Source: a virus
Lineage: Duplodnaviria; Caudoviricetes
Direction: 5' to 3' (one strand)
Virus record (IMG/VR): IMGVR_UViG_3300025087_000689
DNA length: 64,000 nt
Shown: piece by piece, positions 1 to 64,000 of the stretch
Position numbering within the stretch: the stretch's first letter is position 1
Layout of the letters: each line of letters starts with the position of its first letter
Notes under the pieces: generated by a model
Database searches by the model: none
The model's input: the letters and a program-made list of their open reading frames with translations, nothing else
Told to the model about the DNA's origin: nothing
Translations under genes and position numbers: made by a program

Positions 1-2682
1 TTCATATTTATGATCATCATAAGGTAAAAACGACATGCCTATGATTTCATCAAAATGTTCGTATACCCAAGCACCTACTTTAATCCATTCATTGTTTTTA
101 ACGTATACTGTATTACTTACATTATGTGTTGACCAATTTTTTTGTAGCTTTAAATACCATTCCATTTGTTTCATGCAATCCCATTTATCTATAGTGATTG
201 CTTTGTCAGGTGCTTTAATTGGAAACTCAAGAACCATAGTTGTTCCTGTTTCAATATCTTGTTCTACTTCTGGTTTAAATGAAACTCCTTGTTCTTTCAT
301 TAATTTGAATAGTGGATCTATTTTTGATATACGATATCTTCTAATATAAAATTTACTATATCGAGGATGACAACCAGATGAAGCATCAACTACTTGACTA
401 ACAGTGCCACTTGGCTTTGAAGTCGTATAGGCTTTAGGGCACGTTATTTTAAGTATGTCGGAAGCGTGTTTTGCTGTTTTTATCACAACCTTTTTCAGTT
501 GTTTAAGAACTTGATCACTAAGTATTTCCGAATTATCTAGCTGACCTGTAAGACTTACGCCTATGATTCTTTCTTCATCGCATGTCTTTTTCCAGATAGA
601 TCTAACATATGGAAAATATGTAAATGAACTTTGGATAACACCTAACCATGTTGCTGTCTTTACCTTTTCTACAAGATCACTTATATCATCATCGCTTCTT
701 ATTACAGCTTCAGATAAGTTACACGTTTGGTAAGGTTTTAATATTACTTCTCCACAATTAGAAACATTACAACCCTCTGTCCAGTATGTATGAGAATTAT
801 TATCAACAGTTAAATTAAATACTTCTTCAGTTGATATAGTTGTTATAGTATTTATTTTAAAATTACTTTTAGTTTTTCTTCCTGTTTTTTTAGTATTAAA
901 TTTAATCTTTTTTATTTTATATTGTTGTATAAACCCTATTAATTCTACAAATTTATTTCTGTCTGTTGTGATATTTAAGTCATATGATTCTTTACACTCA
1001 TATGTACCATTATCAAATTTTACTTTAGTTGGTTTGTTGATAGTATAATATGATTTTAATCCAAGTGAATTTAATAATAATTGAGTATCTTTAATGATAT
1101 TTATTGAAGATGATTTTAAAGTTATTCTATTACCACACACAGAACCATTAGCACTATAAAGACCTCTTAAAAATCCTACAGACCTGATAGGATTTATTAA
1201 AAATCTATTAGGTATATATCTATCATATGTTTTAGGTAATTCGGAAGCTGTTATGGTTGTTAATATTTCATAAGCTTCTTCTTTTAAACCTGGTCGATGT
1301 TTTAATATTAGATCTTTGATTTCTGATTTGAAATAATCATTATCATTTTTTCCAATAAGTAAAAATACAAGGTTATTAGATGCCTTGTGTACTGAACCAT
1401 CTCCTATGACTAAACCATCCATAACATCTTGTATATTATATTCTAACTTGGAGTAAGGACCTGTTATTGTATCTATAGATTTGGCTTTTGATACTTCGAT
1501 CTTTTCTCCGTTTGAAATAATTCTATGTTCTGATGTTCCATTGAATATACCAGCAGATGTATTATATTCAAGTACTTTTTTAATTCCACTACTTTGTTTA
1601 TTAGTAACTATTGTCCATCCTTCACTTGACCATATTTTGTGCCCGACTTTTAATTCATCTATAGTAATTAATCCATTAGGAGTTAATACTTTAGACCATC
1701 CAGGTTGACAAGGATTACAACGCATTGATTTTAAATAAGTTCTGTCGGTTTGTTCAAGTTGTTTCTTAACTGCTTCAAGATTAAATATGCCTCTTTCACC
1801 AGAACCAGATTCAGCAAGAGCTGACCACTCACGAAGGAATGTTATTGTATCGGGTTTTTCTAAATAAGCGACACTATTGTTAGCCATACTACGATGTTTT
1901 GGAAATGGATGATCTTTCGAATGACGCATTTCGTCGTCATTAATGTCACTAAAACTAATACAACTTGAACGACGAGTCCCACCAACTACAACAATTTCTG
2001 CTATTTTGCAGCATATATCATGACATTCTAACGATGATAATTTTCGACCTCCTGCCTTATTTATCATTTCTTTAGCAAATAACATTAGATCAATTAAAGG
2101 TTGCGGTCCACTAGATCTTCCACCCATAGTTTTAAGAGGTGTGCCATATGGTCTAAGTCGAGAGTAATCAATATGGACATCTTCTCCATTAAACCAAGTT
2201 TCAAAAGCAAATTTGATAGCATTTGCCCAACCTTCTCTTGTATCTTCTACGAAATAATCATCTCTTCTTTGTAATACAGGATGTTTAATTATAGGTAGTT
2301 TATGTATATTTTCTTTTTCTACACTGAAACCTACACCAGTTCCACACATAAGAATATATGCTAATTCAGAAAACGACGTGATAGAATCTATTGGAGTATA
2401 GGAACAGTTGTATAAAGCAATATTATCTTTTTTTGCGGCTGGTCCAGCTGTAGCAACTAATCTCATAGAAGGCATTACACTAAAATTTAACATACCTTCT
2501 TGTATAGATGTCCATACCTTACCAGGAATTCTATCGGCATGTCGAGCTTCTTCTCTTAAGAATCTTATTACTCTTTCTGTTACTTCTTCCCAATTTTCTC
2601 TTCTATTGAGTTCTGGTAACCATCTACAATAAGATCTTAAAGCTACAAATTCAGATGCTATATTTGGATAATGAATTTTCAT
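1..2682 (-). CDS. nrdJ: Class II (B12-dependent, monomeric RTPR-type) ribonucleotide reductase with intein; 3' end runs off the window
   Basis: Hand translation from ATG 2682 (ATGA overlap with upstream gene): MKIHYPNIASEFVALRSYCRWLPELNRRENWEEV..; CNP|CGEVILKPYQTCNLSE; ends ..GMSFLPYDDHKYE at position 1. Missed by the ORF track because it has no stop in the window. Confidence 0.93.
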   Translation of the reverse strand, partial: MKIHYPNIASEFVALRSYCRWLPELNRRENWEEVTERVIRFLREEARHADRIPGKVWTSIQEGMLNFSVMPSMRLVATAGPAAKKDNIALYNCSYTPIDSITSFSELAYILMCGTGVGFSVEKENIHKLPIIKHPVLQRRDDYFVEDTREGWANAIKFAFETWFNGEDVHIDYSRLRPYGTPLKTMGGRSSGPQPLIDLMLFAKEMINKAGGRKLSSLECHDICCKIAEIVVVGGTRRSSCISFSDINDDEMRHSKDHPFPKHRSMANNSVAYLEKPDTITFLREWSALAESGSGERGIFNLEAVKKQLEQTDRTYLKSMRCNPCQPGWSKVLTPNGLITIDELKVGHKIWSSEGWTIVTNKQSSGIKKVLEYNTSAGIFNGTSEHRIISNGEKIEVSKAKSIDTITGPYSKLEYNIQDVMDGLVIGDGSVHKASNNLVFLLIGKNDNDYFKSEIKDLILKHRPGLKEEAYEILTTITASELPKTYDRYIPNRFLINPIRSVGFLRGLYSANGSVCGNRITLKSSSINIIKDTQLLLNSLGLKSYYTINKPTKVKFDNGTYECKESYDLNITTDRNKFVELIGFIQQYKIKKIKFNTKKTGRKTKSNFKINTITTISTEEVFNLTVDNNSHTYWTEGCNVSNCGEVILKPYQTCNLSEAVIRSDDDISDLVEKVKTATWLGVIQSSFTYFPYVRSIWKKTCDEERIIGVSLTGQLDNSEILSDQVLKQLKKVVIKTAKHASDILKITCPKAYTTSKPSGTVSQVVDASSGCHPRYSKFYIRRYRISKIDPLFKLMKEQGVSFKPEVEQDIETGTTMVLEFPIKAPDKAITIDKWDCMKQMEWYLKLQKNWSTHNVSNTVYVKNNEWIKVGAWVYEHFDEIIGMSFLPYDDHKYE
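757..1710 (-). mobile_element. Intein (318 aa, LAGLIDADG-type) in NrdJ, immediately before the thiyl-radical Cys of NPCGE
   Basis: Starts CQPGWSKVLT, has DGLVIGDG and FLRGLYSANGS blocks, ends YWTEGCNVSN|C; removal restores NP-CGEV. Confidence 0.92.
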
Positions 2683-3392
2683 ACTGTATATATCTCCAAT
2701 GGTTTGAAATTAAAACTATCACTAGCTACAAAGATAAACTCTATTCCTTCATGTAAGCCAACATAAGCTTCTTGATTTTCTTTACCATGAAGATGTCCAT
2801 ATATACATTTTGAAACGTTATATGTCTTCATGATTTTTAGAATTTTATTATCTCCGCCAGTGTAAGATTTATGTATGGGTGGATAGTGTGATACTAATAT
2901 TCTTGTGGTGAATATTTGTGGTATTATCTTTAATGTATTTTCTAGTTTGATACATTCTTTATTATATCCTTTTCTGTATTCTTCTTTAAATTCTGGATGA
3001 GTTTCGTTCATATAGCCTTTGACACTCATAATAGCTATGGAATCATGAAGATTAAAATAATCATTTGATGTGAGAGATACTATTGTTTTGTAGTTATCGA
3101 ATAGGAAATCATTAGTTTTAGTTGCTGTTTGGTAATAAAAGTCATGGTTTCCTAGAGTAATAATCTTTTTACCGGGCAATGATTCAATAAAATCGAAATC
3201 TGGTTTTCCTTTATATATGTTCGACGACCAAGAAATATCACCGGCAATAATTACTATATCATCTGAAGATATATTTTTCCAACCATCCTGGATTCTTTCT
3301 ATATGATTTTCCCAAACACTTCCAAATTTAGACATGTTTTTTTCTGGATTAGCTATAGCTAAATGTAAATCACTTGTTCCCCACAACTTCAT
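2679..3392 (-). CDS. Calcineurin-like metallophosphoesterase
   Basis: SDLH, AGD, LGNHD, SHYPP, YGHLH motifs. Confidence 0.9.
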   Translation of the reverse strand: MKLWGTSDLHLAIANPEKNMSKFGSVWENHIERIQDGWKNISSDDIVIIAGDISWSSNIYKGKPDFDFIESLPGKKIITLGNHDFYYQTATKTNDFLFDNYKTIVSLTSNDYFNLHDSIAIMSVKGYMNETHPEFKEEYRKGYNKECIKLENTLKIIPQIFTTRILVSHYPPIHKSYTGGDNKILKIMKTYNVSKCIYGHLHGKENQEAYVGLHEGIEFIFVASDSFNFKPLEIYTV

Positions 3393-3850
3393 AATGGTAA
3401 CTCCAATATGAAATCTTTTGGATGTTCAGAAATATCATCTAATAATCCTAATTGTTCTATCATGGATATAATTTCATTGAGAACATAATTTCTATCTTTG
3501 AATGTATCAAGTCTACCCATACTCAAATTAATATTTCGATTTCCTGGTAACTTGAAATATTCTGGATCTTGTAAATCTCCCAAATGTGCACAATCAAAAC
3601 CAATCCATTTACCTTCGGGTAAAAGTATAGTGCATCTTTCTAGATCTTTATTTTCATATGTAATTCCACCATGAACATCGAGACTATTGCTTTCTTCTTG
3701 GAAATTAATATTGTATTTTTGATGATACCATGGTATAAATACATAACCACATAGAAAACCTATTTTATTATCTTTAATGCAGTAGAGATAGTTTTTTATA
3801 GTATTAAATTCTAACATTAGAACAACTCCAACTGGGGATTTATTTTCCAA
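3389..3850 (-). CDS. Conserved phage hypothetical protein
   Basis: VHGGITY..WIGFDCAHLGD motif typical of a phage DUF; true start probably downstream. Confidence 0.7.
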   Translation of the reverse strand: MENKSPVGVVLMLEFNTIKNYLYCIKDNKIGFLCGYVFIPWYHQKYNINFQEESNSLDVHGGITYENKDLERCTILLPEGKWIGFDCAHLGDLQDPEYFKLPGNRNINLSMGRLDTFKDRNYVLNEIISMIEQLGLLDDISEHPKDFILELPL

Positions 3851-6800
3851 TCGAAGATAGCAAATAACTTATCTATCTGTTCTAGATAGTATCTTTCATC
3901 AAGTTGATCAGCTGAGTCTACGTATTGTGATATAGTATAGTAGTGATCCTTCTTGCCTTTGTTTTCTTTCAGAGCTTCCTGTAATGCCTTACATGGTGGT
4001 GCTTTCTTAGTAACAAAGTAATCAACTTGAAGACCATCTTCAACTTTAGTCTTCAATCTTTCTTCAACCTGTAGTCCTACTACTCTTTGAAGGGACATAC
4101 CATTCTTGTAACCTTTAAGATCTTTGCTGAAGGTCACTCTAAATTTAAAGGCACTTAAAGGATATTGTTTGAGGTTTTTTAGTTTAGTTGCTGTTAATAA
4201 ATGATCAGTGACACTCTGATCAAGAGTCATCTGACAAACAGTATCAAGTATAGTGTCACAGACTCCGGCTTGTTTAGAAGATTTAAAAGCAACTCCATGT
4301 TTCTCAATAACAGTCTTACCCTTCTTGATCTTACGGATGGCATAGTTTTTCATACGGTAAAAATAACCATCAATGATCTCATCCTTATCAAGAGCCATAT
4401 AAGAAGTAACACCTTGGTTATCCTTAATGTGTTCAGCTATCTGTTTATTGATATTATCAATATCAACATCTTTATCAACTATCATACCATCTGTGTCAGT
4501 TCCTACAACACTTTCTCCTAGTAAACTTAAAGTAAATCTAGTGGTCCATCTACACATTCCTGTTATAGCTATAGCAGTAGCCATGTCTCCGTATGAAGTA
4601 AAAGTTGAACCTAACATTCCGAAAATACTGTTCATAACAACTTTTATAGCTATTTGCCGACTATCGTAAGCATCTGTTTCAGCTTTTGTTTTAGCTTCCT
4701 TAAGAAGTTGTTTTAATCTTGTTCGTTCGTTTGATAGTTTTTCTATCTCTTCTTTTAAGAAACCGATTTTGGACATGTCAATTGTTATTTCTATATTTTT
4801 ATTGAAATTTTGATCCGGTATATCTAAAATCATGAACTTGCTCTTGCGGTAGAAACTATACTTCCCAGTAAGTTCTTTAAGACCTGTAATTCTAGTTGTG
4901 TCTGGACCGAGATTCCAAGTTCGGATTGCGGAAGGATAATAAGAACTAAAATCCACTTTATATAAATTCTTTATATATCCAAATTTATGTGCTTCGACAA
5001 TAGCACCCTCAAATCTAGAACCAAGTGTATATATTCTTCCAGGTTCTATTTCACCTGTTGAATTTCCGTCCTCATCTTCTCTATTGTTTCCATATCTTTC
5101 TTTATTAGAATCTAATGGTATAAGATTTAATCGTTTACAATGACGAGCACATATAATCTTTGGAATGAAAGATGGAAAACAACCCACGATAGAACCAAGA
5201 GGAACCTGCATTAATTCAGCTAATGCTATAGCATTGGGTAAGTATACATCAGAAACCACCTTAGTAGCATTAACATCTGAAGTTAGGTACTCCCTTAGTT
5301 GTGGTGTTCCGATGAGTGCTTGTGTGTTTTCCACATCGTCTCCCAAAGATAAGGCTTGGAATCCATACCATGCTGAGACTGATTTGAGTCCTTTACTTTT
5401 TATTCCGCTGTTTCCACACCAAACAGGATAACCATTACGTCTAACTAGAATAATCTGATTAGGAACTGTACAACAATAGACTTTACCTTTATAATCTATC
5501 CAACTATCAGTTGGAATTCTACTGTTGATAGTTGGTGTTGTTTGTTTTTTTATTATCATTACTCTATAGATAAAAAACGTCTTATTATTTAAGGTGTTAG
5601 AATCTAAATGGATAGATGAAGCAAAACCTAATTTTATAATTATTTCCTGGACATCATTAGCAAGTTGTTTTGACACTGTAGAATATAATGTTGTTATGGG
5701 ATAATTATTTTTTATTTTATCTTTTGTACCATCACCTAACATTAAAGCTTTAAACAATATATCTAAAAGGTTCTTGTTTAAATTTAATAGATCTCTTGGA
5801 ATAAATTTATCGTGTGCTTTTCCAAATTGTATTAAGTATGATACGAGTTGTTTACTTTTAAAGTTAATATTTCCGTTTTTATTAATTTTATTAAAATAAT
5901 AATTGGATTTGAATCCAAGGTTATGAATACAAGCTCTGATTTTTTTGACGTTGTCAGGTGTTTTATTACTTTGAGCTATATTTATATTGTATAGTCCAAA
6001 TTCTTTATTAATATAACAAGAACCCTCAGAGATATAATAACCTAAAAACTCTAACCATATTTCTAACTTAAATTCGTTATTCTTCTTGAAATTAAATTCC
6101 ATTTTTTTTCTATGTATTTCAGGAAGCTGAAAAGACTTTTTATCTATTCCAATCCAATTACCTACAGATCTTTTGACTTTATATTTCTTATTGATTAATT
6201 CATCTGGTTTTTTAAATTCCCATATTTCTTCGTTATTATATCTTTTATCTTTTGGAAATTTTATAAAGAGGTCATGTGTTTTGGTTACTAATAAATCTAC
6301 AGATTTATTGTTGATCTTATACATTTTATTATCGTAGTTATAAGATGTATGTTCTATAGGTAACTGATACTCTAAAGTATCAGTATGTTCATTTAAAGTA
6401 GCTACTTTTTCACTTTCATTAATATCTTTGAATAATTTCCATCCAGTTTCACATAAAATTTCCGTCTGATCATCATAACACATAGATTGGTCTTTGCGTG
6501 CAGGTATTATACAGTCCAGATGCACTCGACCATTAAACTCAATACTGTCTTGACCTTCTTTGTAACGAAATTTGCCATATCTTCCTAACTGATCTAAGTC
6601 TATTCCATACTTCAACATCCTCTGGACTATATAAGGCAAGTCAAAGTTATGTCCATTATAAGTTACGATAACATCAGGATTAATTTGTCCATAATAACTA
6701 AGAAAGTCCAGAAGTAATTGGCTATCATTGCCTCTGGTGTAGTTGTCAAAAATCTGTACAGGGTTATCATTGTGTTTACATCCTATCGCTATGACGGGCG

Positions 6801-7200
6801 ATGTTTGAGGTCGCGGAAAGATACCATTCCCTTTAGTTAGTACTTCTATATCGAGGTACAACACATCTAATGGTTGTGTATTAGGAAATTGAAGTGGGTA
6901 GTCTGGTAAGTCTACAAAGAGTTGTTCTGTATAAGGTAACTTACAAAACAACTTACCTTCCATTTGTAACTGTTTAGCCTTCTCATCGTTGATCTGAACT
7001 GTCTCAGCTTCCATTTTGAACATGGTAGTCTCGACATTATCTGGCAGACGAATGGCTTTTATGTCTGTGGATTTTAGATGATGATTAGGCTTCTCAGCTA
7101 TAAGATATGGTTTGAATGGTAGAGGTCTCCTAATGATCTCTTTATTCACAGTAACAATAAGATTCTCACCGTAAGCATTGAATAGAAGAGGTACTCTCAT
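3817..7200 (-). CDS. polB: Family B DNA polymerase with intein
   Basis: ExoI YLDIE, ExoII YNGHNFD, ExoIII YLTSD; VDFSSYYPS, KVVMNSIFG, GTDTDG. Confidence 0.93.
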   Translation of the reverse strand: MRVPLLFNAYGENLIVTVNKEIIRRPLPFKPYLIAEKPNHHLKSTDIKAIRLPDNVETTMFKMEAETVQINDEKAKQLQMEGKLFCKLPYTEQLFVDLPDYPLQFPNTQPLDVLYLDIEVLTKGNGIFPRPQTSPVIAIGCKHNDNPVQIFDNYTRGNDSQLLLDFLSYYGQINPDVIVTYNGHNFDLPYIVQRMLKYGIDLDQLGRYGKFRYKEGQDSIEFNGRVHLDCIIPARKDQSMCYDDQTEILCETGWKLFKDINESEKVATLNEHTDTLEYQLPIEHTSYNYDNKMYKINNKSVDLLVTKTHDLFIKFPKDKRYNNEEIWEFKKPDELINKKYKVKRSVGNWIGIDKKSFQLPEIHRKKMEFNFKKNNEFKLEIWLEFLGYYISEGSCYINKEFGLYNINIAQSNKTPDNVKKIRACIHNLGFKSNYYFNKINKNGNINFKSKQLVSYLIQFGKAHDKFIPRDLLNLNKNLLDILFKALMLGDGTKDKIKNNYPITTLYSTVSKQLANDVQEIIIKLGFASSIHLDSNTLNNKTFFIYRVMIIKKQTTPTINSRIPTDSWIDYKGKVYCCTVPNQIILVRRNGYPVWCGNSGIKSKGLKSVSAWYGFQALSLGDDVENTQALIGTPQLREYLTSDVNATKVVSDVYLPNAIALAELMQVPLGSIVGCFPSFIPKIICARHCKRLNLIPLDSNKERYGNNREDEDGNSTGEIEPGRIYTLGSRFEGAIVEAHKFGYIKNLYKVDFSSYYPSAIRTWNLGPDTTRITGLKELTGKYSFYRKSKFMILDIPDQNFNKNIEITIDMSKIGFLKEEIEKLSNERTRLKQLLKEAKTKAETDAYDSRQIAIKVVMNSIFGMLGSTFTSYGDMATAIAITGMCRWTTRFTLSLLGESVVGTDTDGMIVDKDVDIDNINKQIAEHIKDNQGVTSYMALDKDEIIDGYFYRMKNYAIRKIKKGKTVIEKHGVAFKSSKQAGVCDTILDTVCQMTLDQSVTDHLLTATKLKNLKQYPLSAFKFRVTFSKDLKGYKNGMSLQRVVGLQVEERLKTKVEDGLQVDYFVTKKAPPCKALQEALKENKGKKDHYYTISQYVDSADQLDERYYLEQIDKLFAIFDWKINPQLELF
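5410..6480 (-). mobile_element. Intein (357 aa, LAGLIDADG-type) in the PolB exonuclease domain
   Basis: CYDDQTEIL..FLGYYISEGS..ALMLGDG..VWCGN|S. Confidence 0.9.
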
Positions 7201-7613
7201 AATATAACCAATAAAGGATCAAATGGAACTTTTGGTCCATATCCTTTTTCCTTTATGAGTTCAGTTAAAGGATGAACAAATTCTTTGTACTCTGCTGAGC
7301 AATGTGATTCTAACTCAGTAAAGGAATCAAAACCTTCATTAAGTTCAATTCTTTTATCTGGTCCATAACAGGAACAATGACCCAAACCACAAATATGCCA
7401 TCTACCTTTCCTTAGATAAATCAGTTCTCCATCTCCGCAGTAGCTTCCTGTACCATACCAATAGAACGCAGCTTCTGCTTCTATAGAATTTAGTACGTCG
7501 AGTTCTGTTTGATCTAGATCTGATAGATCATATCCACCATGTTTGTCAGGAATACGATCTAGAGAATACATATCATTTTTTGTCATTAGATTAGTGTGCA
7601 ATCGAGACGACAA
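7197..7613 (-). CDS. Hypothetical protein
   Basis: ORF in operon; GHCSCYGP motif. Confidence 0.7.
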   Translation of the reverse strand: MSSRLHTNLMTKNDMYSLDRIPDKHGGYDLSDLDQTELDVLNSIEAEAAFYWYGTGSYCGDGELIYLRKGRWHICGLGHCSCYGPDKRIELNEGFDSFTELESHCSAEYKEFVHPLTELIKEKGYGPKVPFDPLLVIL

Positions 7614-7954
7614 CTTTGTACTATACTAGGTAGTTCGTCCAACCGTCTTGTGTAGGAATGTTTATCGCTTCTCTCAAATAAAACTTCATTACCTTTTATT
7701 GTACATATATAGGTTCTTTTACCTTTACCAGGAGATGTGAATGTAAACTTATCTCCGTCTCTTAATAGATGAACATTAAATACTTGAGTAGTTAAAACTT
7801 TTGTCGAGGGTTTCCCCGGTCGAACATCTTGTAGTTCGATCTTGGATTCCTTTTCATCGTGTCTCTTATTCTTCCGTCTGCGAGGGTTAACCCTTCTTTT
7901 TGTTTTTGGGGGACTGGGAACTTTCTCTTTGCTATTTTTTGGCATTTTTCGCAT
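7586..7954 (-). CDS. Basic hypothetical protein
   Basis: 122-aa ORF, K/R-rich N-terminus. Confidence 0.55.
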   Translation of the reverse strand: MRKMPKNSKEKVPSPPKTKRRVNPRRRKNKRHDEKESKIELQDVRPGKPSTKVLTTQVFNVHLLRDGDKFTFTSPGKGKRTYICTIKGNEVLFERSDKHSYTRRLDELPSIVQSCRLDCTLI

Positions 7955-8031
7955 GGTATCTCCGTAATGTCTGGCTTCTGAATGTCTTCAAAAACATGAC
8001 CACATTCAGAACATTCAAAATCGTAAAGCAT
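7792..8031 (-). CDS. FmdB-family zinc-ribbon protein
   Basis: MLYDFECSECGHVFE..CEKC; ATG at 8031. Confidence 0.8.
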   Translation of the reverse strand: MLYDFECSECGHVFEDIQKPDITEIPCEKCQKIAKRKFPVPQKQKEGLTLADGRIRDTMKRNPRSNYKMFDRGNPRQKF

Positions 8032-8038
8032 ATTAGCC

Positions 8039-8197
8039 TCAATGGATAATAGGTTTTCCCGTAGGTGCTGGTGTATAGTTTTGATTATCAATAGCTCCAC
8101 AACTTGGACATTTAATAGATTCCTTCTCAGATGTTATACCTATTAGAATATCATATTGTTTTCCGCACTTACCGCAAATGTAATCTATTAAAGGCAT
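8039..8197 (-). CDS. Second FmdB-family zinc-ribbon protein (52 aa, not in the ORF track)
   Basis: MPLIDYICGKCGKQYDILIGITSEKESIKCPSCGA..; TAATG coupling to upstream gene. Confidence 0.8.
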   Translation of the reverse strand: MPLIDYICGKCGKQYDILIGITSEKESIKCPSCGAIDNQNYTPAPTGKPIIH

Positions 8198-8433
8198 TAG
8201 TTGTTCTCCGTAGGAATCTCGGCGGCTATAGCACCTCTAGGTGATACAATTACAAATGCAATGCCAGCTGTGAAAGTGATGTGTGTGATTTGTAATGTGG
8301 TTGGATCAACTTGAGCTCCGTTGATACCTATTGGAGTGTGATCAGTACCATCTAAAAGCTGATCTAGAACTATTGCCTCACCTTTGTCGTTTGTGTTGAC
8401 ACGAATAAATCTGGAACCGTTTGGATAAATCAT
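8197..8433 (-). CDS. Hypothetical protein
   Basis: ORF with GGAG SD. Confidence 0.65.
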   Translation of the reverse strand: MIYPNGSRFIRVNTNDKGEAIVLDQLLDGTDHTPIGINGAQVDPTTLQITHITFTAGIAFVIVSPRGAIAAEIPTENN

Positions 8434-8607
8434 AATGTCTCCTTTTTTATTTAAATATTCTTTACTTAATTGAACGTGTTGTTCAGCTGTTATTCTTTTG
8501 GCTGAAAATCACCACCCAGTTTTAAAACAGATTTCAGAACAAAATTTTCTTTTGTGTTTTATTAGTTCTTTCTGACAATATTTACAGAGTTTTTTCATGT
8601 TATTTAA

Positions 8608-8689
8608 AGCCGAAGGTGGGACTCGAACCCACGACTCCTTTCGGAACCGGTTTACAAAACCGGGGCAATAGCCACTATGCGACTTCGGC
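8608..8689 (-). tRNA. tRNA-Thr(UGU) with class II-like long variable arm
   Basis: GCCGAAG/CTTCGGC acceptor, CCGGT-TTTGTAA-ACCGG, V-arm TCC-GAAA-GGA, GTGGG-TTCGAGT-CCCAC. Confidence 0.85.
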
Positions 8690-8722
8690 GTTGTTTTCTA
8701 TCTGTTTTACTATTATTTATTA

Positions 8723-8795
8723 AGCGTCGTGGTAGAATTGAACTACCGCATTGCAGTTTTGCAGACTGCCGCCTTACCACCTTGGCGAACGACGC
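8723..8795 (-). tRNA. tRNA-Cys(GCA)
   Basis: GCAGT-CTGCAAA-ACTGC; U73. Confidence 0.92.
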
Positions 8796-8800
8796 ATTAT

Positions 8801-10333
8801 TTAAATATCTAATAACTTATAAACTTGTCTACCTTCACTATGTTCATCACATAATGTTCTTATCCATCCACCTGCTCGAAGGATACCAGGTTTACCACAC
8901 TGTTCGCAGGTTACTTCTGACTTAGCTTCGCCTTCGTTGATGATGTTATATACTATATCTATGTCTTCTTTGCTCGTACCAGCAGCAAAATCAACATAAT
9001 ATCTTAAAGAATTACCACAAAAGTAATGTTTACCTTCTCTTCTAACTAAAAGAATATTTTCTGGCACTGATACGCAATATACCATATCATCGTAATCAAT
9101 CCATTCTTCTCTATATGATTGAGATGAGTTTTCCTGATATTTTTTCTTATTCATTGTATTATGAAAGTTAGTTTTTGTCATCCAATTAATAGCATACGAT
9201 GTATGTTTACCATTAATTATAATATCTTTTCCTTTATGTGTAGAAGGTGGTATTTCTTTATATATAGTTGATGAATTGCCACACTTAATAATTAGTTCTT
9301 GAACGTTATTAATTAATGTTTTACTAGTTGAATATAGCATATTAGCTGTTTTAGCTTTATGTCCATCTCCTAAATATAATTCAGTTAAAAAATAATTTAT
9401 TAATTCAGATGTTAAATGTTTTATAAATTCTGGAACTTTTTTATTTGGTGCTAAATGACCACAATTTTCTTTAAGCCAAGTTCCTAAAATAGTATTATAT
9501 ATTCGTATAATACCACCCTTACAAAGCTTATGTTTTAATTCTAGCTTATCTAATATTGATTCTACTCTTAAAATTTCTTTTGTATTTTTGTAATTTAAAC
9601 ATAAACTAATATTATTTTTATGATAGTGACCTTCTGCTATGTACCAGCCTAGTAATTGTAAGAATGGAATGATATTATAAATTTGATGGTTATATTCGTA
9701 GGTTCTTTTTACCTTCCTATTTATAGAATCGGTATAGTTATCAGTTCTTGTGTGTCCTTCAATACGATAACATTCAATAGATTTACCAGACCATGTACTA
9801 GTTTTCTTAAATCTTTTATTTTTCTTGAAATATTTTTCTGGAACGCATAACTCAAAAGGATAATCTCTTTTAATAACATTTCCTTTAATTTTGCCATTAT
9901 AATAACTACCTTTAGCACAGTATAGATTATGATTAGGTGTTACACAAAGGTTAACTTGTTTAGTATTTAAAAAATACATTAATCCTTTGTATTTATACTG
10001 TATCATATCCGACGGAATAACAAATTTTAATTCATCTTGATTAGATAATGAAGCAACCATATCTGTTGATTTTAAATCTTTAAAAAATTTCCATCCATTG
10101 TTAGTTAAGATTTCCGTTTTCTTATCATAACAACCAAATTTTTCTTTCACTTGGACTACAGTAACCTTAGTACTTGTGGCTGTTATGCGTTCACATATCT
10201 TCTTAATAAGAGCGAACCATCCATCATCTGGAAAGCCATAGCACATTAAACTGACTTGGTTACTAACATTCTTCCCATTAGGAAATAGATTAGGAAAAGT
10301 TGTGAATAAATAATCTTCTTTTTCTTTAGTCAT
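8801..10333 (-). CDS. Small conserved phage protein (136-aa extein, QVKEKFG-SLR..CEQCG..TLC) with intein
   Basis: Removing the intein gives DDGWFALI..QVKEKFG|SLRYY..TCEQCGKPG..GWIRTLCDEH. Confidence 0.85.
   Translation of the reverse strand: MTKEKEDYLFTTFPNLFPNGKNVSNQVSLMCYGFPDDGWFALIKKICERITATSTKVTVVQVKEKFGCYDKKTEILTNNGWKFFKDLKSTDMVASLSNQDELKFVIPSDMIQYKYKGLMYFLNTKQVNLCVTPNHNLYCAKGSYYNGKIKGNVIKRDYPFELCVPEKYFKKNKRFKKTSTWSGKSIECYRIEGHTRTDNYTDSINRKVKRTYEYNHQIYNIIPFLQLLGWYIAEGHYHKNNISLCLNYKNTKEILRVESILDKLELKHKLCKGGIIRIYNTILGTWLKENCGHLAPNKKVPEFIKHLTSELINYFLTELYLGDGHKAKTANMLYSTSKTLINNVQELIIKCGNSSTIYKEIPPSTHKGKDIIINGKHTSYAINWMTKTNFHNTMNKKKYQENSSQSYREEWIDYDDMVYCVSVPENILLVRREGKHYFCGNSLRYYVDFAAGTSKEDIDIVYNIINEGEAKSEVTCEQCGKPGILRAGGWIRTLCDEHSEGRQVYKLLDI
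9011..10132 (-). mobile_element. Intein (374 aa, LAGLIDADG-type)
   Basis: CYDKKTEILT..LLGWYIAEG..ELYLGDG..YFCGN|S. Confidence 0.9.
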
Positions 10334-10691
10334 TTGAATCCTTATAAATATTTAATTCGATTAAATTTATGTTACAAAACATAAATTAAAAGTAAAATTT
10401 GGGACAATGATGACTCTTAAATCTATCTATACCCGATCTGATATCAAGTAAGGTAAAACCATCGCGAATATATCTTATTTGATATAGTCCACATAACTCA
10501 ACGTAATAATTAAATAGTAGTGGGAAATGTATACAATTCATGTTAACACATAGTTTAAAGATATGGAGTGCTTTGTAGTGTAAGCTACAGACATCACCAT
10601 CATAGTAGGGACTTTATTACAAAGTTGCAGAATGCCCATATGGTAGGTGTTCACTAGTCTAGTGGGGAACTCTCCCACGTCTCTCCAATTT

Positions 10692-10768
10692 TGGTAGCGG
10701 GGGGTGGATTCGAACCACCGACCTCGAGCTTATGAAACTCGCAAGCTACCAGACTGCTCTACCCCGCT
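10692..10768 (-). tRNA. tRNA-Met(CAU), CCA encoded
   Basis: AGCGGGG/CCCCGCT, CGAGT-TTCATAA-GCTCG; fMet-like body without the 3 G-C anticodon pairs. Confidence 0.9.
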
Positions 10769-10787
10769 ATAATTTAAATTTATTTAG

Positions 10788-10860
10788 TACCGGTTAGTTG
10801 ATTTGAACAACTGACACGCAGGATATGATTCTGCTGCTCTACCAACTGAGCTAAACCGGC
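10788..10860 (-). tRNA. tRNA with CAU anticodon (Met or Ile2), atypical anticodon loop
   Basis: GCCGGTT/AACCGGT, GCAGA-ATCATAT-CCTGC (A32, U38, mismatch at 31-39). Confidence 0.7.
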
Positions 10861-11044
10861 TTCTTTGTCGTCTTCCATTTAACTGGATCTGAATCGAAGG
10901 GATTCATACTGTGGTTTGCAGCTAGGAAACATACAGATTCACAATGCTGTGCCCACTTCTCCGCTTCGTCTCCCTCAAGCTCCAGGATCTCATCCTCTTT
11001 TTCTATAAATACTTTGATTGTTTTACTCATTTGGTTTCTTTCCA

Positions 11045-11437
11045 TCATGTTGACAGTGATTGGCGAAGTATTGTTGACCCCCACTCTCGATGACAAGTAG
11101 GACAAAAATCTAAAATTTTACAAGCAATACCATAGAACATGCTATTACCATCGTTGAGTGTACGAAACCAACCATATGTAAGAGGTTCATATTCTATTTT
11201 ATGAAACTTTCTAACGAGTTTCAACATATCTTTCTTGTATTCTTTAATGTATTGACTTGTACGATCCATACAATATTCACCGTTGGTGAAACTACATCCT
11301 GGTTTGTGATACTCATTGGGATATTTTTTGTAGAAGTTAGCCAAGGCTACTTCTCTCACCATGTGACTTTCGAATTTGTCTTGTTCTTCAAATATCTTAT
11401 TACAATGGTCACATTTGAAAGCTACTATCTGTCCCAT
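11045..11437 (-). CDS. Hypothetical Cys-containing protein
   Basis: ORF with CDHC and CPTC. Confidence 0.6.
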   Translation of the reverse strand: MGQIVAFKCDHCNKIFEEQDKFESHMVREVALANFYKKYPNEYHKPGCSFTNGEYCMDRTSQYIKEYKKDMLKLVRKFHKIEYEPLTYGWFRTLNDGNSMFYGIACKILDFCPTCHREWGSTILRQSLST

Positions 11438-11603
11438 GTTTCCTCTGACTTTTAAATTGTTCGTTCCAACGTTCTACAGCTTCTTCTTCTGTGTCTGCCA
11501 TCCATCCTACCTTGCCACAACCACAACATACTACGTAGTATTCGTTTAGTTTGGATTCTCTAATCTTTAATAAGATAGATCTACACTTGCTGCAAGGTTT
11601 CAT
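11409..11603 (-). CDS. Lar-like zinc-finger protein
   Basis: KPCSKC..CCGC..EEEAVERWN. Confidence 0.65.
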   Translation of the reverse strand: MKPCSKCRSILLKIRESKLNEYYVVCCGCGKVGWMADTEEEAVERWNEQFKSQRKHGTDSSFQM

Positions 11604-11642
11604 AATGGCTCTAGTTTTGAGAAATCCCAGCTGTAAAACTTT

Positions 11643-11718
11643 TGGCTGGCAAGATAGGACTTGAACCTATGACTTCTTGATTAACAATCAAGCGTTCTTC
11701 CAACTGAACTACTCGCCA
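11643..11718 (-). tRNA. tRNA-Asn(GUU), CCA encoded
   Basis: CTTGA-TTGTTAA-TCAAG; G73. Confidence 0.93.
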
Positions 11719-11726
11719 ATAATTTG

Positions 11727-11800
11727 TAGCCGATGAGAGAGTTGAACTCCCGGTCTTAATCGTGTAGGGATTCTGCTTTAACCAACTAAGCTAATCGGCC
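11727..11800 (-). tRNA. tRNA-Val(UAC), C33 instead of U33
   Basis: GGCCGAT/ATCGGCT, GAATC-CCTACAC-GATTA. Confidence 0.7.
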
Positions 11801-12044
11801 ATCAATTCTAAATAATAAATTGTATTCTGTGTGTTAAACTGATAACCTATCACTATGTCTTTAGCAAGTACAGGTGTCACAGACACTACAGGACTGGTAC
11901 TTACACAGCGAACACCAACACCAGTTAAGGATTCAGCTATCATTTCGAATCGGGCATCAACCCTTGGAACCTCGCTGAACTTTCCAAGTACTTCATTGGT
12001 TCTTAGGTTGCTATTAGCGGACATGATCCGCGAAAGTGTACCAA

Positions 12045-12335
12045 TCATAGTATATAACCTGCCACGTCAAGACCGTTGTTCTTTTCTATAGTCTTAACTT
12101 TTTTAATTTTGTCCTTAATTACTTTAACCTTTGCCAGATATATTTTTCTCTCGTGTCTTATCTCCGCAAGTTCTTTTATCTCATCTACGTTTTTTATTTG
12201 GTCGAACTTTAATAACTTGATCTGTTCGAGCATTTGTTTGGCAAGGTTTTTGTAACACTCTACAACACAATCATAACAGAGATGAGCTGAACTGCTATAA
12301 AATCTTCCACCGTTAGGATGCTGCCAACCTGGCAC
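12045..12335 (-). CDS. Hypothetical protein
   Basis: ORF; frame stays open ~26 codons upstream of the GTG. Confidence 0.5.
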   Translation of the reverse strand: MPGWQHPNGGRFYSSSAHLCYDCVVECYKNLAKQMLEQIKLLKFDQIKNVDEIKELAEIRHERKIYLAKVKVIKDKIKKVKTIEKNNGLDVAGYIL

Positions 12336-12445
12336 CGGTCTTACCCAGTGTCCGCTTCCATCATTTACTGCTGAGGTCCATACTTCTGCAACTGGATTAT
12401 CAAAAATCTTACCAGGTTAGGATAACCACCTATTGAAATTCCTCT

Positions 12446-12477
12446 CGAAAATTTTGGTAATTTTAGACTTTCTATAG
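12446..12477. repeat. Dispersed 32-bp intergenic motif, copy 1 (30/32 identical to 26010-26041)
   Basis: CGAAAATTTTGGTAATTTTAGACTTTCTATAG vs CGAAAATTTTGGTAATTTTTGAATTTCTATAG. Confidence 0.85.
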
Positions 12478-12482
12478 GAATT

Positions 12483-12516
12483 AAAAGTTAGTTTCTTTTT
12501 TATAGGAGAAACTAGA
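12483..12516 (-). terminator. Terminator-like hairpin after tmRNA
   Basis: TAGTTTCT..AGAAACTAA followed by CTTTT on the minus strand. Confidence 0.5.
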
Positions 12517-12533
12517 AAGAACCATTTACATTA

Positions 12534-12946
12534 TGGAGACGGTGGGTCTTGCACCCACGTCCAAGATACATCTGTCATTCAATGAATTAACTTCGTATTC
12601 AGTTTTAAGTTCTGACAAACTAGGGGCGAGCGAGTTACCGCCTGCCCTCCACCACTAGTTTTTAAGGACTAGAAACCCGTTGCACTTATTTTAAAGAGTA
12701 GCATCACACTCCGTTTTGTTACTTTATGTTGCCAGGTTGTAACCACCCCGCTTGGTCTCGGCTGTTAAGCGTAGACAGATTCAGTGACGGTTTCGACCGT
12801 GAAGTCTTCTCCGTCCATGAAACAAGCGAACTTAGAATTGTTAGATTCGTCTGTTCTGTTTTGATGGATAGTTTTAAAAGGCCAACCATCATCCTTTGAA
12901 GCCATTGAAATCCGTCAGTTACTTGTCGAAACTAAATTACGTCCCC
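12534..12946 (-). ncRNA. ssrA: tmRNA (413 nt); tag frame 12851-12765 = (A)DESNNSKFACFMDGEDFTVETVTESVYA*
   Basis: 5' GGGGACG..GTTTCGAC; 3' GTGGG-TGCAAGA-CCCAC-CGTCTCC-A; G3-U70 alanine determinant; internal ORF ends GCT TAA. Resume codon is inferred. Confidence 0.92.
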
Positions 12947-13233
12947 GGTTTTTCTTCTGGAGTAGGAGCACCAGTCATACGAGCTTGAAGTTCTTTAGTG
13001 ACTCTGTCACGCTCATCTGTTAGTGACTTGTTTAATTCTTCCTTCGTTATGAGATTTTTATCGACTATAACTTTTGATATTATATCAAAAGCAATAGTCA
13101 TTGAAAATGCTACTCGGTCGAGGGTACCAAGATAGTCTTGAATTTCTTTATGATCATGTTCAGGTTTTGCTTCTAATTTTTGAACTCTGGATAAAAGATC
13201 GTTTACCAGGTTTTCTATTACTCCATCAGCCAT
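12937..13233 (-). CDS. Hypothetical protein; last codons overlap the tmRNA 5' end
   Basis: ..CCG GGG ACG TAA supplies GGGGACG. Confidence 0.7.
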   Translation of the reverse strand: MADGVIENLVNDLLSRVQKLEAKPEHDHKEIQDYLGTLDRVAFSMTIAFDIISKVIVDKNLITKEELNKSLTDERDRVTKELQARMTGAPTPEEKPGT

Positions 13234-13709
13234 TAGTTCTCCTTGTGTTTATCTAATCTCTTTTCTATGTTTATAGTAGCATTGAGCATGTTCTCAATTC
13301 TATCAGCAGTATCATCGTTACGACGCCATATAAGCATTAATGTATCAATCTTATTAGTTACATCTCGAATTTTATCGTAGATACCTTTGGTCTTTCTACC
13401 GTCATCTAGATTTACCTGGTACTCTACTCTTCGTGTTAATTGTTTATCACTTAATTTTTCACGACCGACTTTTTCTTTGTTAGATTCATCTAATACAGCG
13501 TAATAAAATCTCTCAGATAAATCTTTTAGCGTTTCCAATTCACTTAATTCCCTTCTTCTAAGGGCTATTTTTTTAACAAGATTATTACCTTTGGATATAA
13601 TCTCTGATTGTTTTGATCTTATTAAGTCTAATGAAATATCTGGAGGTGTATCTGAAACCAATAATTTGTCGATATTATCTAAGAAACTTTTTGAATTTAT
13701 GTCTTCCAT
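13233..13709 (-). CDS. Coiled-coil hypothetical protein
   Basis: 158-aa helical ORF. Confidence 0.65.
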   Translation of the reverse strand: MEDINSKSFLDNIDKLLVSDTPPDISLDLIRSKQSEIISKGNNLVKKIALRRRELSELETLKDLSERFYYAVLDESNKEKVGREKLSDKQLTRRVEYQVNLDDGRKTKGIYDKIRDVTNKIDTLMLIWRRNDDTADRIENMLNATINIEKRLDKHKEN

Positions 13710-14040
13710 ATTATGTTCTTTCGTTCAAGTATTCTTTTTCTTTTAACTTATACATCCATCCTTATTATATTTTTATTTGATATTAGAACTCAAGATTTTA
13801 TCTTCTTCTTCAATTTTTCGCATCCTATTCCATATCTTCTTTAATTTCAACCACTTATCCATCCCGATAATTTGGATTTGTTCATCAATGTTCTTTCGTT
13901 GTCTCTCTATCATTAAAATTGTTTCAATGATTGAATACCCGAATTCTATAACATGTCCATGTTTATCACGGATATCTAGATCAGATATAGTACGTATAGA
14001 TTCTATTAATAACTCAGTAAATTCTTTTCTTAATTGATCT

Positions 14041-15735
14041 CTAGATCTTGAGACCAATTTCTTGGAAGAATCGACTGGGTTGCATATAGTTAAAACATCC
14101 AAACATTAACCTCTTCCTAGTATAAGTGAAGATAAGTTCCTTCTCTGTTCTAGTCATACCGACATAAAACAAACGTCTTTCTTCCTCAAGGTTTTCTGAA
14201 TTAATATGCGGGGTAATACCTTCTTCACATCCAATGATAATGACTTTCTTGTACTCACTTCCCTTGCAACTATGTAGCGTCATTAGATTAATGCGGGAAT
14301 TATCTCCTTCGGTAGGGACTCCACCTGTAAGGTCGAACATTGCTTCTTCAAGAGTTCTACTTTTAAGCATAGTTGTGAGTTGTTCGAGATTTCTAACTCT
14401 ATCTGCTTCCTCGATTCCGAAATAACGTGTCTTAGATAATAGTCTATGGATTGCTGTTCCAGCATCTTCTTTTCCTTCTCTTAAGTTATATATAAGAGAT
14501 ACATACTCCTGCATCTTTTCGTTGTCGATGATATCTTCGAATTTTTCTACACCTTCAAGTGCTTTCTTACCGATACCTCTCTTGGGAGAACTAATAGATC
14601 GCCGGAGTGATACCATATCCTTACTGTTAACAGCAACTCTGATATAACTTAGTACGTCCTTGATCTCCTTACGATCCAAGAACTGAATTGAATCACTAAC
14701 AGTATAGTTAACATGCACGTTTTTCAATGCCAGCTCCAACTGAGCTGACATCCAGTTGGATCTGTATAGAACACACACATCAGTGGATTTGGAACATAAG
14801 TTTGCTACATATTCAGCTTCTTCTACTGAGTCGTAGAACGATTGAACCCTAGGTATGATACCAAATTCATCTGTATATGCTGTAAGAGGTTTATCTATTC
14901 GATTTTTGTTATGAGTTATTAATTTTTTGGAGTAGTGAACCACAGACCTAGTTGATCTGAAGTTAATCGCGAGTGGTATAACATCCCCACTACTCTTTTC
15001 AATAAATTCTTTTAATAACGTAGGTTTTGCATGTCTCCATTCATAACAGCTTTGATCTAAATCAAAGACAATACATAATGTATCTTTGTCATTTTGTTTT
15101 AAATATAAATTCTTTACTACTTGTAATTGTGCAAAAGATAAATCCTGAGCTTCATCCACAAGAATATGACACCATGAAAGATTGTTACGACTGCGAGTAA
15201 CCAGATTATTAATAAGATCGGCAAAGTCTCTAGCGTTATTCTGATAAAGTTCATGTTCATACTCCAGAAAGATATCTCTGTATTTAGATGCACATGATGT
15301 AAGTGTTATCTGGTTGTCTTTTAATAATGCAATCTCATTCGAGATATCATACAGTTCGTTCTTATCTGTGATCTTTTTGTGTTTCGCAATTCTTTTAATG
15401 ATACTAAAACAATCATCTTCATCATAGATAGAGAACTCTTCACCAGCTTTCATCATTAGTCTAACTGCAAGACTATGCATGGTGCTAGCCGTAATACCCT
15501 TAACATTCATAGTAACAAGGCGTTCTTGCATTACCTTAGCTGCTTTGTTAGTAAAGGTTATAGCTAAGATCTTGCTGGGATCTATACCGGAATCAACTAG
15601 ATGTTTTATTCTTTCTACAATCACACGAGTTTTTCCAGAACCTAACTATGGGCCAGCATTAACAAATAGTAACTTACTTTTAGATTTGATAGCCTTAAGC
15701 TGATCATCTGTAAGTCCGCTAGTTGAGCTGGCCAT
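14041..15735 (-). pseudogene. uvrD: UvrD/PcrA SF1 helicase with an in-frame TAG-TTA insertion in Walker A
   Basis: GGAGG SD + ATG 15735: MASSTSGLTDDQLKAI..NAGP*LGSGKTRV; ITFTNKAA, VDEAQD, DLDQSCY, NFRST, VLYRSN, MTLHSCKGSEY, EERRLFYVGMTR. Confidence 0.85.
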
Positions 15736-15954
15736 CTGCCCTCCGTTCTCGTTCATCTGTATTATTAATAAAAAATTCTGGGTGGTTTCTTCTTGTTTCT
15801 CTTGCCATTATATGACGTTGTAGTATATGTATACCTCTACAAAATTCATCTTGATCCATTGGATGTTGAATAGGTAGTTTAACAAATTTATTATACGCAT
15901 CAGCAAGAAAATCTATAATAGTTAGTTCTTCATTTGTCATGGTAAAGACCATCG

Positions 15955-16302
15955 TTAAAGAAAAGCAATCTGGATCTCGTCTGGATCGTTCTTAACTGAA
16001 TATGTGTTAGTTCCATTAAGTTGTTTCCTTAGTTCTTCTCGTATGATTTCAAGTGCTTCTTCATTGTCATTTGATTCAAATGGAGGAACGACTGCTATAA
16101 CAAATGGATTATTTTTACAATCATCTGTGTAGTCTTTATGATCGCCGAACCACCGTTTAACTTGTATTGTATTATTTTGATGGAGATAACCCCAAAAATA
16201 TATCTTATCAGCCATTATGATCTCAAGGTTAAAGCGTGACGCTCGTATGTTGGCCAGTATTAAAGAGTAATACTCTTTTTGTTTATGTGAATGACATCCC
16301 AC
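15955..16302 (-). CDS. Hypothetical protein
   Basis: WGYLH..QVKRWF motif; true start likely MADK. Confidence 0.6.
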   Translation of the reverse strand: MGCHSHKQKEYYSLILANIRASRFNLEIIMADKIYFWGYLHQNNTIQVKRWFGDHKDYTDDCKNNPFVIAVVPPFESNDNEEALEIIREELRKQLNGTNTYSVKNDPDEIQIAFL

Positions 16303-16805
16303 TCACCAACATATTTTTGAACTCGTTTGTTCTTTCTATCACGATAGACTACAATACAGTCTCCAATTAAATGTTTAGTCATTACATATCTGTGTTCTGC
16401 TATATTTTTAACACCTGTTTTATTACGTATACTAGTCTTAGGAATTAAATGATAGATAGGATCATCCTTATAAATGGATAGATAAATATAACCGTCTTTT
16501 CCTTTATATCTACCACCTTTCCATCTTTTACTTTTTTCTTTAGTGATTTTTTCTTTACTTAAATTTTTAAAGCATTTAGTACATAAATGAGTTCTTACTC
16601 TCCATTTAGTAAAAGTTAACCATTCTGAGTTTCCACATTTATCACATACTATATATGTATATGTATGTTCATATTTAGTCTTCTTTTTTCCTATCTGCCA
16701 ATAAGATGCAATATCGCCATGTTTTGGATTTATAATAGGTTTAGTTCTTGTTCTTTGATTTATTGTATTTGCACAAGAACAACAACTGGTTCCTTTATTA
16801 ATCAT
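16260..16805 (-). CDS. Degenerate or truncated HNH homing endonuclease
   Basis: WKGGRYKGKDGYI..AEHRYVM..DVIHIN, but lacks the terminal DN..NL. Confidence 0.6.
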   Translation of the reverse strand: MINKGTSCCSCANTINQRTRTKPIINPKHGDIASYWQIGKKKTKYEHTYTYIVCDKCGNSEWLTFTKWRVRTHLCTKCFKNLSKEKITKEKSKRWKGGRYKGKDGYIYLSIYKDDPIYHLIPKTSIRNKTGVKNIAEHRYVMTKHLIGDCIVVYRDRKNKRVQKYVGEWDVIHINKKSITL

Positions 16806-16971
16806 TTTCTTTCGCCATCTATATCTATGACAGATAGAACATTCTATATATTCATAGATAGCATCTGAGGCAAAATTTAAAATTTTATTTGATGTTAAAT
16901 CACCTATTCTAGGTTCATCTTTCCCATCCCATAATTTATATTTATAACGTGATCGTGAAATATAATATCCA

Positions 16972-17583
16972 TTAAATATTAACTTTCTTATTTACAATTG
17001 CGAAAGCAGATAAAATATCTTTTCGCATTTCCATTCCTAATGAAGGAATACGTAAAACACCCGCTGGATGATATGTAGCCATAATCGAATAATTAATTTT
17101 ATTAATTGTATAAATATTTAATTTACCACGAATTCTAGATATACTAGAATTAAAATTAAAAGCACTGGCTGCAGAACCACCCATTAATAGTATTATTTTT
17201 GGTTTTAATTCTTCAATATCTGATAGAAGATATTTGAAACAATGTGTTAGCTCTTCTTTTGTTGGAGGTCTATCTGTAACTCTGTTATCTATTAATTCAG
17301 TAGGACGACAACGTATAATATTAGTTAAACAGATACTATATTCTTTTTTGTTTTCTTGTCTAATATCTCTAAGAATATTACGTAATAGTTGACCTGCTTT
17401 TCCTATCCAAGGTTTATGATCTCGTTCTTCCTGCCACCCAGCACCTTGGCCAACTGCCATAAAATCTATCTCGACGGTTCTAGCCTCATTGTAGTAGATT
17501 GAGGAGGGTAGCTGGCAACATGTCTTAAAGTGAGGACACTCCTTGGTGGAGCAAGTCACTGGTCGGTGATAAGTCTCGCCCAT
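16972..17583 (-). CDS. Uracil-DNA glycosylase family 4
   Basis: VGQGAG..E..P.IGKAGQLL, TNIIRCRP, ATYHPA. Confidence 0.9.
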   Translation of the reverse strand: MGETYHRPVTCSTKECPHFKTCCQLPSSIYYNEARTVEIDFMAVGQGAGWQEERDHKPWIGKAGQLLRNILRDIRQENKKEYSICLTNIIRCRPTELIDNRVTDRPPTKEELTHCFKYLLSDIEELKPKIILLMGGSAASAFNFNSSISRIRGKLNIYTINKINYSIMATYHPAGVLRIPSLGMEMRKDILSAFAIVNKKVNI

Positions 17584-17905
17584 TTGAATTTGAGTTCCTC
17601 ATAATTTGTTGGAAGTCGGCCAATGACATAGTAACTAACGTTTCTTTTGTTTTGATCCTCGTAGCCAATAGAGGAATTTTGCCAAGTAACTCTGCTTCTC
17701 GTCGGATCTTGTGATAGGTAGCATTATTGATAGAAAAACTAGTAGTAGAACGATACTTACACTCGACCATAAAAGTAATACTGGTAATGTCACCATTACC
17801 TTTGACAGCTCCAGAGCCATTAGAAATCTTAGCTCGTCCATCGACATCCTCCAGTACTACTCGAACGTCTTCTTGTAATAGTTCCCAGTCTAATAACTTA
17901 GGCAT
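17525..17905 (-). CDS. PD-(D/E)xK Holliday junction resolvase-like nuclease
   Basis: SNGSGA..GD..VECK. Confidence 0.75.
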   Translation of the reverse strand: MPKLLDWELLQEDVRVVLEDVDGRAKISNGSGAVKGNGDITSITFMVECKYRSTTSFSINNATYHKIRREAELLGKIPLLATRIKTKETLVTMSLADFQQIMRNSNSNGRDLSPTSDLLHQGVSSL

Positions 17906-18098
17906 GTTTCCTCATCTTACTTCCTCTTATGTTCCAACGTTCAATAACACTAGCTTTAATCCTACCCCAATGAGTAAAGGGATTAATATAGCAACGAATG
18001 TTATCACAGTTAATTTTATACCACATGCCATCTTTTATAAGAGTTGCTCGTTCTTTGCAGAATGGACAAGGTTTAATCTTAGGTTGTTTCTTCAACAT
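17898..18098 (-). CDS. Lar-like zinc-finger protein
   Basis: KPCPFC..C..C..ERWN. Confidence 0.7.
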   Translation of the reverse strand: MLKKQPKIKPCPFCKERATLIKDGMWYKINCDNIRCYINPFTHWGRIKASVIERWNIRGSKMRKHA

Positions 18099-19209
18099 TT
18101 TCTTCCTCCGGTTCGTCTTCAGGTAATTGTTCTACCTTAGCTTTGATTCTTGATTCAACTTCGTTTATGAGACCTTTTGATGTCAGCTCTTCTTTCATCT
18201 TAACATCAACGGTCCGAACACCAGCGACTATACCTACAGTTTCTCCTACTAAGGTTTTGTAGATCCACTTAGTACCCTCCTTAGTAATGAGACCTTGTTT
18301 ACGGGCATGATATACCGTATCATAATCATTATCAAAACCTACACCATCAAAGAAATGTAATACTGTATTATCACCCGAACGTGATTTTATACTGTGAGAG
18401 GCTTTAGTTAGTCTGACATTAATAAGTCTTCCAACTGGATGTTTCTCATCTTCACCTGGCCATTCCTTACGAGCTGCGTTGTGTAGTAAGAGTTTAAGAG
18501 ATGTCATGTGTTCAAGAGCATTACCACCTGAGTTTGTTTCTCTAACATACATTGTATTGCTAAGATCTAGTCTTACTTGATTAATCATGATAACCATCAT
18601 ACCTGAATCTGCCACAGCGGCTGTAGCCATACGAAAGAACTGTGATAGTTTTCGTGGGATCTGTGCCATTGTATTGTCATCAACTGATCTATCACCTTTC
18701 TTTGAGACCATCTCTGAACGAGATGCTAAGGCAGTAATAGTATCAATGACTAAACAGTCACAGAGCTTTTCAGTAGCCATCTTAATACAGAAGTCGAGAC
18801 ACTGTTCGAGGTCTTTGAAGTTACCGCCGATGAGTTTCTTTGCGTCGACTCCGTTTCTAACTGCCCATTCCATTGAGAATCTACGTTCGTTATTCGCGAA
18901 GGCACATGTAAGTCCTTCTAATTGTAGCTTACCAATGAGTCGACAAGCCATAGTAGTCTTGCCAACACCTGGTCCGCCAACGATTTGAATGTATTGTCCG
19001 CGTGGGAAGTTATCTGTGAGTCTATCAAGAGCTTTGATTCCTGATGAGACTGTTTCGATCTTGCCGAAGTTAGGATCACCGAAGGAGACTGTAGCCCCTT
19101 TATTCTTCTCGGCAAACTGAGCGAGGACTGCTTTGAGTTTTCTAGACTTCTCAGCTGTCGTTTGTGGTTTAGGTTCTTCGACTTCTTGTTCTTTAACTTT
19201 TTTTGACAT
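18079..19209 (-). CDS. recA: RecA/UvsX-family recombinase
   Basis: SSGIKALD, GGPGVGKT, VIDTITAL, INQVR, GGNALEH. Confidence 0.9.
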   Translation of the reverse strand: MSKKVKEQEVEEPKPQTTAEKSRKLKAVLAQFAEKNKGATVSFGDPNFGKIETVSSGIKALDRLTDNFPRGQYIQIVGGPGVGKTTMACRLIGKLQLEGLTCAFANNERRFSMEWAVRNGVDAKKLIGGNFKDLEQCLDFCIKMATEKLCDCLVIDTITALASRSEMVSKKGDRSVDDNTMAQIPRKLSQFFRMATAAVADSGMMVIMINQVRLDLSNTMYVRETNSGGNALEHMTSLKLLLHNAARKEWPGEDEKHPVGRLINVRLTKASHSIKSRSGDNTVLHFFDGVGFDNDYDTVYHARKQGLITKEGTKWIYKTLVGETVGIVAGVRTVDVKMKEELTSKGLINEVESRIKAKVEQLPEDEPEEENVEETT

Positions 19210-19285
19210 AAAATAAGTAACTCCTTAGGAAGAAAAGTGTTAGGGTTTATGCTAGAGTAAGAGTAAGTGATAATGTAATACTCTA

Positions 19286-19314
19286 AATATAATATAAAAC
19301 CTAACAAAAGTCAA
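19286..19314 (-). promoter_or_regulatory. Sigma70-like promoter upstream of recA
   Basis: TTGACT-17 nt-TATATT. Confidence 0.65.
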
Positions 19315-19579
19315 GCGTTAATTGACCTTTTCGACCCAACGTTTCATCTCTTTATAAGGTTGCAGGCGTAGGATGAACTTTTTAACATCTGGAAAGTTAG
19401 TGTGTTTCACACGGTCGATAAAATTACGTGTGCGGATGTTACCAACTTCATGTGATCTTAATACAGAGGAGATGATTCGTTCTCCCAGTAATTGGATCTT
19501 TGGTTCTCTCTGCTTGGTATAGATCATACCACTGCAAAGCAATGTGGTGTCAGATGCCAGAAATGAAGCTCTGTTCTTT

Positions 19580-20095
19580 TCACTTCTTTCCCTTACGAAC
19601 TTTTTTACGAGTAGTGTTCTTGTGTTTTTCGATAGCATTGTCTTCTCCTTTTATTTGTTTTTCTGTTATGTTGAATTTGTTTCTTAATTTTATTTCTAAC
19701 GCAGCCAAAGTGTTCCATGCTTCATGTGATTCGTGAAGCAAATTGCTATCCTTATCATTTTCCCAGTATCTGGATTTTAATAGATGTCTCCATTTAGCAT
19801 CCGTATATCTCTCTCTTGCCTCGGGTACAAATTGCCATCCACCTCTTGTATATTTGATAGCACCATGAGTTCCAATTTCAGCAATAGCCAATAAAGCTAG
19901 TCCAAAATCACCCAAAACACCAGCCTTAACTTTACCATGATCTAGTTTAGCTCCTGGTCTATGTTGATCTATTTTATATGGATCTTTTTCTTTAGAGGAT
20001 TGGTGTTGGTCCGTGGTTTTCATAACTTGTGGTTGTTGTGATTCGTTCTTTTGCATATGTTTGATACTCATCTTGAATACTCCTCTTAAAATCAT
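19580..20095 (-). CDS. dATP/dGTP diphosphohydrolase domain protein (DUF5664-like)
   Basis: GAKLDHGK..GAIKY..W..RYTDA..RH..H. Confidence 0.8.
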   Translation of the reverse strand: MILRGVFKMSIKHMQKNESQQPQVMKTTDQHQSSKEKDPYKIDQHRPGAKLDHGKVKAGVLGDFGLALLAIAEIGTHGAIKYTRGGWQFVPEARERYTDAKWRHLLKSRYWENDKDSNLLHESHEAWNTLAALEIKLRNKFNITEKQIKGEDNAIEKHKNTTRKKVRKGKK

Positions 20096-20732
20096 CTCTA
20101 ATTATTATTATTTCCTGTAATTTTTGCTCGGCAAATTGGGCTAGTAACATCTTACGTGAATTCTTGCTTAAATGTGCGTCAATTGAATTGAGTCTTACAG
20201 ATTCTCTTCGGATATCAGGCTCGAGATTGCAAGCCAATATCGTAAGCGTTTCTCGTGTTGAACTAACTATATCACTGAGATGGTCTAATCTTACGTTAGC
20301 TATAGCAGAACCGACATAAGTTTCTGATAACATATCCATTAAGTCTTCTATATGTATTGTGGCTGCATAACTCAAACTATAGCTTGCTAGATAATTCTCA
20401 AATAATGTTTTAATAGCAACGACATTTTCACGTAGTTGCTTTAAGGTATTGTCATTATCCATAATTTGTTTCGTATAATAAGACCGAAAAGAAGAACGAA
20501 CAAGCGGATTTATATTAGCACTAACGTAGGGATTTCTACGATTTTTACGTGTCTTAGTAAAGATTGAGTCTACCAGACCGGGAACAGTCACCTCTTGTAG
20601 GATGATTTCACTTTTAGATACTATGTCTCTAACGATCTTATTAACTGCAATCTTACTAATCTGATTTCGTTTGTCAACTACTATCGCTAGTGGAGTTGGC
20701 GTCGCTTCAATCGTTTTTATCGTTGTATCCAT
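19992..20732 (-). CDS. Hypothetical helical protein
   Basis: 246-aa ORF. Confidence 0.7.
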   Translation of the reverse strand: MDTTIKTIEATPTPLAIVVDKRNQISKIAVNKIVRDIVSKSEIILQEVTVPGLVDSIFTKTRKNRRNPYVSANINPLVRSSFRSYYTKQIMDNDNTLKQLRENVVAIKTLFENYLASYSLSYAATIHIEDLMDMLSETYVGSAIANVRLDHLSDIVSSTRETLTILACNLEPDIRRESVRLNSIDAHLSKNSRKMLLAQFAEQKLQEIIIIRDDFKRSIQDEYQTYAKERITTTTSYENHGPTPIL

Positions 20733-21312
20733 TTTTCTTTAGATCCTCTGCTAGGTCCTTGGCTTTTGTTTGGAGTACTTTGACTTCTTCTCTGACGATC
20801 GCAAGGAAGTCATCAGCAGACATACCCTTTGTGTAGGCATCAAAGGTACGAGATTCTATTTTGCTTAGATAGTCGTTGTATTCTTCAACAACCTTTTTTG
20901 TTTGTTTCTCGGCTCGGGCTTTTAAAGTTGAATTAACCTTACTGATCGTATCGGAGATGACACCAAAGTCATCTGACGCTTTCACATCATTCTCGTCTTC
21001 GTCATAGTCATTTTCTTCACGAGCTTCTTCCATTTCACTTTTATTAATGTTAATTAAAGACTTGAGAAACTCATATCGTCTCTCAGCCAATTGTCTTTGT
21101 AACTGTGAGATCTCTGTTGCTATTGGTGATTCGTTTACTACTTTCTTAGCTTGTTCTTTGAAACAATCGTAGCTAACAGAGCTATTAAAAGATACTCGTT
21201 GGCGATAGAAACTAGTGATGATAGTTGGAACGTTTTGAATACTATCAGCTAGAATATTTGTGACTATACGCCGGACTTCTTTCATGTCCTGCATACTCAT
21301 CTTTTTTGACAT
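20707..21312 (-). CDS. Hypothetical coiled-coil protein
   Basis: 201-aa ORF. Confidence 0.7.
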   Translation of the reverse strand: MSKKMSMQDMKEVRRIVTNILADSIQNVPTIITSFYRQRVSFNSSVSYDCFKEQAKKVVNESPIATEISQLQRQLAERRYEFLKSLININKSEMEEAREENDYDEDENDVKASDDFGVISDTISKVNSTLKARAEKQTKKVVEEYNDYLSKIESRTFDAYTKGMSADDFLAIVREEVKVLQTKAKDLAEDLKKNGYNDKND

Positions 21313-21495
21313 AGTGACCTCCTAATATTGCACCTATATTTCTAATAATTTCGCGACATAACCACTTAACAGCAGGTCCCATGATAGCCCAAAATAATAC
21401 ACCATAGAAGAATATAAAGACTTTGTTACTGGGAATAATTAAAGTAAAGGCTATGCCTAGTAAACGAATTGTAAGAGAGACTGGAATGATAGGCA

Positions 21496-21780
21496 TTAAT
21501 TAAGAATCTCCCTTATCTTTAACAATTCAAGATATGCTTTCTCATGGTTGTTATCTGCGGTTTGAATGGCAAGTGAAACGATTGTACGAAAGTGTGAAGT
21601 AGGATCGTAGTGATCTTCGTTCTCTTCTGGTCCTTTATATATCTTCAGTGAGTTAAGATACTTACCGACTTTGACTTTCGCATCTTCAATTCCAATCTTA
21701 TCTGTAACACTGTATGCCCGTGCAAGTTGTATGCATGACACTGCTATAGCTTTTTCAAATGTATCTGGTCCAATATTCAT
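21496..21780 (-). CDS. Hypothetical protein
   Basis: ORF, ATGA-coupled. Confidence 0.65.
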   Translation of the reverse strand: MNIGPDTFEKAIAVSCIQLARAYSVTDKIGIEDAKVKVGKYLNSLKIYKGPEENEDHYDPTSHFRTIVSLAIQTADNNHEKAYLELLKIREILN

Positions 21781-22208
21781 TTGAATAATATAATTCCTCC
21801 TTTTAATCCTTCTACTAATTCTTTATAGTCTGGATGATTACTTGGAAAACTGATTGGCATACCTTTGGCGATGACAAGACTTGCAATTTTATATCCATGA
21901 ACTAATCTATCAGTTATCTTTTCATAGATAACATCTTTTCTATGTTCATATACCTTCTTGAAGTTAGTAATTTTCATCCACCACTCACCTTCTAATCTTT
22001 TTGCTGAAATCTCAGTTTCCATCTTTTGGAAGTGATAGTAGGTTAGTTCATCACTGAACTTCATGATCTGATAGAAATCACCGTTATCTTTGTAGAAACT
22101 AGCATGTTCATACATGTCTCTATCTAGATCGAAGATATGAATTCGATTAGGGTTTGGAGTTAGTTCACCACCATAAACGAACTCCAAAACATTAATCATC
22201 TTCATCAA
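21777..22208 (-). CDS. Hypothetical protein
   Basis: ORF in operon. Confidence 0.65.
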   Translation of the reverse strand: MMKMINVLEFVYGGELTPNPNRIHIFDLDRDMYEHASFYKDNGDFYQIMKFSDELTYYHFQKMETEISAKRLEGEWWMKITNFKKVYEHRKDVIYEKITDRLVHGYKIASLVIAKGMPISFPSNHPDYKELVEGLKGGIILFK

Positions 22209-22503
22209 AGCTCCAGTTTGATTGTCTATTGCTAGATAGATGTTTTAAAATGTGAGATGGTACTTTTTGGCCTTTACTTAGGTTCTCGTCAACTAAAAAT
22301 TTCAATACATTTGAGTAGAATTCTCCCCTCATCTTGGTTATGCTATCGAAAATAAGTCGGTTAGGATAAATGCCTATACTTGTTTCGAGATGCAACATCA
22401 AGGATCGAAAGGCGGATTCAACTTTCTCTTTTGGTATTAAGTTATTAACTGTAAGAATACATGTAATAGTACCATCATCTGATTCAAATCGTAGTTTGTG
22501 CAT
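22192..22503 (-). CDS. Hypothetical protein
   Basis: ORF with GGAG SD. Confidence 0.6.
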   Translation of the reverse strand: MHKLRFESDDGTITCILTVNNLIPKEKVESAFRSLMLHLETSIGIYPNRLIFDSITKMRGEFYSNVLKFLVDENLSKGQKVPSHILKHLSSNRQSNWSFDEDD

Positions 22504-22510
22504 TAAACTC

Positions 22511-23128
22511 CTATGGTGTTATATCCACATTAGGAGAAGGACTTACATTAGGCTTAACCGGAGTATCATCATCTTTATTAAAGAAAGAAGCAGCCTTTTT
22601 TAAAGAAGATTGCTTTTGAATGAATTCCTTATGAGCTTGTAATGCTCCATTCTTCCAATGTGTTATATCATGACGCTCTTCTTCAGTCATAGTCTTTTCG
22701 AGCTTTTCATAATGTTTTTTATCTAATTGACCTTCAAGAAGAGCATTAACCGGGTTGGTATACGGACAATCAGATGAATGATCATCAAGAAGAAAACGAT
22801 TACTCCACTCACGATCTTGTGACATGAGACCAATGAGAAAACCCTCAATCTTAGCTTGAAGAATGATACTACCAACATACTTTACCGACTCTTCACTTGG
22901 CATTGTGACGCCAGAGTAACGTATCTCGCGTATCTCTTCCTTGACTGAGTCTTTGGCCCACTTAAACAGAACGGGTTCTGCAACCTGGAGTTCGTTCTTC
23001 ATATCTATGATGCGGTCTTTGGGTATTGCTCGCACCTTAGATATGATATCTTCCGTGACTGAATACGGAAGTTTCATATTTTCTTCCTTTTTTCTTGAAT
23101 TAAAATCAGAATTAGATAAATGTATCAT
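22511..23128 (-). CDS. Hypothetical protein (true start probably MKLPY at ~23077)
   Basis: AAGGAAG SD before the second ATG. Confidence 0.7.
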   Translation of the reverse strand: MIHLSNSDFNSRKKEENMKLPYSVTEDIISKVRAIPKDRIIDMKNELQVAEPVLFKWAKDSVKEEIREIRYSGVTMPSEESVKYVGSIILQAKIEGFLIGLMSQDREWSNRFLLDDHSSDCPYTNPVNALLEGQLDKKHYEKLEKTMTEEERHDITHWKNGALQAHKEFIQKQSSLKKAASFFNKDDDTPVKPNVSPSPNVDITP

Positions 23129-23153
23129 TCTTTGTTCTAATTGTCATCGAGAA
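23097..23153 (+). pseudogene. Inverted HNH C-terminal remnant
   Basis: + strand translation ELKSELDKCIILCSNCHRE. Confidence 0.65.
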
Positions 23154-23178
23154 AAGATGTACAAAGGTCCAGATTTAA

Positions 23179-23451
23179 TTATCCCTGTTGACGTACCGGG
23201 ATAGGAACAGGAATTTCCTGTTGATACGCTGAATCAGATGTTTTACGATCTGTTTGCGTACCTAAAGCTGAAAGAACCTGGGCTACTTCTTCGCAACCGA
23301 GACCTGAGTAACCTTCGACTTCGTACTTGGCGACATAGTCACCAGCACGATCTTTACTGATTGATACTTTTACTGATTTCATTATTAGTTTCTCCTTATT
23401 AGTACGAAGAAGACATTGTAAATTGTAGTTCGTTTTCTTTGAAGTTTGCAA
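23179..23451 (-). CDS. DUF2997-like protein
   Basis: EVEGYSGLGCEEVAQVLSALG..SDSAYQQ; follows the Ycf35-like gene. Confidence 0.7.
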   Translation of the reverse strand: MQTSKKTNYNLQCLLRTNKEKLIMKSVKVSISKDRAGDYVAKYEVEGYSGLGCEEVAQVLSALGTQTDRKTSDSAYQQEIPVPIPVRQQG

Positions 23452-23833
23452 CGTCTTGTGATATTGAAAAGTTCAATTGAGTCAGTTGATTAATGGCTTT
23501 GTAGTACGTATACCGTTTGCCAATTACATCTTTAAATGAATTGGAATCCAGTCTTTCATCATCTTTCGATTTGGCTTCGCTGATCTCATAGAAGTCACCT
23601 ACTGCTTCAAACGTTCCGTCTTCATTCTTTCGGAATCCAACTGCCTGCATGTTGGCACCGTGTGAATCCTGTTTCAGAAGAACATCAACATCGGCTTTAA
23701 CACCATATCTGGATGTAATGTTAAAAGCATTAGTTGCTTCTGCACTTTCATACTGAATACCTAATGCATCCAGTGTCTGACAAAGTGTCGCTTTGTCATT
23801 AATTTTTATTTTAATTGTTGCCTTATGAGAAAT
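23399..23833 (-). CDS. Ycf35/DUF1257-like protein with apparent ATT start (144 aa)
   Basis: GGAGG-ACGTT-ATT TCT CAT AAG (M)SHKATIKIKINDKATLCQTLDALG..VGFRKNEDGTFEAVGDFY; frame is open. Confidence 0.75.
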   Translation of the reverse strand: MSHKATIKIKINDKATLCQTLDALGIQYESAEATNAFNITSRYGVKADVDVLLKQDSHGANMQAVGFRKNEDGTFEAVGDFYEISEAKSKDDERLDSNSFKDVIGKRYTYYKAINQLTQLNFSISQDVANFKENELQFTMSSSY

Positions 23834-23853
23834 AACGTCCTCCTTTGTTTGTC

Positions 23854-24135
23854 TTAATCTTTTGGATTAAAACTTGTTGTTAATTGAAATGTTTCTTTAT
23901 CCATGTAACTAATTTCTAGGTTATCACCTAGTTTCTTAGCTTTCATATACAAATCATTTGCTTTTACTATGACGTATGGGTCTGCTCCTCTTTGAGAGTA
24001 ACAGTCTCTTAATGCATACAAAGCATTAAGAAGCAATTCTTTATAATCTTTCCTTTCCATAGGAACTACCTTGAACTTCTCGGTAGCTCTGAGATAAAGA
24101 TTAAAGGATTTGTCTACGTCTTCGTCAAGACTCAT
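23854..24135 (-). CDS. Hypothetical protein
   Basis: ATGA-coupled to the AAA gene. Confidence 0.65.
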   Translation of the reverse strand: MSLDEDVDKSFNLYLRATEKFKVVPMERKDYKELLLNALYALRDCYSQRGADPYVIVKANDLYMKAKKLGDNLEISYMDKETFQLTTSFNPKD

Positions 24136-25937
24136 AGTTGTCCAGTAATACCAAGATCATCGGCTGAGAACTTGGCTTTCTTATCGTCTTTCTTAGTTTT
24201 CTTAGTTACTGAACCGTCAATGAATTCTTTAGCTTTGGTAGATGCAAATCTTGCGTGTTTCTGGCCCCACTTACGGATTTTTGTGATCTTTTCCTGTGCC
24301 GTGCAAGATATAGGTATCGTAGTGGATAAAGCTTCTTCTATATCGGCCGTTGTGATATCATATTTACCACCAGCTACGATCTTATCTTCATCAACCTTTT
24401 CATTAATGGCATCTGAGTATTTTGCGAAGAGAGCGTCGTTGATTGCTTCTTCTATCTCCGCACCGCTATAATCGAAGTACTCTCCATTACGTTCATAACG
24501 AATTTTGGCCAGTTTGTCTAGGTCGAATTTTTTGGGATCGCGAGGCACTGGTTTGATTCTCTGTAGATGGATGCGATATATTTCTTTTCTCTCTTCTTCC
24601 GTTGGTAAATCCACGAACCAGATAGCATCGAAACGACCCTTACGAAGAAGCTCTGCTGGAAGCTGGCTGATATCGTTAGCTGTTGCGATTACAAAAACAG
24701 GTTTTGTTTTGTCCTGCATCCATGAAATGAATGTACCGAAGACGCGGGATGAAGTGCCACCATCACTGAAGTTTGAACTTCCAGTACCTGAGAGACCTTT
24801 TTCTATTTCGTCAATCCAAAGGCAACACGGGGACATGGCTTCAACTTGAGAAATCATATTTCTCGTATTTTTCTCAGATGAACCAACAAGTCCAGCGAAG
24901 ATACGACCGAAATCAAGACGTACCAGAGGTAAACGATAAGTTCCTGCAACGGCTTTGGCAAGCATTGATTTTCCACCACCTTGAACTCCGGTTATTAAAC
25001 AACCTTTAGGTGGACGAACACCAAAATCACTTGCTTTTCCTGTTACAGCATTACCACGTTGAATTAACCATTCTTTTATCTCTCCATTCCCACCAACATC
25101 AGTCATTGGTTCTGTTCGAGTCCAGATCTCCAATACCTGAGACCGTTTGATAATATTTTTCTTTTCTTCTGCAACTCGTAGATACTCGATAACACCATCA
25201 GGTGTGTTGTTAATTGATTTAGAAAAAGCTATGGTTATCTCAGAACGAGTTAAACCTTGAGCCGATTTAACGATATCACTGATCTCTTCTTGAGAGTAAG
25301 TTGTACGATACCGCATATCCTTACCACGAGCTCTGGCAATGTGATGACGTTCGTCTTTCTTATCTACTTTCGCTTTTTTCTTGATGCCATTGACTATAAC
25401 TTCCAGAATATTCTGGATAAGAGCAGCATCAGGATAATCGAAGTCAACATAGTAGATATCCTTCTGTAACTCATCAGGAATTTCATTCGAGGGACCAACT
25501 AGAAAGATTGTCTTCATCGTGATCGATAAGTGTTTGATGATATCCCTCATTTTACGTGCTGGCATGGGAATGTTCATCAACTTGTGTAGATCACGCATGA
25601 TAAGGACTGAACCATCATGTGTCTCATAGTTGAGACGATCAGAAGCTACCTGTTCCATTGCTACAACAGGTTGAAGAGTCTGCATATCTGCAGTCTTTAG
25701 AGTGTCGAAGTTCTGAAACTGGTCTCCCTTGATTTCGACTAATCCTTGGGTACACGACCACATGAAGAGCTTACGACGAGGATTGATCTTACCTATTTCG
25801 TCACCTTCTTCTTTTGTGATTCCAATGATAGGTGAATGTACGATCTCTTCGATGACTCGCCGTTCTTCGAACGTATTTACCCAGATTATAGGTTGTCTTG
25901 AATTCCAAATTTCTTCAATTTCTTTTATACCAGGCAT
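24132..25937 (-). CDS. Ycf46-like AAA+ ATPase
   Basis: DVGGNGEIKEWL, GVQGGGKS, WIDEIEK, ATAN, LLRKGRFD. Confidence 0.88.
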   Translation of the reverse strand: MPGIKEIEEIWNSRQPIIWVNTFEERRVIEEIVHSPIIGITKEEGDEIGKINPRRKLFMWSCTQGLVEIKGDQFQNFDTLKTADMQTLQPVVAMEQVASDRLNYETHDGSVLIMRDLHKLMNIPMPARKMRDIIKHLSITMKTIFLVGPSNEIPDELQKDIYYVDFDYPDAALIQNILEVIVNGIKKKAKVDKKDERHHIARARGKDMRYRTTYSQEEISDIVKSAQGLTRSEITIAFSKSINNTPDGVIEYLRVAEEKKNIIKRSQVLEIWTRTEPMTDVGGNGEIKEWLIQRGNAVTGKASDFGVRPPKGCLITGVQGGGKSMLAKAVAGTYRLPLVRLDFGRIFAGLVGSSEKNTRNMISQVEAMSPCCLWIDEIEKGLSGTGSSNFSDGGTSSRVFGTFISWMQDKTKPVFVIATANDISQLPAELLRKGRFDAIWFVDLPTEEERKEIYRIHLQRIKPVPRDPKKFDLDKLAKIRYERNGEYFDYSGAEIEEAINDALFAKYSDAINEKVDEDKIVAGGKYDITTADIEEALSTTIPISCTAQEKITKIRKWGQKHARFASTKAKEFIDGSVTKKTKKDDKKAKFSADDLGITGQL

Positions 25938-26009
25938 TTGTTTTTCCTTTTTGAATTTTTATTTAAAAATCTTAATTTCTAAACTTTTTTATTTTCTCGA
26001 AATCTCCTC

Positions 26010-26041
26010 CGAAAATTTTGGTAATTTTTGAATTTCTATAG
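26010..26041. repeat. Dispersed 32-bp intergenic motif, copy 2
   Basis: 30/32 identity to 12446-12477. Confidence 0.85.
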
Positions 26042-26051
26042 CATTTTAGCG

Positions 26052-26837
26052 TTAAATACGACTATGAATGTTAAAGTCTTTGGTGGATAATTCAATTGTA
26101 ACAATACCCGGTGTTGTAGGCTCAAATCCTGATCTTATAGCGTATTCAGCATCCATTAAATAACTACCATTGGACGCAAATACTACTTTTCTTTTAACCA
26201 TCTGACCGTTGATCTTTTTCCATACATCTTTAACAAATACATTTTTATGATGGATGTGACCTTTTACATAGACGTCGGCTTCTACTTGTTTTTGAATGGA
26301 TTCCATTTTGCTATATCGACCAGCTACGGTTTTTGGGATGGATCCACACCCATGTTCAGCATAGATAGTATATTGTTCTTTATGTCCTCTATTCTGTAAA
26401 TTTAGTTCAAGTATGCCGTGATATCCAACGTAAGGTACATTTAAATCCTTAGCCATTATGTAAGAAGGAGATATACCTGCCGTTTTCTGACTTCTATCTT
26501 CATGGTTTCCGTCACATAACATATGTATGTGTTTTGATATGGGAAGTAACATTTTAGTAGCTACTTCCATCTGTTTTGTTGGACTTGGATATTTCATCTC
26601 AAATGGAAGACCTTTAGATGAAGGTATTACATTTTCTATTAAATCGCCAGTTAATATTACACCGAATTCTTTCGGATCTTCTTTTGCAATCCAATTGACC
26701 ATCTTACCGATTTCACGTTCATCACAACTTTGATGTCCGATATGTAGATCACCAAATATGATCATATGAAATGTGTCTTTGTTGACCTGAATATTTTTTC
26801 TTATTAATGATAACTTACTAACTTGCTCTTCATTCAT
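26052..26837 (-). CDS. Metallophosphoesterase
   Basis: GDLH, TGD, GNHE, EHG, GHIH. Confidence 0.88.
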   Translation of the reverse strand: MNEEQVSKLSLIRKNIQVNKDTFHMIIFGDLHIGHQSCDEREIGKMVNWIAKEDPKEFGVILTGDLIENVIPSSKGLPFEMKYPSPTKQMEVATKMLLPISKHIHMLCDGNHEDRSQKTAGISPSYIMAKDLNVPYVGYHGILELNLQNRGHKEQYTIYAEHGCGSIPKTVAGRYSKMESIQKQVEADVYVKGHIHHKNVFVKDVWKKINGQMVKRKVVFASNGSYLMDAEYAIRSGFEPTTPGIVTIELSTKDFNIHSRI

Positions 26838-27528
26838 CTTTTACTCCCTATTAAATAACAGCCTTTTGAATAGTCTGCTTTTTTTGTTTCTTCAGGTATA
26901 TATGGACAATGTCTAACAGAACCATCTCGGTATATATTAATTTGTGTGGCACCAGGACATTCTTGTCCGTTTATTCTAGTTAATAAACAATTATCTAAAT
27001 GGATATTCTTAAGATGTCGCGACTTAGTAATAATATTCATGTAGTTTACTGCGGCTGGTTCATTTTTCCAATGATAACCAAATTTGTTAACTATAATATA
27101 GAATGGTACATCTCCTAAGTCCTGAAGAGCTAGATCATCAATTTCATCAGCCATGACTGAGAAACTTTTGATAAATGGAAAGTTTTCTTTAAGTTCTTTT
27201 GCTTTGCGAACATCCCTAATTGTATGTAGACTGAGGTGAAAATTTACACCGCTCAGTCGCCGTAACTGCCAAAGACCCTCTATATTAGTAGTTATAGTTT
27301 TCGTGACAGTTGTAAGTGCAAGCAAAGCTTCGAGGAAAATAGGAGATTCGTTCCCATTGTAGTCGATTAACAGTTCCGTCAAAGAAGGTAAGTTCGTCAT
27401 ATGTTGGGATACTAACTTGATATACATCGGTTGAGTTAGTGACGGTCTGTACTTCTTCTTCTCTTCGTAACAGTTCGGACATTTTCGGCCACATTTTGTC
27501 TCCGGTATCAAACATAGCGAATTAATCA
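26834..27528 (-). CDS. Radical SAM protein (SPASM/twitch-like C-terminus)
   Basis: MINSLCL..CGRKCPNCY (CxxxCxxC); C-terminal CPG..INIYRDGSVRHC. Confidence 0.75.
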
Positions 27529-27953
27529 TTGTCTTCAAGTAACTCTTCTGGAAGTCCCTCTCGCATAACAGTTTCAGCCATTTCGCCAATTTTCTCAGCT
27601 TGTTTCTTGAGATATTTGACGATATATGATTGCATCTGTTCTTTGGTGATAGTGTCGCTATCAAACTGTACTTGACATGTTCCGTGTTGTTGTTCCAGTT
27701 TTTCTACAGCTTTTCTGAAGTACCAGCCAAAGGTGAAAAAGAGAGAAGATCCATTTCCACCATGTCCAACAAATAGATCCCCCAGTCGTCCAACTTTAGG
27801 ACGTATTTCTTTAAGGTTATCCTTAACAAGTTTCTGAACTTGATCAAAGATATCAGTTGGTCCAAGGATGGTATTATCCTCAAACTTGAGTCTCATTTGA
27901 AACATTGTACGGGTGCCAATATCTGGAACCACGTCATCATTTGTTAGATCCAT
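27522..27953 (-). CDS. Hypothetical protein
   Basis: 143-aa ORF with SD. Confidence 0.7.
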   Translation of the reverse strand: MDLTNDDVVPDIGTRTMFQMRLKFEDNTILGPTDIFDQVQKLVKDNLKEIRPKVGRLGDLFVGHGGNGSSLFFTFGWYFRKAVEKLEQQHGTCQVQFDSDTITKEQMQSYIVKYLKKQAEKIGEMAETVMREGLPEELLEDND

Positions 27954-28062
27954 GAATCACCTTTTATATTAAAGAAAAAGCGGAGGTAGGGCTCTTCTAT
28001 CAAAATTTGAGCCCACTTTTACAGTATATAATCAAACATCTCCGCACTCGTACAGGTCTTGT

Positions 28063-28470
28063 TTATAGATCGTCGTTACTAATAGATGCTTGAGATGCTG
28101 CCGCAGGTGCTGCTTCGTTGGTTTGTCTATCTCCAAAGACGATATTGACAGCATTGCGACCTTCGCAAGTAACACGGATAAAGGATTTTTCCATGTATAC
28201 TTCTTGAGTCTGTTCACCATAAAGAGATACACGAGTTCCAGGTTGATTTAGTAACTCAATAACTTTAGAGTCACCTTTCACATTACGCCACTGAATACTG
28301 TAGTTGTCGTATTGTGCTTTTTCACCTGTTTTGGTGTATTTTTTGTGTGAAACTTTGAAATTTACCTGTCCATATTCGCCTTTGTCATTTGCCTTGAAAG
28401 AAGCTTGTGGTTTTCCATCAAAACCTTTACTCACATATACATCTGTGAGATGTGTAATTGCTTGACTCAT
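28063..28470 (-). CDS. ssb: Single-stranded DNA-binding protein (OB fold)
   Basis: SSB-like beta pattern, G.RVSLYGE, acidic tail NDDL. Confidence 0.7.
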   Translation of the reverse strand: MSQAITHLTDVYVSKGFDGKPQASFKANDKGEYGQVNFKVSHKKYTKTGEKAQYDNYSIQWRNVKGDSKVIELLNQPGTRVSLYGEQTQEVYMEKSFIRVTCEGRNAVNIVFGDRQTNEAAPAAASQASISNDDL

Positions 28471-28578
28471 TTCGAGACCTCCTTTTGTTTGTTTTTTGAT
28501 GTAATCTTATTGTCTTGTTTGTCATTTTCTTTAATGGCATTACTAGCAGTAATAAGTATTACATCACTTATTTTAATA

Positions 28579-31500
28579 TCAGACACTAACGTTTTTACAA
28601 TCCAACTTTTTATATTTAACATTTTTCTTTCCTACGTAAGAGATTAAGAACTTATCCTCATATTTCACTATTGCATCTGACTTTAACTTTCCGTTGTTGT
28701 CTATGATCTCATCTGTAAGTAGATCCTCAATTTTGTCACGAATGAGACGTCTCATCGGTCTAGCGTTTGAGTTTTTCTCTTCAGCTACAAGATCCAATAT
28801 CTTTTCCTTTGCCGAAGAGTCTACAGTGACCTTAATATTAAAATTCTTTTCAATATTTCGACTTATCTCAAAAAATTGAAGATTAAATATTAAAGATAGG
28901 TCTTCTCGTTTTAACGGATCAAAAATAACTGTATTTCCAATACGGTTAAGAAATTCAGGTCGAAAGAAGTTTTTTAATTCTGCATGAATAGTTGTATGAA
29001 TATTAGTCTTTTTTTCTTCAAAATTCTTATGAATGAAACCGAAGTTATTCTTCGTAATATCTTGAGAACCTATGTTTGAAGTCATAATAATGATGGTGTT
29101 TTCAAGACTTACTGAACGATTTAGCTTATCTGTAATTCTTCCATCATCCATCATCTGAAGGAAAATATCGTAAACGCTAGGATGAGCTTTCTCAACTTCG
29201 TCGAAGAGTAATACGCAATAAGGATTATCTTTAAGTGCGTTAATAAGTTCACCGCCCTCCTCGTATCCAATATAGCCAGGAGGTGAATTATGAACACCTA
29301 CAAAATTCGCAATATAAGTTGATTCATTAGCAATTGTTAAATCATATACGTATCCGTCGTATTTAACTTTCTTTTTTTGATTGATGTGATAATAATAAAA
29401 CAGGTGATCTTTATATTGTTTTCTCTGAATATTGAAAACTTTAGTTACTTTAGTTTTTAATTTTAATGATGGAAGCTTAGTATTTAGTAGTTCAGCATTA
29501 TCACCAGTAATAATTATTTTATATACCTTTTCATTTTGTAGATAATTGAATTGTGTAGAAAATCCAAGTTGACGAAGGATAGTATTAAATTGAGATGCTA
29601 AATCTGAAGAAACAGTTGTATATGTTATCTTTTGTTCTATTGTTTTGGAACCATCTCCAATAATAAGTGTTTCTATTAGATTATACAATTTGACTGGATT
29701 ACATCCAAGAATATAACTTGGAATTTTTTTCTCATAACATGTTCTTCCAAACAATTTAGAAAGCATAATATTTATAATTCTACTTGAAAATACTAAACAA
29801 ATTGAATTTCTATTTGTATGTCGTATATTAATGTGAATATGTTTTCCGAATATTTTGTGTATAAGTAGTTTTGTTTCTTGAACGTATTTTTCTTCGTGTT
29901 TGCCAAATGTTATTTTTATATTTTTCCGATTTTTAGAACATCCACCTTCACTTAAGTAATAACCTATAAATCGGAGGAATGTATTATTTATTTTAATAAA
30001 TCTATTAAATTTTACGTTTTGATAAGCCCAGATATTCTTATTATCATATTGATATCGAGGTAAGTCTACTATATAATCTTTCAAATCGATTACAGGTAAA
30101 TTTGTATCAAGACTTAGTATTTTTGGATATACTATTATATCATTTTCATCTATATCCTGACTATTTCTAAACTTAATGTTTTTTATAGAATAAGAAGATT
30201 TTTTAACTCTTTTATTGTAAAACTCAGGTTTAATACATGGTATTTCATGTTTTGACGTACAATTTAATCGTAAATTGCTATTTGCTATTCTATATGAGTC
30301 GAGTAATCCAGTATATTTATACTTATGGGTGTGTGTTACATTCTGAATTTTTCCGGTATGTGAAAATACTTTATCTCCGATCCGAACTTCTGAAATCGAT
30401 TTCATAGTTCCGTCTGCCATAAGTATTTTAGTTTTAGGAACAAAACATCCCAAAAGTCTCGAGACTGTAAACTGATCACTATACTCTGACATATCAAATC
30501 GACGAATATGTTTTTCACTGCCGAATAAACCCAAAGCTAATTGTTTAGCAAGATGAGTTTTACCTACTCCTGTAGGTCCTAAGAATAGGAATGAACCAAT
30601 AGGTTGTCCTGACTTTCGCAAGCCAACTTGAGATCTTCTAATAGCTTTAACAACAGATGTTATAGCGTCAGTTTGTGATATTAGATGATATCTTAAGAAC
30701 TCTTCTAGTTTCTTTAGTTTAGTAATGTTATCAGCTGAAAGTTCAGCTATGGGAATCTTAGTTATGCGAGAAACTGTATTTGTAATATCATGGATTGAAA
30801 GTTCAAGTCCTCTCACTTCAGAAACTAGACGAGCTCTTTTTACTTCAAGTTCATGTTCGAGATTCTTTCTATCATCCATTACTCCTGCAGCATCTATGAT
30901 ATGATCTTCATTCATATGAATAGAAATATCTTCTTCGAGAGCCTTAATCTTTTCTTCGAGAATTTTTATTTCTGGGTTGTTGGCGATAGAAGAGATTTTC
31001 TTATCTCCGCAAGCTTGGTCAAGTATATCAATTGCCTTATCAGGAAGTGCTCCACCGTGGATGTAGCGTACAGCAAGGACCACAATATCGTGGATAAGAT
31101 TCTTGTTAACATGTATGCCATGATGTTCCTCGTATTTTTTACAAATACCATTAAGAATTTTAATAGCTTCTTCTTCTGTTGGTTCAGACACTTTAATCCG
31201 TTGAAATCTACGTTCTAATGCACCGTCTTTTTCAAACACCTCCCGTTCTTCTTTAGTCGTAGTTGCACCAATAACCTGAATCTTACCTTTTGATAGGTAA
31301 GGTTTTAAGATGTTAGCTGCATCATTTCCATGAGATGAATCACCTGTACCAATCATAGTATGAATTTCATCTATGAATAAGATAATATTTTTGGCGGAAA
31401 GAACCTCTTTAATTATAAACTGCATTCTTTCTTCAAAATCTCCACGAAACTTAGTTCCAGCTACAAGAGAAGCGAGATCAAGAGCGACTACTCTTTTACC

Positions 31501-32151
31501 TCTTAACATCTCTGGAACTTGTTCATTGGTAATAGACTGAGCTAAACCCTCGACAATAGCCGTTTTGCCAACACCAGGATCACCAACAAGTAAAGCATTT
31601 CTCTTGATGCGTCGACAAAGAGCGTTGATCAGAGATCTTAGTTCTACTTCTCTACCAATCACAGGATCTAAACCACCTTGTTTAGCTTCCTGAGTTAGAT
31701 CAGTACTGTATTTGTCCAGTGTTGGTGTTTGAACCGATTCATTATTCTTTCTATCTGGTGGTTTTGATAGAGTTATAAAGAGTCTATCTGTTGCAATCCC
31801 AAGATCTTGCAGATATGTTATTCCATCCTGTTCTGACATACAATAGTTGAGAATCGTCATTGGAGTAAATAACGTAGATTGCGTTCGAAGACGTACACGT
31901 TCTTCAACTATTTTCATTTCTTTTGAGAAACTCTCAGGACGAATAATTCGCTTATCTTTTAGTCTTATGATAGAAGGATGTGTGGTGAATTCTAATTCAT
32001 CGCCGCATTCTACAAGAAGATTGTAGGCTGTCGATGATCCATCGAAGATAATAGCTTGAATTAGATGTGTAATATTAAGAACTTCATCAAATTCATTGGA
32101 AATGAATTGAGCAGTCTCAAATATTATTCTGGTTCTAGCTGTACGTACCAA
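28579..32151 (-). CDS. ClpA/B/C-family AAA+ chaperone with intein
   Basis: LDPVIGR, GDPGVGKT, GTKFRGDFEER, GPTGVGKT, DMSEY..RLLG|SPPGYIGY, FRPEFLNR. Confidence 0.93.
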   Translation of the reverse strand: MVRTARTRIIFETAQFISNEFDEVLNITHLIQAIIFDGSSTAYNLLVECGDELEFTTHPSIIRLKDKRIIRPESFSKEMKIVEERVRLRTQSTLFTPMTILNYCMSEQDGITYLQDLGIATDRLFITLSKPPDRKNNESVQTPTLDKYSTDLTQEAKQGGLDPVIGREVELRSLINALCRRIKRNALLVGDPGVGKTAIVEGLAQSITNEQVPEMLRGKRVVALDLASLVAGTKFRGDFEERMQFIIKEVLSAKNIILFIDEIHTMIGTGDSSHGNDAANILKPYLSKGKIQVIGATTTKEEREVFEKDGALERRFQRIKVSEPTEEEAIKILNGICKKYEEHHGIHVNKNLIHDIVVLAVRYIHGGALPDKAIDILDQACGDKKISSIANNPEIKILEEKIKALEEDISIHMNEDHIIDAAGVMDDRKNLEHELEVKRARLVSEVRGLELSIHDITNTVSRITKIPIAELSADNITKLKKLEEFLRYHLISQTDAITSVVKAIRRSQVGLRKSGQPIGSFLFLGPTGVGKTHLAKQLALGLFGSEKHIRRFDMSEYSDQFTVSRLLGCFVPKTKILMADGTMKSISEVRIGDKVFSHTGKIQNVTHTHKYKYTGLLDSYRIANSNLRLNCTSKHEIPCIKPEFYNKRVKKSSYSIKNIKFRNSQDIDENDIIVYPKILSLDTNLPVIDLKDYIVDLPRYQYDNKNIWAYQNVKFNRFIKINNTFLRFIGYYLSEGGCSKNRKNIKITFGKHEEKYVQETKLLIHKIFGKHIHINIRHTNRNSICLVFSSRIINIMLSKLFGRTCYEKKIPSYILGCNPVKLYNLIETLIIGDGSKTIEQKITYTTVSSDLASQFNTILRQLGFSTQFNYLQNEKVYKIIITGDNAELLNTKLPSLKLKTKVTKVFNIQRKQYKDHLFYYYHINQKKKVKYDGYVYDLTIANESTYIANFVGVHNSPPGYIGYEEGGELINALKDNPYCVLLFDEVEKAHPSVYDIFLQMMDDGRITDKLNRSVSLENTIIIMTSNIGSQDITKNNFGFIHKNFEEKKTNIHTTIHAELKNFFRPEFLNRIGNTVIFDPLKREDLSLIFNLQFFEISRNIEKNFNIKVTVDSSAKEKILDLVAEEKNSNARPMRRLIRDKIEDLLTDEIIDNNGKLKSDAIVKYEDKFLISYVGKKNVKYKKLDCKNVSV
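29287..30447 (-). mobile_element. Intein (387 aa, LAGLIDADG-type) in Clp AAA2, within RLLG|SPPGY
   Basis: CFVPKTKILMADG..FIGYYLSEG..LIIGDG..FVGVHN|S. Confidence 0.92.
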
Positions 32152-32407
32152 AGGTGCTCCTATATATGTTCGAATAAGTTAATATTAGAGTCTAGAACCT
32201 TTAAAGACTTTTTAATCTTTCGGTTTTGTAACTTTCGGATATCAAGAACTCTCTTCATTTCGTCATAGCAATCAGTAAGTCTTTGACGTGGAAAGGGAGG
32301 TGCATTAGGAAAACGCTTTTTAAGGTTTTTTCTCGCATTTTTCAGATGATCATTTGTCATCTGATCAATTTCAAATATCTTACCTTCTTTGGTTTTCCAT
32401 TGCATAG

Positions 32408-32845
32408 TTAATCATCATTACCAAGTATATTAGGAGGAAGCATTTCATCGAGACCTAATTCTTTCATTTGTTCTTTAGCTTTGACAGTGTTGAATACTTC
32501 AATTATACCAGTTTTTTCATTTACACGCCATACTTTGTTAACAAGATCGTGTTTTAATTCTATGGATGAAGTAAAAAAGTTATTGAGAGTGTTATAACGA
32601 GATAGTTTCTTTTCAAGTTGTTCTTTTAACTTTAAAGCTTCATCCAGATCATTACGTAAAGACTTCATCTCATTGAAGATTTTGACTTGTTCAGCATCAA
32701 GAGCTTCGACAGGGTTAAAGATTTCATCTGCTGATTTAGATACTTTATCAAGCATATCTTCTGGTATATCAGTGTCAAATTTGTTCTTTAATTGCTTATG
32801 AAGTTTTTCGATTGTTTCTTTAACCTCATTCCAATTGATCATCAT
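32408..32845 (-). CDS. Coiled-coil hypothetical protein
   Basis: 145-aa ORF. Confidence 0.65.
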   Translation of the reverse strand: MMINWNEVKETIEKLHKQLKNKFDTDIPEDMLDKVSKSADEIFNPVEALDAEQVKIFNEMKSLRNDLDEALKLKEQLEKKLSRYNTLNNFFTSSIELKHDLVNKVWRVNEKTGIIEVFNTVKAKEQMKELGLDEMLPPNILGNDD

Positions 32846-33558
32846 AATATATTACCTTGTTCATGTAAAGAGACTGATCTATAGAAAGAAGGCACTTCAA
32901 CTTTATTCTTTGATACTAATAAAGTACATCTGGCCTCTTCCTGACCCCAAAAATGTTTTTCTATATCAAGATAAACGAGATCTCCTTTGTCCCTTAAATA
33001 TTCAGCATGATGCATCTTAATCTTAATCGCGGCGTCCAAACATCCTTCATGTGGATTATAGGAATGACCAGTTGTTGGAGACATTCTAATTTGATTCAAA
33101 ACTATAACCAAACTTTCTGTAGAAACCAGTTCTCTCTGTAAGATCATAAAATTTCGCATTAGCCATTTGAAACGTTCACTATCATTTCGTATATTACCTA
33201 ACATAGTTAAATCATCTATAATAATAACAATATTTTCTTTTATAATCTCGTGAATAAGTTCAAATACATTTTGATTGTTTACTGTTGGAGACATCATAAC
33301 ATTAGAAGTAATATAATCTGCACAGAGTTTACGAGCTAAATCTATATAAACGATTAAATCGTTTGGAAATAAAGATATGGCTAAAGATGATTTTCCAATC
33401 TGACTACGACCATAGATTTCTACTAATCTACCAGTGGGGAAACCACCTTCTAAAATGTCGTTTAGATTTACAAATGCTGTAGGTTTAATTGAAGATTTTG
33501 TACCTATGCATTTACCCAAAACAAGATTAGAAAAAGCGTCCAAATACGATCTCCTCAA
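32842..33558 (-). CDS. Short RecA/RadB-like P-loop ATPase
   Basis: LEGGFPTGRLVEIYGRSQIGKS, IIDD, VLNQIR. Confidence 0.8.
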   Translation of the reverse strand: MRRSYLDAFSNLVLGKCIGTKSSIKPTAFVNLNDILEGGFPTGRLVEIYGRSQIGKSSLAISLFPNDLIVYIDLARKLCADYITSNVMMSPTVNNQNVFELIHEIIKENIVIIIDDLTMLGNIRNDSERFKWLMRNFMILQRELVSTESLVIVLNQIRMSPTTGHSYNPHEGCLDAAIKIKMHHAEYLRDKGDLVYLDIEKHFWGQEEARCTLLVSKNKVEVPSFYRSVSLHEQGNIL

Positions 33559-34534
33559 CTACATTATTGAAACTCTCATCTTTATATGGAATAGAAGACA
33601 TAACATAGATAAGATCAAACATGTTGTGAACTACTGTTGTTTTTCTTATCTCATCATATTGTGTTTTCCAAACTTTAAATTCTGGCATTGATTCTAATGT
33701 CTTGATCATCTTCTGTTCTAAAGTTGGTATTTGATCAACGGTGACATTAGACATTGTTCTTAAAGCATTTTGGATTAGATTCCAATTGTCAGAAGTTTTT
33801 GCAAAGAGGTTAGTTACTTCTTTTTCAAGTCTTTTAATAGCTTCACCACGATGAATCACTCTTCCCAATGTTCTTGTATCTCTTACGAATTGGAAACTAA
33901 GTGTGCGATCGGTATTCTGGATTGTCATACCAATGCCGCATCTTACAGAAGCATCACCTATTTCACTGTTACTTATGTACAAGAACATAGAAGTAGTATA
34001 TCCGTTGCATTCTGCTTCAAACTGTTCTCGTGTCAGAATTCTAGTATTAGAATCACTACTAGAACATGTAAATTGTATTTCTCTTATTTGTGGAAGGAAT
34101 AATCTTTCCATAAGATTGATGATTTCTTTATCGTCTATGGCTGTATATGAATTTGAAAGAACTGCACGTATCTCGTTATTAATCATACGGATAGTAACGT
34201 TCTGTTGTGCTGAACATTGAGCCATCCATGTTATTTTTCCGTTAACGAGTGGAATTTCTATCCATGATGGAGTATTATCCACAACACGAAATGGGATCCC
34301 AAGCCTTCCCAGGAGGCTTTGATAGCCTGTTTTGAGAACTATTCGTGAGTTGAGCAAAGTTGGTGTTTTATCTCGAAGAAAATAGATTCTATCTTCTCCA
34401 ATAGATAACGATGGAAATAAAGCTATAACGTCTGTCTTATTAAGATCATCTATAACGGTTTTAATAACCTGAAGATTCTCAGGATTACTTTCCGTAGAAA
34501 CATGGCGATGATAATTAATTCCTGATAATTTCAT
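33527..34534 (-). CDS. DUF932-like phage protein
   Basis: IRAVLSNSYTAIDD..FLYISNSEIG pattern. Confidence 0.5.
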   Translation of the reverse strand: MKLSGINYHRHVSTESNPENLQVIKTVIDDLNKTDVIALFPSLSIGEDRIYFLRDKTPTLLNSRIVLKTGYQSLLGRLGIPFRVVDNTPSWIEIPLVNGKITWMAQCSAQQNVTIRMINNEIRAVLSNSYTAIDDKEIINLMERLFLPQIREIQFTCSSSDSNTRILTREQFEAECNGYTTSMFLYISNSEIGDASVRCGIGMTIQNTDRTLSFQFVRDTRTLGRVIHRGEAIKRLEKEVTNLFAKTSDNWNLIQNALRTMSNVTVDQIPTLEQKMIKTLESMPEFKVWKTQYDEIRKTTVVHNMFDLIYVMSSIPYKDESFNNVVEEIVFGRFF

Positions 34535-35158
34535 TTGATCTCCAGAATTTCGTGTTCAAAGATCTTAATCAGATCGTCCTTCTCAAGTTTTTTACTAAAG
34601 ACAACGTTCCCTTTGGAAAGTATCTGAGCTTCGAGGTCTAACTTACTTGTAAGTCGATCCCCAAATCGGCTCTTAAGGAGTCTGAAAGTAATCTTAAGTA
34701 CGAGTTTGCGAAAGAACTTTTTCAAAAGAATTCCAATTGATTAGGATCATTAACAATTACAGCTTCATGTGACTTAAGCATAGCAGCGTAAAGCTTTCCA
34801 GCTTCACGTTTGTCTTTGCTCTTTTCAAGAGCTAGCTTGTATAAAGCCTGTTTCTGACTGAAAGCCGTAACTTCAGTTATTTTACCCAACTTTTTCTCAA
34901 CTACTTTGTAACGTGGCATCGCAACTCCTTAAAAAAGCGAAGGAATAGAAATAAAAAGTTTGTATAGTAATAACGAATAATAACTAATAATCAACAAGAA
35001 CCACCTGCTTTTATGTTTAACAAAGTATTATTTCGCAGGATAGAGTTGTTTTATAATAGTTGTGCTTTCGCACATCATAAGGATTTTACTTGTCAATAAC
35101 CAGTAACTTCACCAATAGGAGAAGACCTGGCTATCTATCTATTCCAACACTAATTGCT

Positions 35159-35458
35159 TTACTCGCTGATCTCAGACATTAAGTCGTCGAAATCTATTTG
35201 GAGTTCGACTGTTGTTGAAGTGTTTGACCGCTTTATTTCGTCGTCGATCTTGAATAAAGCCTTATTGAGCTGAATGATCTTCTTGTCCACTTTCTTGATA
35301 TCATAGAGTAGTTCCTCTATGGTCTCGTTATTAGCAACGTCGATTCGTCTCGTACACTGGGTAGTGGACGAACGTACGTTCTCGAGTTCACCTTTTCTCA
35401 TCTTCAATGCCTTTTGATAGCATAGAAGAGAATTTACTGTAAGTTTCTTGTCTGTCAT
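35159..35458 (-). CDS. Helical-hairpin/coiled-coil protein (DIP1984/DUF6847-like)
   Basis: LTVNSLL..LKMRKGELE..YDIKKVDKKI..IDDEIKRSN.STTV. Confidence 0.55.
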   Translation of the reverse strand: MTDKKLTVNSLLCYQKALKMRKGELENVRSSTTQCTRRIDVANNETIEELLYDIKKVDKKIIQLNKALFKIDDEIKRSNTSTTVELQIDFDDLMSEISE

Positions 35459-35864
35459 TTGTTACTCCTTTGATTTAACTTTTCTTTTGCTTCAATTTCT
35501 CTTTTACTTGGTTTGATGTATTTTCCTAGAAGATACTTCAGGTTTTTTAGTTCTTCATTGGAACATTGATATCCAATGGTATGTTCTAAGTAGTCTAGCT
35601 GTTTTATTTTCTGGAAAATATCTTTTAAAAGATAGTTTCTCTCTACCAGTTCAGCTTCGCGAGCTAGACATGCGGAACATTCAACGTTAAATAAGGTTGT
35701 CTGTCCACATTTAGAACACGTTTTCGGTACATTTGTCTGATTCATTGTGATTGATGGGATAATTCCTTGGAAGTTCGAGTCCATTGTGATTTTTTCCACC
35801 TATAATATAGAGTTTATCATCAACCCATGTAATGTCTTCGATCTCATAATGAGTTTTTGTTTCC

Positions 35865-36515
35865 TCATCGAAGAAAAAAACTTTTTTCGACGGGATACAA
35901 CTCTTCATACACTTTTCCAATTCGATTAACTTCGCTGAGGACTGTTTTTGCGTAGTCATTAATAGGCCCCTGTTTTATATTCTTTCTCCAACCTGGTCCT
36001 GCATAATAATACTTCAAACCTTTTTCTATAGACTGTTCTTTCTTAATGCCTTGATCTAAATAGTTGATGCCAATAAGCATACCAGCTACATCATTCATCA
36101 ATGTCACATCAGGAATAAAAGTCATAGCTGTTCTTCGACATATAGCAGATGCTGTAGAATCAAGGACTTGTGCAATACCTTTAGCCTCCATCTCAGATAT
36201 AGCCTTAGGATTAAATCCTGATTCACAATGAATTTTTGCACAAACGACTCGCCAGTCTATTCGTCTCTTCTCACATTGGTCGTAAATAATACCAGACCAA
36301 TAGAATATAACGTCTGGACCCCATATTTTTAAATATGGATATGTTTTTATCAATGTAGTAGATATTCTTTCTGGTTCTTTAGATACTACATATTTTGGAA
36401 TTTGAAGTTCGATGATCTGACCTCTTATCTGGAGTAAACCTAAATTGGTCATAAAATTGATGCATAGAATTATAGCCAATATTATAAGAATAGTTAATGT
36501 TAAACCTTTATACAT
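35865..36515 (-). CDS. Lytic transglycosylase (SLT domain) with N-terminal TM segment
   Basis: HCESGFNPKAIS..AKGIAQV..T, YYAGPG. Confidence 0.88.
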   Translation of the reverse strand: MYKGLTLTILIILAIILCINFMTNLGLLQIRGQIIELQIPKYVVSKEPERISTTLIKTYPYLKIWGPDVIFYWSGIIYDQCEKRRIDWRVVCAKIHCESGFNPKAISEMEAKGIAQVLDSTASAICRRTAMTFIPDVTLMNDVAGMLIGINYLDQGIKKEQSIEKGLKYYYAGPGWRKNIKQGPINDYAKTVLSEVNRIGKVYEELYPVEKSFFLR

Positions 36516-36868
36516 CCATATCTCCTTGGTTTATCTAAGGTATTCCAATCGTTATACAATTCTTCTTTGGATACAGGAATATGAATGATAAGACTCAAAA
36601 TCTTACTCGGATCACCTGTAACTCGGATGTAGTCAAAACCTCCGTCTATAGCTACGGCACCACAAGAACAGGGATGATAATCGTGATCTACACAACTATA
36701 TATGATATCATGACAATGTAAACATTGAATGGCATTGACCTTAGTTGAATTAGACGCCAAAATTACAGGTTTTTTTGTAATCAGAAATGTCTTTTTGGAT
36801 CTCTTGATTGTTTTCTTTTCCATTGGTACTCTTTCTAATAGTTGGAGAAAGGTCGAAGATTTTCTCAA
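36500..36868 (-). CDS. Zn-binding conserved phage protein
   Basis: NAIQCLHCHD..HDYHPCSCGAVAIDGG. Confidence 0.75.
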   Translation of the reverse strand: MRKSSTFLQLLERVPMEKKTIKRSKKTFLITKKPVILASNSTKVNAIQCLHCHDIIYSCVDHDYHPCSCGAVAIDGGFDYIRVTGDPSKILSLIIHIPVSKEELYNDWNTLDKPRRYGCIKV

Positions 36869-37343
36869 TTGATCCTTCAGTATTTATGACTAATCCAAGT
36901 CCACAATCACAAGATACTGAAATATAACGTATCTTCCAATTGTAAGATGATTGTAACTTGAGAGTACGACCACACTTACATGTAACTATCATGTTGGTCA
37001 TAGAATAACATATCCAAGAACAGCAAGAGTATCAATTAAGATAATCTCGTCTTCCGTAGTTCTTTTTTCGTCGGATTTCATCCACTCTGCAATTGCAGTA
37101 TATACCATTCCTTTGAAGAAGTCTTTAGCTTCTTTTGTAGTTTTGAATGGTACGTTTGCTATCTCACAGAGACGTTGAAAGTCAGCACTGAGTTGAAAAC
37201 TTCCATTCTTCTTTTTCTTCTTAGTTGCCATTGATACTCCTTTTAAATTCATGTAAGACATAAGGACCTACTTCGTCGTGCTGTAATGTTGAACCGTCAA
37301 CAGTCTGAACGTCATAGTCCTTAACTCTAATGAACTCAATCAA

Positions 37344-37703
37344 AAATCAAGAATATGTCCAATATGTCGAAAATTTTGGTCTTCTATGACTGAACGTACA
37401 AAGAAGATGACTCTTAGAGAAGCTCAAGTTAAAGGAAGAAAGTATGGTTATTCAGCTTATAAAAGTACATACGTTAATACATACAATCGTAGTTGGAATA
37501 AAAATCTAACTAAATTACCATGTCAAAAATGTAATTATGACAAACATATTGATCTTTGTCATATTAAACCTATTCGTAGTTTTTCATTGGATACAACACT
37601 TGGAGAAATTAATTCTCCTGAAAATAATCTTGTTTTGTGTCTAAATCATCACTGGGAATTTGATCATGGTATATTAGATATAAAAGATATTTCCAAAAGG
37701 TGA
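37344..37703 (+). CDS. HNH endonuclease, inverted orientation, N-terminally truncated
   Basis: CPIC (in frame upstream of ATG 37386), CQKC..HIKP..NNLVLCLNHH. Confidence 0.8.
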   Translation, partial: KSRICPICRKFWSSMTERTKKMTLREAQVKGRKYGYSAYKSTYVNTYNRSWNKNLTKLPCQKCNYDKHIDLCHIKPIRSFSLDTTLGEINSPENNLVLCLNHHWEFDHGILDIKDISKR

Positions 37704-37729
37704 TGCTCTACCAGCTGAACTACATCCCT
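37692..37729 (-). pseudogene. 5' half of tRNA-Gln(UUG); 3' half absent
   Basis: AGGGATG-TA-GTTC-AGCTGGTA-GAGC-A-TCACC-TTTTGGA, then unrelated sequence. Confidence 0.75.
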
Positions 37730-38042
37730 ATATGGCTGGCATGGCGTTTATAGCTTCGATTGTTTTAAGAGCAGTAGAAGTATGTTTTGTTGGCCAAACA
37801 AGAAGATTTACATCTCCATCTTTTATGACTTCTACGATTGGAATCAGTTTTAGGAATTCGGTATGTAAAAAAACCTGGAACTCATTTTCGTCAATGGTAT
37901 AACAACGAATCCAAGCCTCTCCTTTTTCACCTGATCCTGAATCAGATTGGAATGGTAACAAACCCTTATAGTTTTTAACCATTCTCTCGATAATAGGAGC
38001 TATTTCATCTTTCGCTTGGATTTCGACTTGGAAAGCTTGCAT
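37728..38042 (-). CDS. Hypothetical protein
   Basis: ORF with SD. Confidence 0.6.
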   Translation of the reverse strand: MQAFQVEIQAKDEIAPIIERMVKNYKGLLPFQSDSGSGEKGEAWIRCYTIDENEFQVFLHTEFLKLIPIVEVIKDGDVNLLVWPTKHTSTALKTIEAINAMPAI

Positions 38043-38108
38043 ACTGGTTTCCTTTCTGATTCTGAACGCGGTTCGGTGAATATAGCCGAATCTACAAACA
38101 TAATATCA

Positions 38109-38441
38109 TTATATAGTTATTCTCATTCTTGCTACTTCATTTAAATCGAAAGATGGTTTTTCAAGTGTTCTGTCTGAATTTTTCCATTGGCATACTAACT
38201 TATGTTTATACGCAATCTCGATTCCTGGCCAGATTCCAGTCCAAATATCTCCTTCTCCTTCTTCACAATTACAACTAAGTCTTTGGTCTCCACATTTTAA
38301 ACATCTAGCAACATCGCAGTTTTCTAGGTGCTGTTCATCAACTGCAACACCACAATCAGGACACATGCCGATATCATCATTCTCTTTCTTCCATATCTCT
38401 TCTACTAATTCATCAGATGGATTTTCTACTTTAATCCACAT
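38109..38441 (-). CDS. Cys-rich hypothetical protein
   Basis: CPDC..H..C..C..C..C.C. Confidence 0.7.
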   Translation of the reverse strand: MWIKVENPSDELVEEIWKKENDDIGMCPDCGVAVDEQHLENCDVARCLKCGDQRLSCNCEEGEGDIWTGIWPGIEIAYKHKLVCQWKNSDRTLEKPSFDLNEVARMRITI

Positions 38442-38453
38442 ATATTATCCTTA

Positions 38454-38860
38454 TTATGATTTGATAACGGCTAAGGGTATGAGTTCTTCTATGATCTCAA
38501 CTAAATCAGTCTGGGATGCCATAACTTCTTCCACGTTTTTGTAAGCTCCCGCTGCTTCATCAAGGTCTGAAACATTCCGAATCCCATGAATGATACCCTG
38601 ATCATCTAGTATCTTGATTTCTTCAGCTAGATTCAAGGTTCGTGAAGCTTCTTTTCTTCCCATTTTTCTTCCTGCTCCATGTGAACAAGAGTTGAAAGAG
38701 TCTGGGTTCTCTTTCCCGCAAACGATATATGATTTGGTCCCTTGACTTCCAGGGATGATACCAACTGTATCTTTACGAGCGAGGTAGCACCCTTACGGTG
38801 AACCCATACGTATTGACCAAAGTGATTCTCAAGAGATGTGATAGTCATGAACTAACATTA
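38454..38860 (-). pseudogene. rtcB: C-terminal fragment of RtcB RNA ligase, frameshifted
   Basis: ENHFG..HRKGAT / (shift) ARKDTVGIIPGSQGTKSYIV..SCSHGAGRKMGR..DEAAGAYK. Confidence 0.88.
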
Positions 38861-39118
38861 AAAAACCTCAAAAAGATTATCTGGATTCATCATTGCAGGT
38901 CTTGTTGTTCTCTTAAAGAGTACGCAGCACTCATCGTACTCATAACATAAGCCTCCTACGGAATAAACTATACGTTGATTATCACAGTTTTCTTTATGCG
39001 AACAAATCATAGTGCAGGTTCTAACATTCTTTATGCGAGCTTCTTTTCCGAGAAGATCTTCTCCACCTTCGTAATGATGTAGGGCAAAATTATAAATTTC
39101 ACCTGTTTGCATATAAAT

Positions 39119-39209
39119 TGGTGGAAGGAGTAGGATTTAAACCTACGAGGGCTGTTAACCCTACTAGTTTTCAAGACTAGTGCAATAAATCAGACTCTGC
39201 CACCCTTCC
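39119..39209 (-). tRNA. tRNA-Ser(UGA), CCA encoded
   Basis: CTAGT-CTTGAAA-ACTAG, long V-arm. Confidence 0.92.
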
Positions 39210-39220
39210 GTATGATATAG

Positions 39221-39309
39221 AGGAGGAAACCGGACTCGAACCGATAAGACGAGTTTTAAATTCGTCGGTAGATTAGTAATCTACTGCCTTGCCATTAGGC
39301 TATTCCTCC
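39221..39309 (-). tRNA. tRNA-Ser(ACU)
   Basis: GTAGA-TTACTAA-TCTAC, long V-arm, U73. Confidence 0.85.
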
Positions 39310-39316
39310 AAACTGA

Positions 39317-39784
39317 TTACTTTCCAGCTTTGATACTCTGACGTTCAATGTCAGCTTCTCGAGCATCTTTGATAACAATAGCAGTCATATCATCTTCAGG
39401 TCCGCAAACGTAGAAGTTTTCTACTGGTACGGATTTGAAGTAGGTAACTACTCTTTTAACAAAGATTTCGTACTGTTCAGGTAAAGAAGGTATGACAACT
39501 TCCATTGGAAGATCGAAGAAGAAACCTATATTCTCTGCATCTTCAATCAGTCTTGTCTCATGTTTTATGAACTGACGGCTAGATGGAATGTTAAGGATGG
39601 ATCCAGCTTCGGTACGTTTACGTGCTACAGTAAGAGCACGATCTCTTACGAACGTATCCTTCTTATTACACTTGCTCCAACCAATACGTACTGTATTAGC
39701 TATTTCGTCATAGATAGCAACCATTGCTCCAATTGGGTGATTTCCGTCGCCTCGGAAATACTGAATCATCTCATGATTTGCCAT
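39317..39784 (-). CDS. Hypothetical protein
   Basis: 155-aa ORF with SD and upstream TATAAT. Confidence 0.7.
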   Translation of the reverse strand: MANHEMIQYFRGDGNHPIGAMVAIYDEIANTVRIGWSKCNKKDTFVRDRALTVARKRTEAGSILNIPSSRQFIKHETRLIEDAENIGFFFDLPMEVVIPSLPEQYEIFVKRVVTYFKSVPVENFYVCGPEDDMTAIVIKDAREADIERQSIKAGK

Positions 39785-40555
39785 TATTTTCTCCTTGGTT
39801 TGTTTTCTTACATTCTTTAGATATTATACTTCATGAATGTAGAAATTGTTTATATAAATACGTTTACTACTGAGTCTGGATTAGCTTTATATGGTTTCTT
39901 ATCTCTTGTTTTCTTACTACGAGTATTTAAAAATGCTTCTACTTCTTCAATGGTTTCCCCAGTAAAAACAGGAACTATATCGTGAACTACAATACTTTCT
40001 ACAGCTCTTCGCTCACAATAGTGTTTCAAAGTACCAAATCGTTTTATGGTATAAGTATGACGCCTAGTACCGTATTGTACGGTATAATCGAATATAGTTT
40101 TTGATCTTGGCATAATTTATAATATGACTCTTTATTTTGTTAATTTAATATTGTGAAAATATATAATATACCTTTAAGTAGATATACCACTCATAGCTAT
40201 TGCGAATATAACCATTAATGGCTAAAAATACTTAATCCTACATGTGCTTCATCGTCTGATATCATATCAAATTCATCACAGATTAAAACTATCATTTATC
40301 CACCAATTGATGAAGACGATTAGTTAAGTCAGAAATGGTTTTGCGAAAGAAGTCCACACACTTCATAGTGGGGTTATTATACTCTGTTGTATGGACCTCA
40401 CCTGATCCACAGACTCGACAGACTTCTGTTGGTTTTTCAATACCTCGTCTATCGTTGACTGTGTATCCTTGATCATTGTTTTTATTTTCGGTTGTTTCAG
40501 TAGCCATGTTCTAAACTCCTCATTTAGTATTTTTGATATGTTTGACATAATTTAA

Positions 40556-40631
40556 TAGATCGGGGAAAATTTGAACTTCCGAACCTTTACCTTATCAGGA
40601 CACTGCTCTAAACCAACTGAACTACTGATCT
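40556..40631 (-). tRNA. tRNA-Ile(GAU), degenerate anticodon stem
   Basis: CTGATAA loop; GTGTC/GGTAA stem weak; acceptor mismatch. Confidence 0.6.
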
Positions 40632-41075
40632 TCGCTTTCTTTATAAGTTTTTTCTAATTTGTCCCAATATCCAGATTCATTTTGATATCGTTTTACAGCT
40701 TCTACTTCTTCTGGAAAAGCTAAAGATAACTTAGCTTCATTTCCCACATCAGCGTGAAATATACAATCAAATAACTTGGTGAAGAATCCGCCACTCATTT
40801 GATACTTATATTCAAAGAGATGTCGTTCACCTTGATTTAGTTTTTTAGTGTTCATTTGATTTCCTTATAGTAAATACCATCCACGGATAGTGATCCCATT
40901 TAGCTTTCTGATGTCTTATTATCCTACCTCTATCTTGTAGTCTTTGTACTGCAAACGCTCGTTGCTGATATTCTGTAGCCCAGAAGATAGTGAATCCTTT
41001 GTATTCTTTAATTCTATCAAGGACTTGTTTTTCTTGTTGTCTTTTTGTCATTTATGTATTTCTTTAAATTTATTT

Positions 41076-41158
41076 TGCGGGTAACAGGACTTGAACCTGT
41101 ACGAGCTTACGCTCACAAGCTTCTAAGGCTTGATTGTCTGCGATTCCAGCATACCCGC
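41076..41158 (-). tRNA. tRNA-Leu(UAG)
   Basis: CAAGC-CTTAGAA-GCTTG, long V-arm. Confidence 0.9.
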
Positions 41159-41607
41159 TAATTTATATATTTACACATGTAGAAATCGGCTAATATCCTC
41201 TGATGATCAACATACAAGAACTTTCTTGATTGGGGGTATCCGCATTTTTTTAAATCTTCCCATTTAAAATCAACAGCATCATCTCCTGCTTTTATACCTG
41301 CATAGAGACCTCGAAGTGGACGTAAGTTACTATGATATATAGTCTTAACATACCAACCTCTTGAATCCTCACCATTTCTTACATCGAATAATGTAAGTGG
41401 AACTCCAATAAGATCAGTCTCCTCTTCAAGTTCTCTTCTTGCAGCTTCAATTGGTTCTTCTCGAGGGTTTATATGCCCACCTGGAAGAGCCCATAAATCT
41501 TTACCAGGTTCATGTCCACGTTTTATTAATAGAACTTCCAACTTGTGGTTGATAATAATTATATCGACTGAGTTGGAAGCTCTTTCGAATTCGTAGGTGA
41601 AGGACAT
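41158..41607 (-). CDS. NUDIX hydrolase (NrtR/ADP-ribose pyrophosphatase-like)
   Basis: WALPGGHINPREEPIEAARRELEEETD; DPR-like DSRG; AGDDA. Confidence 0.9.
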   Translation of the reverse strand: MSFTYEFERASNSVDIIIINHKLEVLLIKRGHEPGKDLWALPGGHINPREEPIEAARRELEEETDLIGVPLTLFDVRNGEDSRGWYVKTIYHSNLRPLRGLYAGIKAGDDAVDFKWEDLKKCGYPQSRKFLYVDHQRILADFYMCKYIN

Positions 41608-41883
41608 ATATCTCCAAATGGTTTAACTGGATCTTCAATACTTTCTTCTATTTCTGCCGTGTTAAAATTATAATGTTGATATAGAAGGTCTCGTTTTTCG
41701 TCGTATTTTCTATATAAATAAGCGAAAATATCTCCCTGTGACCAAGGAGGATCATCTGGTTCATTTGTAAGTGCGTAATATTTTGTTACAGTAATTTTAA
41801 CAAGAGTATATCCCTTGTCCAAACATTCGCCAATCTGTCTGTTGGCATTCATGTTATTGTCATCTGTAATCATAATAAAATTT

Positions 41884-41970
41884 TGGGCAGGGAAGGACTC
41901 GAACCTTCGAGGACCACAAGGGCCGACGGATTTACAGTCCGTTGCTTTCGACCAACTCAGCCACCCGCCC
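41884..41970 (-). tRNA. tRNA-Tyr(GUA)
   Basis: ACGGA-CTGTAAA-TCCGT, long V-arm. Confidence 0.93.
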
Positions 41971-42506
41971 GTTATAAGTTTAAATCTATTATATTATCTG
42001 GTTTAGTTTGTATATTACGTTGTGTTATCTGACCATCAATTAAATTTTGACGAGTGAAAGCTTCATCAAGACCTTGGTAAGTGGCTATATAGTTAACAAG
42101 ATCGACCAATACCATATCTACAATAGTGATAGGTGTATAGGCATCTTCTCCATCTTTATAACCAATAAGATGCTTATTACGTTTAATACTTACCCACGGA
42201 CCTTTAGATCTATATTCAATAATGTTCTTCTCTATAAGGTCAATGAGTTGACGTTTAGATGTTATTGTTGACATAGATCCTCAGACTAAGTTAAGAATAT
42301 TTATAGGTTGAACTATCTCACAATCATCTAGGTCTAAAGCAGTTTCTTTATTATCAATCATAATTATATAAAATTTACTTTTAACTATATGAATATGTGT
42401 TGTTGGAGCATATGAGATTACAGGTAATTTTGTTTCTATCTCCTTAATATAATGGACACTATAAGTTTCACCTACACGTTTGTACCTTTAGTTATTAGTA
42501 CTTCCA

Positions 42507-42962
42507 TTATTGATTATCTCCACGAATATTATTTAAGATAGTTTTGCTAAATTTTATTACGTCTTCATGCGTCCATGTATGTTTACAAAAATTATACATC
42601 ATGCATACAAGTTGTATATTATCTTTCTGATACCCTTTAGAATTATCTTTTCGATCAATAGATATAGCCCACGGACTCATTTCTTTTGCGTTTGGACTTA
42701 TTTGAAATGGAATTTTTGTAATTATACACTTTCCTTTTTGTTCTTTAAATAATTTTGATAAAAATTCATATTTTACATCACATATTTCATTGCGTCTATA
42801 TTTAGATCTTGATCTAATTTTTCTTGCAAGAAATTTTAGAACGTGTTCGAAACTTTTTTTATCATGTGCTTGTCTATATATTCTATTGTATTTTCTATGA
42901 CATTTATCACTACATGTTTTTAGAATAGGACCTCTTTTATGAGAAAATGATATACCACACAT
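42507..42962 (-). CDS. HNH-like free-standing endonuclease
   Basis: C..T..SIDRKDNSKGY..NIQLVC..YN..K. Confidence 0.75.
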   Translation of the reverse strand: MCGISFSHKRGPILKTCSDKCHRKYNRIYRQAHDKKSFEHVLKFLARKIRSRSKYRRNEICDVKYEFLSKLFKEQKGKCIITKIPFQISPNAKEMSPWAISIDRKDNSKGYQKDNIQLVCMMYNFCKHTWTHEDVIKFSKTILNNIRGDNQ

Positions 42963-42976
42963 TTTACATGTTGTTG

Positions 42977-43174
42977 TTAATTCAGTATATGTATATTTTT
43001 TTTCTCACACCCGCAATTTTGACAGCTTCCTGTTTGAAGATATGCTCCAATGATTGTTTTTGAATTACCGCATTCGCATTTGCATAGCCACGATATCTTA
43101 TTTGATATTTTCCCGTTTTCTCGAATAACAGTTAATTTACCAAATTTTTGTCCTTTTAGGTCTAATTTAATCAT
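42977..43174 (-). pseudogene. N-terminal fragment of an AP2/HNH-type homing endonuclease
   Basis: DLKGQKFGKLTVI..WLCKCECGN..SC..CGC, then stop. Confidence 0.7.
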
Positions 43175-43218
43175 AATATAGGATTTCCTTTCTCCTATAT
43201 TATACTATTATTGAAATA

Positions 43219-43253
43219 AAACTTCTCGTAGATTTATAATCTACGAGAAGTTT
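43219..43253. terminator. Perfect 16-bp inverted repeat at the ligase stop codon
   Basis: aaacttctcgtagatt-tat-aatctacgagaagttt. Confidence 0.6.
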
Positions 43254-44346
43254 ATTCGTAATCTCTAATTTCTATTAAAACTGGAAATCTTGGTATACCT
43301 TCATTAGTTTTTTGTTGAAATCTAATTATGGCTTTTTTTCCCACTAATTCTTGTAAATTTTGAAACCATTCTTTTCGCTGTTGACGGGATCCTTTTGGCC
43401 TTGCTTCAAATTCTTTGCCTTCTTTGGTAATAAGTTGGAATACGATTGTACCTTTATCATTTCCGGTTGCTTCTTTGCCACCTATAATTTCAAATTCATC
43501 GTCATCAAAATTCTTCCACTTTTGGAGATTTTTTGAACGGTGTTTGAATTCGTATTCACCTTCTTTATTTCTTATCATTATTCCTTCGTATCCATCTTGA
43601 ACAAATTGTTCATGATACTTAATGATCTCAGCTTCATTCTTGACTTCATATGTTGGAACACGAACTAAATACTGAGGATTTTCCATTTTATCGAAAAATT
43701 CTTTTATAAGTCTTGTTCTAGTTTCAAAAGGAAGACCTTCATTTGCCAAATCATAAATATAATATTTAAGTCTGAAAGGTTCTCTTGTTTTCTTAACAGC
43801 TGCAACTATATCCTGAAAAGATATTTCATTATGACAATATACTTCGCCGTCTAAAGGTGATTGTACTTCAGCTTCAAAGATTGAACATTCTTCATCAAAT
43901 TGATCAAGAGTAGTAAAAGGTTTACCGCCACGAGAATTAAAGGTGTGATCTGTATAGATGCAACGCACTCCGTTAAACTTTGGCTGCACGTAGCAAGGAA
44001 ACTTAATATCATGTTTACGTTCAATATACTTAAGAGCAAGCATAGGAAGCAGTAACTTCTGTGTCTTCTGAGCCTTCTTAGTCTCGGTATATCCTTCATC
44101 CTTCTTCTTATTCCACTTAGATTGAGCATCAGATACGGCTTGATCAAATGGAGTTGTTTCATTTTTCTTGCCGATATTCAAACCAACAGTAATCTCTCTG
44201 TGATTAACTGCTTGTTTCTTACCTTCAAGACCGTGTTCCATGGTAATAAGAACATCTTTAGCACGTTCATCTACGCGTATATTAATAAGTTTAGTGCGAC
44301 CTGTTGAACCTGTACCATAAAGTGTTGGAAAGATTTTACTTTTCAT
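43252..44346 (-). CDS. ATP-dependent DNA ligase with N-terminal extension
   Basis: PMLA, QPKFNG, DGEVY, EGIMIR, HRS..LQKWK, PRFP. Confidence 0.92.
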   Translation of the reverse strand: MKSKIFPTLYGTGSTGRTKLINIRVDERAKDVLITMEHGLEGKKQAVNHREITVGLNIGKKNETTPFDQAVSDAQSKWNKKKDEGYTETKKAQKTQKLLLPMLALKYIERKHDIKFPCYVQPKFNGVRCIYTDHTFNSRGGKPFTTLDQFDEECSIFEAEVQSPLDGEVYCHNEISFQDIVAAVKKTREPFRLKYYIYDLANEGLPFETRTRLIKEFFDKMENPQYLVRVPTYEVKNEAEIIKYHEQFVQDGYEGIMIRNKEGEYEFKHRSKNLQKWKNFDDDEFEIIGGKEATGNDKGTIVFQLITKEGKEFEARPKGSRQQRKEWFQNLQELVGKKAIIRFQQKTNEGIPRFPVLIEIRDYE

Positions 44347-45016
44347 TTTTATTCCTTATTCTAGTCATATGAACACTAGCGTAATCATTGGTATTCATAC
44401 CCAAGATTTTCCCTTTCCACTCTTTCATTTGTTTCTCTGAGAGTGGACGTTTGAACATAAGGCTAGTTACTACGTAAACCTCAGCGTTACGCGGATTCTC
44501 CAGTACTGCTGCTGGTCTTATCTTTATCCTCACTTTGTATTTTATCATCAATTACCTCTATTTTATATGTTTTGAGAACTTGTATAAGCATCTCCAATCT
44601 TTGGAGAGTACCAATACAGTTTGCTATTAACATTGCAGTACCAATGACAAAAAAAACTTTCGCGATTGATACAGATGTAAATACTGTAAGTATAACACCT
44701 GTACATAATAGTAACCACGCAAAAGTATAACCCATGAGAAAATCCCAGATTTGACAAAATGTTTTCATCGTAACTCCTTTACTTCATTCTCAAGTGTTTT
44801 GATATGTTTTTCCCATCTATCCATGAAGGATGATGGAGCACCTAATTCTTTTAATCGAAGTACGAAACGTTTAGTGTCCCGTATTTCTTTATAGGTGGCT
44901 TCTTTCCAAGCTTTAGGAAATAAAAACTTTAATATTTTTAGATGTGGTTTCATATAATTTAAACAGTCTCCGGGGTGAGATTTGAACTCACAAGCCCTTA
45001 AGGGCAACGGATTTTA

Positions 45017-45759
45017 CTTACTCATCTTACTTTCGTAAGCCTCTTACGAGTTTGAGTTTGGACTATATCTTAGCCGTATCTTTCGAGTTAGGCTTTCCGG
45101 GCGTAGTCTCTGAACCTTCCTCATTTGAAAGAGGCTCGGCTGCTGATTGTCCAATATCACTTATTTTTATAACCTTCGCACTCGTTTTTTCAAACCATGC
45201 TGTAGTTAAGTGATCTCTTAGGATATTCCAGCAATTTTCGGAATTACTACTATGATTTTTCAACCATAGCGACCAATGATGTTCGATATGTCTATGTAGA
45301 GCTCCATGTGATCTACGATCCATTAGACTTAGATTATTTGGTTCATTGTTTGTTGGATTATAGTCTAGATGATGTGTTACAAATCCTTTTGGAGTTGTAA
45401 TACCAAGTTGATCTATAATCTTTCTTGCTTCGTATCTTCCATGCTGCCTAATAGGATCATTTTTATGAATCTTACTTGGTCTGCATTTTGCATGAGATAC
45501 TTGGCCAATTCTCCAAATCTTCATGTCTTTCTTACAGATAGAACATTTTGATATACCAAAGTAATGTCTTCCTACTTTCTGGTATCTGATTCTTGCTCTT
45601 TCTGTATTGTAGGTTCTAGAGTGTTCTAGACATCTTTTTCTTTCATGAACACCTTTTTTTCCACAATCAATACAGAGTTTATCTTCCTTCTTCATATAAT
45701 ACCTCCATAGATATTATACTTTGTTGGAAGACACAATTCAAGTATAATTGTGGAGAATC
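45017..45759 (-). mobile_element. Group I intron (743 nt) between tRNA positions 33 and 34
   Basis: 5' exon ends in U, intron ends in G; P AATTGCTGGAATATCC, Q CAATCAGCAGCC, R TCAGAGACTAC, S AAGATATAGTCC. Confidence 0.92.
45063..45695 (-). CDS. Intron-encoded HNH homing endonuclease that reads through the ribozyme core
   Basis: THHLDYNPTNNEPNNL..H..LH; stop codon lies in the S element. Confidence 0.88.
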   Translation of the reverse strand: MKKEDKLCIDCGKKGVHERKRCLEHSRTYNTERARIRYQKVGRHYFGISKCSICKKDMKIWRIGQVSHAKCRPSKIHKNDPIRQHGRYEARKIIDQLGITTPKGFVTHHLDYNPTNNEPNNLSLMDRRSHGALHRHIEHHWSLWLKNHSSNSENCWNILRDHLTTAWFEKTSAKVIKISDIGQSAAEPLSNEEGSETTPGKPNSKDTAKI

Positions 45760-46068
45760 AGTCCGTTGTGTATGCCAGTTCCACCACCCGGAGGTTAATT
45801 TTGTCGATTGTATTTATTTAACTTGTTACCAGAAACATATGTTGTATCATCTTCTTGTCCAAGAAAACTTCTGATTCTATATATACCATTATCATCTAGA
45901 CATCGTACAAAGGCTATAGGAAATCTTGCTTTATACATCTCAGTCTGTATAATAACACATAAATGAGATGTAGTGTCCCACTGCATCCTTTGTTCCTGAT
46001 AATGTTTCTGTTCTCTTGTAGGTTTTTTACACAACCTATTAAAAGAATAATAAGAATTAAAAGGTATT

Positions 46069-47166
46069 TCATTTAAACTCTATAACTTTATGGTTTTTGA
46101 AACATAAAAAGTTTTTTGCTCCAAGTTCCTTACTTAAGCATTTAGCAAATATTTCTGCATCTGGGTAAACATATTTATTTCCGGCTGAAGTATATACATA
46201 ACTCGTGACATGTTCGAAACAGGTTATAACTAAAGTAAAATCTTTAATATCATCTTTCTGTATTGCGTATCTAAGAAGATCTGCATCTAACATCGACACG
46301 CGAAATTCACCTTGGTATTTGTGAGTTACATTGGTTTCATTTGGGTCGTGTATGATATGTTCTTTAAGATCTTCATTAGTCATAGGACCATTACCATGGC
46401 GTGTTTGGTAACAACGGGTTACAAGATATATTTCTGGATCGGTCACTTCCAGCTTTTTTAAATTTGTCATACCACAGTTACCACGAGTAACATGTGGAAA
46501 GAATCCTATGTCTTGATCGAGCATTAAACCCTGAGATCCTTCAAAGATATTAACTGATTCAACTCGATTGATATCTCTATCCCATTTCATTAATTCGATG
46601 CGAATCTGTTTTTCTTCAAGTAAGAGATAACAAGTTGGTAGGAAATCTTTGTCGTATTCAGCGAATTCTTGTAAGTATTTTTTTCTTATCAACTCTAACT
46701 TAGTTTCGAAGATCTTTGGGTAAAGAAGATCACCTACAAGAAGTGAATAATGTTGTTCTTCGCGTTCAATGGTTTTACCAAAACCTACACCACACGTACC
46801 ATTTTTTCTGTTCCAGGAGTTTTGAGTATTAGTCCATTTATCATACGGAGTAGTAATAGGACATCTTGGATCAAGATATAGAGTAGGTTCAATACCTTTC
46901 TTACGTAGAACTTTTAATTCGTTCGTAATACCTACTGGATCAACCGTGCATAGTCGAGACCAATAGGTAATATTACCTCGAAAGCTACCTGAGCCGAAAT
47001 TGGAGAAAACATGGCGAATGCCATTATGTACAACAGTATGTCCCGCTTGATGACCACCACTAAATCGTGTAACGATAGCATCAGGATACTGAGAGCAAAG
47101 GTAGTCTGTTACGACACCTTTCGCACAGTCACCAAATCCAGCCCCAATTACGGCTAGGTTTTTCAT
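46069..47166 (-). CDS. purA: Adenylosuccinate-synthetase-like (PurA family, divergent) protein
   Basis: GFGDCAKG, RFSGGHQAGHT, GTCGVG, FEGSQG, TRHGNGP. Confidence 0.85.
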   Translation of the reverse strand: MKNLAVIGAGFGDCAKGVVTDYLCSQYPDAIVTRFSGGHQAGHTVVHNGIRHVFSNFGSGSFRGNITYWSRLCTVDPVGITNELKVLRKKGIEPTLYLDPRCPITTPYDKWTNTQNSWNRKNGTCGVGFGKTIEREEQHYSLLVGDLLYPKIFETKLELIRKKYLQEFAEYDKDFLPTCYLLLEEKQIRIELMKWDRDINRVESVNIFEGSQGLMLDQDIGFFPHVTRGNCGMTNLKKLEVTDPEIYLVTRCYQTRHGNGPMTNEDLKEHIIHDPNETNVTHKYQGEFRVSMLDADLLRYAIQKDDIKDFTLVITCFEHVTSYVYTSAGNKYVYPDAEIFAKCLSKELGAKNFLCFKNHKVIEFK

Positions 47167-47321
47167 CTTAAGCTTTCTAAGTATTTGATATTAATCTGTT
47201 GTTCTTCAATAATTCTTACTAATCTATTTATATCTTTCATCTGGATAGCAGGCCATCCTTCAGGTGAATGATCTTTGTTTAAGTCTTTTATTCTTTTGAG
47301 AAACTTTTTATTCATGACCAA

Positions 47322-48206
47322 TTACATCGTTGCTGTGATGTTAATAGGCATAGCCGATTCCTGTGCTACAGCTATTGTCGTTCTCGAAATGAGACCAACA
47401 ATATTCTGATGTCTTGGAGCAATAAGAACATTATCGTTACCCATAAGAACTCTCCAACTTTCAGCAACACCACGTCCACTACGTGAATCTTCGTTATGGA
47501 TGTGATAGACGTTATACTTTTCACGGGCAGTTGCAAGAAGTTGTGCAGCCGTATAATCTTCATATTGGCCGTCACCCATGATTTTCTTGATAACATCTTT
47601 TGAAAGGTTAGAAAGAACAGGTTCATCACCTATCGTGAAGAGAATACCCTTCTTGGCTCGTTTCTCAAAACAGTCAATGGCTGTATGTTTCGACGCGAAA
47701 TACCACGCAAGGTGGTAACTTTCACCAGCATTTCCACCACCACCACCTTCAAGGTAGACATCAGTGAGCCACTTATCCAAAAGAGCATCACTGGACTCGA
47801 ACTGTCCAACCTGTAAGGGTGCACGATCGCATTCGTGGTCGCCGACGCCGAGAAACAGCAACTGTGGATGTAGAATACCACCATCAATGATGGTCTGCAT
47901 GATCTTGGGAAGACCTTCTCTTACTAAATAGTGAGGAACTGATCCCATCGATCCTGTAAGATCTAAAGCTAGAATAATCGCGAAACTTTCTGGATGTTCT
48001 ATAGAATCTCTTGCTTCGCGAAGCTGGACCCCATAGGGATTCATTGCACTGTTGATTGTTGCCGCTGTGAAGATCTCTCTGGCTGATTTTGTATCATAAC
48101 CGAGAGATGTTGCTCTCACTGTACGTGAAAGACTTGAATAACTTCCGCCACCCATGTTATACCTTACCTTTCTCTGATTCACAATCGGGACAACCTTTAC
48201 ATTCAC
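47322..48206 (-). CDS. vWA-domain protein
   Basis: DLTGSM MIDAS, GGGGNAGESY, FTIGDE. Confidence 0.85.
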   Translation of the reverse strand: MNVKVVPIVNQRKVRYNMGGGSYSSLSRTVRATSLGYDTKSAREIFTAATINSAMNPYGVQLREARDSIEHPESFAIILALDLTGSMGSVPHYLVREGLPKIMQTIIDGGILHPQLLFLGVGDHECDRAPLQVGQFESSDALLDKWLTDVYLEGGGGGNAGESYHLAWYFASKHTAIDCFEKRAKKGILFTIGDEPVLSNLSKDVIKKIMGDGQYEDYTAAQLLATAREKYNVYHIHNEDSRSGRGVAESWRVLMGNDNVLIAPRHQNIVGLISRTTIAVAQESAMPINITATM

Positions 48207-48747
48207 ATGTATCGGTTTGTTCTGGTGTTACAGTTGGATTTGCAACTGGTTCAACTACAGTTGAGTCGTTTGTTTTTGCTGCTTCTTCCGCTACTTCTTG
48301 TTCTTCGAAGCTTGAATACTTTGCGTCTTTTCCTCCGCCCATATTGTCTCCTATGTTAAATATTAATGTTTTAATCGACTGAACTAAAGGTCCGAAGGAT
48401 ACTTGGTTTATGTATCCAACCTTTAGGTAAGAATATTTTATAGACCCGCCGTTAACTGTATCTCATCAGACTTAATCCTCTTTGGTTTAAATGTTTTTTT
48501 AAGCCAAATCGAATTTGTTCTTCTTCTGATATAATTGAAGCTGATGTGAATTTGTCATTCACAGTGAAAAAGACAAGTGCTTTATTCGGATGATCTTTTA
48601 AACAAAAGGTTCTGATAGTGCCAAGATGAGAAGATTTTTTGTTGATTCGTACGAGATCCCAAGTCTTTCTCGATTGAGTTAAGGCTTGGAGATACTCATT
48701 GATTGATCTTTTGGAATCTATACTTGGCATAAGAACTCCTTAATTTA

Positions 48748-48822
48748 TGGGCCTGGAAAGATTCGAACTTTCGACTCCATTCTTAAAAAGAATGTACTCT
48801 AATCCAACTGAGTTACAAGCCC
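48748..48822 (-). tRNA. tRNA-Lys(UUU)
   Basis: CATTC-TTTTTAA-GAATG. Confidence 0.92.
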
Positions 48823-49199
48823 ATTATTTTTAAACTTAACATAATAACTATGGCTATATTTGATAGGAAAGAAAAAAGAGCGTCAACCATAATATAAGTG
48901 AGTCTTTCTTTTTTATGAATTATTGCGGCTAATATAGAAAATGTTAATAAAATAATCATTGGTATTTTTAATGGGAAAGGGGTAATGATATAATCCATAT
49001 AAAGTTGCAAACATATAAAACAAATTGAATATACCTACTTGAATTGATGATAACACATCTTCCCCAGAACTCTTTCGTTTGGATATTCTATATATCCATG
49101 CTAATCTGTCTGGCTTTGCAAGTATTTTTGCCTCGTACAATATCGCGATAGCAAAAATACAAAAGACAACGAAATTTATCATGATATATCCTATTTATA

Positions 49200-49600
49200 A
49201 ATGGTGGAGTTATTTATGTTTTACCACTTTCACCCCATAATACTCGAAATAAAGGCAAGGGCCCCCCCATGTTGGTGGAGGAACCCCTGCTGATTGTCAG
49301 CAAATCTTTATCCTAAAATAAGCTAACGGCAATCATGTTTATTACCTTACGGTAATTCATATATATATATCTAACCAATTCAGTTCGGAAAAGTTTAAAA
49401 TACCTGACTTGCCACTAGTCAACTTCCCATCGATAACCACCAATAGATGATCACTGATGGGAAGGTCGGATTCGAACCGACGTGCGGCATAGTTTTCCTT
49501 ACTAACCAGTCAGAAGTATACGGTTCAGATTGAGTCTGGGACGTTCAAGTGTTTAAGCTTAAATCTGACTATAAGCCTAAGTCTGAATAAAATAACGTCC
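49200..49600 (-). ncRNA. Candidate structured ncRNA with a permuted tRNA-like (T-arm / closed helix / D-arm) domain
   Basis: GTCGG-TTCGAAT-CCGAC (49481-49465), CTTCCCATC..GATGGGAAG, TGACT-AGTGGCA-AGTCA, GGAAAA/TTTTCC enclosing stem. Confidence 0.7.
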
Positions 49601-49604
49601 AAAT

Positions 49605-50357
49605 TTAGTTGATTATCAAATTGATCAGAGTTTGGCCGATCTTGGAAGTATCCGTTTCGGTCTTATTGGCTCTGGACCTAGCACGTTTGACACCTTCAAT
49701 AAGAGTATCACATCGAGCCAACATCTGTGACTTCTCCAAAGGAGAAAGAGAACCAGCTGTAAGAACCTCCTTGAACTCACCTACAGGTTCATCGGTAGTG
49801 ATGAGTTGGGCTTGGGCTGGATGTTTGTCAGTTGCTTCAGCAAGAGTAATCGGTTTCTGCATCTTCCTTGTTCTGACACGTTTGAATTCTTCTGTCTTGT
49901 AGATGCCTTCCTGTTCGTCTTTCTTCCACTTGTGGAGAGGATCTAATGTAGGGATGTTTTCCAAGACTCCACGCAATGACGTGAGGATCTTTTCATACTG
50001 GACGAGAGCTGTAACAGGAAGATCCTTTGCAATTTCAACGTCTTTACCAGAGCCATCATCTACCAAAAGATTGGCCTTGGCAACAGCATTGGTCCGTTCC
50101 TTTTGCAGAATGATGTCCATATGTTTGACAATGTATGGCATCGTATACTTGAGTTTAGCACCGACAGTTGTAACAATCGGTTTTACTTCTGCTTCAGGTC
50201 TGTCCCTGTCAGCGTCATTGAAAGGATTGTATGTCTTGGCGGATCCAACAAAGTGATCCTTCTTTGTTGCGAATGTGTGTTGTGTTTCGGCGAGAATCTT
50301 CACTGCTGTGTTCTTTGCATCGCCTTCAACGGCGATAAGTTCGTGTAACTGACCCAT
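49605..50357 (-). CDS. Conserved uncharacterised ~250-aa helical protein
   Basis: LHELIAVE..LPVTALVQYEK..IPTLDP..EATDKHPAQ..PVG; resembles a widespread DUF (from memory). Confidence 0.8.
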   Translation of the reverse strand: MGQLHELIAVEGDAKNTAVKILAETQHTFATKKDHFVGSAKTYNPFNDADRDRPEAEVKPIVTTVGAKLKYTMPYIVKHMDIILQKERTNAVAKANLLVDDGSGKDVEIAKDLPVTALVQYEKILTSLRGVLENIPTLDPLHKWKKDEQEGIYKTEEFKRVRTRKMQKPITLAEATDKHPAQAQLITTDEPVGEFKEVLTAGSLSPLEKSQMLARCDTLIEGVKRARSRANKTETDTSKIGQTLINLIIN

Positions 50358-50399
50358 TAGGTCCTCCTTTTAAGTTTAAATATGAGACTAAAAATTCAA

Positions 50400-50473
50400 C
50401 ATCCCCTGAGAGGTTTGCACTCCCGACCTAAACATTAGAAGTGTTTTGCTCTATCTAGCTGAGCTAAGGGGAC
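50400..50473 (-). tRNA. tRNA-Arg(UCU), T-loop TGCAAAC
   Basis: AAACA-CTTCTAA-TGTTT. Confidence 0.88.
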
Positions 50474-50481
50474 AAAATCTA

Positions 50482-50556
50482 CATTCCCGGAGAGATTTGA
50501 ACTCCCAACATTTTGCTTCGTAGGCAAAAGCTCTAATCCAATTGAGCTACGGGAAT
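50482..50556 (-). tRNA. tRNA-Arg(ACG)
   Basis: TTTGC-CTACGAA-GCAAA. Confidence 0.9.
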
Positions 50557-51015
50557 AAAATTAAACATCAGACACTTTAAAATGACACAAAATTGTGCCA
50601 GTTACTTCCGTTTTAATTTAAAGACGTTCTACGAGTTCTACTGGCTGAAGTCACGTAGATTATACACGAAACACCTTCCTGGATTTGTCTCTTTGGCGTT
50701 GCCATGCTAGACCGTTCCCTAGGTCTCTATGTCTAGCTAATCCTCCACAATACCAGGTAAGAGTCGGATTCTATTGGCGGTTATTTCCGCCGAATTTAAA
50801 ATATTGTGGCCGTGACAGCCTGTCCCCAGTTATTATGAACTCAATCATAATATCCTATTACTTTGGGTTTCCCATGAGACACTGATAGGACAATACACTA
50901 ACCCCGAAGGGCATATTAATATCTAATCAGGTAGCTTTATATGATTCCGCTTACGAACCTCTGCAGATTCACGCCATAGAATCAGATTAAACAACTAATT
51001 AAAATTTTATTTAAA

Positions 51016-51265
51016 TTATTTAATCCTTGATGGAAATCCACCTCTGTCTTGGTTTGCTCGTTTGGTTTTTGGTTTACCAATAACTTTAATTTCATTTTCG
51101 TCTAGCCAATAACCCTCAGGAAGCTTACCTTCCTTGTCTATCATGGGGTGTAATCCAATAACGATTACAACCATTAAGATGTTCTGAACGGCAGGTAACA
51201 GTTCCTTCGAAACCAGAAATACTGCTCTTTACCTTAGAACCAAGTTCAATTGCAAAAACACTCAT
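51016..51265 (-). pseudogene. Small conserved phage gene with +1 frameshift in a C4 run
   Basis: MSVFAIELGSKVKSSISGFEG..GCNRYWITP / MIDKEGKLPEGYWLDE; 250 nt = 83 codons + 1. Confidence 0.65.
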
Positions 51266-51914
51266 ACTGTCTCCTTATAAAAATATAAACGTTAAATCGG
51301 AGGAGACTTTACGGTATAAGTCTCCAAACCTCTGAGTTTGACAAAAACTCAATAACACAGGGCGACGTTGACGGTCCTAGCGGAGAGGAAGGATACCGTC
51401 GGATGTCCGTTCGTGCTCCGCCTTTTTGCCTGTTCGGTTAGCCAAGTTAGACTTCTGTGTCTCACCCAGCCATTTAGGGTGCAGAAGGGGGTGACAGCCG
51501 AGTCAGGTCTTATTCGCATTCATATTCCTGTAGATATGGACTATAAAGATTTTCTGTCATGGCAGTCCAACATCCTTTAATTGTTTCAGGGTATCTTGTT
51601 TCCATAGAATCCCAAAAACGGTAGATTGTTTGACGACCACCAGATTGATGTTTATCCCACTCACCCCAGAACCAATCTATGTCTTCGCGTGCGATCATAA
51701 CTCGTTTTACTTGTGGTTTTGTAACTTGTTCAGTTTATTGCATATTGGTAGTTGTTTCAGGAGTTTTTGCTAGAACTATAGGTTGTGATATAGTTCTAGC
51801 TGATGTTATTCTTCTTGGAGTATTAGATGTAATACTTATAAAGCTCATGAACGCTATAGCAAATAAAATGACTACTCCAATCATGACCGTTACTTGTTTC
51901 ATACAAATCCTATA

Positions 51915-52541
51915 TTAGATGTTATATTTTAATAAGTAATCAGGCGATATTACTTTAAAACTAATCCGGTTTAAACTAAAATCGTTTAGCTCTCGGATTA
52001 CTATACCCTCTCTAAGATCATCAGGACCTGATTCGTAGGAGCCTTTCGACATCTCCACGAGTTTATCAATCGTGGTGTCTTTTAAAGATATAACATGATT
52101 CACAACTGGAACAGTTTTCAGTCCTAGGAAGGTGCAAACAAGACCCATCTCAACAGGATCTAAATATCTGTGTTGTTTGACGTTATATACGTTAAAAACA
52201 AACAGTTCAAGTTCTTTGAGCTTGCATCTGTTCTTCTGTATACCTGGACCTGCTATTTCACCTTGGATCCAAAGTGTTTCACCATAACTTTTGAGTTGTT
52301 TTTTGAGATTATATTTTATCGCGATTTTACTCCAGTTTGAGTTATCATCCTCTTTCTTTTTTAATTCGCGGGAGTATATTCCAAAGAAATCGCGGAAGAT
52401 ACCTTTCTTATAATAGTAAGTCGCAGAACAATTATGAACTAAAATACCGTTAGCAAAATAATTATGAAATGATGTTTCTATATCATATTTTTTAGAATTG
52501 TTTTCTATTTTCTTGATGAATACAATTTCATCCGTTTTCAT
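51915..52541 (-). CDS. Split RNA ligase, C-part: IntC (37 aa, 52431-52541) plus ligase C-extein
   Basis: KYDIETSFHNYFANGILVHN|CSATYY..QGEIAGPGIQKN..VFNVY..REGIVIR..SFKVIS. Confidence 0.92.
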   Translation of the reverse strand: MKTDEIVFIKKIENNSKKYDIETSFHNYFANGILVHNCSATYYYKKGIFRDFFGIYSRELKKKEDDNSNWSKIAIKYNLKKQLKSYGETLWIQGEIAGPGIQKNRCKLKELELFVFNVYNVKQHRYLDPVEMGLVCTFLGLKTVPVVNHVISLKDTTIDKLVEMSKGSYESGPDDLREGIVIRELNDFSLNRISFKVISPDYLLKYNI

Positions 52542-52542
52542 A

Positions 52543-53541
52543 TTAGTTCTCCATTTTTTTTAAGATTAGTTGTTCTAATTTTTTTTTATCTTTAAAACAA
52601 TTTTTAATTTCATCTTCCCAAATATACACAACTTTAAATCCTTTAGATTCTGCTAATTTCTTTTTTTCTTTGTCGTAGTCCCAAATTTCTCTTGCTGATT
52701 CAATTCCATAATTGAATTTGATAAGATCATCAGCCTTATATATGTTTGGATTAGCGTGCCAATAATCTCCATTTACTTCAATAATAATTTTATTATCGAT
52801 TAATATATCATAGATTCTTCGTTTTTTATTTGAAATTTTAATAACAAAATTTATACTGAATGGAATATTAAGTTTTAGTAAAATCTCTCTAATAGAATAT
52901 TCTAATGAAGAGTTATAAATTCCTCCACTTTTACAATTTGCTTCAATACATTTATCGTTTAGTAATGATTTATTTAGCCATTCATTTTTTTCTTCGTCTG
53001 TAATGTTCTTCCATTTATCTTTCATTACCTTTGAAAAGTATTCTGTTCGTGTCACTCCATATTTTGTTAGTAGGTTACTATCTAAACTTGTTTTTATTTT
53101 TTCAATAATTTCTTTTACTTGAAATATATTATCTATATCATTACCATACTTTTTATGTAATGTATTTTTAGTTGTAGGTAGTTGAAATGTATTTTTAACT
53201 CCATATTTTTTTATACATGTATTTTTATATTTGTCTCTTGTTTCTTTGAGATTTGTGGATTCTTTAATAGTTCTTTTTTTAATATTAAAATATTTTAGCA
53301 AAAATAATGTAAAAGAATAATTAATATCGTATTCTTTTTTTAAGTCTGGTAAAGATTTTTTATTATTAATATATAAATCTTCTAATTTTTCTTTATTACA
53401 TAAAGTAGGATAATTATGTTTAATACATAAATACTTTAGTTCAGTAACATTTGTACTTGTTTTTTCTTTACATCTTCTTAGATGAGAGGTTTCTCCTCGT
53501 GGTTTTAGTTCTCTAGAACAAAACGGACATTTAAGTATCAC
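52543..53541 (-). CDS. Free-standing PD-(D/E)xK (Vsr/DUF559-like) homing endonuclease between the split-intein halves
   Basis: KKYGV repeats; YDILIDNKIIIEVNGDYWH; YIWE. Confidence 0.82.
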   Translation of the reverse strand: MILKCPFCSRELKPRGETSHLRRCKEKTSTNVTELKYLCIKHNYPTLCNKEKLEDLYINNKKSLPDLKKEYDINYSFTLFLLKYFNIKKRTIKESTNLKETRDKYKNTCIKKYGVKNTFQLPTTKNTLHKKYGNDIDNIFQVKEIIEKIKTSLDSNLLTKYGVTRTEYFSKVMKDKWKNITDEEKNEWLNKSLLNDKCIEANCKSGGIYNSSLEYSIREILLKLNIPFSINFVIKISNKKRRIYDILIDNKIIIEVNGDYWHANPNIYKADDLIKFNYGIESAREIWDYDKEKKKLAESKGFKVVYIWEDEIKNCFKDKKKLEQLILKKMEN

Positions 53542-53590
53542 ATCAACCTCCTTAGTATATCTATATTATACTAAAAAGATTGAATGAATT

Positions 53591-54472
53591 CTAGTTTTCT
53601 AGTAAAATATCTCCTTCTTTCAAATCTTCTACTTTGCGATAACAGTAAGAATTTGGTAAATATATCTTATGATTACCTGTAACTTTTATGATTTTACCAT
53701 TTTTTGTGGTGATTTCATACCATTCGTGTTTATTTTCATTTATAAAAGTATTTTTAATTCTAGTTAATTGTATTTTATTAGTTGTAGGATTTACACCAAA
53801 TACTTTACCTTTATATTTAGTGTCGCAAATTTCTTTTATTGTTTTTAGTCCTTTATCTGTGTGAAGTATTGTATTTTCATCAAGACAACCATCAATTTTA
53901 GTTGTAACATACCACTTTTTATCTGAGTTAAGATGAGGTTCAAGATCACGGAAGATAGCTTGTACCCTTGTTTCATCTGTATGAGGAATGCAAGAAGGCC
54001 AACCTTTATCCTTCTTTCTGAAGATAAGAGGTCGTATCTTACGATATAACTTGAACTTACAAAGAAAATGATCAATCGGATGTTGTCTTTTAGCAGTAGG
54101 TGAACATTCACCAGCTTCATCTGTATCGATCTTAGTTACACCTATGATGTCTGTTACATCCATTCCCTCAATAGGGTCTACGATTGCAGGAAAGTCCTTT
54201 AAAGGCATGATAAGACCTTGTGATGTCACACCACGCATTTTCAAAGTTTTGACCTTGTAATGCCTTTTTTCCATAAAGGAGAAGGCTGGAATTATAGGTA
54301 ATCTTGAATCGATCTCAAAATAGATCACAAGATCCCCGGTTTTAATACCGTTATCTATAGCTGTTATACATTTCCATCCATTACCATGCATACTAGCTAA
54401 GACTATTTTATCTGCACCAGGAATAACTTCAAGTGAACTGATTTTTTGTATTGATGCTAGCTGACGAGTCAT
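53591..54472 (-). CDS. Split RNA ligase (Rnl2/DRB0094-like), N-part plus IntN (98 aa, 53594-53887)
   Basis: RQLASIQKI..GAD..YFEIDS..KMRG..SQGL..TDETRVQ..TTKIDG|CLDENT..TGNHKIY..GD. Confidence 0.92.
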   Translation of the reverse strand: MTRQLASIQKISSLEVIPGADKIVLASMHGNGWKCITAIDNGIKTGDLVIYFEIDSRLPIIPAFSFMEKRHYKVKTLKMRGVTSQGLIMPLKDFPAIVDPIEGMDVTDIIGVTKIDTDEAGECSPTAKRQHPIDHFLCKFKLYRKIRPLIFRKKDKGWPSCIPHTDETRVQAIFRDLEPHLNSDKKWYVTTKIDGCLDENTILHTDKGLKTIKEICDTKYKGKVFGVNPTTNKIQLTRIKNTFINENKHEWYEITTKNGKIIKVTGNHKIYLPNSYCYRKVEDLKEGDILLEN

Positions 54473-55184
54473 AATTAATCCTTTATTTTTTCAATTATTT
54501 TAGTGAATTGGTCTCGGATTCTGATGGCTTCATCCTTATATATGATTTTTGAAGCATATCCTTCTTTATAGTCGTTCATAGTTACCAATAACCTATCTGG
54601 AGAATTGCCAGAAATTCGAACTCTTATACAGTCCATTATTTACTCCTTGTAACTCTCTTTTTTCTTACAACTCTTTGAGGTTGTGTTATTGTCGTTGATG
54701 TATAATTTGATGGTGAATAATAACCTGAACACATATCTGCAGTAATACTATTCATTTTGTTTAAGATGTCTTGTATATCAGTGGGGTCTGAATTTCGATT
54801 TTTATTTGGTGGAGTATATTGTCCGTTTAAATTAGATGGACGTTGTTGTTCTATAAGAACTCCGTGTGTTGTAATATTCTTATGTTCATCATATGCTTCA
54901 CATATTAGATTACGTCCTATACCTGTATATACACAACGTAAAACACAACCTGTTTGAAATCCTCTTTGTGTAAGAGCTACAACAATGCCAAACTTTCCGG
55001 TTTGTTTCTCTTTTTTGTATGTGTAAATGTAAGAGAGAAAGTGTTGTCTTTAATAACACTTATATCTTTAACTCTAGACTTAATACGTCTTAAAATCATT
55101 ATCTGTCGGATTGGAGTTAAAAATTTGCGACATAATCTCGCAAAATGAATACGTAATGTCATGTGACTCCTATCAATAAAAATT

Positions 55185-55269
55185 TCTGTGCGGCAAGATT
55201 CGAACTTGCGATGTCTTTCGACTCCTGGTCCCAAACCAGGTGACCTTAACCAGACTATCCGATGCTCAG
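55185..55269 (-). tRNA. tRNA-Pro(UGG) with long variable arm; acceptor and D-arm mismatches
   Basis: CCTGG-TTTGGGA-CCAGG, V-arm GTC-GAAA-GAC. Confidence 0.65.
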
Positions 55270-55317
55270 ATATTATAGTTTATATTCAAACTATTATGTC
55301 AAAGAACTCTAATTTAA

Positions 55318-55389
55318 TCCGACTGCAGGAACTTGCATCCTGTTATTAGGTCCCACAAACCTATGCATTACTATATATGCTACAGAAGG
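55318..55389 (-). tRNA. Degenerate tRNA-His(GUG)
   Basis: TAGGT-TTGTGGG-ACCTA; two acceptor mismatches, D-loop lacks GG, T-loop TGCAAGT. Confidence 0.55.
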
Positions 55390-56798
55390 GATGAATGCTT
55401 CTAACTACACTATCAATACCATATTATATCATATCTAAAATATTAATGTTTTTTGGAACACTATGTTTATGAGATATCTTTGTATGAATGTGATACACTT
55501 TTCCTTCAATCTCGTCTTCAGCTGGCATATCATAGAATTTTCCAGTAAAATTGATCTTAAATGGATCATCATAGGGTATATTCGTACCAGATATACATAC
55601 TGGAAAAGTCTCACTATTTGCTAATTTATAGTAGACATGTTTTATAAACTGTCCGTGTGCGTCACGTCCATTAATTATTTCAACAATGGAATTACGCTTA
55701 AGATGCTCCATGAATTCATTAGTATTCATAGATCAATGGATCTCATTGTTTGTACCGTTAAGCATATTGTACTCCAAACGAATGTTAGAAATCAAGTGGA
55801 ATTAGAGGTTCTGGGTTCTTATGTTCCCACAATTCTGACGGTCTTTTGATCTTAATAATCTGTTTTTTCTGGATAATACAACCATCTCTTATAAGTGGAT
55901 CCACTAACTTGTACGCATCAGCTATGCATTCCTCACATTCTTCACACAAGTTATCATAGTTAGTACATGAAGCAAATTTAACTGATTCACCAATTTCATA
56001 TACACTCATATTACGATTTAACGTTTATCTGACTTCGTAAAAGTAACTGACATAGAAATGTTAAACACCAAGCCATTCTCCATGTTATCTTTGGAAAGCC
56101 AAAGACAGTTGGAATAACAAAATTCCAACATAACATGACAAGAACTGCAATTAGGCAGCTAATAATAGCTGCTATTACTAGTCCAATTAGAACTAGTACA
56201 GTTGTAGAAACGATTGTTGTGAGATTCATTCTCCTTGAAAAGTAATTCATTCATTATTAGTCTAGAAAAACATCAAATCTCTTTTCGGACTTGTTGAGAA
56301 ATTCTATTTTTCCATTATTAATTTTATAAGGAGACAGTCTGACGTCTCGATTACCATCCTTATCATATATTGCTATGACAATAAAGTTATCGTCGCTATC
56401 TAGAACAGGAGTTGTCATAACAAATACTATAAATGAAGCACCTGTTTCGTGTCCTTTGTTAACTAAAGATTGTACGACTCCAGATTCTGGTATAATTCCT
56501 TGTAGCTTCACATACTATGCACCTATTCACATCTCCACATCCAGTAATGGATACAAAATCTCCTTCTCTCATAGTATTGGTATAATTCCATGTGGTGGAT
56601 CATATGTATATAGGTCAATTTGTTTAGGGTGAAGAAATACTTGTGTTGTCGTTACTTGGTTTTGTGTTATACCCTTTATTGTGTCGTATCTCCAGCCGGA
56701 AAGATCATAGTTTCCTGATCTTTTACATTCTTCTTTTGGGCAAGAGCTACATTCTGGATAAGCCCAACAACCTTTGAAACGTATTTTATCTCTAATAT

Positions 56799-57476
56799 TC
56801 ATAATTGGTCAAATATGGGATTGGACGTATTAAATAGATGTTTTCCATGCCATTGAGAGAACTTAACGTTTGGCTCACTGTGCTGTAATTCTATGCGATT
56901 ACCGTCTTCATCTGACTGATAGCCATAAAGTGAGTCTGTTCTCCAGAAATCATACATGATATATTGTGGCTCGTACTGTGATGTAATATATGTTGGGTTC
57001 TGCATATCACAAGCTATTCCGCCATATGAACCAGGAATAACACGGTTAACGGCAATAGTCAGTCTTATACCATCATTATCATCCCATGTACCTGCGTAAT
57101 ATTCAATAGGTAACCATCCCGCGATTTGTGCGGCCCAGAAATCTAAATACTCTTCATAGGTACGACCATCGGTTCCAATGACATTTCCGTTGCCATCGGT
57201 ACGCCAAGCATCGCCTACACAGCAGTTGCAGCTGGCATCGATATGAGACATACAATGAGGTACCCATGGCGGGGCACCACTGACTTCTGTGATCTTGCGT
57301 TTCCACGCGGCATAACATTCACCGTTGGCCCTGAAAGTCCACCAGGTCGTATCTTGTGGGTGTAACACTTCCCACTCAATATAAGTTACAGGAAATGTTA
57401 CATTCATGCCAGAAGGATCTGTTATGTCGAAACATCCAGTTATGATCAAGAAAACTACTAGGAGTAAGTATTTCAT
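56799..57476 (-). CDS. Putative lipoprotein
   Basis: MKYLLLVVFLIITGC lipobox-like signal. Confidence 0.65.
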   Translation of the reverse strand: MKYLLLVVFLIITGCFDITDPSGMNVTFPVTYIEWEVLHPQDTTWWTFRANGECYAAWKRKITEVSGAPPWVPHCMSHIDASCNCCVGDAWRTDGNGNVIGTDGRTYEEYLDFWAAQIAGWLPIEYYAGTWDDNDGIRLTIAVNRVIPGSYGGIACDMQNPTYITSQYEPQYIMYDFWRTDSLYGYQSDEDGNRIELQHSEPNVKFSQWHGKHLFNTSNPIFDQL

Positions 57477-57552
57477 ATGTCCTCCTTCACATAAAAAAAG
57501 CTAATCATAAAGATATAGGTAGCCTTGGCTGGACAAGAAAGTGAAGTAACGT

Positions 57553-57960
57553 TTATGCGTGTTTATACTGTTTCTTTTTAGAATGCCAGGTTTTGAGGTT
57601 TTTAAGAGGTGTAATCATCGCCGTTTTCTTATCCCATTCATGCTGACATTTGCAACAATGCCATTCAGGTGTTTTAACCTTACGTGTATGAATGAATGGT
57701 TTTGTAGTACCACATTCAGGACAACGATTTACAATGGGTTTTATAGCTTTGAAATCGTGTTTCTTTGCCCAGTATTCAGATGTATGTACATACTTACGAA
57801 TACCTTTCTGTTTGGATCCAGATAACGTTTCATGAAAATTCAGTTCTCGTTTCATGTAGCGTCCTTCATGTGCATCAATGCTTTCCATGGCTTTTGAAAT
57901 AGCTACGTTCATAAGACTGAGAACGTTTCTTGCAAATTTCTTTTCCGTTGCTGTAGACAT
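57553..57960 (-). CDS. Zinc-ribbon hypothetical protein
   Basis: CPEC..CCKC. Confidence 0.65.
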   Translation of the reverse strand: MSTATEKKFARNVLSLMNVAISKAMESIDAHEGRYMKRELNFHETLSGSKQKGIRKYVHTSEYWAKKHDFKAIKPIVNRCPECGTTKPFIHTRKVKTPEWHCCKCQHEWDKKTAMITPLKNLKTWHSKKKQYKHA

Positions 57961-58912
57961 AGATTCTCACTTGTTAAAGATTATAAAAACTCACCAAAGT
58001 TTATTCCCTTTGGAATATTTTCATCGTATACTTTCAAAAAGAATATATTAAAAGTATTTTTACCCTAATAACGCATTTCCTTTCGTTCATCGAATCCTTT
58101 AAAATCGCAATACTCACTACAAGGTTCAAACGAATAGAATCTTCCTTTTATATATGCCGTTTCTCCAATATCAACTGTCTTAATGCATTTGTATAACATC
58201 AATAAAATCCTGTGGAAGGTGAACGTTAACAGTATTTATGACGGCAGTAAACATTGGAGCGATCTAAAGAATCTTCGGGGCCAATATGATCGCATTTGTT
58301 GCATTTAACATTTCTCATGATTTCTCCTTTGCTATTTGTATGCACCACAGTTTGAATGAACCTGGGAACAGGTGAGCCGCCCTTTGGCTTGTTGTAAAAT
58401 GTTTAAACTACGCCCGCCTTTTTTCGTCTTAACTCCAATTTTTTTGCACGATACCAGACCATCATTGCACGATTCGCTATATCTAAACTCAATTTCTGGT
58501 GTGAATGTGCCCCATTCCTATACTTTTGCACATCCACTGCCATTTCCGTAATCAAGTCGGATAGGGGGGGTATTTTTCCGGCCCATCCTCTTTTTCCTTC
58601 CTTTTCTTTTTTAGCAAGACGATTATACATTTCTGTATAAAATTCTTGCATGGTGAGTTCAAGTTTTTTGTCTTTTATTTTCATTTTCCCTTTCAGCGAG
58701 TTTAAACTTCTTACAACGTCTCAAAGCACGCACGTCGCGTAATCGTGACGTGCCACCGTCACAACGCTACTATCAGGAACGACCCTGAACAAGGCGTGTG
58801 GTAGTTTTAATGAATTCGTAATGAACCACATACAGAACAACTACATCGTTATTATGTGTAATACCGAACAACATTATTGACGTAGCATTTATACGAATTC
58901 ACGACTCAACAT

Positions 58913-59152
58913 TTAATCTGTAACCTGTTTTGCTTCCTCCGCAAAATGATCGTACTCCATGACCTTACCAGAAGCGTAGTTTCCTTCTGGGATGGTTATG
59001 GGTTTATGTTCTTCGTGTACAATTGTGGCAGATTCCTTGAGATTGAAAAATCTTTGATCTTTGTCTTCAAAGACTTCTACCTCTGCATCAATAACGTGTG
59101 CATGACCTGTAACTTCTCCTTCTGCAAGAACTGGTCTGTCTAACTTCTTCAC
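58913..59152 (-). CDS. Small conserved partner of DUF6745-like proteins
   Basis: LAEGEVTGHAH..HEEHKPI.IPEG. Confidence 0.75.
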   Translation of the reverse strand: MKKLDRPVLAEGEVTGHAHVIDAEVEVFEDKDQRFFNLKESATIVHEEHKPITIPEGNYASGKVMEYDHFAEEAKQVTD

Positions 59153-59165
59153 AAAAACCTCCTTA

Positions 59166-60452
59166 TTAAGTTAATACTTTTGGATATTTTTTCAAAGACT
59201 TTGCATCTTTGTTCCAAACACAAACGTCTCCTTGTTGATACCAGTCTTCTCCATCTTTTGATACCGGTATACTTTTCATAGCTTGGGGTTTTCTGCTATT
59301 CAATGCCTTCTCCACAGTATCGCAGTCTGGTGGAACGCCTTCAATATGATATATTCCAATGCTAGGATTCAACATTTTTAAATAAGGTCTGCTTCTATCA
59401 CCAAGATTAAGATTCAAAAGTTCATAATTACCAATTTTATCTAAAATAGTTGCTCCTAAATCCTTACAGACTTTTTCTATACCTATTTTCCTTACTATTT
59501 CCCTTCTTATTTCTACATTGGTTTCCTTAAGGATAATATTTGAGTCTAATTTGTCCCAAGCAGTCATAACCAAGTCTTTAGGAACACTAACTCCATTAAG
59601 ATTATATATAGAATACCCATCACTGTATTCTACAGAAGGACCATTTTCACAATGAAGAACATTTCCTTTAAACTTCAAAGTCTTAGGCTTCTGGGAAAGA
59701 AATACAATATCCTTAAATATAAACATATAATGAACATATTCATGTACCTTTTTGAATATTTCCCATCCTTGCATATTATCTATTTTCTGGACTTCACTTA
59801 TCAAATAGTCATAAAAAGAGCAATATCCACTAAAAATATTACCATTCGTACCAAAATATCCTAATAAATAATATTCTAACTTAAGACTGCGAAGCTGACT
59901 GTCAAGCTGACTGTAAAGCTGACTGTCAAGCTGACTGTCAAGCTGACTGTAAAGCTGACTGTAAAGCTGACTGCGAAGCTGACTGTAAAGCTGACTGTAA
60001 AGCTGACTGCGAAGCTGACTGCGAAGCTGACTGTCAAGCTGACTGTCAAGCTGACTGTAAAGCTGACTGTAAAGCTGACTGTAAAGCTGACTGTCAAGCT
60101 GACTGTAAAGCTGACTGTAAAGCTGACTGTAAAGCTGACTGTAAAGCTGACTGTAAAGCTGACTGTCAAGCTGACTGTCAAGCTGACTGTAAAGCTGACT
60201 GTCGATTTTCAAATTCTTAAAGACTGCTTTTACTATATTAATTCCTATATTACAGGCAAAAGGGGAATCTAAAATTATGAATAGTTTTGGTTCAATATTT
60301 AAATACATTTTTAAATAAGGAAGTAAAACTTCTTTAGCCTTATCTAATTCAATAGGATTATATTCTAATCCTATTTTAGTCCACTTATCTATATAAAAAG
60401 GTATTTTGGATTCTTGCATTGGCGTTAGCTTTGTAATCATATAACCTTTCAT
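59166..60452 (-). CDS. DUF6745-like protein with a (Y/D/R)SQL tandem-repeat tract
   Basis: LHCENGPSVEYSDG..NGVSVP..ETNVEIRR. Confidence 0.8.
   Translation of the reverse strand: MKGYMITKLTPMQESKIPFYIDKWTKIGLEYNPIELDKAKEVLLPYLKMYLNIEPKLFIILDSPFACNIGINIVKAVFKNLKIDSQLYSQLDSQLDSQLYSQLYSQLYSQLYSQLYSQLDSQLYSQLYSQLYSQLDSQLDSQLRSQLRSQLYSQLYSQLRSQLYSQLYSQLDSQLDSQLYSQLDSQLRSLKLEYYLLGYFGTNGNIFSGYCSFYDYLISEVQKIDNMQGWEIFKKVHEYVHYMFIFKDIVFLSQKPKTLKFKGNVLHCENGPSVEYSDGYSIYNLNGVSVPKDLVMTAWDKLDSNIILKETNVEIRREIVRKIGIEKVCKDLGATILDKIGNYELLNLNLGDRSRPYLKMLNPSIGIYHIEGVPPDCDTVEKALNSRKPQAMKSIPVSKDGEDWYQQGDVCVWNKDAKSLKKYPKVLT
59892..60203 (-). repeat. 26 x 12-bp in-frame tandem repeat (TAC/GAC/CGC-AGT-CAG-CTT)
   Basis: Read directly; only the first codon varies. 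Confidence 0.97.
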
Positions 60453-60470
60453 GAATTAAAATCATAAATA

Positions 60471-60648
60471 GAGCGTGCTGTTACGCTAAAGGGAAAGGAG
60501 CTTCACCTACTATCCGCAGTCGAACCTAATCACGCTTATTTTCAAAGCTATCGACCAACTCAATAAGACGTTCGTAGAATTTACTACGACAAGGATTTCG
60601 GTGCTTCGTCCCACTCATTAAGGATGGCTGCTTCTAAGCCAACCACTC
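60471..60648 (-). ncRNA. Candidate ncRNA mimicking the 23S rRNA GTPase-associated centre (H42-H44)
   Basis: GAGTG-GTTGGCTTAGAAGCAGCCATCC-TTAATGA-[~120 nt]-AGCGTAACAGC-A-CGCTC. Confidence 0.75.
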
Positions 60649-60658
60649 AATCCAAAAC

Positions 60659-60832
60659 TTATTTTTCGGCTATAATAGAAGATGATATCTCATTTGGTTT
60701 CTTACCATAATTCTTCTCGACAAATTCAAAGGCTGTCTTGTTCACGTCAGAACAGAACTTCTCATCAGCAGTGAACTTACCTTTGATGTTAGTCTTGTCG
60801 ATCTTACCAATGTACTCGATTTGCTTTAACAT
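60659..60832 (-). CDS. Small hypothetical protein (57 aa, not in the ORF track)
   Basis: GGAGG SD, MLKQIEYIGKIDKTNIKG.. Confidence 0.6.
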   Translation of the reverse strand: MLKQIEYIGKIDKTNIKGKFTADEKFCSDVNKTAFEFVEKNYGKKPNEISSSIIAEK

Positions 60833-60841
60833 ATTGTCCTC

Positions 60842-61141
60842 CTAATGTCCATACCTATTATATATGGGTTGTTGAGTTGGTATTGTTCGCGAATTTAAAA
60901 GACTATCAAGTGTATGAACTAGTCGTATTTGACAGTATTTGCAGTTACCCTTGTGAACAAGGAATTGTATTTCTGAGAAACTAGCTGGACCAATGTACTC
61001 ACAACCTTCTATCTCAAATATCCAAAGATTTTGGGTATTATCGCAGTTTGTCACTTGTTCTTCAAGTTTGTAAGACTTGATTAGCTCATGATCAGCTGCA
61101 CAGACTAAGATGCATAGTAACAGAATGATTCTAATCATCAT
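60842..61141 (-). CDS. Secreted/signal-peptide hypothetical protein
   Basis: IEGCEYI..HKGNCKYC. Confidence 0.65.
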   Translation of the reverse strand: MMIRIILLLCILVCAADHELIKSYKLEEQVTNCDNTQNLWIFEIEGCEYIGPASFSEIQFLVHKGNCKYCQIRLVHTLDSLLNSRTIPTQQPIYNRYGH

Positions 61142-62811
61142 TGTTCTCCTAATAGTTCAAGTATTGGACCTTCGGATTTTTCAAAATGTACTGAATCGAA
61201 CACTGGTCCGTGGATGCTACCACTATCCGTTATGTGGTGTCCTTTAATCTTGATAATTGAATCATTATTAATGACTTCATCAATGTTTTTAGCAAACCAC
61301 TTACGCTCATAGTCGGTGAATCCAGATCCAACATCTGTGTTACCAAGACCATCTATCTTACAGTGTAATGCACCAATCCTGGTCTTATCGATTTTACTAG
61401 ACTTGGTTTCTAGTGGTTCCCATCCCACGATTTTACAATCATAGAAGTCAGTCTTCTTGATTTTCCACCATGCTTGTGCTTCAGGATTAAACTGTGGATC
61501 AGGAGTTACTTCATCAAGAAGTTTTATTACTAGACCTTCACCCCTACGTTTTTCGACCACAGCCTTCCATCCATTTCTAACCGAGTCAAACTGCTCGGGA
61601 ACATACACGTAAGTATGGTTGTCAGCGATCTTTGCCATGATTTTATGCTTCTCACGGTAGGTAAGAGATTTGGCCGATCTGCCATTAACCTTTGCAAGAT
61701 CATAAATAACGATGGCTGATTGCCCTTTCTGAATTTGTTGTTCTGAACGAGAACGCAGTGGATTTGATATGAGTGAGAATTTGGCCAATAGATGTGGATG
61801 CTCAAATCCGTAGTCTTTAAATACTTGCCCACGCGTAATTCTGCGTCCAGGAACATAGATGAGTTCACCCCGAGCAATCGTCCCGTGAAATTCTGAGTGG
61901 ATATCATCTCTAATGTCTGGGAACTTATCTTGGAGAAATATTGTACTTTCACGTTTGCCTTCTCTCCACGAGTAGATTTGGTTACCACTTTTGTCGAATC
62001 TGATGAGATTGGCTGCACCATCGATTTTTGCCTCGATAATATAGGCTTGGTTATTTTCCTTAAGTTTCTTTTCGAGATCAAATGCTTTAGGTGGGACATC
62101 TCTTCCCGTGGTACCAGCAATGAGTTTAAACTTGTTCTTACCTTTGATTTGCGGCTCATCATATTTCCTTCGAGAACAGATCCAATTACCTTTTGAATCC
62201 TTTGGATCTATAAGGGCAAAACGACCAGTGATACTCCTGTTTGTGTCAGTTTTATAGATATTGAATAAAATTTCGCCTTTCGAATGGGTTTTGAGTAATT
62301 CAATATCTTCATTGAAGACAACCGTTTGAGTACCTCTACCGTATCCTTCCTGGATAATACCTGACCAGTTGTATCCATATTTACCTTTTGAATGTTGAGG
62401 TTGACGAGCGAATGATGTGCGAACTACATCTCCCTGAGGGAATAGTCTTTCTATTTCTCCTTTGGATACAGCTCCACGAAAGATCTCTATGCCATCTGCA
62501 TCTACAATAGATATGTCATGATGAAGATGTAATGCTTCGTGTCGTTGAATATATAATTTACCAACTCTTGATTTTTTGTTCTCAGGTATTTTATTGAAAT
62601 TATTAAGACGTATTGCTGGTTTATACCTATCTCGTATGAACCGACGAGTACGAGATTTTAACCATGGTTCGACAAAGGTGCTGAATAACTCAGCACCAAT
62701 GTCTACCATAGTGAGAACAACCGCAATCTTCTTACCCATGTGAACAAACAGCTGCTGTTGCTGCGGCAAGTTCAATTGCACGCGGATGAGCAGCCGTTGT
62801 TTCAATCTCAT
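61138..62811 (-). CDS. ATP-dependent ligase with N-terminal LigD phosphoesterase-like domain (true start probably ~62740)
   Basis: QRHEALHLHHD; EAKIDG, RGEL, YDL, EGLVIK, WKIK, VGSGFTD. Confidence 0.82.
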   Translation of the reverse strand: MRLKQRLLIRVQLNLPQQQQLFVHMGKKIAVVLTMVDIGAELFSTFVEPWLKSRTRRFIRDRYKPAIRLNNFNKIPENKKSRVGKLYIQRHEALHLHHDISIVDADGIEIFRGAVSKGEIERLFPQGDVVRTSFARQPQHSKGKYGYNWSGIIQEGYGRGTQTVVFNEDIELLKTHSKGEILFNIYKTDTNRSITGRFALIDPKDSKGNWICSRRKYDEPQIKGKNKFKLIAGTTGRDVPPKAFDLEKKLKENNQAYIIEAKIDGAANLIRFDKSGNQIYSWREGKRESTIFLQDKFPDIRDDIHSEFHGTIARGELIYVPGRRITRGQVFKDYGFEHPHLLAKFSLISNPLRSRSEQQIQKGQSAIVIYDLAKVNGRSAKSLTYREKHKIMAKIADNHTYVYVPEQFDSVRNGWKAVVEKRRGEGLVIKLLDEVTPDPQFNPEAQAWWKIKKTDFYDCKIVGWEPLETKSSKIDKTRIGALHCKIDGLGNTDVGSGFTDYERKWFAKNIDEVINNDSIIKIKGHHITDSGSIHGPVFDSVHFEKSEGPILELLGEQ

Positions 62812-63109
62812 CGGTGTCAGTGGTGTCCAACTGGCAAACGTTCCACAGAACGTTAAAGACTTCCATACCGATTGTGATCGCGGTGAAGATGATTAAGAAG
62901 TACGAGAAGCAAAGAGCAATGAGACCAATCAAAGATGTCATCGCGAACGGAAGCAGGAGCACATCTGCTGCATAAAGACCGAAAATCTCGAATGTGCACA
63001 TTACAAGACCAGCACCGATTACGGCGACAGCCTTGTGAAAATGCCGTTTGAAAAAGTTAAGAGCCATGCTTGGAATCGACTTGATTCCGTTCCAGATTTT
63101 GCGAATCAT
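62732..63109 (-). CDS. Membrane protein
   Basis: Two to three hydrophobic segments. Confidence 0.7.
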   Translation of the reverse strand: MIRKIWNGIKSIPSMALNFFKRHFHKAVAVIGAGLVMCTFEIFGLYAADVLLLPFAMTSLIGLIALCFSYFLIIFTAITIGMEVFNVLWNVCQLDTTDTDEIETTAAHPRAIELAAATAAVCSHG

Positions 63110-63391
63110 AAGATACTCCTACGTTAAGGTTAATTGATATCAAGTACATTAATAACTGTATCTTGTTTCTTCTTCATTGGCTTTGGGAATACAGCTGATA
63201 TTTTTGAAAGTTCAGATATCATAAATTGTAATGCTGCTAAGTTGGTTTCAATTTTATTCGGAGCACATTTGACACAATAACATTTATCAGTAACTGATAA
63301 ATATATTGAACCTTTTGTTACTATCTTATCGCAATTGCCGCAAGTATAATCGTGGGTTGCTTCTGATGAAAGTATTTCTCTTGGAAATATG

Positions 63392-63922
63392 TTAACCATG
63401 GTTCTTCAGCCTTTCATATATATCAGAAAGTAATAACTCCTTGCTCTCAGCCTCTCTGATTTCCTCTTCGACTAGTCTGCGTTCATATGATGATTTGACA
63501 TGGTTAGCGAAACGTAACATTTCTGGCATACCGAGAATACATACTATAATCCAATATGGAGATAATAGTATGAATTCCATTGCGGCGAAAACTATAAACC
63601 CGAATCCAAACTTAAGTATTGGATCGTTAATACCATTGGTAAAGCTTGCAATCACTGCAAACACAGCGAGTTGTGGTAGCATTAGCAGGAGATATCCCGC
63701 GATAAATACAATAGGAATTACAGTCCAAGCTAGTGTATCAATAGCATTGGTAATGTTATGAAGGATGTGACTGAGTATTCCGAGAACAAAATCCTTGATT
63801 GCGTTGAAGATAATCTTGGTTCGTTTCCACATTTGAATCTCGTTTTTTAAAGTATTCTTCTGCGATCTTATATTGTTCTTCAATAGGTAGGTTATTGAAT
63901 AACCTGCACTGCGAGTCAACAA
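63392..63922 (-). CDS. Membrane protein
   Basis: Hydrophobic segments. Confidence 0.6.
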   Translation of the reverse strand: MLTRSAGYSITYLLKNNIRSQKNTLKNEIQMWKRTKIIFNAIKDFVLGILSHILHNITNAIDTLAWTVIPIVFIAGYLLLMLPQLAVFAVIASFTNGINDPILKFGFGFIVFAAMEFILLSPYWIIVCILGMPEMLRFANHVKSSYERRLVEEEIREAESKELLLSDIYERLKNHG

Positions 63923-64000
63923 TGGAATGTTTATTCATAATACTTCTGGTAGGAATGAGACAATCGTATTTCTTGACTTGTCATAGACTACTGTCATAGT

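Follow-up and report, generated by a model that had tools for sequence, protein, structure and literature searches.

The window, a stretch of 64,000 nt from a virus of the Caudoviricetes (IMG/VR record IMGVR_UViG_3300025087_000689), carries on its minus strand a tRNA-Leu(UAA) gene (45793..44967) that is interrupted by a 743-nt intron (45759..45017). When introns are allowed, ARAGORN calls tRNA-Leu(taa) with i(35,743) at exactly 45793..44967 (-), and the rejoined exons, 84 nt in length, are folded by the same program into a type II tRNA-Leu(UAA) with a long variable arm. The spliced anticodon loop reads CU|UAAAA, with the intron between U33 and U34, and this junction alone gives a 7-nt loop together with a U at -1 and a G at omega. 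A sequence-only reading of the same DNA had placed an HNH-encoding group I intron at this very position of a phage tRNA-Leu(UAA), and both the ARAGORN junction and the resulting loop confirm it. Among the Leu codons in the large ORFs of the window, UUA ranks first with 34%; a second tRNA-Leu(UAA) was looked for in the window and none was found. The features of the locus are collected in Table 1.

The surrounding gene content includes a DNA polymerase, a helicase, a UvsX-like recombinase, two ligases, at least 15 tRNA genes, and a tmRNA, and DNA of the window is contained in groundwater and soil metagenome runs, with no RNA run among those listed. The phage tmRNA gene lies amid tRNA genes at window 12531-12946 (-) (Rfam RF00023, 57 bits; cut-off 47), and a tRNA at window 55318-55389 (-), scored at 40 bits in Rfam, is absent from the ARAGORN list. 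Internal stretches of the DNA polymerase ORF (1127 aa, 3817-7200 (-)) match the PHROG categories 'ribonucleotide reductase' and 'thymidylate synthase', as do internal stretches of a PhoH-like ORF (510 aa, 8801-10333 (-)); such matches would be expected if inteins common to those families were present in both.

Table 1. Features of the interrupted tRNA-Leu(UAA) locus (window positions; strand as given)
Feature	Position	Strand	Basis
Interrupted tRNA-Leu(UAA) gene	44967..45793	-	ARAGORN -i and ARAGORN on spliced sequence
Exon 1; 3' end ...ACGGACU; U33 = 45760 = -1 uridine	45760..45793	-	
Group I intron, 743 nt, from G45759 to omega-G = 45017	45017..45759	-	
Promoter-like TTGAAT-17-TATAAT, inside the P1 loop	45713..45741	-	consensus match only
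11-bp hairpin	45694..45719	-	fold
HNH_3 endonuclease ORF, 210 aa, within the P1 loop and onward through the guide and P2 to P8	45063..45695	-	
Internal guide GGUC, the P1 3' strand; pairs exon GACU, with G.U33 at the splice site	45271..45274	-	
P2 hairpin, GAAA tetraloop	45251..45268	-	7/7 pairs compensatory
P3 5' strand 45243..45239; P4 45233..45228 / 45146..45141	within 45141..45243	-	
P5 45223..45221 / 45152..45150; P5a/P5b extension with GAAA loop 45214..45156	within 45141..45243	-	
P6	45114..45140	-	
P7 5' strand GACUA 45108..45104; P7 3' strand UAGUC 45065..45061	within 45061..45108	-	
P3 3' strand CGGAA 45099..45095; P8 45094..45072	within 45061..45108	-	
P9 three-way junction: P9, P9a (GUAA loop), P9b (GAAA loop), then AAG with omega-G	45020..45057	-	
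Exon 2; 5' end UAAAAUCCGU; U34 = 45016; discriminator A = 44967	44967..45016	-	

Group I covariance models had been proposed with the sequence-only reading as a check on it. When a short stretch is searched, Rfam RF00028 matches 45309..45036 (-) over model positions 1-253 with 58.0 bits (cut-off 50, E 7e-14), a score that upholds the assignment; the intron is absent from a gathering run of Rfam over the whole window with default filters. The P, Q, R, and S core elements that had been recognized by eye are also present, and 68 of the 69 pairs of the family consensus are canonical in the window copy. Here, the family is a set of 24 distinct introns, assembled from look-ups of HNH homologues and pattern scans of IMG/VR.

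An RNAalifold analysis of 23 family members, aligned from the guide through the 3' splice site, recovers P2, P3, P4, P5, P5a, P5b, P6, P8, P9, P9a, and P9b unprompted, with compensatory changes in 43 of the 64 pairs. Canonical pairs fill 98.2% of the cells, as opposed to 32-42% after a shift of the 3' partners by 1-3 columns. Within the P7 pseudoknot (GACUA/UAGUC), three members exchange a U-A pair for C-G. The P3/P7 pseudoknot and the P3 to P8 core helices of the RF00028 class are present and supported by covariation; furthermore, U45760 stands opposite G45274 and G45017 is the final base of the intron, providing the -1 U and the omega-G of a group I intron. P2, P5b, and P9b end in GAAA or GNRA loops. 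In a wastewater metagenome (run X13), a 237-nt contig matches the core at window 45064-45298 with 11 differences, which indicates a close relative of the intron in a different habitat.

The HNH reading frame and its start

The protein encoded within the intron matches Pfam HNH_3 (PF13392) with 25.7 bits (cut-off 24.8) and a PHROG HNH family at E 2.6e-7. Residues H108, H109, N117, N121, H130, and H134 are invariant among HNH proteins that are 33-76% identical. The match to the solved I-HmuI structure (1u3e) is marginal, with an E value of 0.2 and restricted to the motif, and a Foldseek search with the AF2 model of the HNH protein returned no PDB match at E <= 0.001.

The ORF had been described as reading through the catalytic core and stopping in S, and this is indeed the case: its UAG stop codon (45065..45063) lies inside GAUAUAGUCC, the P7 3' strand or 'S' element. 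The last ~60 residues of the protein are encoded by the ribozyme core, and the near-invariant C-terminal motifs ENCW, DIGQSAAEPL, and EEGSET are conserved RNA elements in translation. The stop lies in the P6 loop, P7', or P9, depending on the family member. In the AlphaFold model (pLDDT 78), residues 153-177 nevertheless form a helix and a strand predicted with confidence, and consequently this stretch may serve RNA and protein alike. With an ORF that runs through the core, a conflict between translation and RNA folding is to be expected.

Upstream of the ORF, a GGAGG sequence (45706..45702) is positioned 6 nt ahead of the ATG. The ORF had been credited with its own promoter and Shine-Dalgarno (SD) sequence; the SD is there, but the promoter is unproven. 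With 6 promoter-like sites as against 3.9 +/- 1.9 in shuffles, the region shows no enrichment, and the putative promoter consequently counts as a consensus match only. The TATAAT box belongs to the 5' arm of the predicted hairpin at the start of the ORF, and some of the SD lies in the 3' arm along with the AU of the ATG. In long transcripts, this hairpin could occlude the SD, and comparable start-occluding hairpins are found in about half of the relatives. The intron nucleases of phage T4 are silent from long transcripts, and a transcript start internal to the intron frees the ribosome-binding site. By analogy, the arrangement in the window would fit the T4 scheme.

A family of introns at two adjacent positions

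A contig of 221,625 bp is the recorded source of the HNH protein, which has 75 relatives at 33-76% identity. Ten homologues were looked up; DNA was obtained for eight, and every one of these is encoded within a split tRNA-Leu(UAA). Nearly all of the 24 introns are found on large phage contigs of 40-390 kb with tRNA arrays. The IMG/VR scan with the HNH protein gave a core-encoded match only, no relatives were reached via a PurA-like neighbour in the IMG/VR scans, and a tblastn search of 50,697 deposited phage records with the HNH protein found nothing. In the same records, blastn finds core matches of 72-74% only, in protein-gene introns.

The family occupies two sites. Ten of the 24 introns, including that of the window, follow U33 (exon ...GACU|, then G|UAAAAUC), and the other 14 follow U34, the cyanobacterial site (exon ...GACUU|, then G|AAAAUC). 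The guide, which sits directly 5' of P2, differs accordingly. It is GGUC in all ten U33-site introns, pairing with exon GACU and placing a G opposite U33; in 13 of the 14 U34-site introns it is GAGUC or GAGCC (GAGYC), pairing with GACUU and placing a G opposite U34. The exception, L218, has a divergent guide, GAGCG. Thus, the form of the guide matches the splice position in 23 of 24 relatives, and the additional guide A of the U34 line accompanies the additional exon nucleotide. This correspondence gives independent support for the P1 assignment and for both junctions. P1 is short, consisting of four exon pairs plus 0-3 intron pairs, and in the window it must form over ~485 nt. In the ORF-less L038, it is a minimal hairpin, GACUU|GUUUCUACAAAU-GAGUC; the minimal P1 of ORF-less members indicates that the nuclease gene fills the P1 loop in those members that bear an ORF. 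A P10 was also sought, and no consistent pairing was found in the family.

The U33 and U34 introns are two sister lines whose insertion sites in the anticodon loop differ by one nucleotide. In a tree built from the N-terminal region of the HNH proteins, which is outside the ribozyme-encoded part, the U33-site proteins form one clade with support of 99/98. The tree contains 18 ORF-bearing introns; B_L231 and the members with absent or decayed ORFs are omitted, two of the 18 rows (B_L225 and B_L232) are an unrelated nuclease that sets the root of the drawing only, and B_L026 is shortened at an early motif match. Given this clade, a single change of site suffices to explain the distribution. It can be tentatively proposed that one lineage of intron plus nuclease shifted its splice site by one nucleotide (U34/A35 <-> U33/U34) through a one-base change of the guide between GAGYC and GGUC, a proposal whose chances appear nearly balanced but fall somewhat on the negative side. 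If it is true, the sister lines occupy adjacent bonds of one gene and are mutually exclusive, and they represent a natural, datable case of group I site migration, most simply by reverse splicing after mutation of the guide.

Family members also differ in the state of the nuclease gene. The ORF-less introns are 256-324 nt long, and a U33-line member on a 265-kb IMG/VR contig (L031:2112-2675 (-)) is 480 nt long and retains an intact core with a 32-codon remnant of the HNH gene. In two U34-site introns (L225 and L232), an unrelated 157-aa ORF (ending ...CPNCHAQTDTY...) stands in place of the family HNH protein, which suggests that the nuclease has been replaced within an otherwise conserved intron. 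Intronless tRNA-Leu(UAA) genes with a 23-nt junction identical to that of the window are present on 43 IMG/VR contigs, and targets are therefore plentiful. Taken together, the intact HNH gene of the window, the decayed or absent ORFs, the exchanged nuclease, and the identical intronless targets lend indirect support to the initial suggestion that the intron is mobile. The same suggestion spoke of an invasion of a phage tRNA; the case is not a one-off, the window intron being one member of a large family with a sister line at U34/A35.

The family also bears on annotation. In U34-site introns, ARAGORN chooses a junction one to three bases off, and for this reason the genes of L009, L043, L217, L225, L231, and L038 are labelled tRNA-Phe(gaa), tRNA-SeC(tca), or tRNA-Tyr(gta). 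Standard annotation thus misses such tRNAs or assigns them a wrong anticodon or junction. Several further contigs were noted along the way. In a MAG labelled Gemella sp., contigs C133 and C280 (L039, L044, L046-L050) have seven group I matches, carry a tRNA array and an ORF-less tRNA-Leu intron, and resemble phage DNA that was binned with a bacterium. The tRNA layout and intron length of L037, which comes from a 'Rhodobacterales' MAG, are identical to those of the phage-like contig of L010. On L001 (IMG/VR, 35 kb), five Rfam group I matches of 46-67 bits fall within ~3.1 kb (2952-6091), and some gene there would appear to be heavily interrupted.

Proposed splicing and homing, and alternative explanations

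These findings lead to a model in which the locus is very probably a functional homing-type group I intron in a phage tRNA-Leu(UAA); splicing, the target of the nuclease, homing, and regulation are predicted here from sequence. In this model, the pre-tRNA would be part of the transcript of the tRNA cluster on the minus strand. The guide GGUC (45274..45271), located ~485 nt downstream of the 5' splice site, would pair with exon GACU, and U33 would form the G.U wobble of P1. Folding of the core from P2 to P9 would then permit attack by guanosine after U33, and omega-G45017 would next direct ligation of the exons. The product would be a normal tRNA-Leu(UAA) with the loop CUUAAAA, able to read the commonest Leu codon of the phage. 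The HNH product is predicted to nick or cut the intronless tRNA-Leu(UAA) of co-infecting phages, whereupon repair would copy the intron in. The hairpin that occludes the SD may restrain translation that would otherwise unfold the ribozyme, and a transcript from the internal promoter-like site would lack the 5' arm of this hairpin.

Other explanations of the locus have to be considered. The intron might be a vertically inherited passenger that still splices but is no longer mobile, its HNH protein being inactive or having another role, for example as a maturase-like helper acting via the core-encoded C-terminus. Such a protein role would be in keeping with residues 153-177, which are modelled as a confident helix and strand even though the RNA core dictates the last ~60 residues, and loss of mobility would be in keeping with the result that DNA contigs of four runs contain no intron-minus joint of the same phage across the intron. 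The varying position of the ORF stop over the family is another point in its favor. However, the HNH catalytic residues have remained invariant despite the divergence of the proteins, and the loss, decay, and replacement of the ORF within the family are what a selfish nuclease predicts. Furthermore, the intron is scattered across many unrelated large phage contigs, and it is absent from many phage tRNA-Leu genes that have the same target. An immobile passenger is therefore improbable. It is less likely still, to the point of being hard to credit, that the intron is unspliced, or is spliced at another junction, and that the locus is a decaying remnant of a dead tRNA gene. The short, long-range P1 and the failure of the whole-window Rfam run to report the intron could be taken in this sense. 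However, the core of the window copy retains nearly all of its consensus pairs, the -1 U, the omega-G, and a matching guide are all in place, the ORF is intact, and the gene is the sole tRNA-Leu(UAA) of a window that relies on UUA for 34% of its leucines.

A different question is whether the intron is a displaced cyanobacterial or plastid trnL(UAA) IC3 intron, slid by one nucleotide, rather than an independent acquisition. The host gene is identical, and the sister line is inserted at U34/A35 with a guide (GAGCC/GAGUC) that is like the cyanobacterial UGAGCC and is likewise followed by a P2 GAAA hairpin. In addition, the P9/P9a/P9b layout resembles that of Anabaena by eye. For comparison, 63 distinct trnL introns of cyanobacterial type were collected from metagenomes by means of a block confirmed in a published paper's supplement, and all 63 have the form GGACUU|...G|AAAAUCC with the guide UGAGCC and then the P2 GAAA hairpin. 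Nevertheless, the guide is set by the shared target, so that its likeness in the U34 phage line is expected by convergence. In nhmmer searches, the phage family and the cyanobacterial trnL introns score at most 29 bits in either direction, as opposed to the 75-120 bits that the family profile attains on 16 IMG/VR phage introns outside tRNA genes, in protein genes; the 3' domain alone reaches at most 8 bits on the cyanobacterial introns. An exact 25-nt P5'-P4'-P6 block is common to the family and those 16 introns. The contrast in scores supports the view that the family arose from the pool of phage introns, independently of the cyanobacterial lineage, and displacement of an IC3 intron is unlikely, though not to the degree of the two preceding alternatives. 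The sequence-only reading had regarded the intron as independent of the cyanobacterial/plastid one, and this view is sustained by the scores and by an insertion site one nucleotide away.

If a functional homing intron is accepted as the preferred reading, the window locus and its relatives imply that homing introns in tRNA-Leu(UAA) are common among large phages. Sister lines at adjacent sites with matching guides would offer a natural system for the study of guide-set splice sites and intron movement, and the ORF that runs through the ribozyme provides a compact case of the same bases used for RNA structure and protein coding.

Comparison with known introns

The nuclease of the Synechocystis tRNA-fMet intron, I-Ssp6803I, is of the PD-(D/E)XK type, not HNH. 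As far as the review describes it, that intron resembles the one in the window in being mobile, in having its own endonuclease, and in lying in a tRNA anticodon loop, and it differs in being bacterial and in another tRNA (Bonocora and Shub 2001, in PMC3984707).

The cyanobacterial trnL intron has in common with the window intron the host gene, the loop, a guide followed by a P2 GAAA hairpin, and GNRA-capped P9 hairpins at the 3' end, and its exact site is the one used by the sister line of the window's family. In contrast, it is inserted after U34, one nucleotide further 3', and has no ORF. The window junction, CU|UAAAA, is not the U34/A35 insertion of the IC3, Leu.3Ug lineage, nor is the window close to that lineage in sequence, in view of the scores above. 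A chimera, with a phage-type 5' half and a cyanobacterial-type 3' half, was considered and rejected; the 3' domain is weak on both types (<=14 and <=8 bits).

The HNH introns of phage protein genes (SPO1 I-HmuI, Bastille I-BasI, and Twort; PMC3984707, PMC11878797) are very similar in the half from P3 to P7, and they too have an HNH_3-type nuclease and an ORF that overlaps core elements. However, they differ in a P7.1/P7.2-like insert between P3' and P8, in a different P9, and in the placement of their ORFs. IA2-type P7.1/P7.2 elements are absent from all tRNA-Leu members, in which P8 follows directly after P3'. The insert and the different P9 of the protein-gene relatives indicate that the tRNA-Leu introns are not simply their copies.

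According to a 2014 review, every phage intron known by then interrupted a protein gene, even though phages have many tRNA genes (PMC3984707). A search for later papers on group I introns in phage tRNA genes, with subscription journals outside its coverage, found none, and the phage tRNA-Leu intron family is apparently unpublished. In bacteria, an intron after U33 of tRNA-Leu has been catalogued as 'Leu.2Ug', and the seed alignment of that source includes a tRNA-Leu row, Eba21.Leu.2Ug (Williams, bioRxiv 2020, 10.1101/2020.01.27.920355). The window intron agrees with this class in position, since it is a group I intron in tRNA-Leu after loop position 2, that is, after U33, with U at -1 and G at omega. 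Since Leu.2Ug has already been catalogued for bacteria, the window locus is a further example and not a new kind. The class is defined by position only and drawn from bacterial assemblies. In the visible part of its seed row, Eba21 has a 4-nt P1 loop, GUCA, with no room there for an ORF, and a cyanobacterial-like core, AAAUUCGGGG...GAUCCCGAGC. The window intron differs from that visible row in its phage-type core, in the HNH gene that occupies its P1 loop, and in residing in a phage. What the present analysis adds to these known systems is the correspondence between guide and site within one family, a U33 line that forms a single clade, and the affinity of the core to the introns of phage protein genes.

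Follow-up and report, generated by a model that had tools for sequence, protein, structure and literature searches.

What the minus-strand spacer behind an uncharacterized phage gene encodes is the question raised by this locus, which lies in a 64,000-nucleotide stretch of the Caudoviricetes record IMGVR_UViG_3300025087_000689 (hereafter the window). The initial annotation saw a 250-aa helical protein gene followed by an RNA with the parts of a tRNA circularly permuted, in the order T arm, closed acceptor and D arm that is typical of YrlA, and no Ro60 gene nearby. YrlA is the Ro60/Rsr-bound, tRNA-mimicking Y RNA of bacteria and mycobacteriophages; to our knowledge, bacterial tRNA-mimic Y RNAs are known so far only as Ro60 partners. 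Judging from its sequence, the spacer (49247-49604, minus strand) appears to encode a noncoding RNA (ncRNA) of about 350 nt, a one-headed representative of a widespread family of structured RNAs absent from Rfam 15. This family is genetically tied to DUF7873, the family of the upstream gene, in phages and in bacteria without Ro60. The best explanation, to which we give a probability of roughly 55%, is a modular ncRNA family partnered with DUF7873 as a Ro60-independent ribonucleoprotein (RNP).

The putative RNA has four modules (Table 1): period-6 AGNYU repeats enclosed by a stem, a tRNA body that is circularly permuted and lacks an anticodon, a hairpin whose loop reads AGGAUA, and a terminator. 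Its fold is stronger than chance would give (z-score -6.1 over the full spacer, -5.1 over the core). All six elements first read from this strand lie where they had been placed and are conserved, including the T arm, capped acceptor and D arm in the YrlA order, and the further hairpins noted toward ~49200 resolve into three, the terminator among them. The GGAAAA/UUUUCC helix taken to close the domain does pair, as an outer helix, but the inner 5-bp equivalent of the anticodon stem had been missed. The reported 9-bp helix (49464-49456/49431-49423) comprises the 7-bp acceptor and two extra pairs, and the capping loop forms its own hairpin. Several of these details recur in relatives: stem P1 is kept with compensatory change (GGACG/CGUCC in locus L001, GAACGU/ACGUUC in locus L004), analogous closing stems are present in other loci, an AGCUUUA or AGACUUA unit directly behind the 3' strand of P1 is found in most loci, and the outer helix with its asymmetric internal loop is common to locus L015 and others. 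The GUAA hairpin occupies the site where relatives have an ordinary-order tRNA or an anticodon-arm-like hairpin (among 75 relatives, a full tRNA in 22 and an isolated 5-bp/7-nt hairpin in 25); the window RNA has one head and no ordinary-order tRNA-like unit. It carries the features by which the family is defined, namely a full-length match to the covariance model downstream of DUF7873, flanked 5' by period-6 AGNYU tracts and 3' by a hairpin with a GGNUA loop.

Table 1. Features of the DUF7873 gene and the downstream putative RNA, in window coordinates.
Feature	Position	Strand	Basis
DUF7873 protein gene, 250 aa	49605..50357	(-)	Pfam PF25283 match, homologues, AF2 model
5' domain closed by stem P1: GGACGU 49600-49595 / ACGUCC 49544-49539	49539..49600	(-)	read from sequence
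Six AGNYU-type period-6 units: CAGACU UAGGCU UAUAGU CAGAUU UAAGCU UAAACA	49550..49585	(-)	sequence and family-wide spacing
Two further units, CAGACU CAAUCU, directly 3' of P1	49527..49538	(-)	sequence
R1 match: permuted tRNA-like core without anticodon	49377..49506	(-)	R1 76.8 bits, E 1.5e-16
Outer helix GGAAAA 49498-49493 / UUUUCC 49392-49387, enclosing internal loop CU / UUUAAAC	49387..49498	(-)	sequence, fold
Anticodon-stem equivalent, 5 bp: AUGCC 49490-49486 / GGUAU 49404-49400	49400..49490	(-)	model helix 1
V region GCAC	49485-49482	(-)	sequence
T arm GTCGG-TTCGAAT-CCGAC: 5-bp stem, loop UUCGAAU	49465..49481	(-)	sequence and family
Capped acceptor: 3' strand 49464-49458, capping hairpin 49454-49432, 5' strand 49429-49423	49423..49464	(-)	sequence and covariation
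U8-U9 and D arm GACU AGUGGCA AGUC (D arm 49420-49406)	49406..49422	(-)	sequence and covariation
6-bp hairpin, GUAA (GNRA) tetraloop	49341..49356	(-)	sequence, fold
Interrupted hairpin, loop AGGAUA (49314-49309)	49291..49335	(-)	fold
Intrinsic terminator: 15-bp stem 49290-49255, then U tract CUUUAUUU	49247..49290	(-)	terminator inspection

Covariation supports the permuted fold throughout the family. The covariance model, R1, was made from 37 cores and scores the window core at 76.8 bits, against 25-31 bits for the tandem-tRNA junctions of the same window. Helix positions are paired in 94.7% of cells in the seeds and in 96.4% of cells in 71 non-seed copies, for which shuffles gave 63% and slid controls 37-51%, and all 20 core pairs show compensatory changes. 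Pairing is almost universal in the T stem (99-100%, with a UUCRANY loop in nearly all copies), in the D stem (99%, with compensatory changes and the loop A-R-N-G-G-N-A) and in the acceptor (96-99.6%, 7/7 pairs covarying); in the anticodon-stem equivalent 81-84% of cells are paired, with compensatory changes at all four pairs. Of 144 hairpins located 3' of the core, 31 carry the GGNUA loop motif, versus 19 of 2209 control hairpins. A pairing between the V region and the D loop, present in the window's minimum-energy fold, was rejected (47.7% paired versus 46.2% in shuffles). In a whole-RNA alignment of three sequences, the flanks align poorly.

Further details are tRNA-like. Stacked together, the 7-bp acceptor and the 5-bp T stem make 12 bp; of the 108 family copies, 106 have U8, and the tertiary 15:48 Levitt pair covaries (G:C in 78, A:U in 27, other in 3). 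The acceptor stems have no constant identity set, and the 3:70 pair is G.U in 4/108. [quoted passage not shown] 2014, PMC4201824). The window copy has only N-C-A (U73-C-A at 49457-49455). The acceptor was initially described as lacking a free CCA end; because most members have CCA in the capping loop, it is probably opened by processing.

The periodic tract also belongs to the RNA, as first proposed, and is conserved across the family. In viral loci, AGN[CT]T motifs are spaced 6, 12 and 18 nt apart 54, 38 and 21 times versus about 1.1 expected, and in bacterial loci the 6-nt spacing occurs 45 times versus 0.8 expected, so that period-6 spacing lies 40- to 50-fold above expectation in both viral and bacterial copies. 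The repeat unit has the profile Y-A-G-(A>C)-Y-U-N-A and a sense bias (AGNUU 151 versus 81 for the reverse complement), and its AG..U pattern is unchanged from Actinomycetota to Proteobacteria phages. Many AGNYU units are quasi-palindromic (AGCU self-pairs, and AGACU pairs with AGUCU), and the tracts could therefore be imperfect helices instead of single-stranded binding sites. A coding role for the hexamer tract, as a peptide or tmRNA-like tag, was dropped because of its stops and variable phase. A parallel exists with the targets of TRAP, the trp RNA-binding attenuation protein, which carry (G/U)AG-N2-3 repeats, that is, NAG triplets at a period of 5-6 nt, one for each subunit of the oligomer. 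The DUF7873-linked repeats, known here from sequence alone, share NAG triplets at a 5-6 nt period, but in AGNYU units the U at position 5 is also invariant, and DUF7873 has no fold similarity to TRAP and is predicted as a dimer only.

The RNA follows DUF7873 with great regularity. A full-length R1 match lies 75-260 nt downstream of the gene in ~73/75 viral loci, about 35 of them non-seed, which bears out the prediction of a conserved, covarying RNA downstream of the homologues; R1 also matches in three cultured phages, phiRSL1, Klebsiella phage FBKp24 and Arthrobacter phage Racecar. Matches at E<=1e-3 were found in ~59 of 80 bacterial or archaeal loci, and turning the filters off added weaker matches at the right place and strand in eight more, seven of them bacterial. 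Genome-wide, the best R1 match adjoined the single DUF7873 gene in Nonomuraea, Abditibacterium, Nocardia and FBKp24. About 14 of 80 bacterial loci, mostly from Cytophagales and relatives, have no RNA after DUF7873, and the five such genomes that were searched all have RNA copies elsewhere, often several. In Bernardetia, three complete tandem RNA units lie 134 kb from DUF7873, and a 239-aa ORF upstream of these units proved unrelated to it and was rejected as a relative. Gene and RNA thus need not be linked in cis, nor be present in equal numbers; the picture of a leader plus a mimic gives way to that of an ncRNA with several modules, able to stand as a gene of its own. Genes flanking the DUF7873-RNA pair vary from locus to locus, and no conserved third gene was found around the bacterial DUF7873 loci. 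The recurrence of the pair in carriers without Ro60 probably marks an undescribed RNA-protein particle. In many phages the RNA sits inside tRNA clusters, and in many bacterial phyla the pair is chromosomal.

DUF7873 itself offers few clues to its function. PF25283 covers residues 1-249 of the window ORF (E 1.4e-68, 231.7 bits against a curated cut-off of 27 bits), and the family comprises at least 405 homologues, with at least 546 loci in species-representative prokaryote genomes and 338 in viral contigs. The AF2 model (pLDDT 80) combines long helices with beta hairpins; the initial description was right about the 250 aa and the helices, but the protein is modelled as mixed alpha/beta, not simply helical. 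It is not basic (median pI ~7, net charge ~0), and structure searches revealed no recognizable RNA-binding fold. Foldseek against the PDB, BFVD, AFDB Swiss-Prot and AFDB clusters, like VIA-align wide and the ESM Atlas, returned only uncharacterized relatives or weak, non-specific matches, and the top match across all fold searches, 3kdq (Z 8.3, rmsd 6.4), is also of unknown function. No matches were found among PDB sequences, PHROGs, PADLOC or NCBIfam, IMG/VR, searched with a single sequence, yielded no close relative, and our literature searches found no mention of DUF7873 and nothing on ORF270 of phiRSL1. DUF7873 is predicted to form a homodimer, in line with the original suggestion of an oligomer, dimer at least. 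Its homodimer score was 0.75 (best of three controls, 0.00), a value attained by 20 of 30 proteins solved as one-chain pairs and, among 23 single-chain structures, by 1; these counts hold only roughly, since a custom alignment was used. Contact agreement between runs was at least 99%, and partner pLDDT at least 89.

The DUF7873-linked RNA resembles YrlA in many respects. Both have the order V region, T arm, loop-capped acceptor and D arm, 5' and 3' flanks that form a closing stem, and tRNA tertiary signatures including the covarying 15:48 pair, and both are found in phages and bacteria; the M. smegmatis type also shares the 7-bp acceptor, and its RNase P cut and CCA end may have counterparts here. 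However, the DUF7873-linked RNA is three to four times longer, has period-6 AGNYU tracts and a GGNUA-loop hairpin, in many cases also bears a second head or a tRNA-like unit in ordinary order, and is linked to DUF7873 instead of rsr or rtcB. YrlA is encoded within ~4 kb of a Ro60/TROVE gene on the same strand, and none was found in the 15 carrier genomes checked.

That the RNA is an ordinary YrlA, served by a Ro60 encoded elsewhere in the phage or its host, is the reading that fares worst; despite the same module order, it is largely refuted. The window covers 64 kb of a ~221-kb contig and has no TROVE gene among the large ORFs tested, as first noted, but TROVE/Ro60 (PF05731) is also absent from 10 phage records (5 with an estimated completeness of 100% and 3 further complete genomes from GenBank) and from 5 whole bacterial carrier genomes, in searches that detected the positive controls. 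The Rfam YrlA model (RF02553) gives a weak match to the relative at L004 (35.6 bits, E 1e-4), whereas the window element is unmatched even at E<=10 and none of 20 loci reached the gathering score of 69 bits. The motif GNCGAAN0-1G near the 5' end, the proposed Ro60 contact of YrlA (PMC4201824), is absent from the window RNA and not enriched in the family (8 of 69 5' regions versus 3.7 in shuffles, maximum 12). By the defining tests of YrlA membership, the window RNA thus falls outside that class. Scarcely better placed is the idea of a tRNA gene in permuted or split form, or of a two-piece tmRNA, matured to a functional adaptor, for example by the phage RNA ligase encoded 2.3 kb away. The 3' half does precede the 5' half, as in Cyanidioschyzon-type permuted tRNA genes, and CCA is encoded, but there is no anticodon loop, and the stem opens instead into an internal loop and outer helix. 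Two-piece tmRNA (RF01850, RF04321; alpha- and beta-proteobacteria, cyanobacteria) also runs from T arm through acceptor 3' strand, CCA and an intervening segment to the acceptor 5' strand, and matures by excision of that segment, which we count as a further likeness. However, the DUF7873-linked RNA lacks the G3:U70 alanine identity pair and has a canonical, not degenerate, D arm; no tag reading frame or pseudoknots were recognized in it. The beta_tmRNA and tmRNA_permuted models match its junction weakly (17.3 and 13.3 bits; thresholds 84 and 47), ARAGORN called neither a tRNA nor a tmRNA at the window element, and a standard tmRNA is already encoded elsewhere in the window, at 12531-12946. In FBKp24, a section of the copy that lies downstream of gp365, the DUF7873 gene, has been annotated as an 80-nt suppressor tRNA, 'tRNA-Sup-TTA' (phiKp24/FBKp24; bioRxiv 10.1101/2021.03.02.433402). 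This annotation overlaps the upstream half of the permuted core (hairpin, V region, T arm, acceptor 3' strand and CCA), and the suppressor reading does not fit because the matching acceptor 5' strand and D arm sit downstream of the CCA; R1 scores the permuted arrangement at 69.6 bits.

A weightier alternative, though still an unlikely one, is that the RNA works without DUF7873: shaped like a tRNA, it would serve as decoy, sponge or scaffold for factors of the host, for example RNase P, the CCA-adding enzyme, enzymes that modify tRNA or toxins that target it. Its repeats would then bind a host protein or simply form helices, and the gene would owe its linkage only to co-expression or to a common origin on a mobile cassette. 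That the RNA is self-contained, ends at its own terminator and multiplies away from the gene in Cytophagales is consistent with this, as are the neutral charge of DUF7873 and its want of an RNA-binding fold match, and a tRNA-like body can suffice for recognition by tRNA enzymes, as shown for YrlA (PMC4201824). Yet the two adjoin in nearly all viral loci and in the majority of bacterial ones, over many phyla and amid unrelated neighbouring genes, and genomes with remote RNA copies retain the DUF7873 gene. The AG..U repeat, unchanged between such distant carriers as Actinomycetota and Proteobacteria phages, fits a co-inherited reader better than diverse host proteins. We regard it as improbable that the element acts only in cis, as a 3' UTR or processing element providing tRNA-like punctuation and stabilization for the DUF7873 mRNA or a tRNA-cluster transcript. 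In the window, nothing promoter-like separates the stop codon from the RNA, the unit is closed by a single terminator, and in many phages the element lies inside tRNA clusters; nevertheless, complete units occur far from DUF7873 in Bernardetia and other Cytophagales, and four conserved modules in some 350 nt, together with a tertiary pair that covaries and a CCA in the sequence itself, go far beyond what a processing signal would require.

In this phage, the RNA is probably co-transcribed with DUF7873 and the upstream tRNA-Arg genes and probably ends at the terminator near 49247. Its tRNA body, running from V region and T arm through the acceptor 3' strand, capping loop and acceptor 5' strand to the D arm, and closed by the anticodon-stem equivalent without an anticodon loop, may fold to a tRNA-like L shape. 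RNase P would cut at the 5' acceptor strand, and the upstream half would be trimmed to the CCA end, leaving a two-piece molecule, by analogy with what is described for M. smegmatis YrlA. A DUF7873 homodimer would bind the RNA, most likely at the repeat tracts, and the resulting Ro60-independent particle, analogous to Ro/Y RNA, could present the tRNA body to tRNA-handling enzymes or toxins, with a role in tRNA surveillance, repair or as a decoy. Taken as a whole, this scenario, in which the homodimer reads a period-6 'AG..U' code on an RNase P-matured, two-piece, CCA-ended and anticodon-less tRNA body and, as a counterpart of Ro/Y, surveys, repairs or shields tRNAs in tRNA-centred conflicts, is tentative, and we hold it to be possible but doubtful in its full detail.

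An inside-out tRNA body joined to new RNA modules and to an uncharacterized protein different from Ro60 would, if true, point to a second widespread class of tRNA-shaped ribonucleoprotein. DUF7873 gains a concrete candidate RNA partner, and the RNA family explains odd tRNA and suppressor-tRNA calls in phage genomes. Cultured carriers (Klebsiella phage phiKp24, Ralstonia phage phiRSL1, Arthrobacter phage Racecar, and Nocardia and Nonomuraea species) could reveal why phages keep tRNA-like RNAs beyond decoding. In an INPHARED nucleotide search, the flanking tRNAs were the only matches. The listed metatranscriptome runs contained almost none of the sampled window words; among the listed read sets, the window sequence occurs in groundwater and soil DNA runs.

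The spacer downstream of the window's DUF7873 gene (ORF 49605-50357) holds a conserved, modular, tRNA-shaped noncoding RNA that is genetically associated with DUF7873 and independent of Ro60. All the elements that the initial annotation listed past the stop codon, from a hexamer-periodic leader through a T arm, capped helix and D arm to further hairpins, were found on the minus strand by reading the sequence, and two more pairings were added (see table). The spacer folds far better than its shuffles (z = -6.1 for the whole, -5.1 for the core). A minimum-energy alternative for the window, pairing the V region with the D loop, lacks comparative support.

Features of the RNA element and of the nearby RNA ligase region
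Feature	Position	Strand	Basis
Stem around repeat tract, absent from initial annotation	GGACGU 49600-49595 with ACGUCC 49544-49539	(-)	sequence
Six period-6 units	49585-49550	(-)	sequence
Two additional period-6 units	49538-49527	(-)	sequence
GGAAAA	49498-49493	(-)	sequence
Anticodon-stem equivalent, 5 bp, within GGAAAA/UUUUCC helix, absent from initial annotation	49490-49486 with 49404-49400	(-)	sequence
Canonical T arm	49481-49465	(-)	sequence
Capped 9-bp helix	49464-49456 with 49431-49423	(-)	sequence
U8 and D arm, including GG dinucleotide	49422-49406	(-)	sequence
UUUUCC	49392-49387	(-)	sequence
GGNUA-type loop AGGAUA	49314-49309	(-)	fold
Intrinsic terminator and U tract, last of three further hairpins	49290-49255	(-)	fold
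RNA ligase ORF 1: OB-fold N part and intein start	53591-54472	(-)	
RNA ligase region ORF 2: DUF7487, 332 aa	52543-53541	(-)	
RNA ligase ORF 3: intein end and RNA_ligase domain	51915-52541	(-)	

The same downstream architecture recurs with other stem sequences at the loci of 59%- and 50%-identical homologues, and a simple pattern search of 80 IMG/VR loci gathered via protein alignment recovered the T arm and capped acceptor at 44 or more distinct loci. In an alignment of 37 cores, 94.7% of cells are paired versus 60% in shuffles, with compensatory changes at 19 of 20 pairs. R1, our covariance model of the tRNA-like core, scores the window at 76.8 bits versus 25-31 bits for tandem-tRNA junctions and matches at full length directly downstream of DUF7873 in ~73 of 75 viral sources (~35 of them non-seed). 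In the 71 viral and bacterial copies outside the seed set, 96.4% of cells are paired and all 20 pairs covary (slid controls, 37-51%), although this alignment is model-fitted and hence biased toward the structure; chance is nonetheless a very unlikely explanation in view of both sets of controls (slid, shuffled) and of how varied the pair types are.

The body of this RNA is an inside-out tRNA. U8 is kept in 106 of 108 family copies, G53:C61 is nearly invariant, the D and T loops read A-R-N-G-G-N-A and UUCRANY, and acceptor (7 bp) and T stem (5 bp) form a 12-bp stack. Covariation extends to the tertiary Levitt pair 15:48 (G:C in 78, A:U in 27, three exceptions), an argument likewise made for YrlA (PMC4201824). 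The core lacks an anticodon loop; the anticodon-stem equivalent, supplied by the flanks, opens to an internal loop and outer helix. N73-CCA is encoded straight after the acceptor 3' strand in 67 of 108 copies and C74 in nearly all, while the window copy has U-C-A only. The capping loop is 5 to 161 nt long and unconserved, and the simplest reading is that it would be excised by RNase P and 3' trimming; RNase P processing has been demonstrated for the YrlA of M. smegmatis, whose acceptor is 7 bp long (PMC4201824).

The hexamer periodicity first noted in the window's leader is real and general in both phage and bacterial copies. Between stop codon and tRNA body, AGN[CT]T motifs exceed expectation 2.5-fold and occur at spacings of 6, 12 and 18 nt 54, 38 and 21 times, respectively, versus ~1.1 expected; high-GC bacterial copies hold 45 motif pairs at 6-nt spacing versus 0.8 expected (e.g., AAGCUG AGGCUG AAGCUG in Nonomuraea). 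The repeat unit has the profile Y-A-G-(A>C)-Y-U-N-A, and the motif returns immediately 3' of the tRNA body (consensus AUUAGCAUAAA). Its sense bias (AGNUU 151 versus 81 for the reverse complement) favours a sequence-specific single-stranded motif. Alternatively, the tracts may be imperfect helices, since many units are quasi-palindromic. Repeat tracts usually lie on both sides of a central element within a closing stem; two-headed members, among them the phages phiKp24, Racecar and phiRSL1, carry a second permuted tRNA-like module as this element. The window lacks a central element and its tracts abut, making its RNA a minimal, one-headed form.

Further modules lie 3' of the core. Two kinds recur some 25-30 nt past it. 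One is a full ordinary-order tRNA in 22 of 75 loci and an isolated hairpin (5 bp, 7-nt loop) in 25 of 75, a place that a GNRA hairpin takes in the window. The other, GGNUA-loop hairpins, are enriched 25-fold (31/144 versus 19/2209) and are often the terminator itself. The post-core tRNA switches anticodon between two near-identical loci (L076 and L079; UGU in one, UAA in the other) and is an apparent stop-codon suppressor at L044 (UUA) and L043 (CUA by reading of the sequence, tct (Arg) by ARAGORN).

At least 546 species-representative prokaryote genomes encode DUF7873. R1 matches lie 3' of the gene in ~59 of 80 bacterial or archaeal loci, weaker matches appear in the right place at 8 more (7 bacterial) with filters off, and in three bacterial genomes and phiKp24 the genome-wide best match adjoins the single DUF7873 gene. 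No RNA follows the gene at ~14 loci, mostly from Cytophagales and relatives; the five such genomes searched hold strong R1 copies elsewhere, often several. In Bernardetia, three tandem complete units (repeats, permuted core, ordinary tRNA-like unit and GGUUA-loop terminator), ~520 nt apart, stand 134 kb from the DUF7873 gene. Because strong copies and complete units are found away from that gene, the RNA is, judging by these placements, an independent gene apparently able to act in trans and not a 3' UTR appendage, and cis pairing is not always one-to-one. Cytophagales RNAs are multi-copy and dispersed, with ordinary-order units bearing aberrant anticodon loops (4-nt and 2-nt 'anticodons' in ARAGORN). 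Flanking genes are not conserved between loci. In the closest long relative, L001, an anti-Pycsar Apyc1-like metallo-beta-lactamase gene (L001 2655-3428) lies two genes upstream of DUF7873, suggesting a neighbourhood of accessory or counter-defence genes.

Among known systems YrlA with its partner Ro60 comes nearest, in particular the M. smegmatis type, and the family's tRNA-like module probably works in YrlA fashion. However, three of four tests for YrlA membership were negative. The initial annotation had weighed a plain YrlA served by a Ro60 encoded elsewhere; this is very unlikely because TROVE is absent from the carrier genomes and window ORFs examined, YrlA scores are sub-threshold and the Ro-binding motif is not enriched in the family. 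TROVE (PF05731) was found in none of 10 phage records (5 estimated 100% complete, besides the complete GenBank genomes of phiRSL1, phiKp24 and Racecar) or 5 DUF7873-carrying bacterial genomes, with control genomes positive, nor in any large window ORF scanned, as first noted. The Rfam YrlA model had no match on the window element and sub-threshold matches at other loci. Ro60 is very probably not involved. The YrlA model does give a 26-bit match over a tandem tRNA-Arg junction (window 50426-50534, minus strand), and similar junctions score 25-31 bits with R1; tandem tRNAs thus mimic the permuted layout and form a false-positive class for such models.

A literature search returned no paper on DUF7873, and this RNA is without a model in Rfam 15. 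The published 'tRNA-Sup-TTA' of Klebsiella phage phiKp24 (NC_061421.1 46041-46120), downstream of its DUF7873 gene gp365, overlaps the upstream half of the permuted core and is probably a mis-call. New or sharpened here are the period-6 statistics for phages as well as bacteria, 15:48 covariation, CCA census, GGNUA hairpin, stand-alone tandem Bernardetia units and dimer prediction.

The window's protein is a full-length Pfam DUF7873 member (E 1.4e-68) with hundreds of metagenomic homologues. Its AlphaFold2 model (44 homologues; pLDDT 80, pTM 0.53) is confident and elongated, with long helices and beta hairpins, and has no informative fold match in any structure library searched. The two-copy prediction scored 0.75 versus 0.00 for the best of three controls, a mark reached by 20 of 30 same-chain-pair structures versus 1 of 23 single-chain ones (a rough calibration here, as our own alignment was used); contact agreement between runs was at least 99% and partner pLDDT at least 89. 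Having passed its controls, this prediction supports a homodimer, in line with the oligomer first suspected. The family is non-basic (median pI ~7).

RNase P and CCA maturation could leave two base-paired pieces, and a DUF7873 dimer would bind the RNA; a two-fold symmetric reader would suit this RNA, since repeat tracts are paired and the two-headed layout is frequent. The RNA might act as a scaffold or decoy presenting the tRNA body. Phage copies are situated in tRNA clusters beside RNA-repair genes, and in the window an RNA ligase gene interrupted by an intein is found at a distance of 2.3 kb. We lean slightly toward a DUF7873-RNA RNP (probability about 0.55); any specific anti-defence role is considerably more doubtful.

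That RNA ligase is apparently split over three adjacent ORFs (51915-54472, minus strand), perhaps as a fractured gene or one with a split intein. The phage-like window also carries 15-17 tRNA genes besides a one-piece standard tmRNA (12531-12946, minus strand; Rfam RF00023, 57 bits versus a gathering score of 47). Intein/LAGLIDADG homing-endonuclease insertions at 1-2682, 3817-7200, 8801-10333 and 28579-32151 (minus strand) occupy replication and chaperone genes (ribonucleotide reductase, family-B DNA polymerase, a 510-aa ORF and a ClpB-like double AAA+ protein), an unusually high intein density for a single 64-kb stretch.

Follow-up and report, generated by a model that had tools for sequence, protein, structure and literature searches.

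An ATP-dependent Rnl5-type RNA ligase gene of a groundwater phage that appears to be fractured at motif I by a split intein and a Vsr-like endonuclease gene

The fractured-gene layout has been known since 2009. The loci described by Dassa et al. (2009; PMC2677866), namely gp41-1 to gp41-8, NrdJ-1 and NrdJ-2, NrdA, IMPDH-1, DnaE, DNA ligase and terminase, are of phage origin and share an enzyme gene that is cut at a conserved site, an IntN that ends the N-terminal part, an IntC that opens the C-terminal part and, between these two parts, a Vsr-like endonuclease gene that carries a hairpin at its start and whose end is tightly coupled to the start of IntC. Such hairpins were reported at 15 of 16 fractured loci (PMC2677866). 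That study lists eight host types, none of them an ATP-dependent RNA ligase of the Rnl5 family, and in the locus described here the intein lies directly past the KxDG of motif I in such a ligase. The characterised enzymes NgrRnl and DraRnl likewise have an N-terminal OB domain fused to a nucleotidyltransferase domain (PMC4408790, PMC7261155, PMC1807946). Among RNA ligases, the only inteins that our literature search returned are those of RtcB-like and tRNA-splicing ligases of actinobacteriophages (10.1101/2025.01.02.630785). For ATP-dependent Rnl-type RNA ligases, our literature search returned no report of an intein, either split or contiguous, which is a weak indication of absence with subscription journals mostly outside that search.

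The locus was found in a 64,000-nucleotide stretch of DNA from a large groundwater phage, hereafter the window, whose ORF list contains three neighbouring minus-strand ORFs that together make up a fractured RNA ligase locus (Table 1). In Pfam the first ORF contains the PF21189 OB domain followed by Intein_splicing and the third contains Intein_splicing (model positions 121-155) followed by PF09414 RNA_ligase, while in PHROGs the RNA ligase family phrog_968 matches both ligase halves and the homing endonuclease family phrog_3339 matches the middle ORF (1.4e-13). The ATG of IntC lies one base past the TAA of the endonuclease gene and is preceded 8 nt upstream by a GGAG that is located within the endonuclease gene. 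The order of ligase, IntN, endonuclease and IntC given in the preliminary description was exact in every length and junction residue when compared with the ORF list, Pfam, NCBIfam and PHROGs.

Table 1. Coordinates of the genes, domains and RNA hairpin of the ligase locus in the window
Feature	Position	Strand	Details
ORF 1: ligase N-part + IntN	54472..53591	-	293 aa; ends KKWYVTTKIDG195, then C196LDENTIL...DILLEN293, stop
ORF 2: free-standing endonuclease	53541..52543	-	332 aa, GTG start
ORF 3: IntC + ligase C-part	52541..51915	-	208 aa; 37 aa to GILVHN37, then C38SATYYYKK
N-extein, aa 1-195	53888..54472	-	Rnl5 OB domain and first part of nucleotidyltransferase domain
IntN, 98 aa	53594..53887	-	C1-L-D-E-N-T, block B T70-G-N-H73, LLEN end; stop codon 53591-53593
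IntN-endonuclease spacer RNA hairpin	53538..53587	-	MFE -20.3 kcal/mol, z -4.79
Vsr-like/EDxHD nuclease domain, about aa 211-325 of endonuclease	52567-52911	-	D245, E255, H262, D290
IntC, 37 aa	52431..52541	-	Y19-D20, F-A-N-G-I-L-V-H36-N37 end
C-extein, 171 aa + stop	51915..52430	-	+1 Cys (CSATYYYKK); motifs III (IQGEIAG), IV (REGIVIR), V (SFKVIS)

The two ligase parts align to the same enzyme. Specifically, the N-extein matches PF21189 (1.5e-21) and aligns to NgrRnl (PDB 5COT/6VT3; E 6e-15), the C-extein matches PF09414 (4e-16) and aligns to NgrRnl residues 175-337 (E 1.2e-10), and the NCBIfam model TIGR02306 matches both halves, over model positions 1-121 in the N-half and 189-341 in the C-half. 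The TIGR02306 scores of the halves (48.9 and 43.3 bits) are below the curated cut-off of 151 bits, as is that of an intact relative, the intein-less ligase P0002 (109.9 bits); because these scores mark a divergent phage branch of the family, we filed the protein as Rnl5-like by its architecture and motifs. Ligase motifs I (KIDG), III (QGEI), IV (REG) and V (SFK) all align to NgrRnl, TDETR169 of the N-extein is the equivalent of NgrRnl Arg149, and K192-I-D-G195 falls on motif I of NgrRnl (VTVKLDGS), which bears out the earlier claim that the break is located at this motif. On these alignments the protein is assigned to the nick-sealing, Rnl5-type (NgrRnl/DraRnl) family. With residue roles taken from NgrRnl (PMC7261155), the lysine nucleophile and the Asp of motif I fall in the N-half together with the Arg149 equivalent and the contacts made by the OB domain, and the glutamates of motifs III and IV and the lysine of motif V fall in the C-half. 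Equivalents of Arg4, Arg149, Lys170, Asp172, Glu227, Glu312 and the motif V lysine of NgrRnl/DraRnl-type enzymes are spread over both halves, and the predicted active site is complete in neither half alone. Whereas the characterised enzymes are single polypeptides, the window ligase is encoded by two genes, and it probably has to be joined at the protein level. Since the cut adjoins the lysine nucleophile, ligase activity in the phage would be possible only after protein trans-splicing. A role in tRNA repair, which had been proposed for this enzyme, is an unsupported guess because the physiological role of Rnl5 is described as uncharted (PMC5397189); within the window, no end-healing gene was found beside the ligase.

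Both intein halves score above the NCBIfam cut-offs (TIGR01445 intein_Nterm on IntN, 35.3 bits against 24.5; TIGR01443 intein_Cterm on IntC, 23 bits against 15.6). Among the relatives compared, 15 for IntN and 8 for IntC that are 35-69% identical, residues C1, T70 and H73 of IntN are invariant in the 15 relatives (35-53% identity), and D20, H36 and N37 of IntC are invariant in 8 loci, with either Cys or Ser as the +1 residue. By its motifs the intein is assigned to class 1, with C1, TxxH, block F Asp, terminal His-Asn and +1 Cys all kept. The closest solved intein is NrdJ-1 (8UBS; IntN profile 1.5e-8, IntC 5.8e-4), which itself comes from a fractured gene and belongs to the very fast split inteins found in nature (PMC7090010). 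NrdJ-1 (PDB 8UBS, 9OMB) is split at a similar position, with an IntN of about 100 aa and an IntC of about 37-42 aa, and it shares with the window intein both class 1 membership and an IntC that ends in FANxILVHN, a likeness that holds at the profile level only. The exteins differ, being a B12-dependent ribonucleotide reductase for NrdJ-1 and an RNA ligase with a +1 Cys in the window. The locus would offer a natural split-intein pair related to NrdJ-1 with a native G/C junction.

The two intein halves are also predicted to associate. The modelled IntN/IntC complex has an ipSAE of 0.94 versus 0.00 for the best of three controls, with 97% of its contacts common to three runs and a partner pLDDT of 86. 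Of 80 solved complexes 58 attain the ipSAE mark, as do 2 of 110 mismatched pairs, counts that apply only roughly to IntN/IntC because the alignments were built for this analysis; this pass may also reflect likeness, because solved split inteins exist. A predicted interface of such high confidence would also suit a ligase whose halves are rebuilt non-covalently, with the intein halves serving as a dimerisation module only and no peptide bond being made, and intein-free fractured phage enzymes held by added peptides are described (Aeh1 NrdA and an SbcD-like case; PMC2677866). We nevertheless regard this as very improbable, as it leaves without reason the clade-wide invariance of the splicing residues (C1, TxxH, block F Asp, terminal HN and a nucleophile at +1), and the active site would probably be blocked by a HINT fold of 135 aa next to the lysine nucleophile.

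A profile built from five orthologues of the endonuclease has I-Bth0305I (3R3P) as its top PDB match (3e-6) and also matches E. coli Vsr (1CW0; 0.0096), and E255, D245, H262 and D290 are invariant among these five proteins. Matches of the single protein to Vsr, DUF559 and TIGR00632 (vsr, 1.5e-4) are all under the curated cut-offs. From the profile matches and the EDxHD motif, as defined in PMC3239194, the enzyme is assigned to the Vsr-like/EDxHD endonucleases of the I-Bth0305I type. The preliminary description had called it a PD-(D/E)xK endonuclease; the presence of a 332-aa endonuclease between the halves holds, but the matches to 3R3P and 1CW0 place it more precisely as Vsr-like/EDxHD and not generic. 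This family has already been tied to fractured genes. Like I-Bth0305I (PDB 3R3P; PMC3239194), the window enzyme carries the E, D, H and D residues in a Vsr-like nuclease domain at its C-terminus; I-Bth0305I has a DNA-binding region at its N-terminus, and the window enzyme has a putative one. In contrast to I-Bth0305I, with its NUMOD2 repeats and its location in a recA group I intron, the window endonuclease lies inside a split intein, and its N-terminal 200 aa contain a Cys/His zinc-finger-like motif (C5, C8, H20) and KYGxxN repeats on which DUF7487 scores 23.2 bits, under its cut-off of 27; Pfam gave no match to a NUMOD family in this region.

In the spacer hairpin, both the AAGGAGG ribosome site of the endonuclease gene and its GTG start are base-paired, and a TATAAT is present as well. 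The stability of this hairpin was matched by none of 200 shuffles, and comparable hairpins are present at three related loci (L003, L008 and L010; z -4.8 to -5.9). A promoter and terminator scan of positions 51700-54800 gave no excess over shuffles, and tblastn with the three proteins found no paralogues of the endonuclease or of the intein halves within the window.

The locus thus displays three features of a fractured gene, namely exteins that align without a gap to intact enzymes, an IntN that is followed by a stop together with an IntC that starts the next gene, and a free-standing endonuclease ORF with an upstream hairpin. Specifically, the exteins of 195 and 171 aa align gap-free to intein-less ligases of 363-380 aa, the N-extein is 69% identical to P0002, and the junction is colinear at both the protein and the DNA level (P0002/L011), reading KVDG/QSGTYYYKK in P0002 versus KIDG/CSATYYYKK in the window. 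GenBank phages yielded no near-identical DNA, and at the protein level they gave matches to uninterrupted RNA ligases alone (from phages of Pseudomonas, Aeromonas and others). We consider it likely that the locus represents, in an ATP-dependent RNA ligase of the Rnl5 family, the type of fractured gene that Dassa et al. (2009) reported, and this reading, which had been put forward at the outset, is supported by the sequence as well as by the relatives. It would extend the fractured-gene arrangement to ATP-dependent RNA ligases, and it is not a new kind of system.

In the mechanism that we propose, a class-1 intein and a Vsr-like/EDxHD endonuclease gene would have been placed as one mobile unit after Gly195 of motif I, and the intein would be naturally split as a result of having a separate endonuclease gene within it. 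The N-gene would produce the OB domain, TDETR, KIDG and IntN, the endonuclease would be made from its own, hairpin-masked ribosome site, and the C-gene would be translated from its ATG beside the endonuclease stop to give IntC and motifs III-V. IntN and IntC would then form a HINT fold and splice in trans, with a 366-aa ligase bearing KIDG-CSAT at its junction as the product. The endonuclease presumably cuts the motif I coding sequence of intein-less ligase alleles, of which L011 offers a candidate target, with repair copying the unit in. We infer splicing, ligase activity, and the activity and target of the endonuclease from sequence. Contigs of four runs over positions 51000-55500 contain no joint that skips the insert, a result that does not bear on intein-less alleles in the population because assembled contigs drop rare variants. 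Among the sequencing runs listed as containing the stretch, none was of RNA.

The same three-part layout is present in seven other independent metagenomic loci, five of them complete and two cut by a contig end. It is seen in the complete loci L003, L004, L006, L007 and L008, in L010, whose contig stops inside the C-half, and in L001, where the ligase is Rnl1-like; L009 stops just past the N-half. Judged by sequence comparison, the recurrence in seven loci rules out chance as the origin of the layout. This recurrence also bears on whether the locus is an assembly or sequencing artefact that hides either a gene free of any insert or one whose contiguous intein contains the endonuclease as an in-frame domain. 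The window is a metagenomic assembly, and the best-matching runs may be its own source and hence not independent. However, the endonuclease gene comes with a start, a ribosome site and a hairpin of its own, IntN is closed by a genuine stop codon, the stretch is present in contigs from several runs and studies, the architecture is repeated in loci of other samples, and 149 of the 156 closest IntN relatives are split, with their intein part ending at the protein C-terminus. An artefact is therefore barely credible.

A second consideration is whether the locus is decaying, in which case the intein would have been broken by endonuclease invasion, splicing would be inefficient or absent, and the phage would be on its way to losing a ligase that it can spare as an accessory gene. 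Over 3971 bases, a groundwater contig (L012) differs from the window at a single site, position 54257, where TAC becomes TAG and Tyr72 of the N-extein becomes a stop; part of the population may carry a dead ligase allele, or this contig may be in error. Such a nonsense variant speaks for decay, and the contigs of run X10 break beside the same position, Rnl5 is not required for D. radiodurans to grow (PMC5397189), and fractured genes have been viewed as transient states of the homing cycle (PMC2677866). We nonetheless consider decay unlikely. None of the three ORFs is interrupted, either in the window or in contigs of two runs that span the whole stretch (runs that may be the source sample), no splicing residue or ligase motif has been lost, and the layout is kept among loci whose inteins are only 35-53% identical, which would require purifying selection on splicing. 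The intactness within this phage genome is to be read together with base composition. The GC content is 0.371 in the N-extein, 0.355 in the C-extein and 0.35 in the window, and it is 0.248 in IntN, 0.229 in the endonuclease and 0.216 in IntC (0.22-0.25 over the whole insert, spacer included). The base composition of the insert is foreign, and its very low GC suggests that it arrived recently; intact ORFs could then be due to its young age and not to selection in the phage genome. The conservation seen among distant loci speaks for selection acting in the wider clade.

When public metagenomes are considered, the window intein appears to have many relatives. The IntN profile matches 694 clusters (50% identity) at E <= 1e-10, and in at least 70 protein clusters an Rnl5 N-half terminates in this intein. 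The initial impression that an RNA-ligase example had not been described thus holds for the ATP-dependent type to the extent that no paper was found, but the window locus is not a one-off. Members of the same intein clade also occupy motif I in HNH-RNA ligases, in DNA ligases and in RNA ligases resembling Rnl1, and the exteins of the IntN relatives comprise Rnl5, T4 Rnl1-like, HNH-RNA ligase, ATP-dependent DNA ligase and NAD-dependent DNA ligase. Of the 156 nearest relatives, 124 have their intein at or no more than 2 residues past KxDG, and 24 follow the ATP-binding Arg of Rnl5, such that one clade holds motif I of RNA and DNA ligases plus a second Rnl5 site past the ATP-binding arginine. In our estimation the evidence is evenly balanced as to whether the window element belongs to a large, undescribed clade of split NrdJ-1-like inteins specialised on motif I of polynucleotide ligases. 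If it does, the clade would be a reservoir of many diverged split-intein pairs, some of them possibly fast and mutually orthogonal, and relatives supply many such pairs for tests of speed and orthogonality.

The spread of exteins over several ligase families implies repeated jumps between families. The probable driver of these jumps is an endonuclease with the coding DNA of the shared motif as its target. The IntN tree (99 columns, 156 rows) is poorly resolved, its bootstrap is not settled and its extein labels are rough, having been assigned by single-linkage BLAST; the sole use made of it is that its starred branches force several host switches. One NAD-ligase N-half, for example, landed in the cluster labelled 'Rnl5'. 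The clade is a useful case of inteins and endonucleases that switch host genes.

Finally, Rnl5 ligases also contain contiguous LAGLIDADG inteins. Three metagenomic examples (P0121, P0122 and P0123) are single polypeptides of 730-780 aa with an in-frame LAGLIDADG domain, and their inteins would for this reason splice in cis. The P0122 intein occupies the same KxxG/ site as the window intein and has a similar IntC end (...HNYFANGILTHN/S), and that of P0123 is located at the second Rnl5 site, TDETR/.

The locus is made up of three neighbouring ORFs, all on the minus strand (see table), and the lengths that the preliminary description had read from the sequence for IntN (98 aa), the endonuclease (332 aa) and IntC (37 aa), together with the junction residues, match these ORFs exactly. 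All of the features that define the fractured-gene arrangement of Dassa et al. (2009, PMC2677866) are present, and we consider this a real, well-formed fractured gene. Its host protein falls outside the eight host protein types of the fractured genes in that study, and a literature search found no intein published for ATP-dependent RNA ligases; those it did find in RNA ligases are in RtcB-like and tRNA-splicing enzymes (10.1101/2025.01.02.630785). That the halves trans-splice, that the ligase is active and that the endonuclease homes are inferences from residue conservation, family membership and recurrence.

Features of the window discussed in the text
Feature	Coordinates	Strand	Details
N-half ORF	54472..53591	minus	293 aa; ...KKWYVTTKIDG195, next C196LDENTILHTDKGLKTIKEICDTKY...VTGNHKIYLP...GDILLEN293, stop
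Endonuclease ORF	53541..52543	minus	332 aa, GTG as start
C-half ORF	52541..51915	minus	208 aa; MKTDEIVFIKKIENNSKKYDIETSFHNYFANGILVHN37, then C38SATYYYKK
Family B DNA polymerase	3817-7200	minus	LAGLIDADG_3 at aa 484-553
510-aa ORF	8801-10333	minus	LAGLIDADG_3 at aa 312-375 and intein-type PHROG matches
ClpB-like AAA protein	28579-32151	minus	Hom_end_hint, Intein_splicing and LAGLIDADG at aa 569-955
Class II ribonucleotide reductase	1-2682, open at window edge	minus	LAGLIDADG/Hom_end at aa 503-572
Adenylosuccinate-synthetase homologue	46069-47166	minus	phrog_1211 (PurZ-type, 2e-56), PF00709
ATP-dependent DNA ligase-like gene, uninterrupted	43252-44346	minus	phrog_114, 4.9e-74
ATP-dependent DNA ligase-like gene, uninterrupted	61138-62811	minus	phrog_114, 4.3e-20

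Family searches agree with this reading of a putative split-intein ligase and endonuclease. Specifically, Pfam places a PHA02142 OB domain and Intein_splicing on the N-half ORF, and Intein_splicing (its final 35 model positions) together with RNA_ligase on the C-half ORF. Among NCBIfam models, intein_Nterm and intein_Cterm both exceed their cut-offs, and TIGR02306 (RNA ligase, DRB0094 family) matches both ligase halves, at model positions 1-121 and 189-341. PHROGs assigns both halves to RNA ligase phrog_968 and the middle ORF to homing endonuclease phrog_3339.

Relatives with 35-69% identity to the window intein supplied 15 IntN and 8 IntC sequences for an alignment. In IntN, C1, W56 and the block B (TxxH) residues T70 and H73 are invariant; in IntC, so are D20 of block F and H36-N37 of block G, and the +1 position is always Cys or Ser. 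These make up the full class-1 intein set. Among solved inteins, NrdJ-1 (8UBS/9OMB), which likewise originates from a fractured gene, is closest to both halves, with E 1.5e-8 for the IntN profile and 5.8e-4 for the C-half. When IntN and IntC (plus five extein residues) were predicted as a complex, three runs gave an ipSAE of 0.94, with 97% of contacts in common and a partner pLDDT of 86, whereas the best of three controls scored 0.00. In the calibration of the prediction tool, 58 of 80 solved complexes attained that ipSAE mark, as did 2 of 110 mismatched pairs; these counts apply only approximately here because our own alignments were used. Since split inteins have solved structures, the predicted complex is taken to show likeness to split inteins and not to demonstrate that this pair binds.

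Base composition marks the insert as foreign, with a break that falls at the splice junctions. The GC content of the N-extein (0.371) and C-extein (0.355) is near that of the whole window (0.35), and values are 0.248 for IntN, 0.231 for the spacer, 0.229 for the endonuclease and 0.216 for IntC. Intein-less ligases of 363-380 aa (P0002-P0013), which are 56-69% identical to the N-extein, represent the empty site. One of these, P0002/L011, reads KVDG|QSGTYYYKKRFFGKDFFGIYSRE at the junction where the window reads KIDG|CSATYYYKKGIFRDFFGIYSRE; no residue is lost, and the DNA alignment spans the junction. The predicted spliced ligase is 366 aa (195 + 171).

The Rnl5 prototype NgrRnl, an RNA ligase of Naegleria gruberi, is the nearest solved structure for both ligase halves. 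Its motif I, VTVKLDGS, which includes the adenylylated Lys170 (PMC7261155), aligns with window K192-I-D-G195, and its TDQER149, with the Arg that binds the ATP gamma phosphate, aligns with window TDETR169. The N-half thus holds the OB-domain contacts, Arg169, Lys192 and Asp194, and the C-half, with motifs III (IQGEIAG), IV (REGIVIR) and V (SFKVIS), holds both metal-binding glutamates and the motif V lysine, so the ligase active site is divided between the halves. TIGR02306 scores fall under the curated cut-off even for the intact relative P0002, so the window ligase belongs to a divergent phage branch of this family. Rnl5 enzymes seal nicks in duplexes with RNA as the 3'-OH strand (PMC4408790). 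As their physiological roles are described as uncharted (PMC5397189), the tRNA repair proposed in the preliminary description finds no support in any data here.

Searched singly, the endonuclease has one PDB match, a weak one to I-Bth0305I (3R3P). When five orthologues from related loci were combined into a profile, it matched 3R3P (3e-6) and E. coli Vsr (1CW0; 0.0096). The Glu, Asp, His and Asp residues that define the EDxHD family (PMC3239194) are invariant in these orthologues as E255 (IEVNG), D245, H262 (YWH) and D290; the same family occupies half of the fractured loci of Dassa et al. (PMC2677866). A Cys/His finger-like motif (C5, C8, H20) lies within the N-terminal 200 residues, as do three KYGxxN repeats that match DUF7487 weakly; a family search found no NUMOD match in this protein.

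Control features surround the endonuclease gene. Within the 49-nt spacer 3' of the IntN stop are TATAAT, a strong AAGGAGG ribosome site and the GTG start. The spacer folds into a 21-bp hairpin of -20.3 kcal/mol (z -4.79), equalled by none of 200 shuffled sequences, in which both the ribosome site and the start codon are paired. Comparable leader hairpins occur in the related loci L003, L008 and L010, and weaker ones in L004 and L007. Of the 16 endonuclease leaders examined by Dassa et al., 15 have such hairpins, which the authors likened to a translational attenuator, that of the Aeh1 nrdA endonuclease (PMC2677866). A GGAG stands 8 nt before the IntC ATG, which itself lies 1 base past the endonuclease TAA, a spacing that suggests coupled translation.

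The arrangement recurs. Seven metagenomic loci have an Rnl5 N-half ending in the same type of IntN. Five (L003, L004, L006, L007 and L008) are complete, with an endonuclease of 320-341 aa followed by IntC and the Rnl5 C-half; L010 reaches the endonuclease and IntC start before its contig ends, and L009 ends just past the N-half. A GIY-YIG/NUMOD3 endonuclease gene lies directly 3' of the fractured ligase in L004 (6447-7298), so that one gene has two different selfish endonucleases at it. L006 (4001-6504) and L008 (4001-6569) exhibit a second Rnl5 insertion site directly after TDEER, the NgrRnl Arg149 equivalent, with motif I in the C-half and the same endonuclease family between the halves. On L001, a 136-kb IMG/VR contig, a T4 Rnl1-like ligase is fractured at EKLDG| by a split intein whose IntN is 53% identical, with a related Vsr-like endonuclease; this ligase is located in an RNA repair cluster (4023-9781) between a kinase-CPD healing protein (AAA_33 + tRNA_lig_CPD) and an ATP-dependent DNA ligase. 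In three Rnl5 ligases of 730-780 aa the LAGLIDADG intein is contiguous; it sits at K|CDG in P0121, at KLNG| in P0122 and at TDETR| in P0123. Because the C-terminal splicing region of P0122 is similar to the window IntC, these suggest that the endonuclease part was exchanged on one splicing scaffold.

At E <= 1e-10, an exhaustive profile search with IntN returned 694 clusters. Of the top 156 sequences, 155 have Cys as first residue and 149 are split, as the protein ends within 12 residues of the IntN end. Insertion is directly after Kx(D/H/N/E)G in 106, one or two residues later in 18 and after TDEER in 24. An Rnl5 OB domain is present in 70; other exteins are T4 Rnl1-like (some kinase-fused), HNH-RNA ligase, ATP-dependent DNA ligase and NAD-dependent DNA ligase. 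The IntN tree is poorly resolved, but its well-supported branches join inteins of different ligase families and sites and force several switches between them, with extein labels being rough.

This stretch is present in groundwater and soil metagenome contigs from several studies, some possibly from the source sample. Across window 50591-54561 (3971 bases), a 9.7-kb groundwater contig (L012) differs in a single base, at 54257, which changes N-extein Tyr72 from TAC to TAG; contigs of sequencing run X10 break at 54248-54256, beside this variant. Either a real nonsense allele or an error may account for the TAG, which is the main hint that the ligase gene is dispensable.

The window is phage-like, with all genes on a single strand. 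Contiguous inteins are abundant, with several in replication genes. An adenylosuccinate-synthetase homologue is also encoded, and this phage may have 2-aminoadenine in place of adenine (Z genome). Fifteen tRNA genes (8608-55270, minus strand) include two each of tRNA-Met, tRNA-Arg and tRNA-Ser, one tRNA-Ser being predicted with an odd ACT anticodon.

Follow-up and report, generated by a model that had tools for sequence, protein, structure and literature searches.

A stand-alone phage RNA with a core resembling the GTPase-associated centre of 23S rRNA

Results

A structured RNA between two protein genes of a phage replication module

The window analysed here is a 64,000-nt stretch of DNA from a large phage detected in groundwater and soil metagenomes. 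Its genes form a replication module, with an intein-bearing ribonucleotide reductase, a family B DNA polymerase, a UvrD helicase, a RecA-like protein, a ClpB-like ATPase and two ligase-like genes. Scattered through this module are 15-17 tRNAs and a tmRNA, every one of them encoded, like the RNA described below, on the minus strand. Several genes carry intein/LAGLIDADG insertions, and the two ligase-like genes resemble ATP-dependent DNA ligases; the larger has a 240-aa N-terminal extension and a weak RNA-ligase match (Table 1).

The element lies between protein genes, with the nearest tRNA 5.2 kb away. The TAA stop codon of the upstream 57-aa ORF (60659-60661, minus strand) abuts it, and the downstream 428-aa ORF has an ATG at 60452 or 60440. 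The sequence-only reading had placed the element next to a repeat-protein gene, which agrees with the tandem repeat in the 428-aa ORF, a 12-nt unit present about 26 times (94% matches) and encoding a tetrapeptide. The same ORF has a match to DUF6745. The window copy could simply be part of an mRNA.

Table 1. Positions of the GAC-like RNA, its parts and other features of the window
Feature	Position	Strand	Remarks
Whole GAC-like RNA	60460-60659	minus	fills the gap between the 57-aa ORF and the 428-aa ORF
Closing helix, 5' strand, AGUUUUGGAUUGAGU	60645-60659	minus	H42-like; last U pairs with G1103
H43 mimic	60623-60644	minus	G1058, then 21 nt identical to E. coli 1059-1079
C1080 and UUAAU turn (1082-1086 equivalent)	60617-60622	minus	subclass without the 1057:1081 pair
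GAGU (G1087 A1088 G1089 U1090)	60613-60616	minus	proximal H44; near-invariant in the family
Insert, 122 nt	60491-60612	minus	between U1090 and the conserved UUU linker
Insert base stem GGGA/UCCC	60609-60612 with 60491-60494	minus	base-stem pairs covary in the family
C-GAA facing GGAUAGUA	60605-60608 facing 60508-60515	minus	AGUA/GAA bulged-G-like loop
Insert helix GCA/UGC	60602-60604 with 60516-60518	minus	covaries among relatives
Distal insert domain, 83 nt	60519-60601	minus	fold is a prediction alone
13-nt 3' bulge in insert	60495-60507	minus	
UUU linker and distal H44 AGC-GUAACA-GCAC	60475-60490	minus	AGC-GUAACA-GCAC itself at 60475-60487
Closing helix, 3' strand, GCUCUAUUUAUGAUU	60460-60474	minus	pairs with 60645-60659
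Tandem repeat within the 428-aa ORF	59892-60202		
ATP-dependent DNA-ligase-like genes	43252-44346; 61138-62811	minus	
Second weak match to the family model	55271-55426	minus	15.4 bits, rough E ~5e-4
tRNA-His-like gene	55318-55389	minus	Rfam 40 bits, no ARAGORN call
Phage tmRNA	12531-12946	minus	Rfam 57 bits
Intein/LAGLIDADG insertions	1-2682; 3817-7200; 8801-10333; 28579-32151; 53591-54472	minus	hosts: ribonucleotide reductase, family B DNA polymerase, ClpB-like ATPase, PHA02142 OB-fold protein, 510-aa ORF

The core reproduces sequence elements of the 23S GTPase-associated centre

On the minus strand, positions 60623-60643 read GTTGGCTTAGAAGCAGCCATC, which is identical at 21/21 positions to nucleotides 1059-1079 of E. 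coli rrlH (taken from NC_000913.3), as the sequence-only reading had noticed for H43 and its A1067 loop. An exact 21-mer shared with a 2.9-kb rRNA is expected by chance about 1e-4 times in 64 kb on both strands, and a search with 16-mers allowing up to 3 mismatches matched the window at this H43 site only. The hairpin includes the 1065-1073 loop, with the equivalent of A1067 at 60635, and the U1060/U1061 internal loop, with U1060 at 60642. The resemblance of TTAATGA to the 1082-1088 junction also stands, with CUUAAU at the place of C1080 and the 1082-1086 turn, followed by GAGU for 1087-1090; here the equivalent of A1088 (60615) would be the tertiary partner of U1060. The H44 loop proposed to contain A1095 is likewise there, as a G1093-A1098 hexaloop (A1095 at 60482) closed by G1091:C1100 and C1092:G1099 and followed by A1101 and C1102. 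The bases of the tertiary contacts (U1060-A1088, and G1071 and C1072 with H44 pairs) are all found in the window sequence. DNA reads from four runs placed on the element showed zero variants.

No rRNA surrounds the element. Rfam 15 at the gathering threshold gave no rRNA match anywhere in the 64-kb window and no family at the element; at E<=10, the interval 60350-60750 matched no LSU or leader family, and its sole hit was a chance match to snoU49 (16 bits, E 1.7). Comparison with Rfam by cmscan therefore leaves no family that fits, GOLLD, ROOL and LSU included. The minimum free energy of the element region is no better than that of shuffled sequences (z = 0.26), and the unconstrained fold mispairs H43. 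With no signal from thermodynamic folding, the support for the structure is comparative.

A long closing helix and an insert that splits H44

The domain is closed by a helix of about 15 pairs with two U-U mismatches, in which 12/14 flank positions are paired, plus a U:G. The pairing that had been read as GAGTG/CGCTC is there, but it is better described as GAGU/GCUC, with the next G (60644) pairing with C1080 (60622). Because the helix extends to about 15 pairs, the RNA measures about 200 nt, not the 178 nt first assigned to it.

The expansion of about 120 nt noted within H44 is an insert of 122 nt. Since it sits between U1090 and the UUU linker, H44 becomes a three-way junction. Above its base stem, a C-GAA strand faces a strand with an AGUA motif; the AGUA/GAA signature tentatively resembles a bulged-G (loop E) motif with four extra nucleotides on the 3' side. 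The module GAA...GCA/UGC...GGAWAGUR is common to the window, Pseudomonas phages pf16 and UNO-G1W1, loci L245, L246, L116 and L123, and others, and its proximal helix appears among relatives as GCA:UGC, GCA:UGU, GUA:UGC, ACG:CGU and GCG:CGC. The distal 83 nt have no detectable relatives, which leaves the three-way fold predicted for them unsupported. The window insert shows no similarity to the rest of E. coli 23S. Across the family, inserts compared with other parts of 23S gave short matches at chance level, with L054 and L111, which carry sarcin-ricin-like hairpins, as the exceptions.

The element belongs to a widespread phage RNA family

A blastn search of GenBank phages found the same 43 nt in pf16 and UNO-G1W1, where the copies occupy unannotated gaps within tRNA arrays, lie on the tRNA strand and have the same overall architecture. 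Searching viral databases for the H43 sequence, a step that the sequence-only reading had named as a check, gave at least 120 IMG/VR loci for the 15-mer GCTTAGAAGCAGCCA; about 80% of those listed have the GAC-like design and are not rRNA, as judged by eye and then by model. The family model gave 81 matches in 100 IMG/VR loci. A 3' motif, TTGGCGTAANAGCACAC, searched in one genome per prokaryotic species, added 29 true copies among the 120 matches listed; the other 91 of these 120 have no upstream H43 motif and are most likely chance matches of the 16-base pattern. The family totals more than 100 copies in IMG/VR viral contigs, together with copies in cultured phages and in bacterial assemblies, among them a Saccharibacteria MAG. 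Besides pf16 and UNO-G1W1, cultured carriers include Milchi, Astolliot, Aeromonas 4_4572, Xanthomonas XacN1, XbC2, Pd_22F, Cronobacter GAP32, Pectobacterium CBB, Serratia BF, Erwinia pEa_SNUABM phages and one Vibrio phage. Searches of INPHARED and IMG/VR with two flanking proteins found no close relatives of the window phage.

The family consensus begins with the closing helix and GG(R)-NN-GUNGGCUUAGAAGCAGCCAYC-NN-UUAAA-GAGU, continues with an insert of 41-479 nt, and ends with UUUGGC-GUAAYA-GCACAC and the other strand of the closing helix. The window copy carries this signature: GAGU, a paired insert base, UUU(G/A)GC-GUAAYA-GCAC, A1101 and the closing helix. At 1090' it has A in place of G, as do 7/98 members.

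Insertions occur at two fixed points, after A1077 in H43 and after U1090 in H44. We take both points to adjoin bases that are bulged or flipped out in solved structures, so the core fold could survive the inserts. Some members have the second insert, in the H43 3' strand, and in these it might hinder uL11 binding. Several modules recur in the inserts: GYGCGAAAUGY in 15/116 copies, ACCCC-hairpin-GGUAAGG in 24/116 and the AGUA/GAA loop in 12-16/116. Sarcin-ricin-like hairpins (GCAUAGUACGGGAGGAAAUGC; CUAGUACGAAAGGAG) are present in 2/116 members, L054 and L111, both of them long, and absent from the window copy. None of the 116 members has a tRNA nested within it. Two GAC-like elements in viral contigs have no H44 insert, L019:3703-3782 (+) and L089:4345-4423 (-). 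The first is about 75 nt long and lies 296 nt from a tRNA-Ser; the second may be genuine rRNA. The existence of an insert-free copy such as L019 makes the core alone seem sufficient.

Covariation supports the structure across the family

Pairs were counted in the 98 members that share the standard register, with shuffled partners as the control. The eight closing-helix pairs were paired in 78-99% of members versus 39-90% after shuffling (about 40% for the six outer pairs), with up to four Watson-Crick types per position. At the base of H43, 1057:1081 was paired in 97% versus 72% (A:U, C:G) and 1058:1080 in 99% versus 41% (U:A, G:C, A:U, C:G). The 1082:1086 pair reached 93% versus 65% (U:A, C:G, A:U). 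Insert-base pairs 1-4 were paired in 100, 99, 91 and 70% of members, versus 36-56% in the shuffles (45-56% for the first three), with four types in the first three. G1087:C1102 and U1090:A1101 were paired in 95-96 of the 98. Every helix of the family that varies in sequence covaries. The sequence-only reading had suggested covariation as a check, and it is present in the closing helix, the H43 base, 1082:1086 and the insert base stem.

In an alignment of 26 sequences (A1; MAFFT, with the structure specified by hand), 91% of the cells were paired versus 68% in shuffles. Its covariation score was 0.559, against 0.145 for shuffled alignments (0/500 reached 0.559) and 0.10-0.16 with slid partners. 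When the 5' and 3' flanks of different members were mixed, contiguous closing pairs fell from 7.4 to 2.1. R1, a covariance model derived from A1 and free of the window sequence, matched the window with 72.6 bits (E ~1e-24) over 60459-60660, the full model length. The true E. coli GAC scored 50.5 bits with the same model, and other members scored 24-124 bits.

The family also has features of its own. The GAGU-insert-UUUGGC arrangement and the A1101:U1090 pair are absent from rRNA and present in the family whatever the host. The pf16 and UNO-G1W1 copies differ from E. coli 23S at 1058:1080 and 1061, positions at which their Pseudomonas hosts presumably have the E. coli-type sequence. Such family-specific, host-independent features point to a single evolving lineage, as opposed to host rDNA captured time after time. 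Taken together, it is very probable that the window element is a structured RNA of a phage family with a GAC-like core. The proposal of a stand-alone, conserved GAC mimic is thereby upheld, by a covarying family with its own signature and a model score for the window above that of real 23S.

The window copy represents a recurrent junction variant

The window copy lacks both partners of 1057:1081. Its turn is UUAAU, with U-U at 1082:1086, and its closing helix abuts C1102. Position 1056:1103 is U:G, whereas the standard class usually has a purine-A mismatch there. A pattern search recovered the window's junction design in 13 unrelated contigs, 12 of them viral and one from a bacterial assembly. 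Among the junction-variant members (n=13), 1058:1080 alternates between G:C and A:U, and 1056:1103 is U:G, C:G or U:A in 8/13. The nearest architectures to the window are L245 and L246; L245 abuts a tRNA, and its G1091:C1100 is replaced by A:U, a compensatory change. Far from being decayed, the window copy is a variant that recurs. With 1057:1081 missing and U-U at 1082:1086, its tertiary fold may differ from that of the canonical domain.

Conservation of the loops suggests selection on the functional face

The IMG/VR set had been chosen by an H43 15-mer, so each loop was scored in copies found by the opposite end. Of the 29 copies located by their 3' motif, 13 have an exact H43 loop; A1067 is kept in 24/29 and is G in 5/29, and A1070 is G in 5/29. 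Changes in the H43 stem of this set are compensatory (G1063A with C1075U; G1062A with C1076U). In the copies found by the 5' motif and aligned to the model, the H44 loop shows G1093 in 64/64, U1094 in 63/64, A1095 in 61/64 and A1098 in 64/64, and A1101 in 69/70. The replacement of A1067 and A1070 by G in 5/29 each means that the constraint is looser than in rRNA.

A1067 and A1095 are exposed bases that serve factors, thiostrepton and GAC-modifying enzymes, and not folding. The retention of A1095, and mostly of A1067, suggests that selection acts on the functional face of the GAC mimic and not solely on the surface for the uL11 C-terminal domain. The closing helix retains just two H42 G-C pairs, and the H42 sequence beyond them is unconserved. 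As H42 is largely unconserved, the uL10 site was probably not copied in the family.

Family members usually accompany tRNA genes

In the fetched loci, 484 tRNAs lie on the element's strand and 1 on the opposite strand. A tRNA lies within 100 nt of the element in 39/82 copies, many of them at 0-10 nt on both sides; the fetched locus contains no tRNA for 24/82 members, whose setting is like that of the window copy. Other neighbours include tmRNA, ROOL and GOLLD. No protein family recurs as a neighbour in these loci, the biggest cluster comprising 6 loci.

Possible further copies in the window phage

R1 also gave a second weak match in the window (Table 1). Its H43-like part reads GUGUAG--UUAGAAGCAUUCAUC, without the inner stem pairs and without the UUAAAGAGU junction. 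Its H44-like part, CUUUGAC-AUAAUA-GU, has an A:U compensatory pair, and UAUGGU/ACUAUA is a possible closing helix. At the position of the insert it has a nested tRNA-like gene, and the whole abuts a tRNA-Pro. We read this match either as a second copy that has decayed or as the product of chance. The nested gene is tRNA-His-like, with anticodon GUG (read by eye) and an atypical T-loop, UGCAAGU.

Run X1 of the window's sample contains another contig, of 3044 nt, that matches 60606-60646 and has the same depth (68.5 versus 66.4). Its H43-like 41-mer (2 differences) is set among other flanking sequence, a GCGCAAAAUGUC module included. The contig may belong to the same phage and encode another GAC-like RNA, beyond the limits of the window.

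Discussion

The most likely role of the RNA is that of a mimic of the GAC acting in trans, a decoy competing with ribosomes for a ligand of that site. We put the probability of this reading at roughly one half. The RNA would be co-transcribed with its neighbouring genes; in most relatives it would be part of tRNA-array transcripts, from which tRNA-processing enzymes would trim it. It is predicted to fold like the 58-nt uL11-binding domain and, as a decoy, would draw the ligand of the GAC away from ribosomes. One candidate ligand is host uL11, an exchangeable protein needed for RelA activation; its capture would weaken signalling that depends on RelA and uL11. Other candidates are translational GTPases and a toxin or antibiotic directed at the GAC. 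With about 10^4 ribosomes per cell, stoichiometry is a general difficulty for any RNA sponge.

Several published observations bear on these steps. Isolated from the ribosome, the 58-nt domain adopts its fold and is bound by the C-terminal domain of uL11 (PMC1802607). Tre23, a bacterial ADP-ribosyltransferase toxin, modifies H44 at 1095-1098 and blocks EF-G (PMC8661411). Phages are also known to carry bL12 stalk domains (PMC6375957). Among five complete genomes of phages with family members, none has a uL11 gene and one has a bL12-like motif. Phage UNO-G1W1 has both a GAC-like RNA and a 195-aa ORF (L253:1132-1719, +) with the bL12 C-terminal motif KVAMIKEVRHATGLGLKESKELV (PF00542, 36 bits); by eye, the ORF also has a release-factor-type peptidyl-tRNA hydrolase-like domain with GAGGM instead of GGQ.

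A broader proposal, which we advance tentatively and at somewhat less than even odds, is that large phages rich in tRNA genes produce their own free-standing RNA version of the ribosomal factor-binding site, comprising the GAC core and in some cases a sarcin-ricin-like hairpin. Such an RNA might capture uL11 or translational GTPases, and so silence RelA-type signalling, or might capture an immune or competitor toxin that acts on H43/H44. On this proposal the RNAs would form a new class of viral counter-measure, 'ribosome-part decoys', encoded beside decoy tRNAs.

The RNA may instead be the scaffold or adaptor of a ribonucleoprotein, in which the GAC core recruits uL11, the stalk or a GTPase, or merely stabilises the fold, and the insert carries the activity, for example by acting as an aptamer or ribozyme or by docking a second protein. 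It would then be a two-part machine, not a passive sponge. The modular and recurrent character of the inserts (GYGCGAAAUGY, ACCCC-hairpin-GGUAAGG, the AGUA/GAA loop and the sarcin-ricin-like hairpins), the two fixed insertion points and the wide range of insert lengths fit such a role. However, no insert module is universal, the minimal copy L019 has no insert, and the distal domain of the window copy has no detectable relatives, so that no specific activity is supported. On this balance a scaffold is unlikely.

We consider it quite unlikely that the RNA is a processing or stability element of polycistronic phage transcripts and tRNA arrays, with a compact, nuclease-resistant fold borrowed from rRNA and no ribosomal ligand. 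An element of this kind could mark cleavage sites, insulate adjacent tRNAs or protect transcript ends. The many copies 0-10 nt from tRNAs on both sides, the arbitrary sequence of the closing helix and the exact fit of the window copy to its intergenic gap are all in keeping with it. Such a role nevertheless leaves unexplained why unpaired loop bases of H43 and H44, A1095 included, are near-invariant, and why sequence identical to rRNA is retained in phages of unrelated hosts. Most phage tRNA junctions, moreover, have no such element.

The sequence-only reading had also raised the possibility of a cis-leader that couples the downstream gene to ribosomal-protein levels. In such a leader, bound uL11 (or uL10-bL12) would control translation or termination of that gene, which here encodes the 428-aa DUF6745 protein. 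The element does lie 8-20 nt upstream of the start codons of this ORF, the H44 hairpin, with a U-rich tract after it, was picked out as a weak terminator-like structure, and ribosomal-protein leaders that mimic rRNA are of a known kind. But the usual neighbours in the family are tRNAs and no downstream gene is conserved, the structure leaves free the likely ribosome-binding site, AAAGG in front of the second ATG, and no Rfam leader matches. A cis-leader is disfavoured by these observations and appears very unlikely.

A non-functional piece of host 23S rDNA captured by recombination is scarcely credible, since, for all the 21/21 identity with E. coli H43, compensatory changes run throughout the family, features foreign to rRNA mark it, R1 gives the window 22 bits more than real 23S, the insert is unlike the rest of 23S, and the pf16 and UNO-G1W1 copies depart from the E. 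coli sequence at 1058:1080 and 1061; covariation and the family signature contradict a captured, non-conserved fragment.

If these RNAs do bind uL11, GTPases or GAC-targeting toxins as the decoy reading holds, they would give the first known case of viral genes reproducing a functional rRNA domain as a separate molecule. The family is found in phages of both Gram-negative and Gram-positive hosts, jumbo phages included, and its occurrence in cultured phages makes the idea directly testable. It also provides natural variants of the best-studied rRNA tertiary domain, which tolerate insertions at two points and include an alternative junction; studies of RNA folding and of uL11 and thiostrepton recognition could make use of them. 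In addition, the family exposes a gap in RNA family databases.

The closest known counterpart is the bacterial 23S GAC itself (end of H42, H43 and H44; E. coli 1051-1108), the 58-nt domain that binds uL11 and thiostrepton. The window has the identical H43 sequence 1059-1079, and the phage RNA shares the GUAAYA H44 loop with A1095, A1088, U1060, the UAA turn and an H42-like closing helix; 1058:1080 and 1082:1086 covary in rRNA and in the phage family alike. In contrast to the ribosomal domain, the phage element is a stand-alone gene with no LSU rRNA around it. The rRNA H44 is a continuous short hairpin (1087-1102), whereas the phage H44 is split by an insert of 41-479 nt and a UUU linker, and the phage family has A1101 pairing with U1090. 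The window subclass departs further, with no 1057:1081, U-U at 1082:1086 and U:G at 1056:1103.

Ribosomal-protein leaders, such as the rplJ/L10 leader (RF00557), offer a likeness in principle, as extra-ribosomal RNAs that imitate the 23S stalk base to bind a ribosomal protein. Such leaders belong to cells, regulate in cis and resemble rRNA only loosely, whereas the phage RNA has loops nearly identical to those of rRNA, tRNAs as its usual neighbours and no fixed gene attached to it. At E<=10, no Rfam leader family matched 60350-60750. ROOL and GOLLD are likewise large structured RNAs found beside phage tRNA genes, and they share contigs with family members L109 and L116. They differ in having no sequence or model match to the GAC-like RNA, and to our knowledge neither imitates rRNA.

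No described Rfam family overlaps the element in 7 other family loci, and no description of such an RNA was found in the open-access full-text literature, a scope that leaves out most subscription journals. The phage GAC-like RNA family is therefore apparently undescribed.

Phage decoy tRNAs are the nearest functional analogy. A viral tRNA-Lys neutralises PARIS, a tRNA-cleaving defence (PMC11464382), and the GAC-like RNA is, like such tRNAs, a stable translation-related RNA found in the same arrays and on the same strand. By this analogy, the GAC-like RNA is plausibly a countermeasure to attacks on the translation apparatus. The two differ in that a tRNA works alone, while an isolated rRNA domain cannot translate and can therefore act only by binding something. 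If the analogy is correct, the logic of phage tRNA arrays, in which attacked parts of the translation machinery are replaced or shielded, would extend to the ribosome itself.
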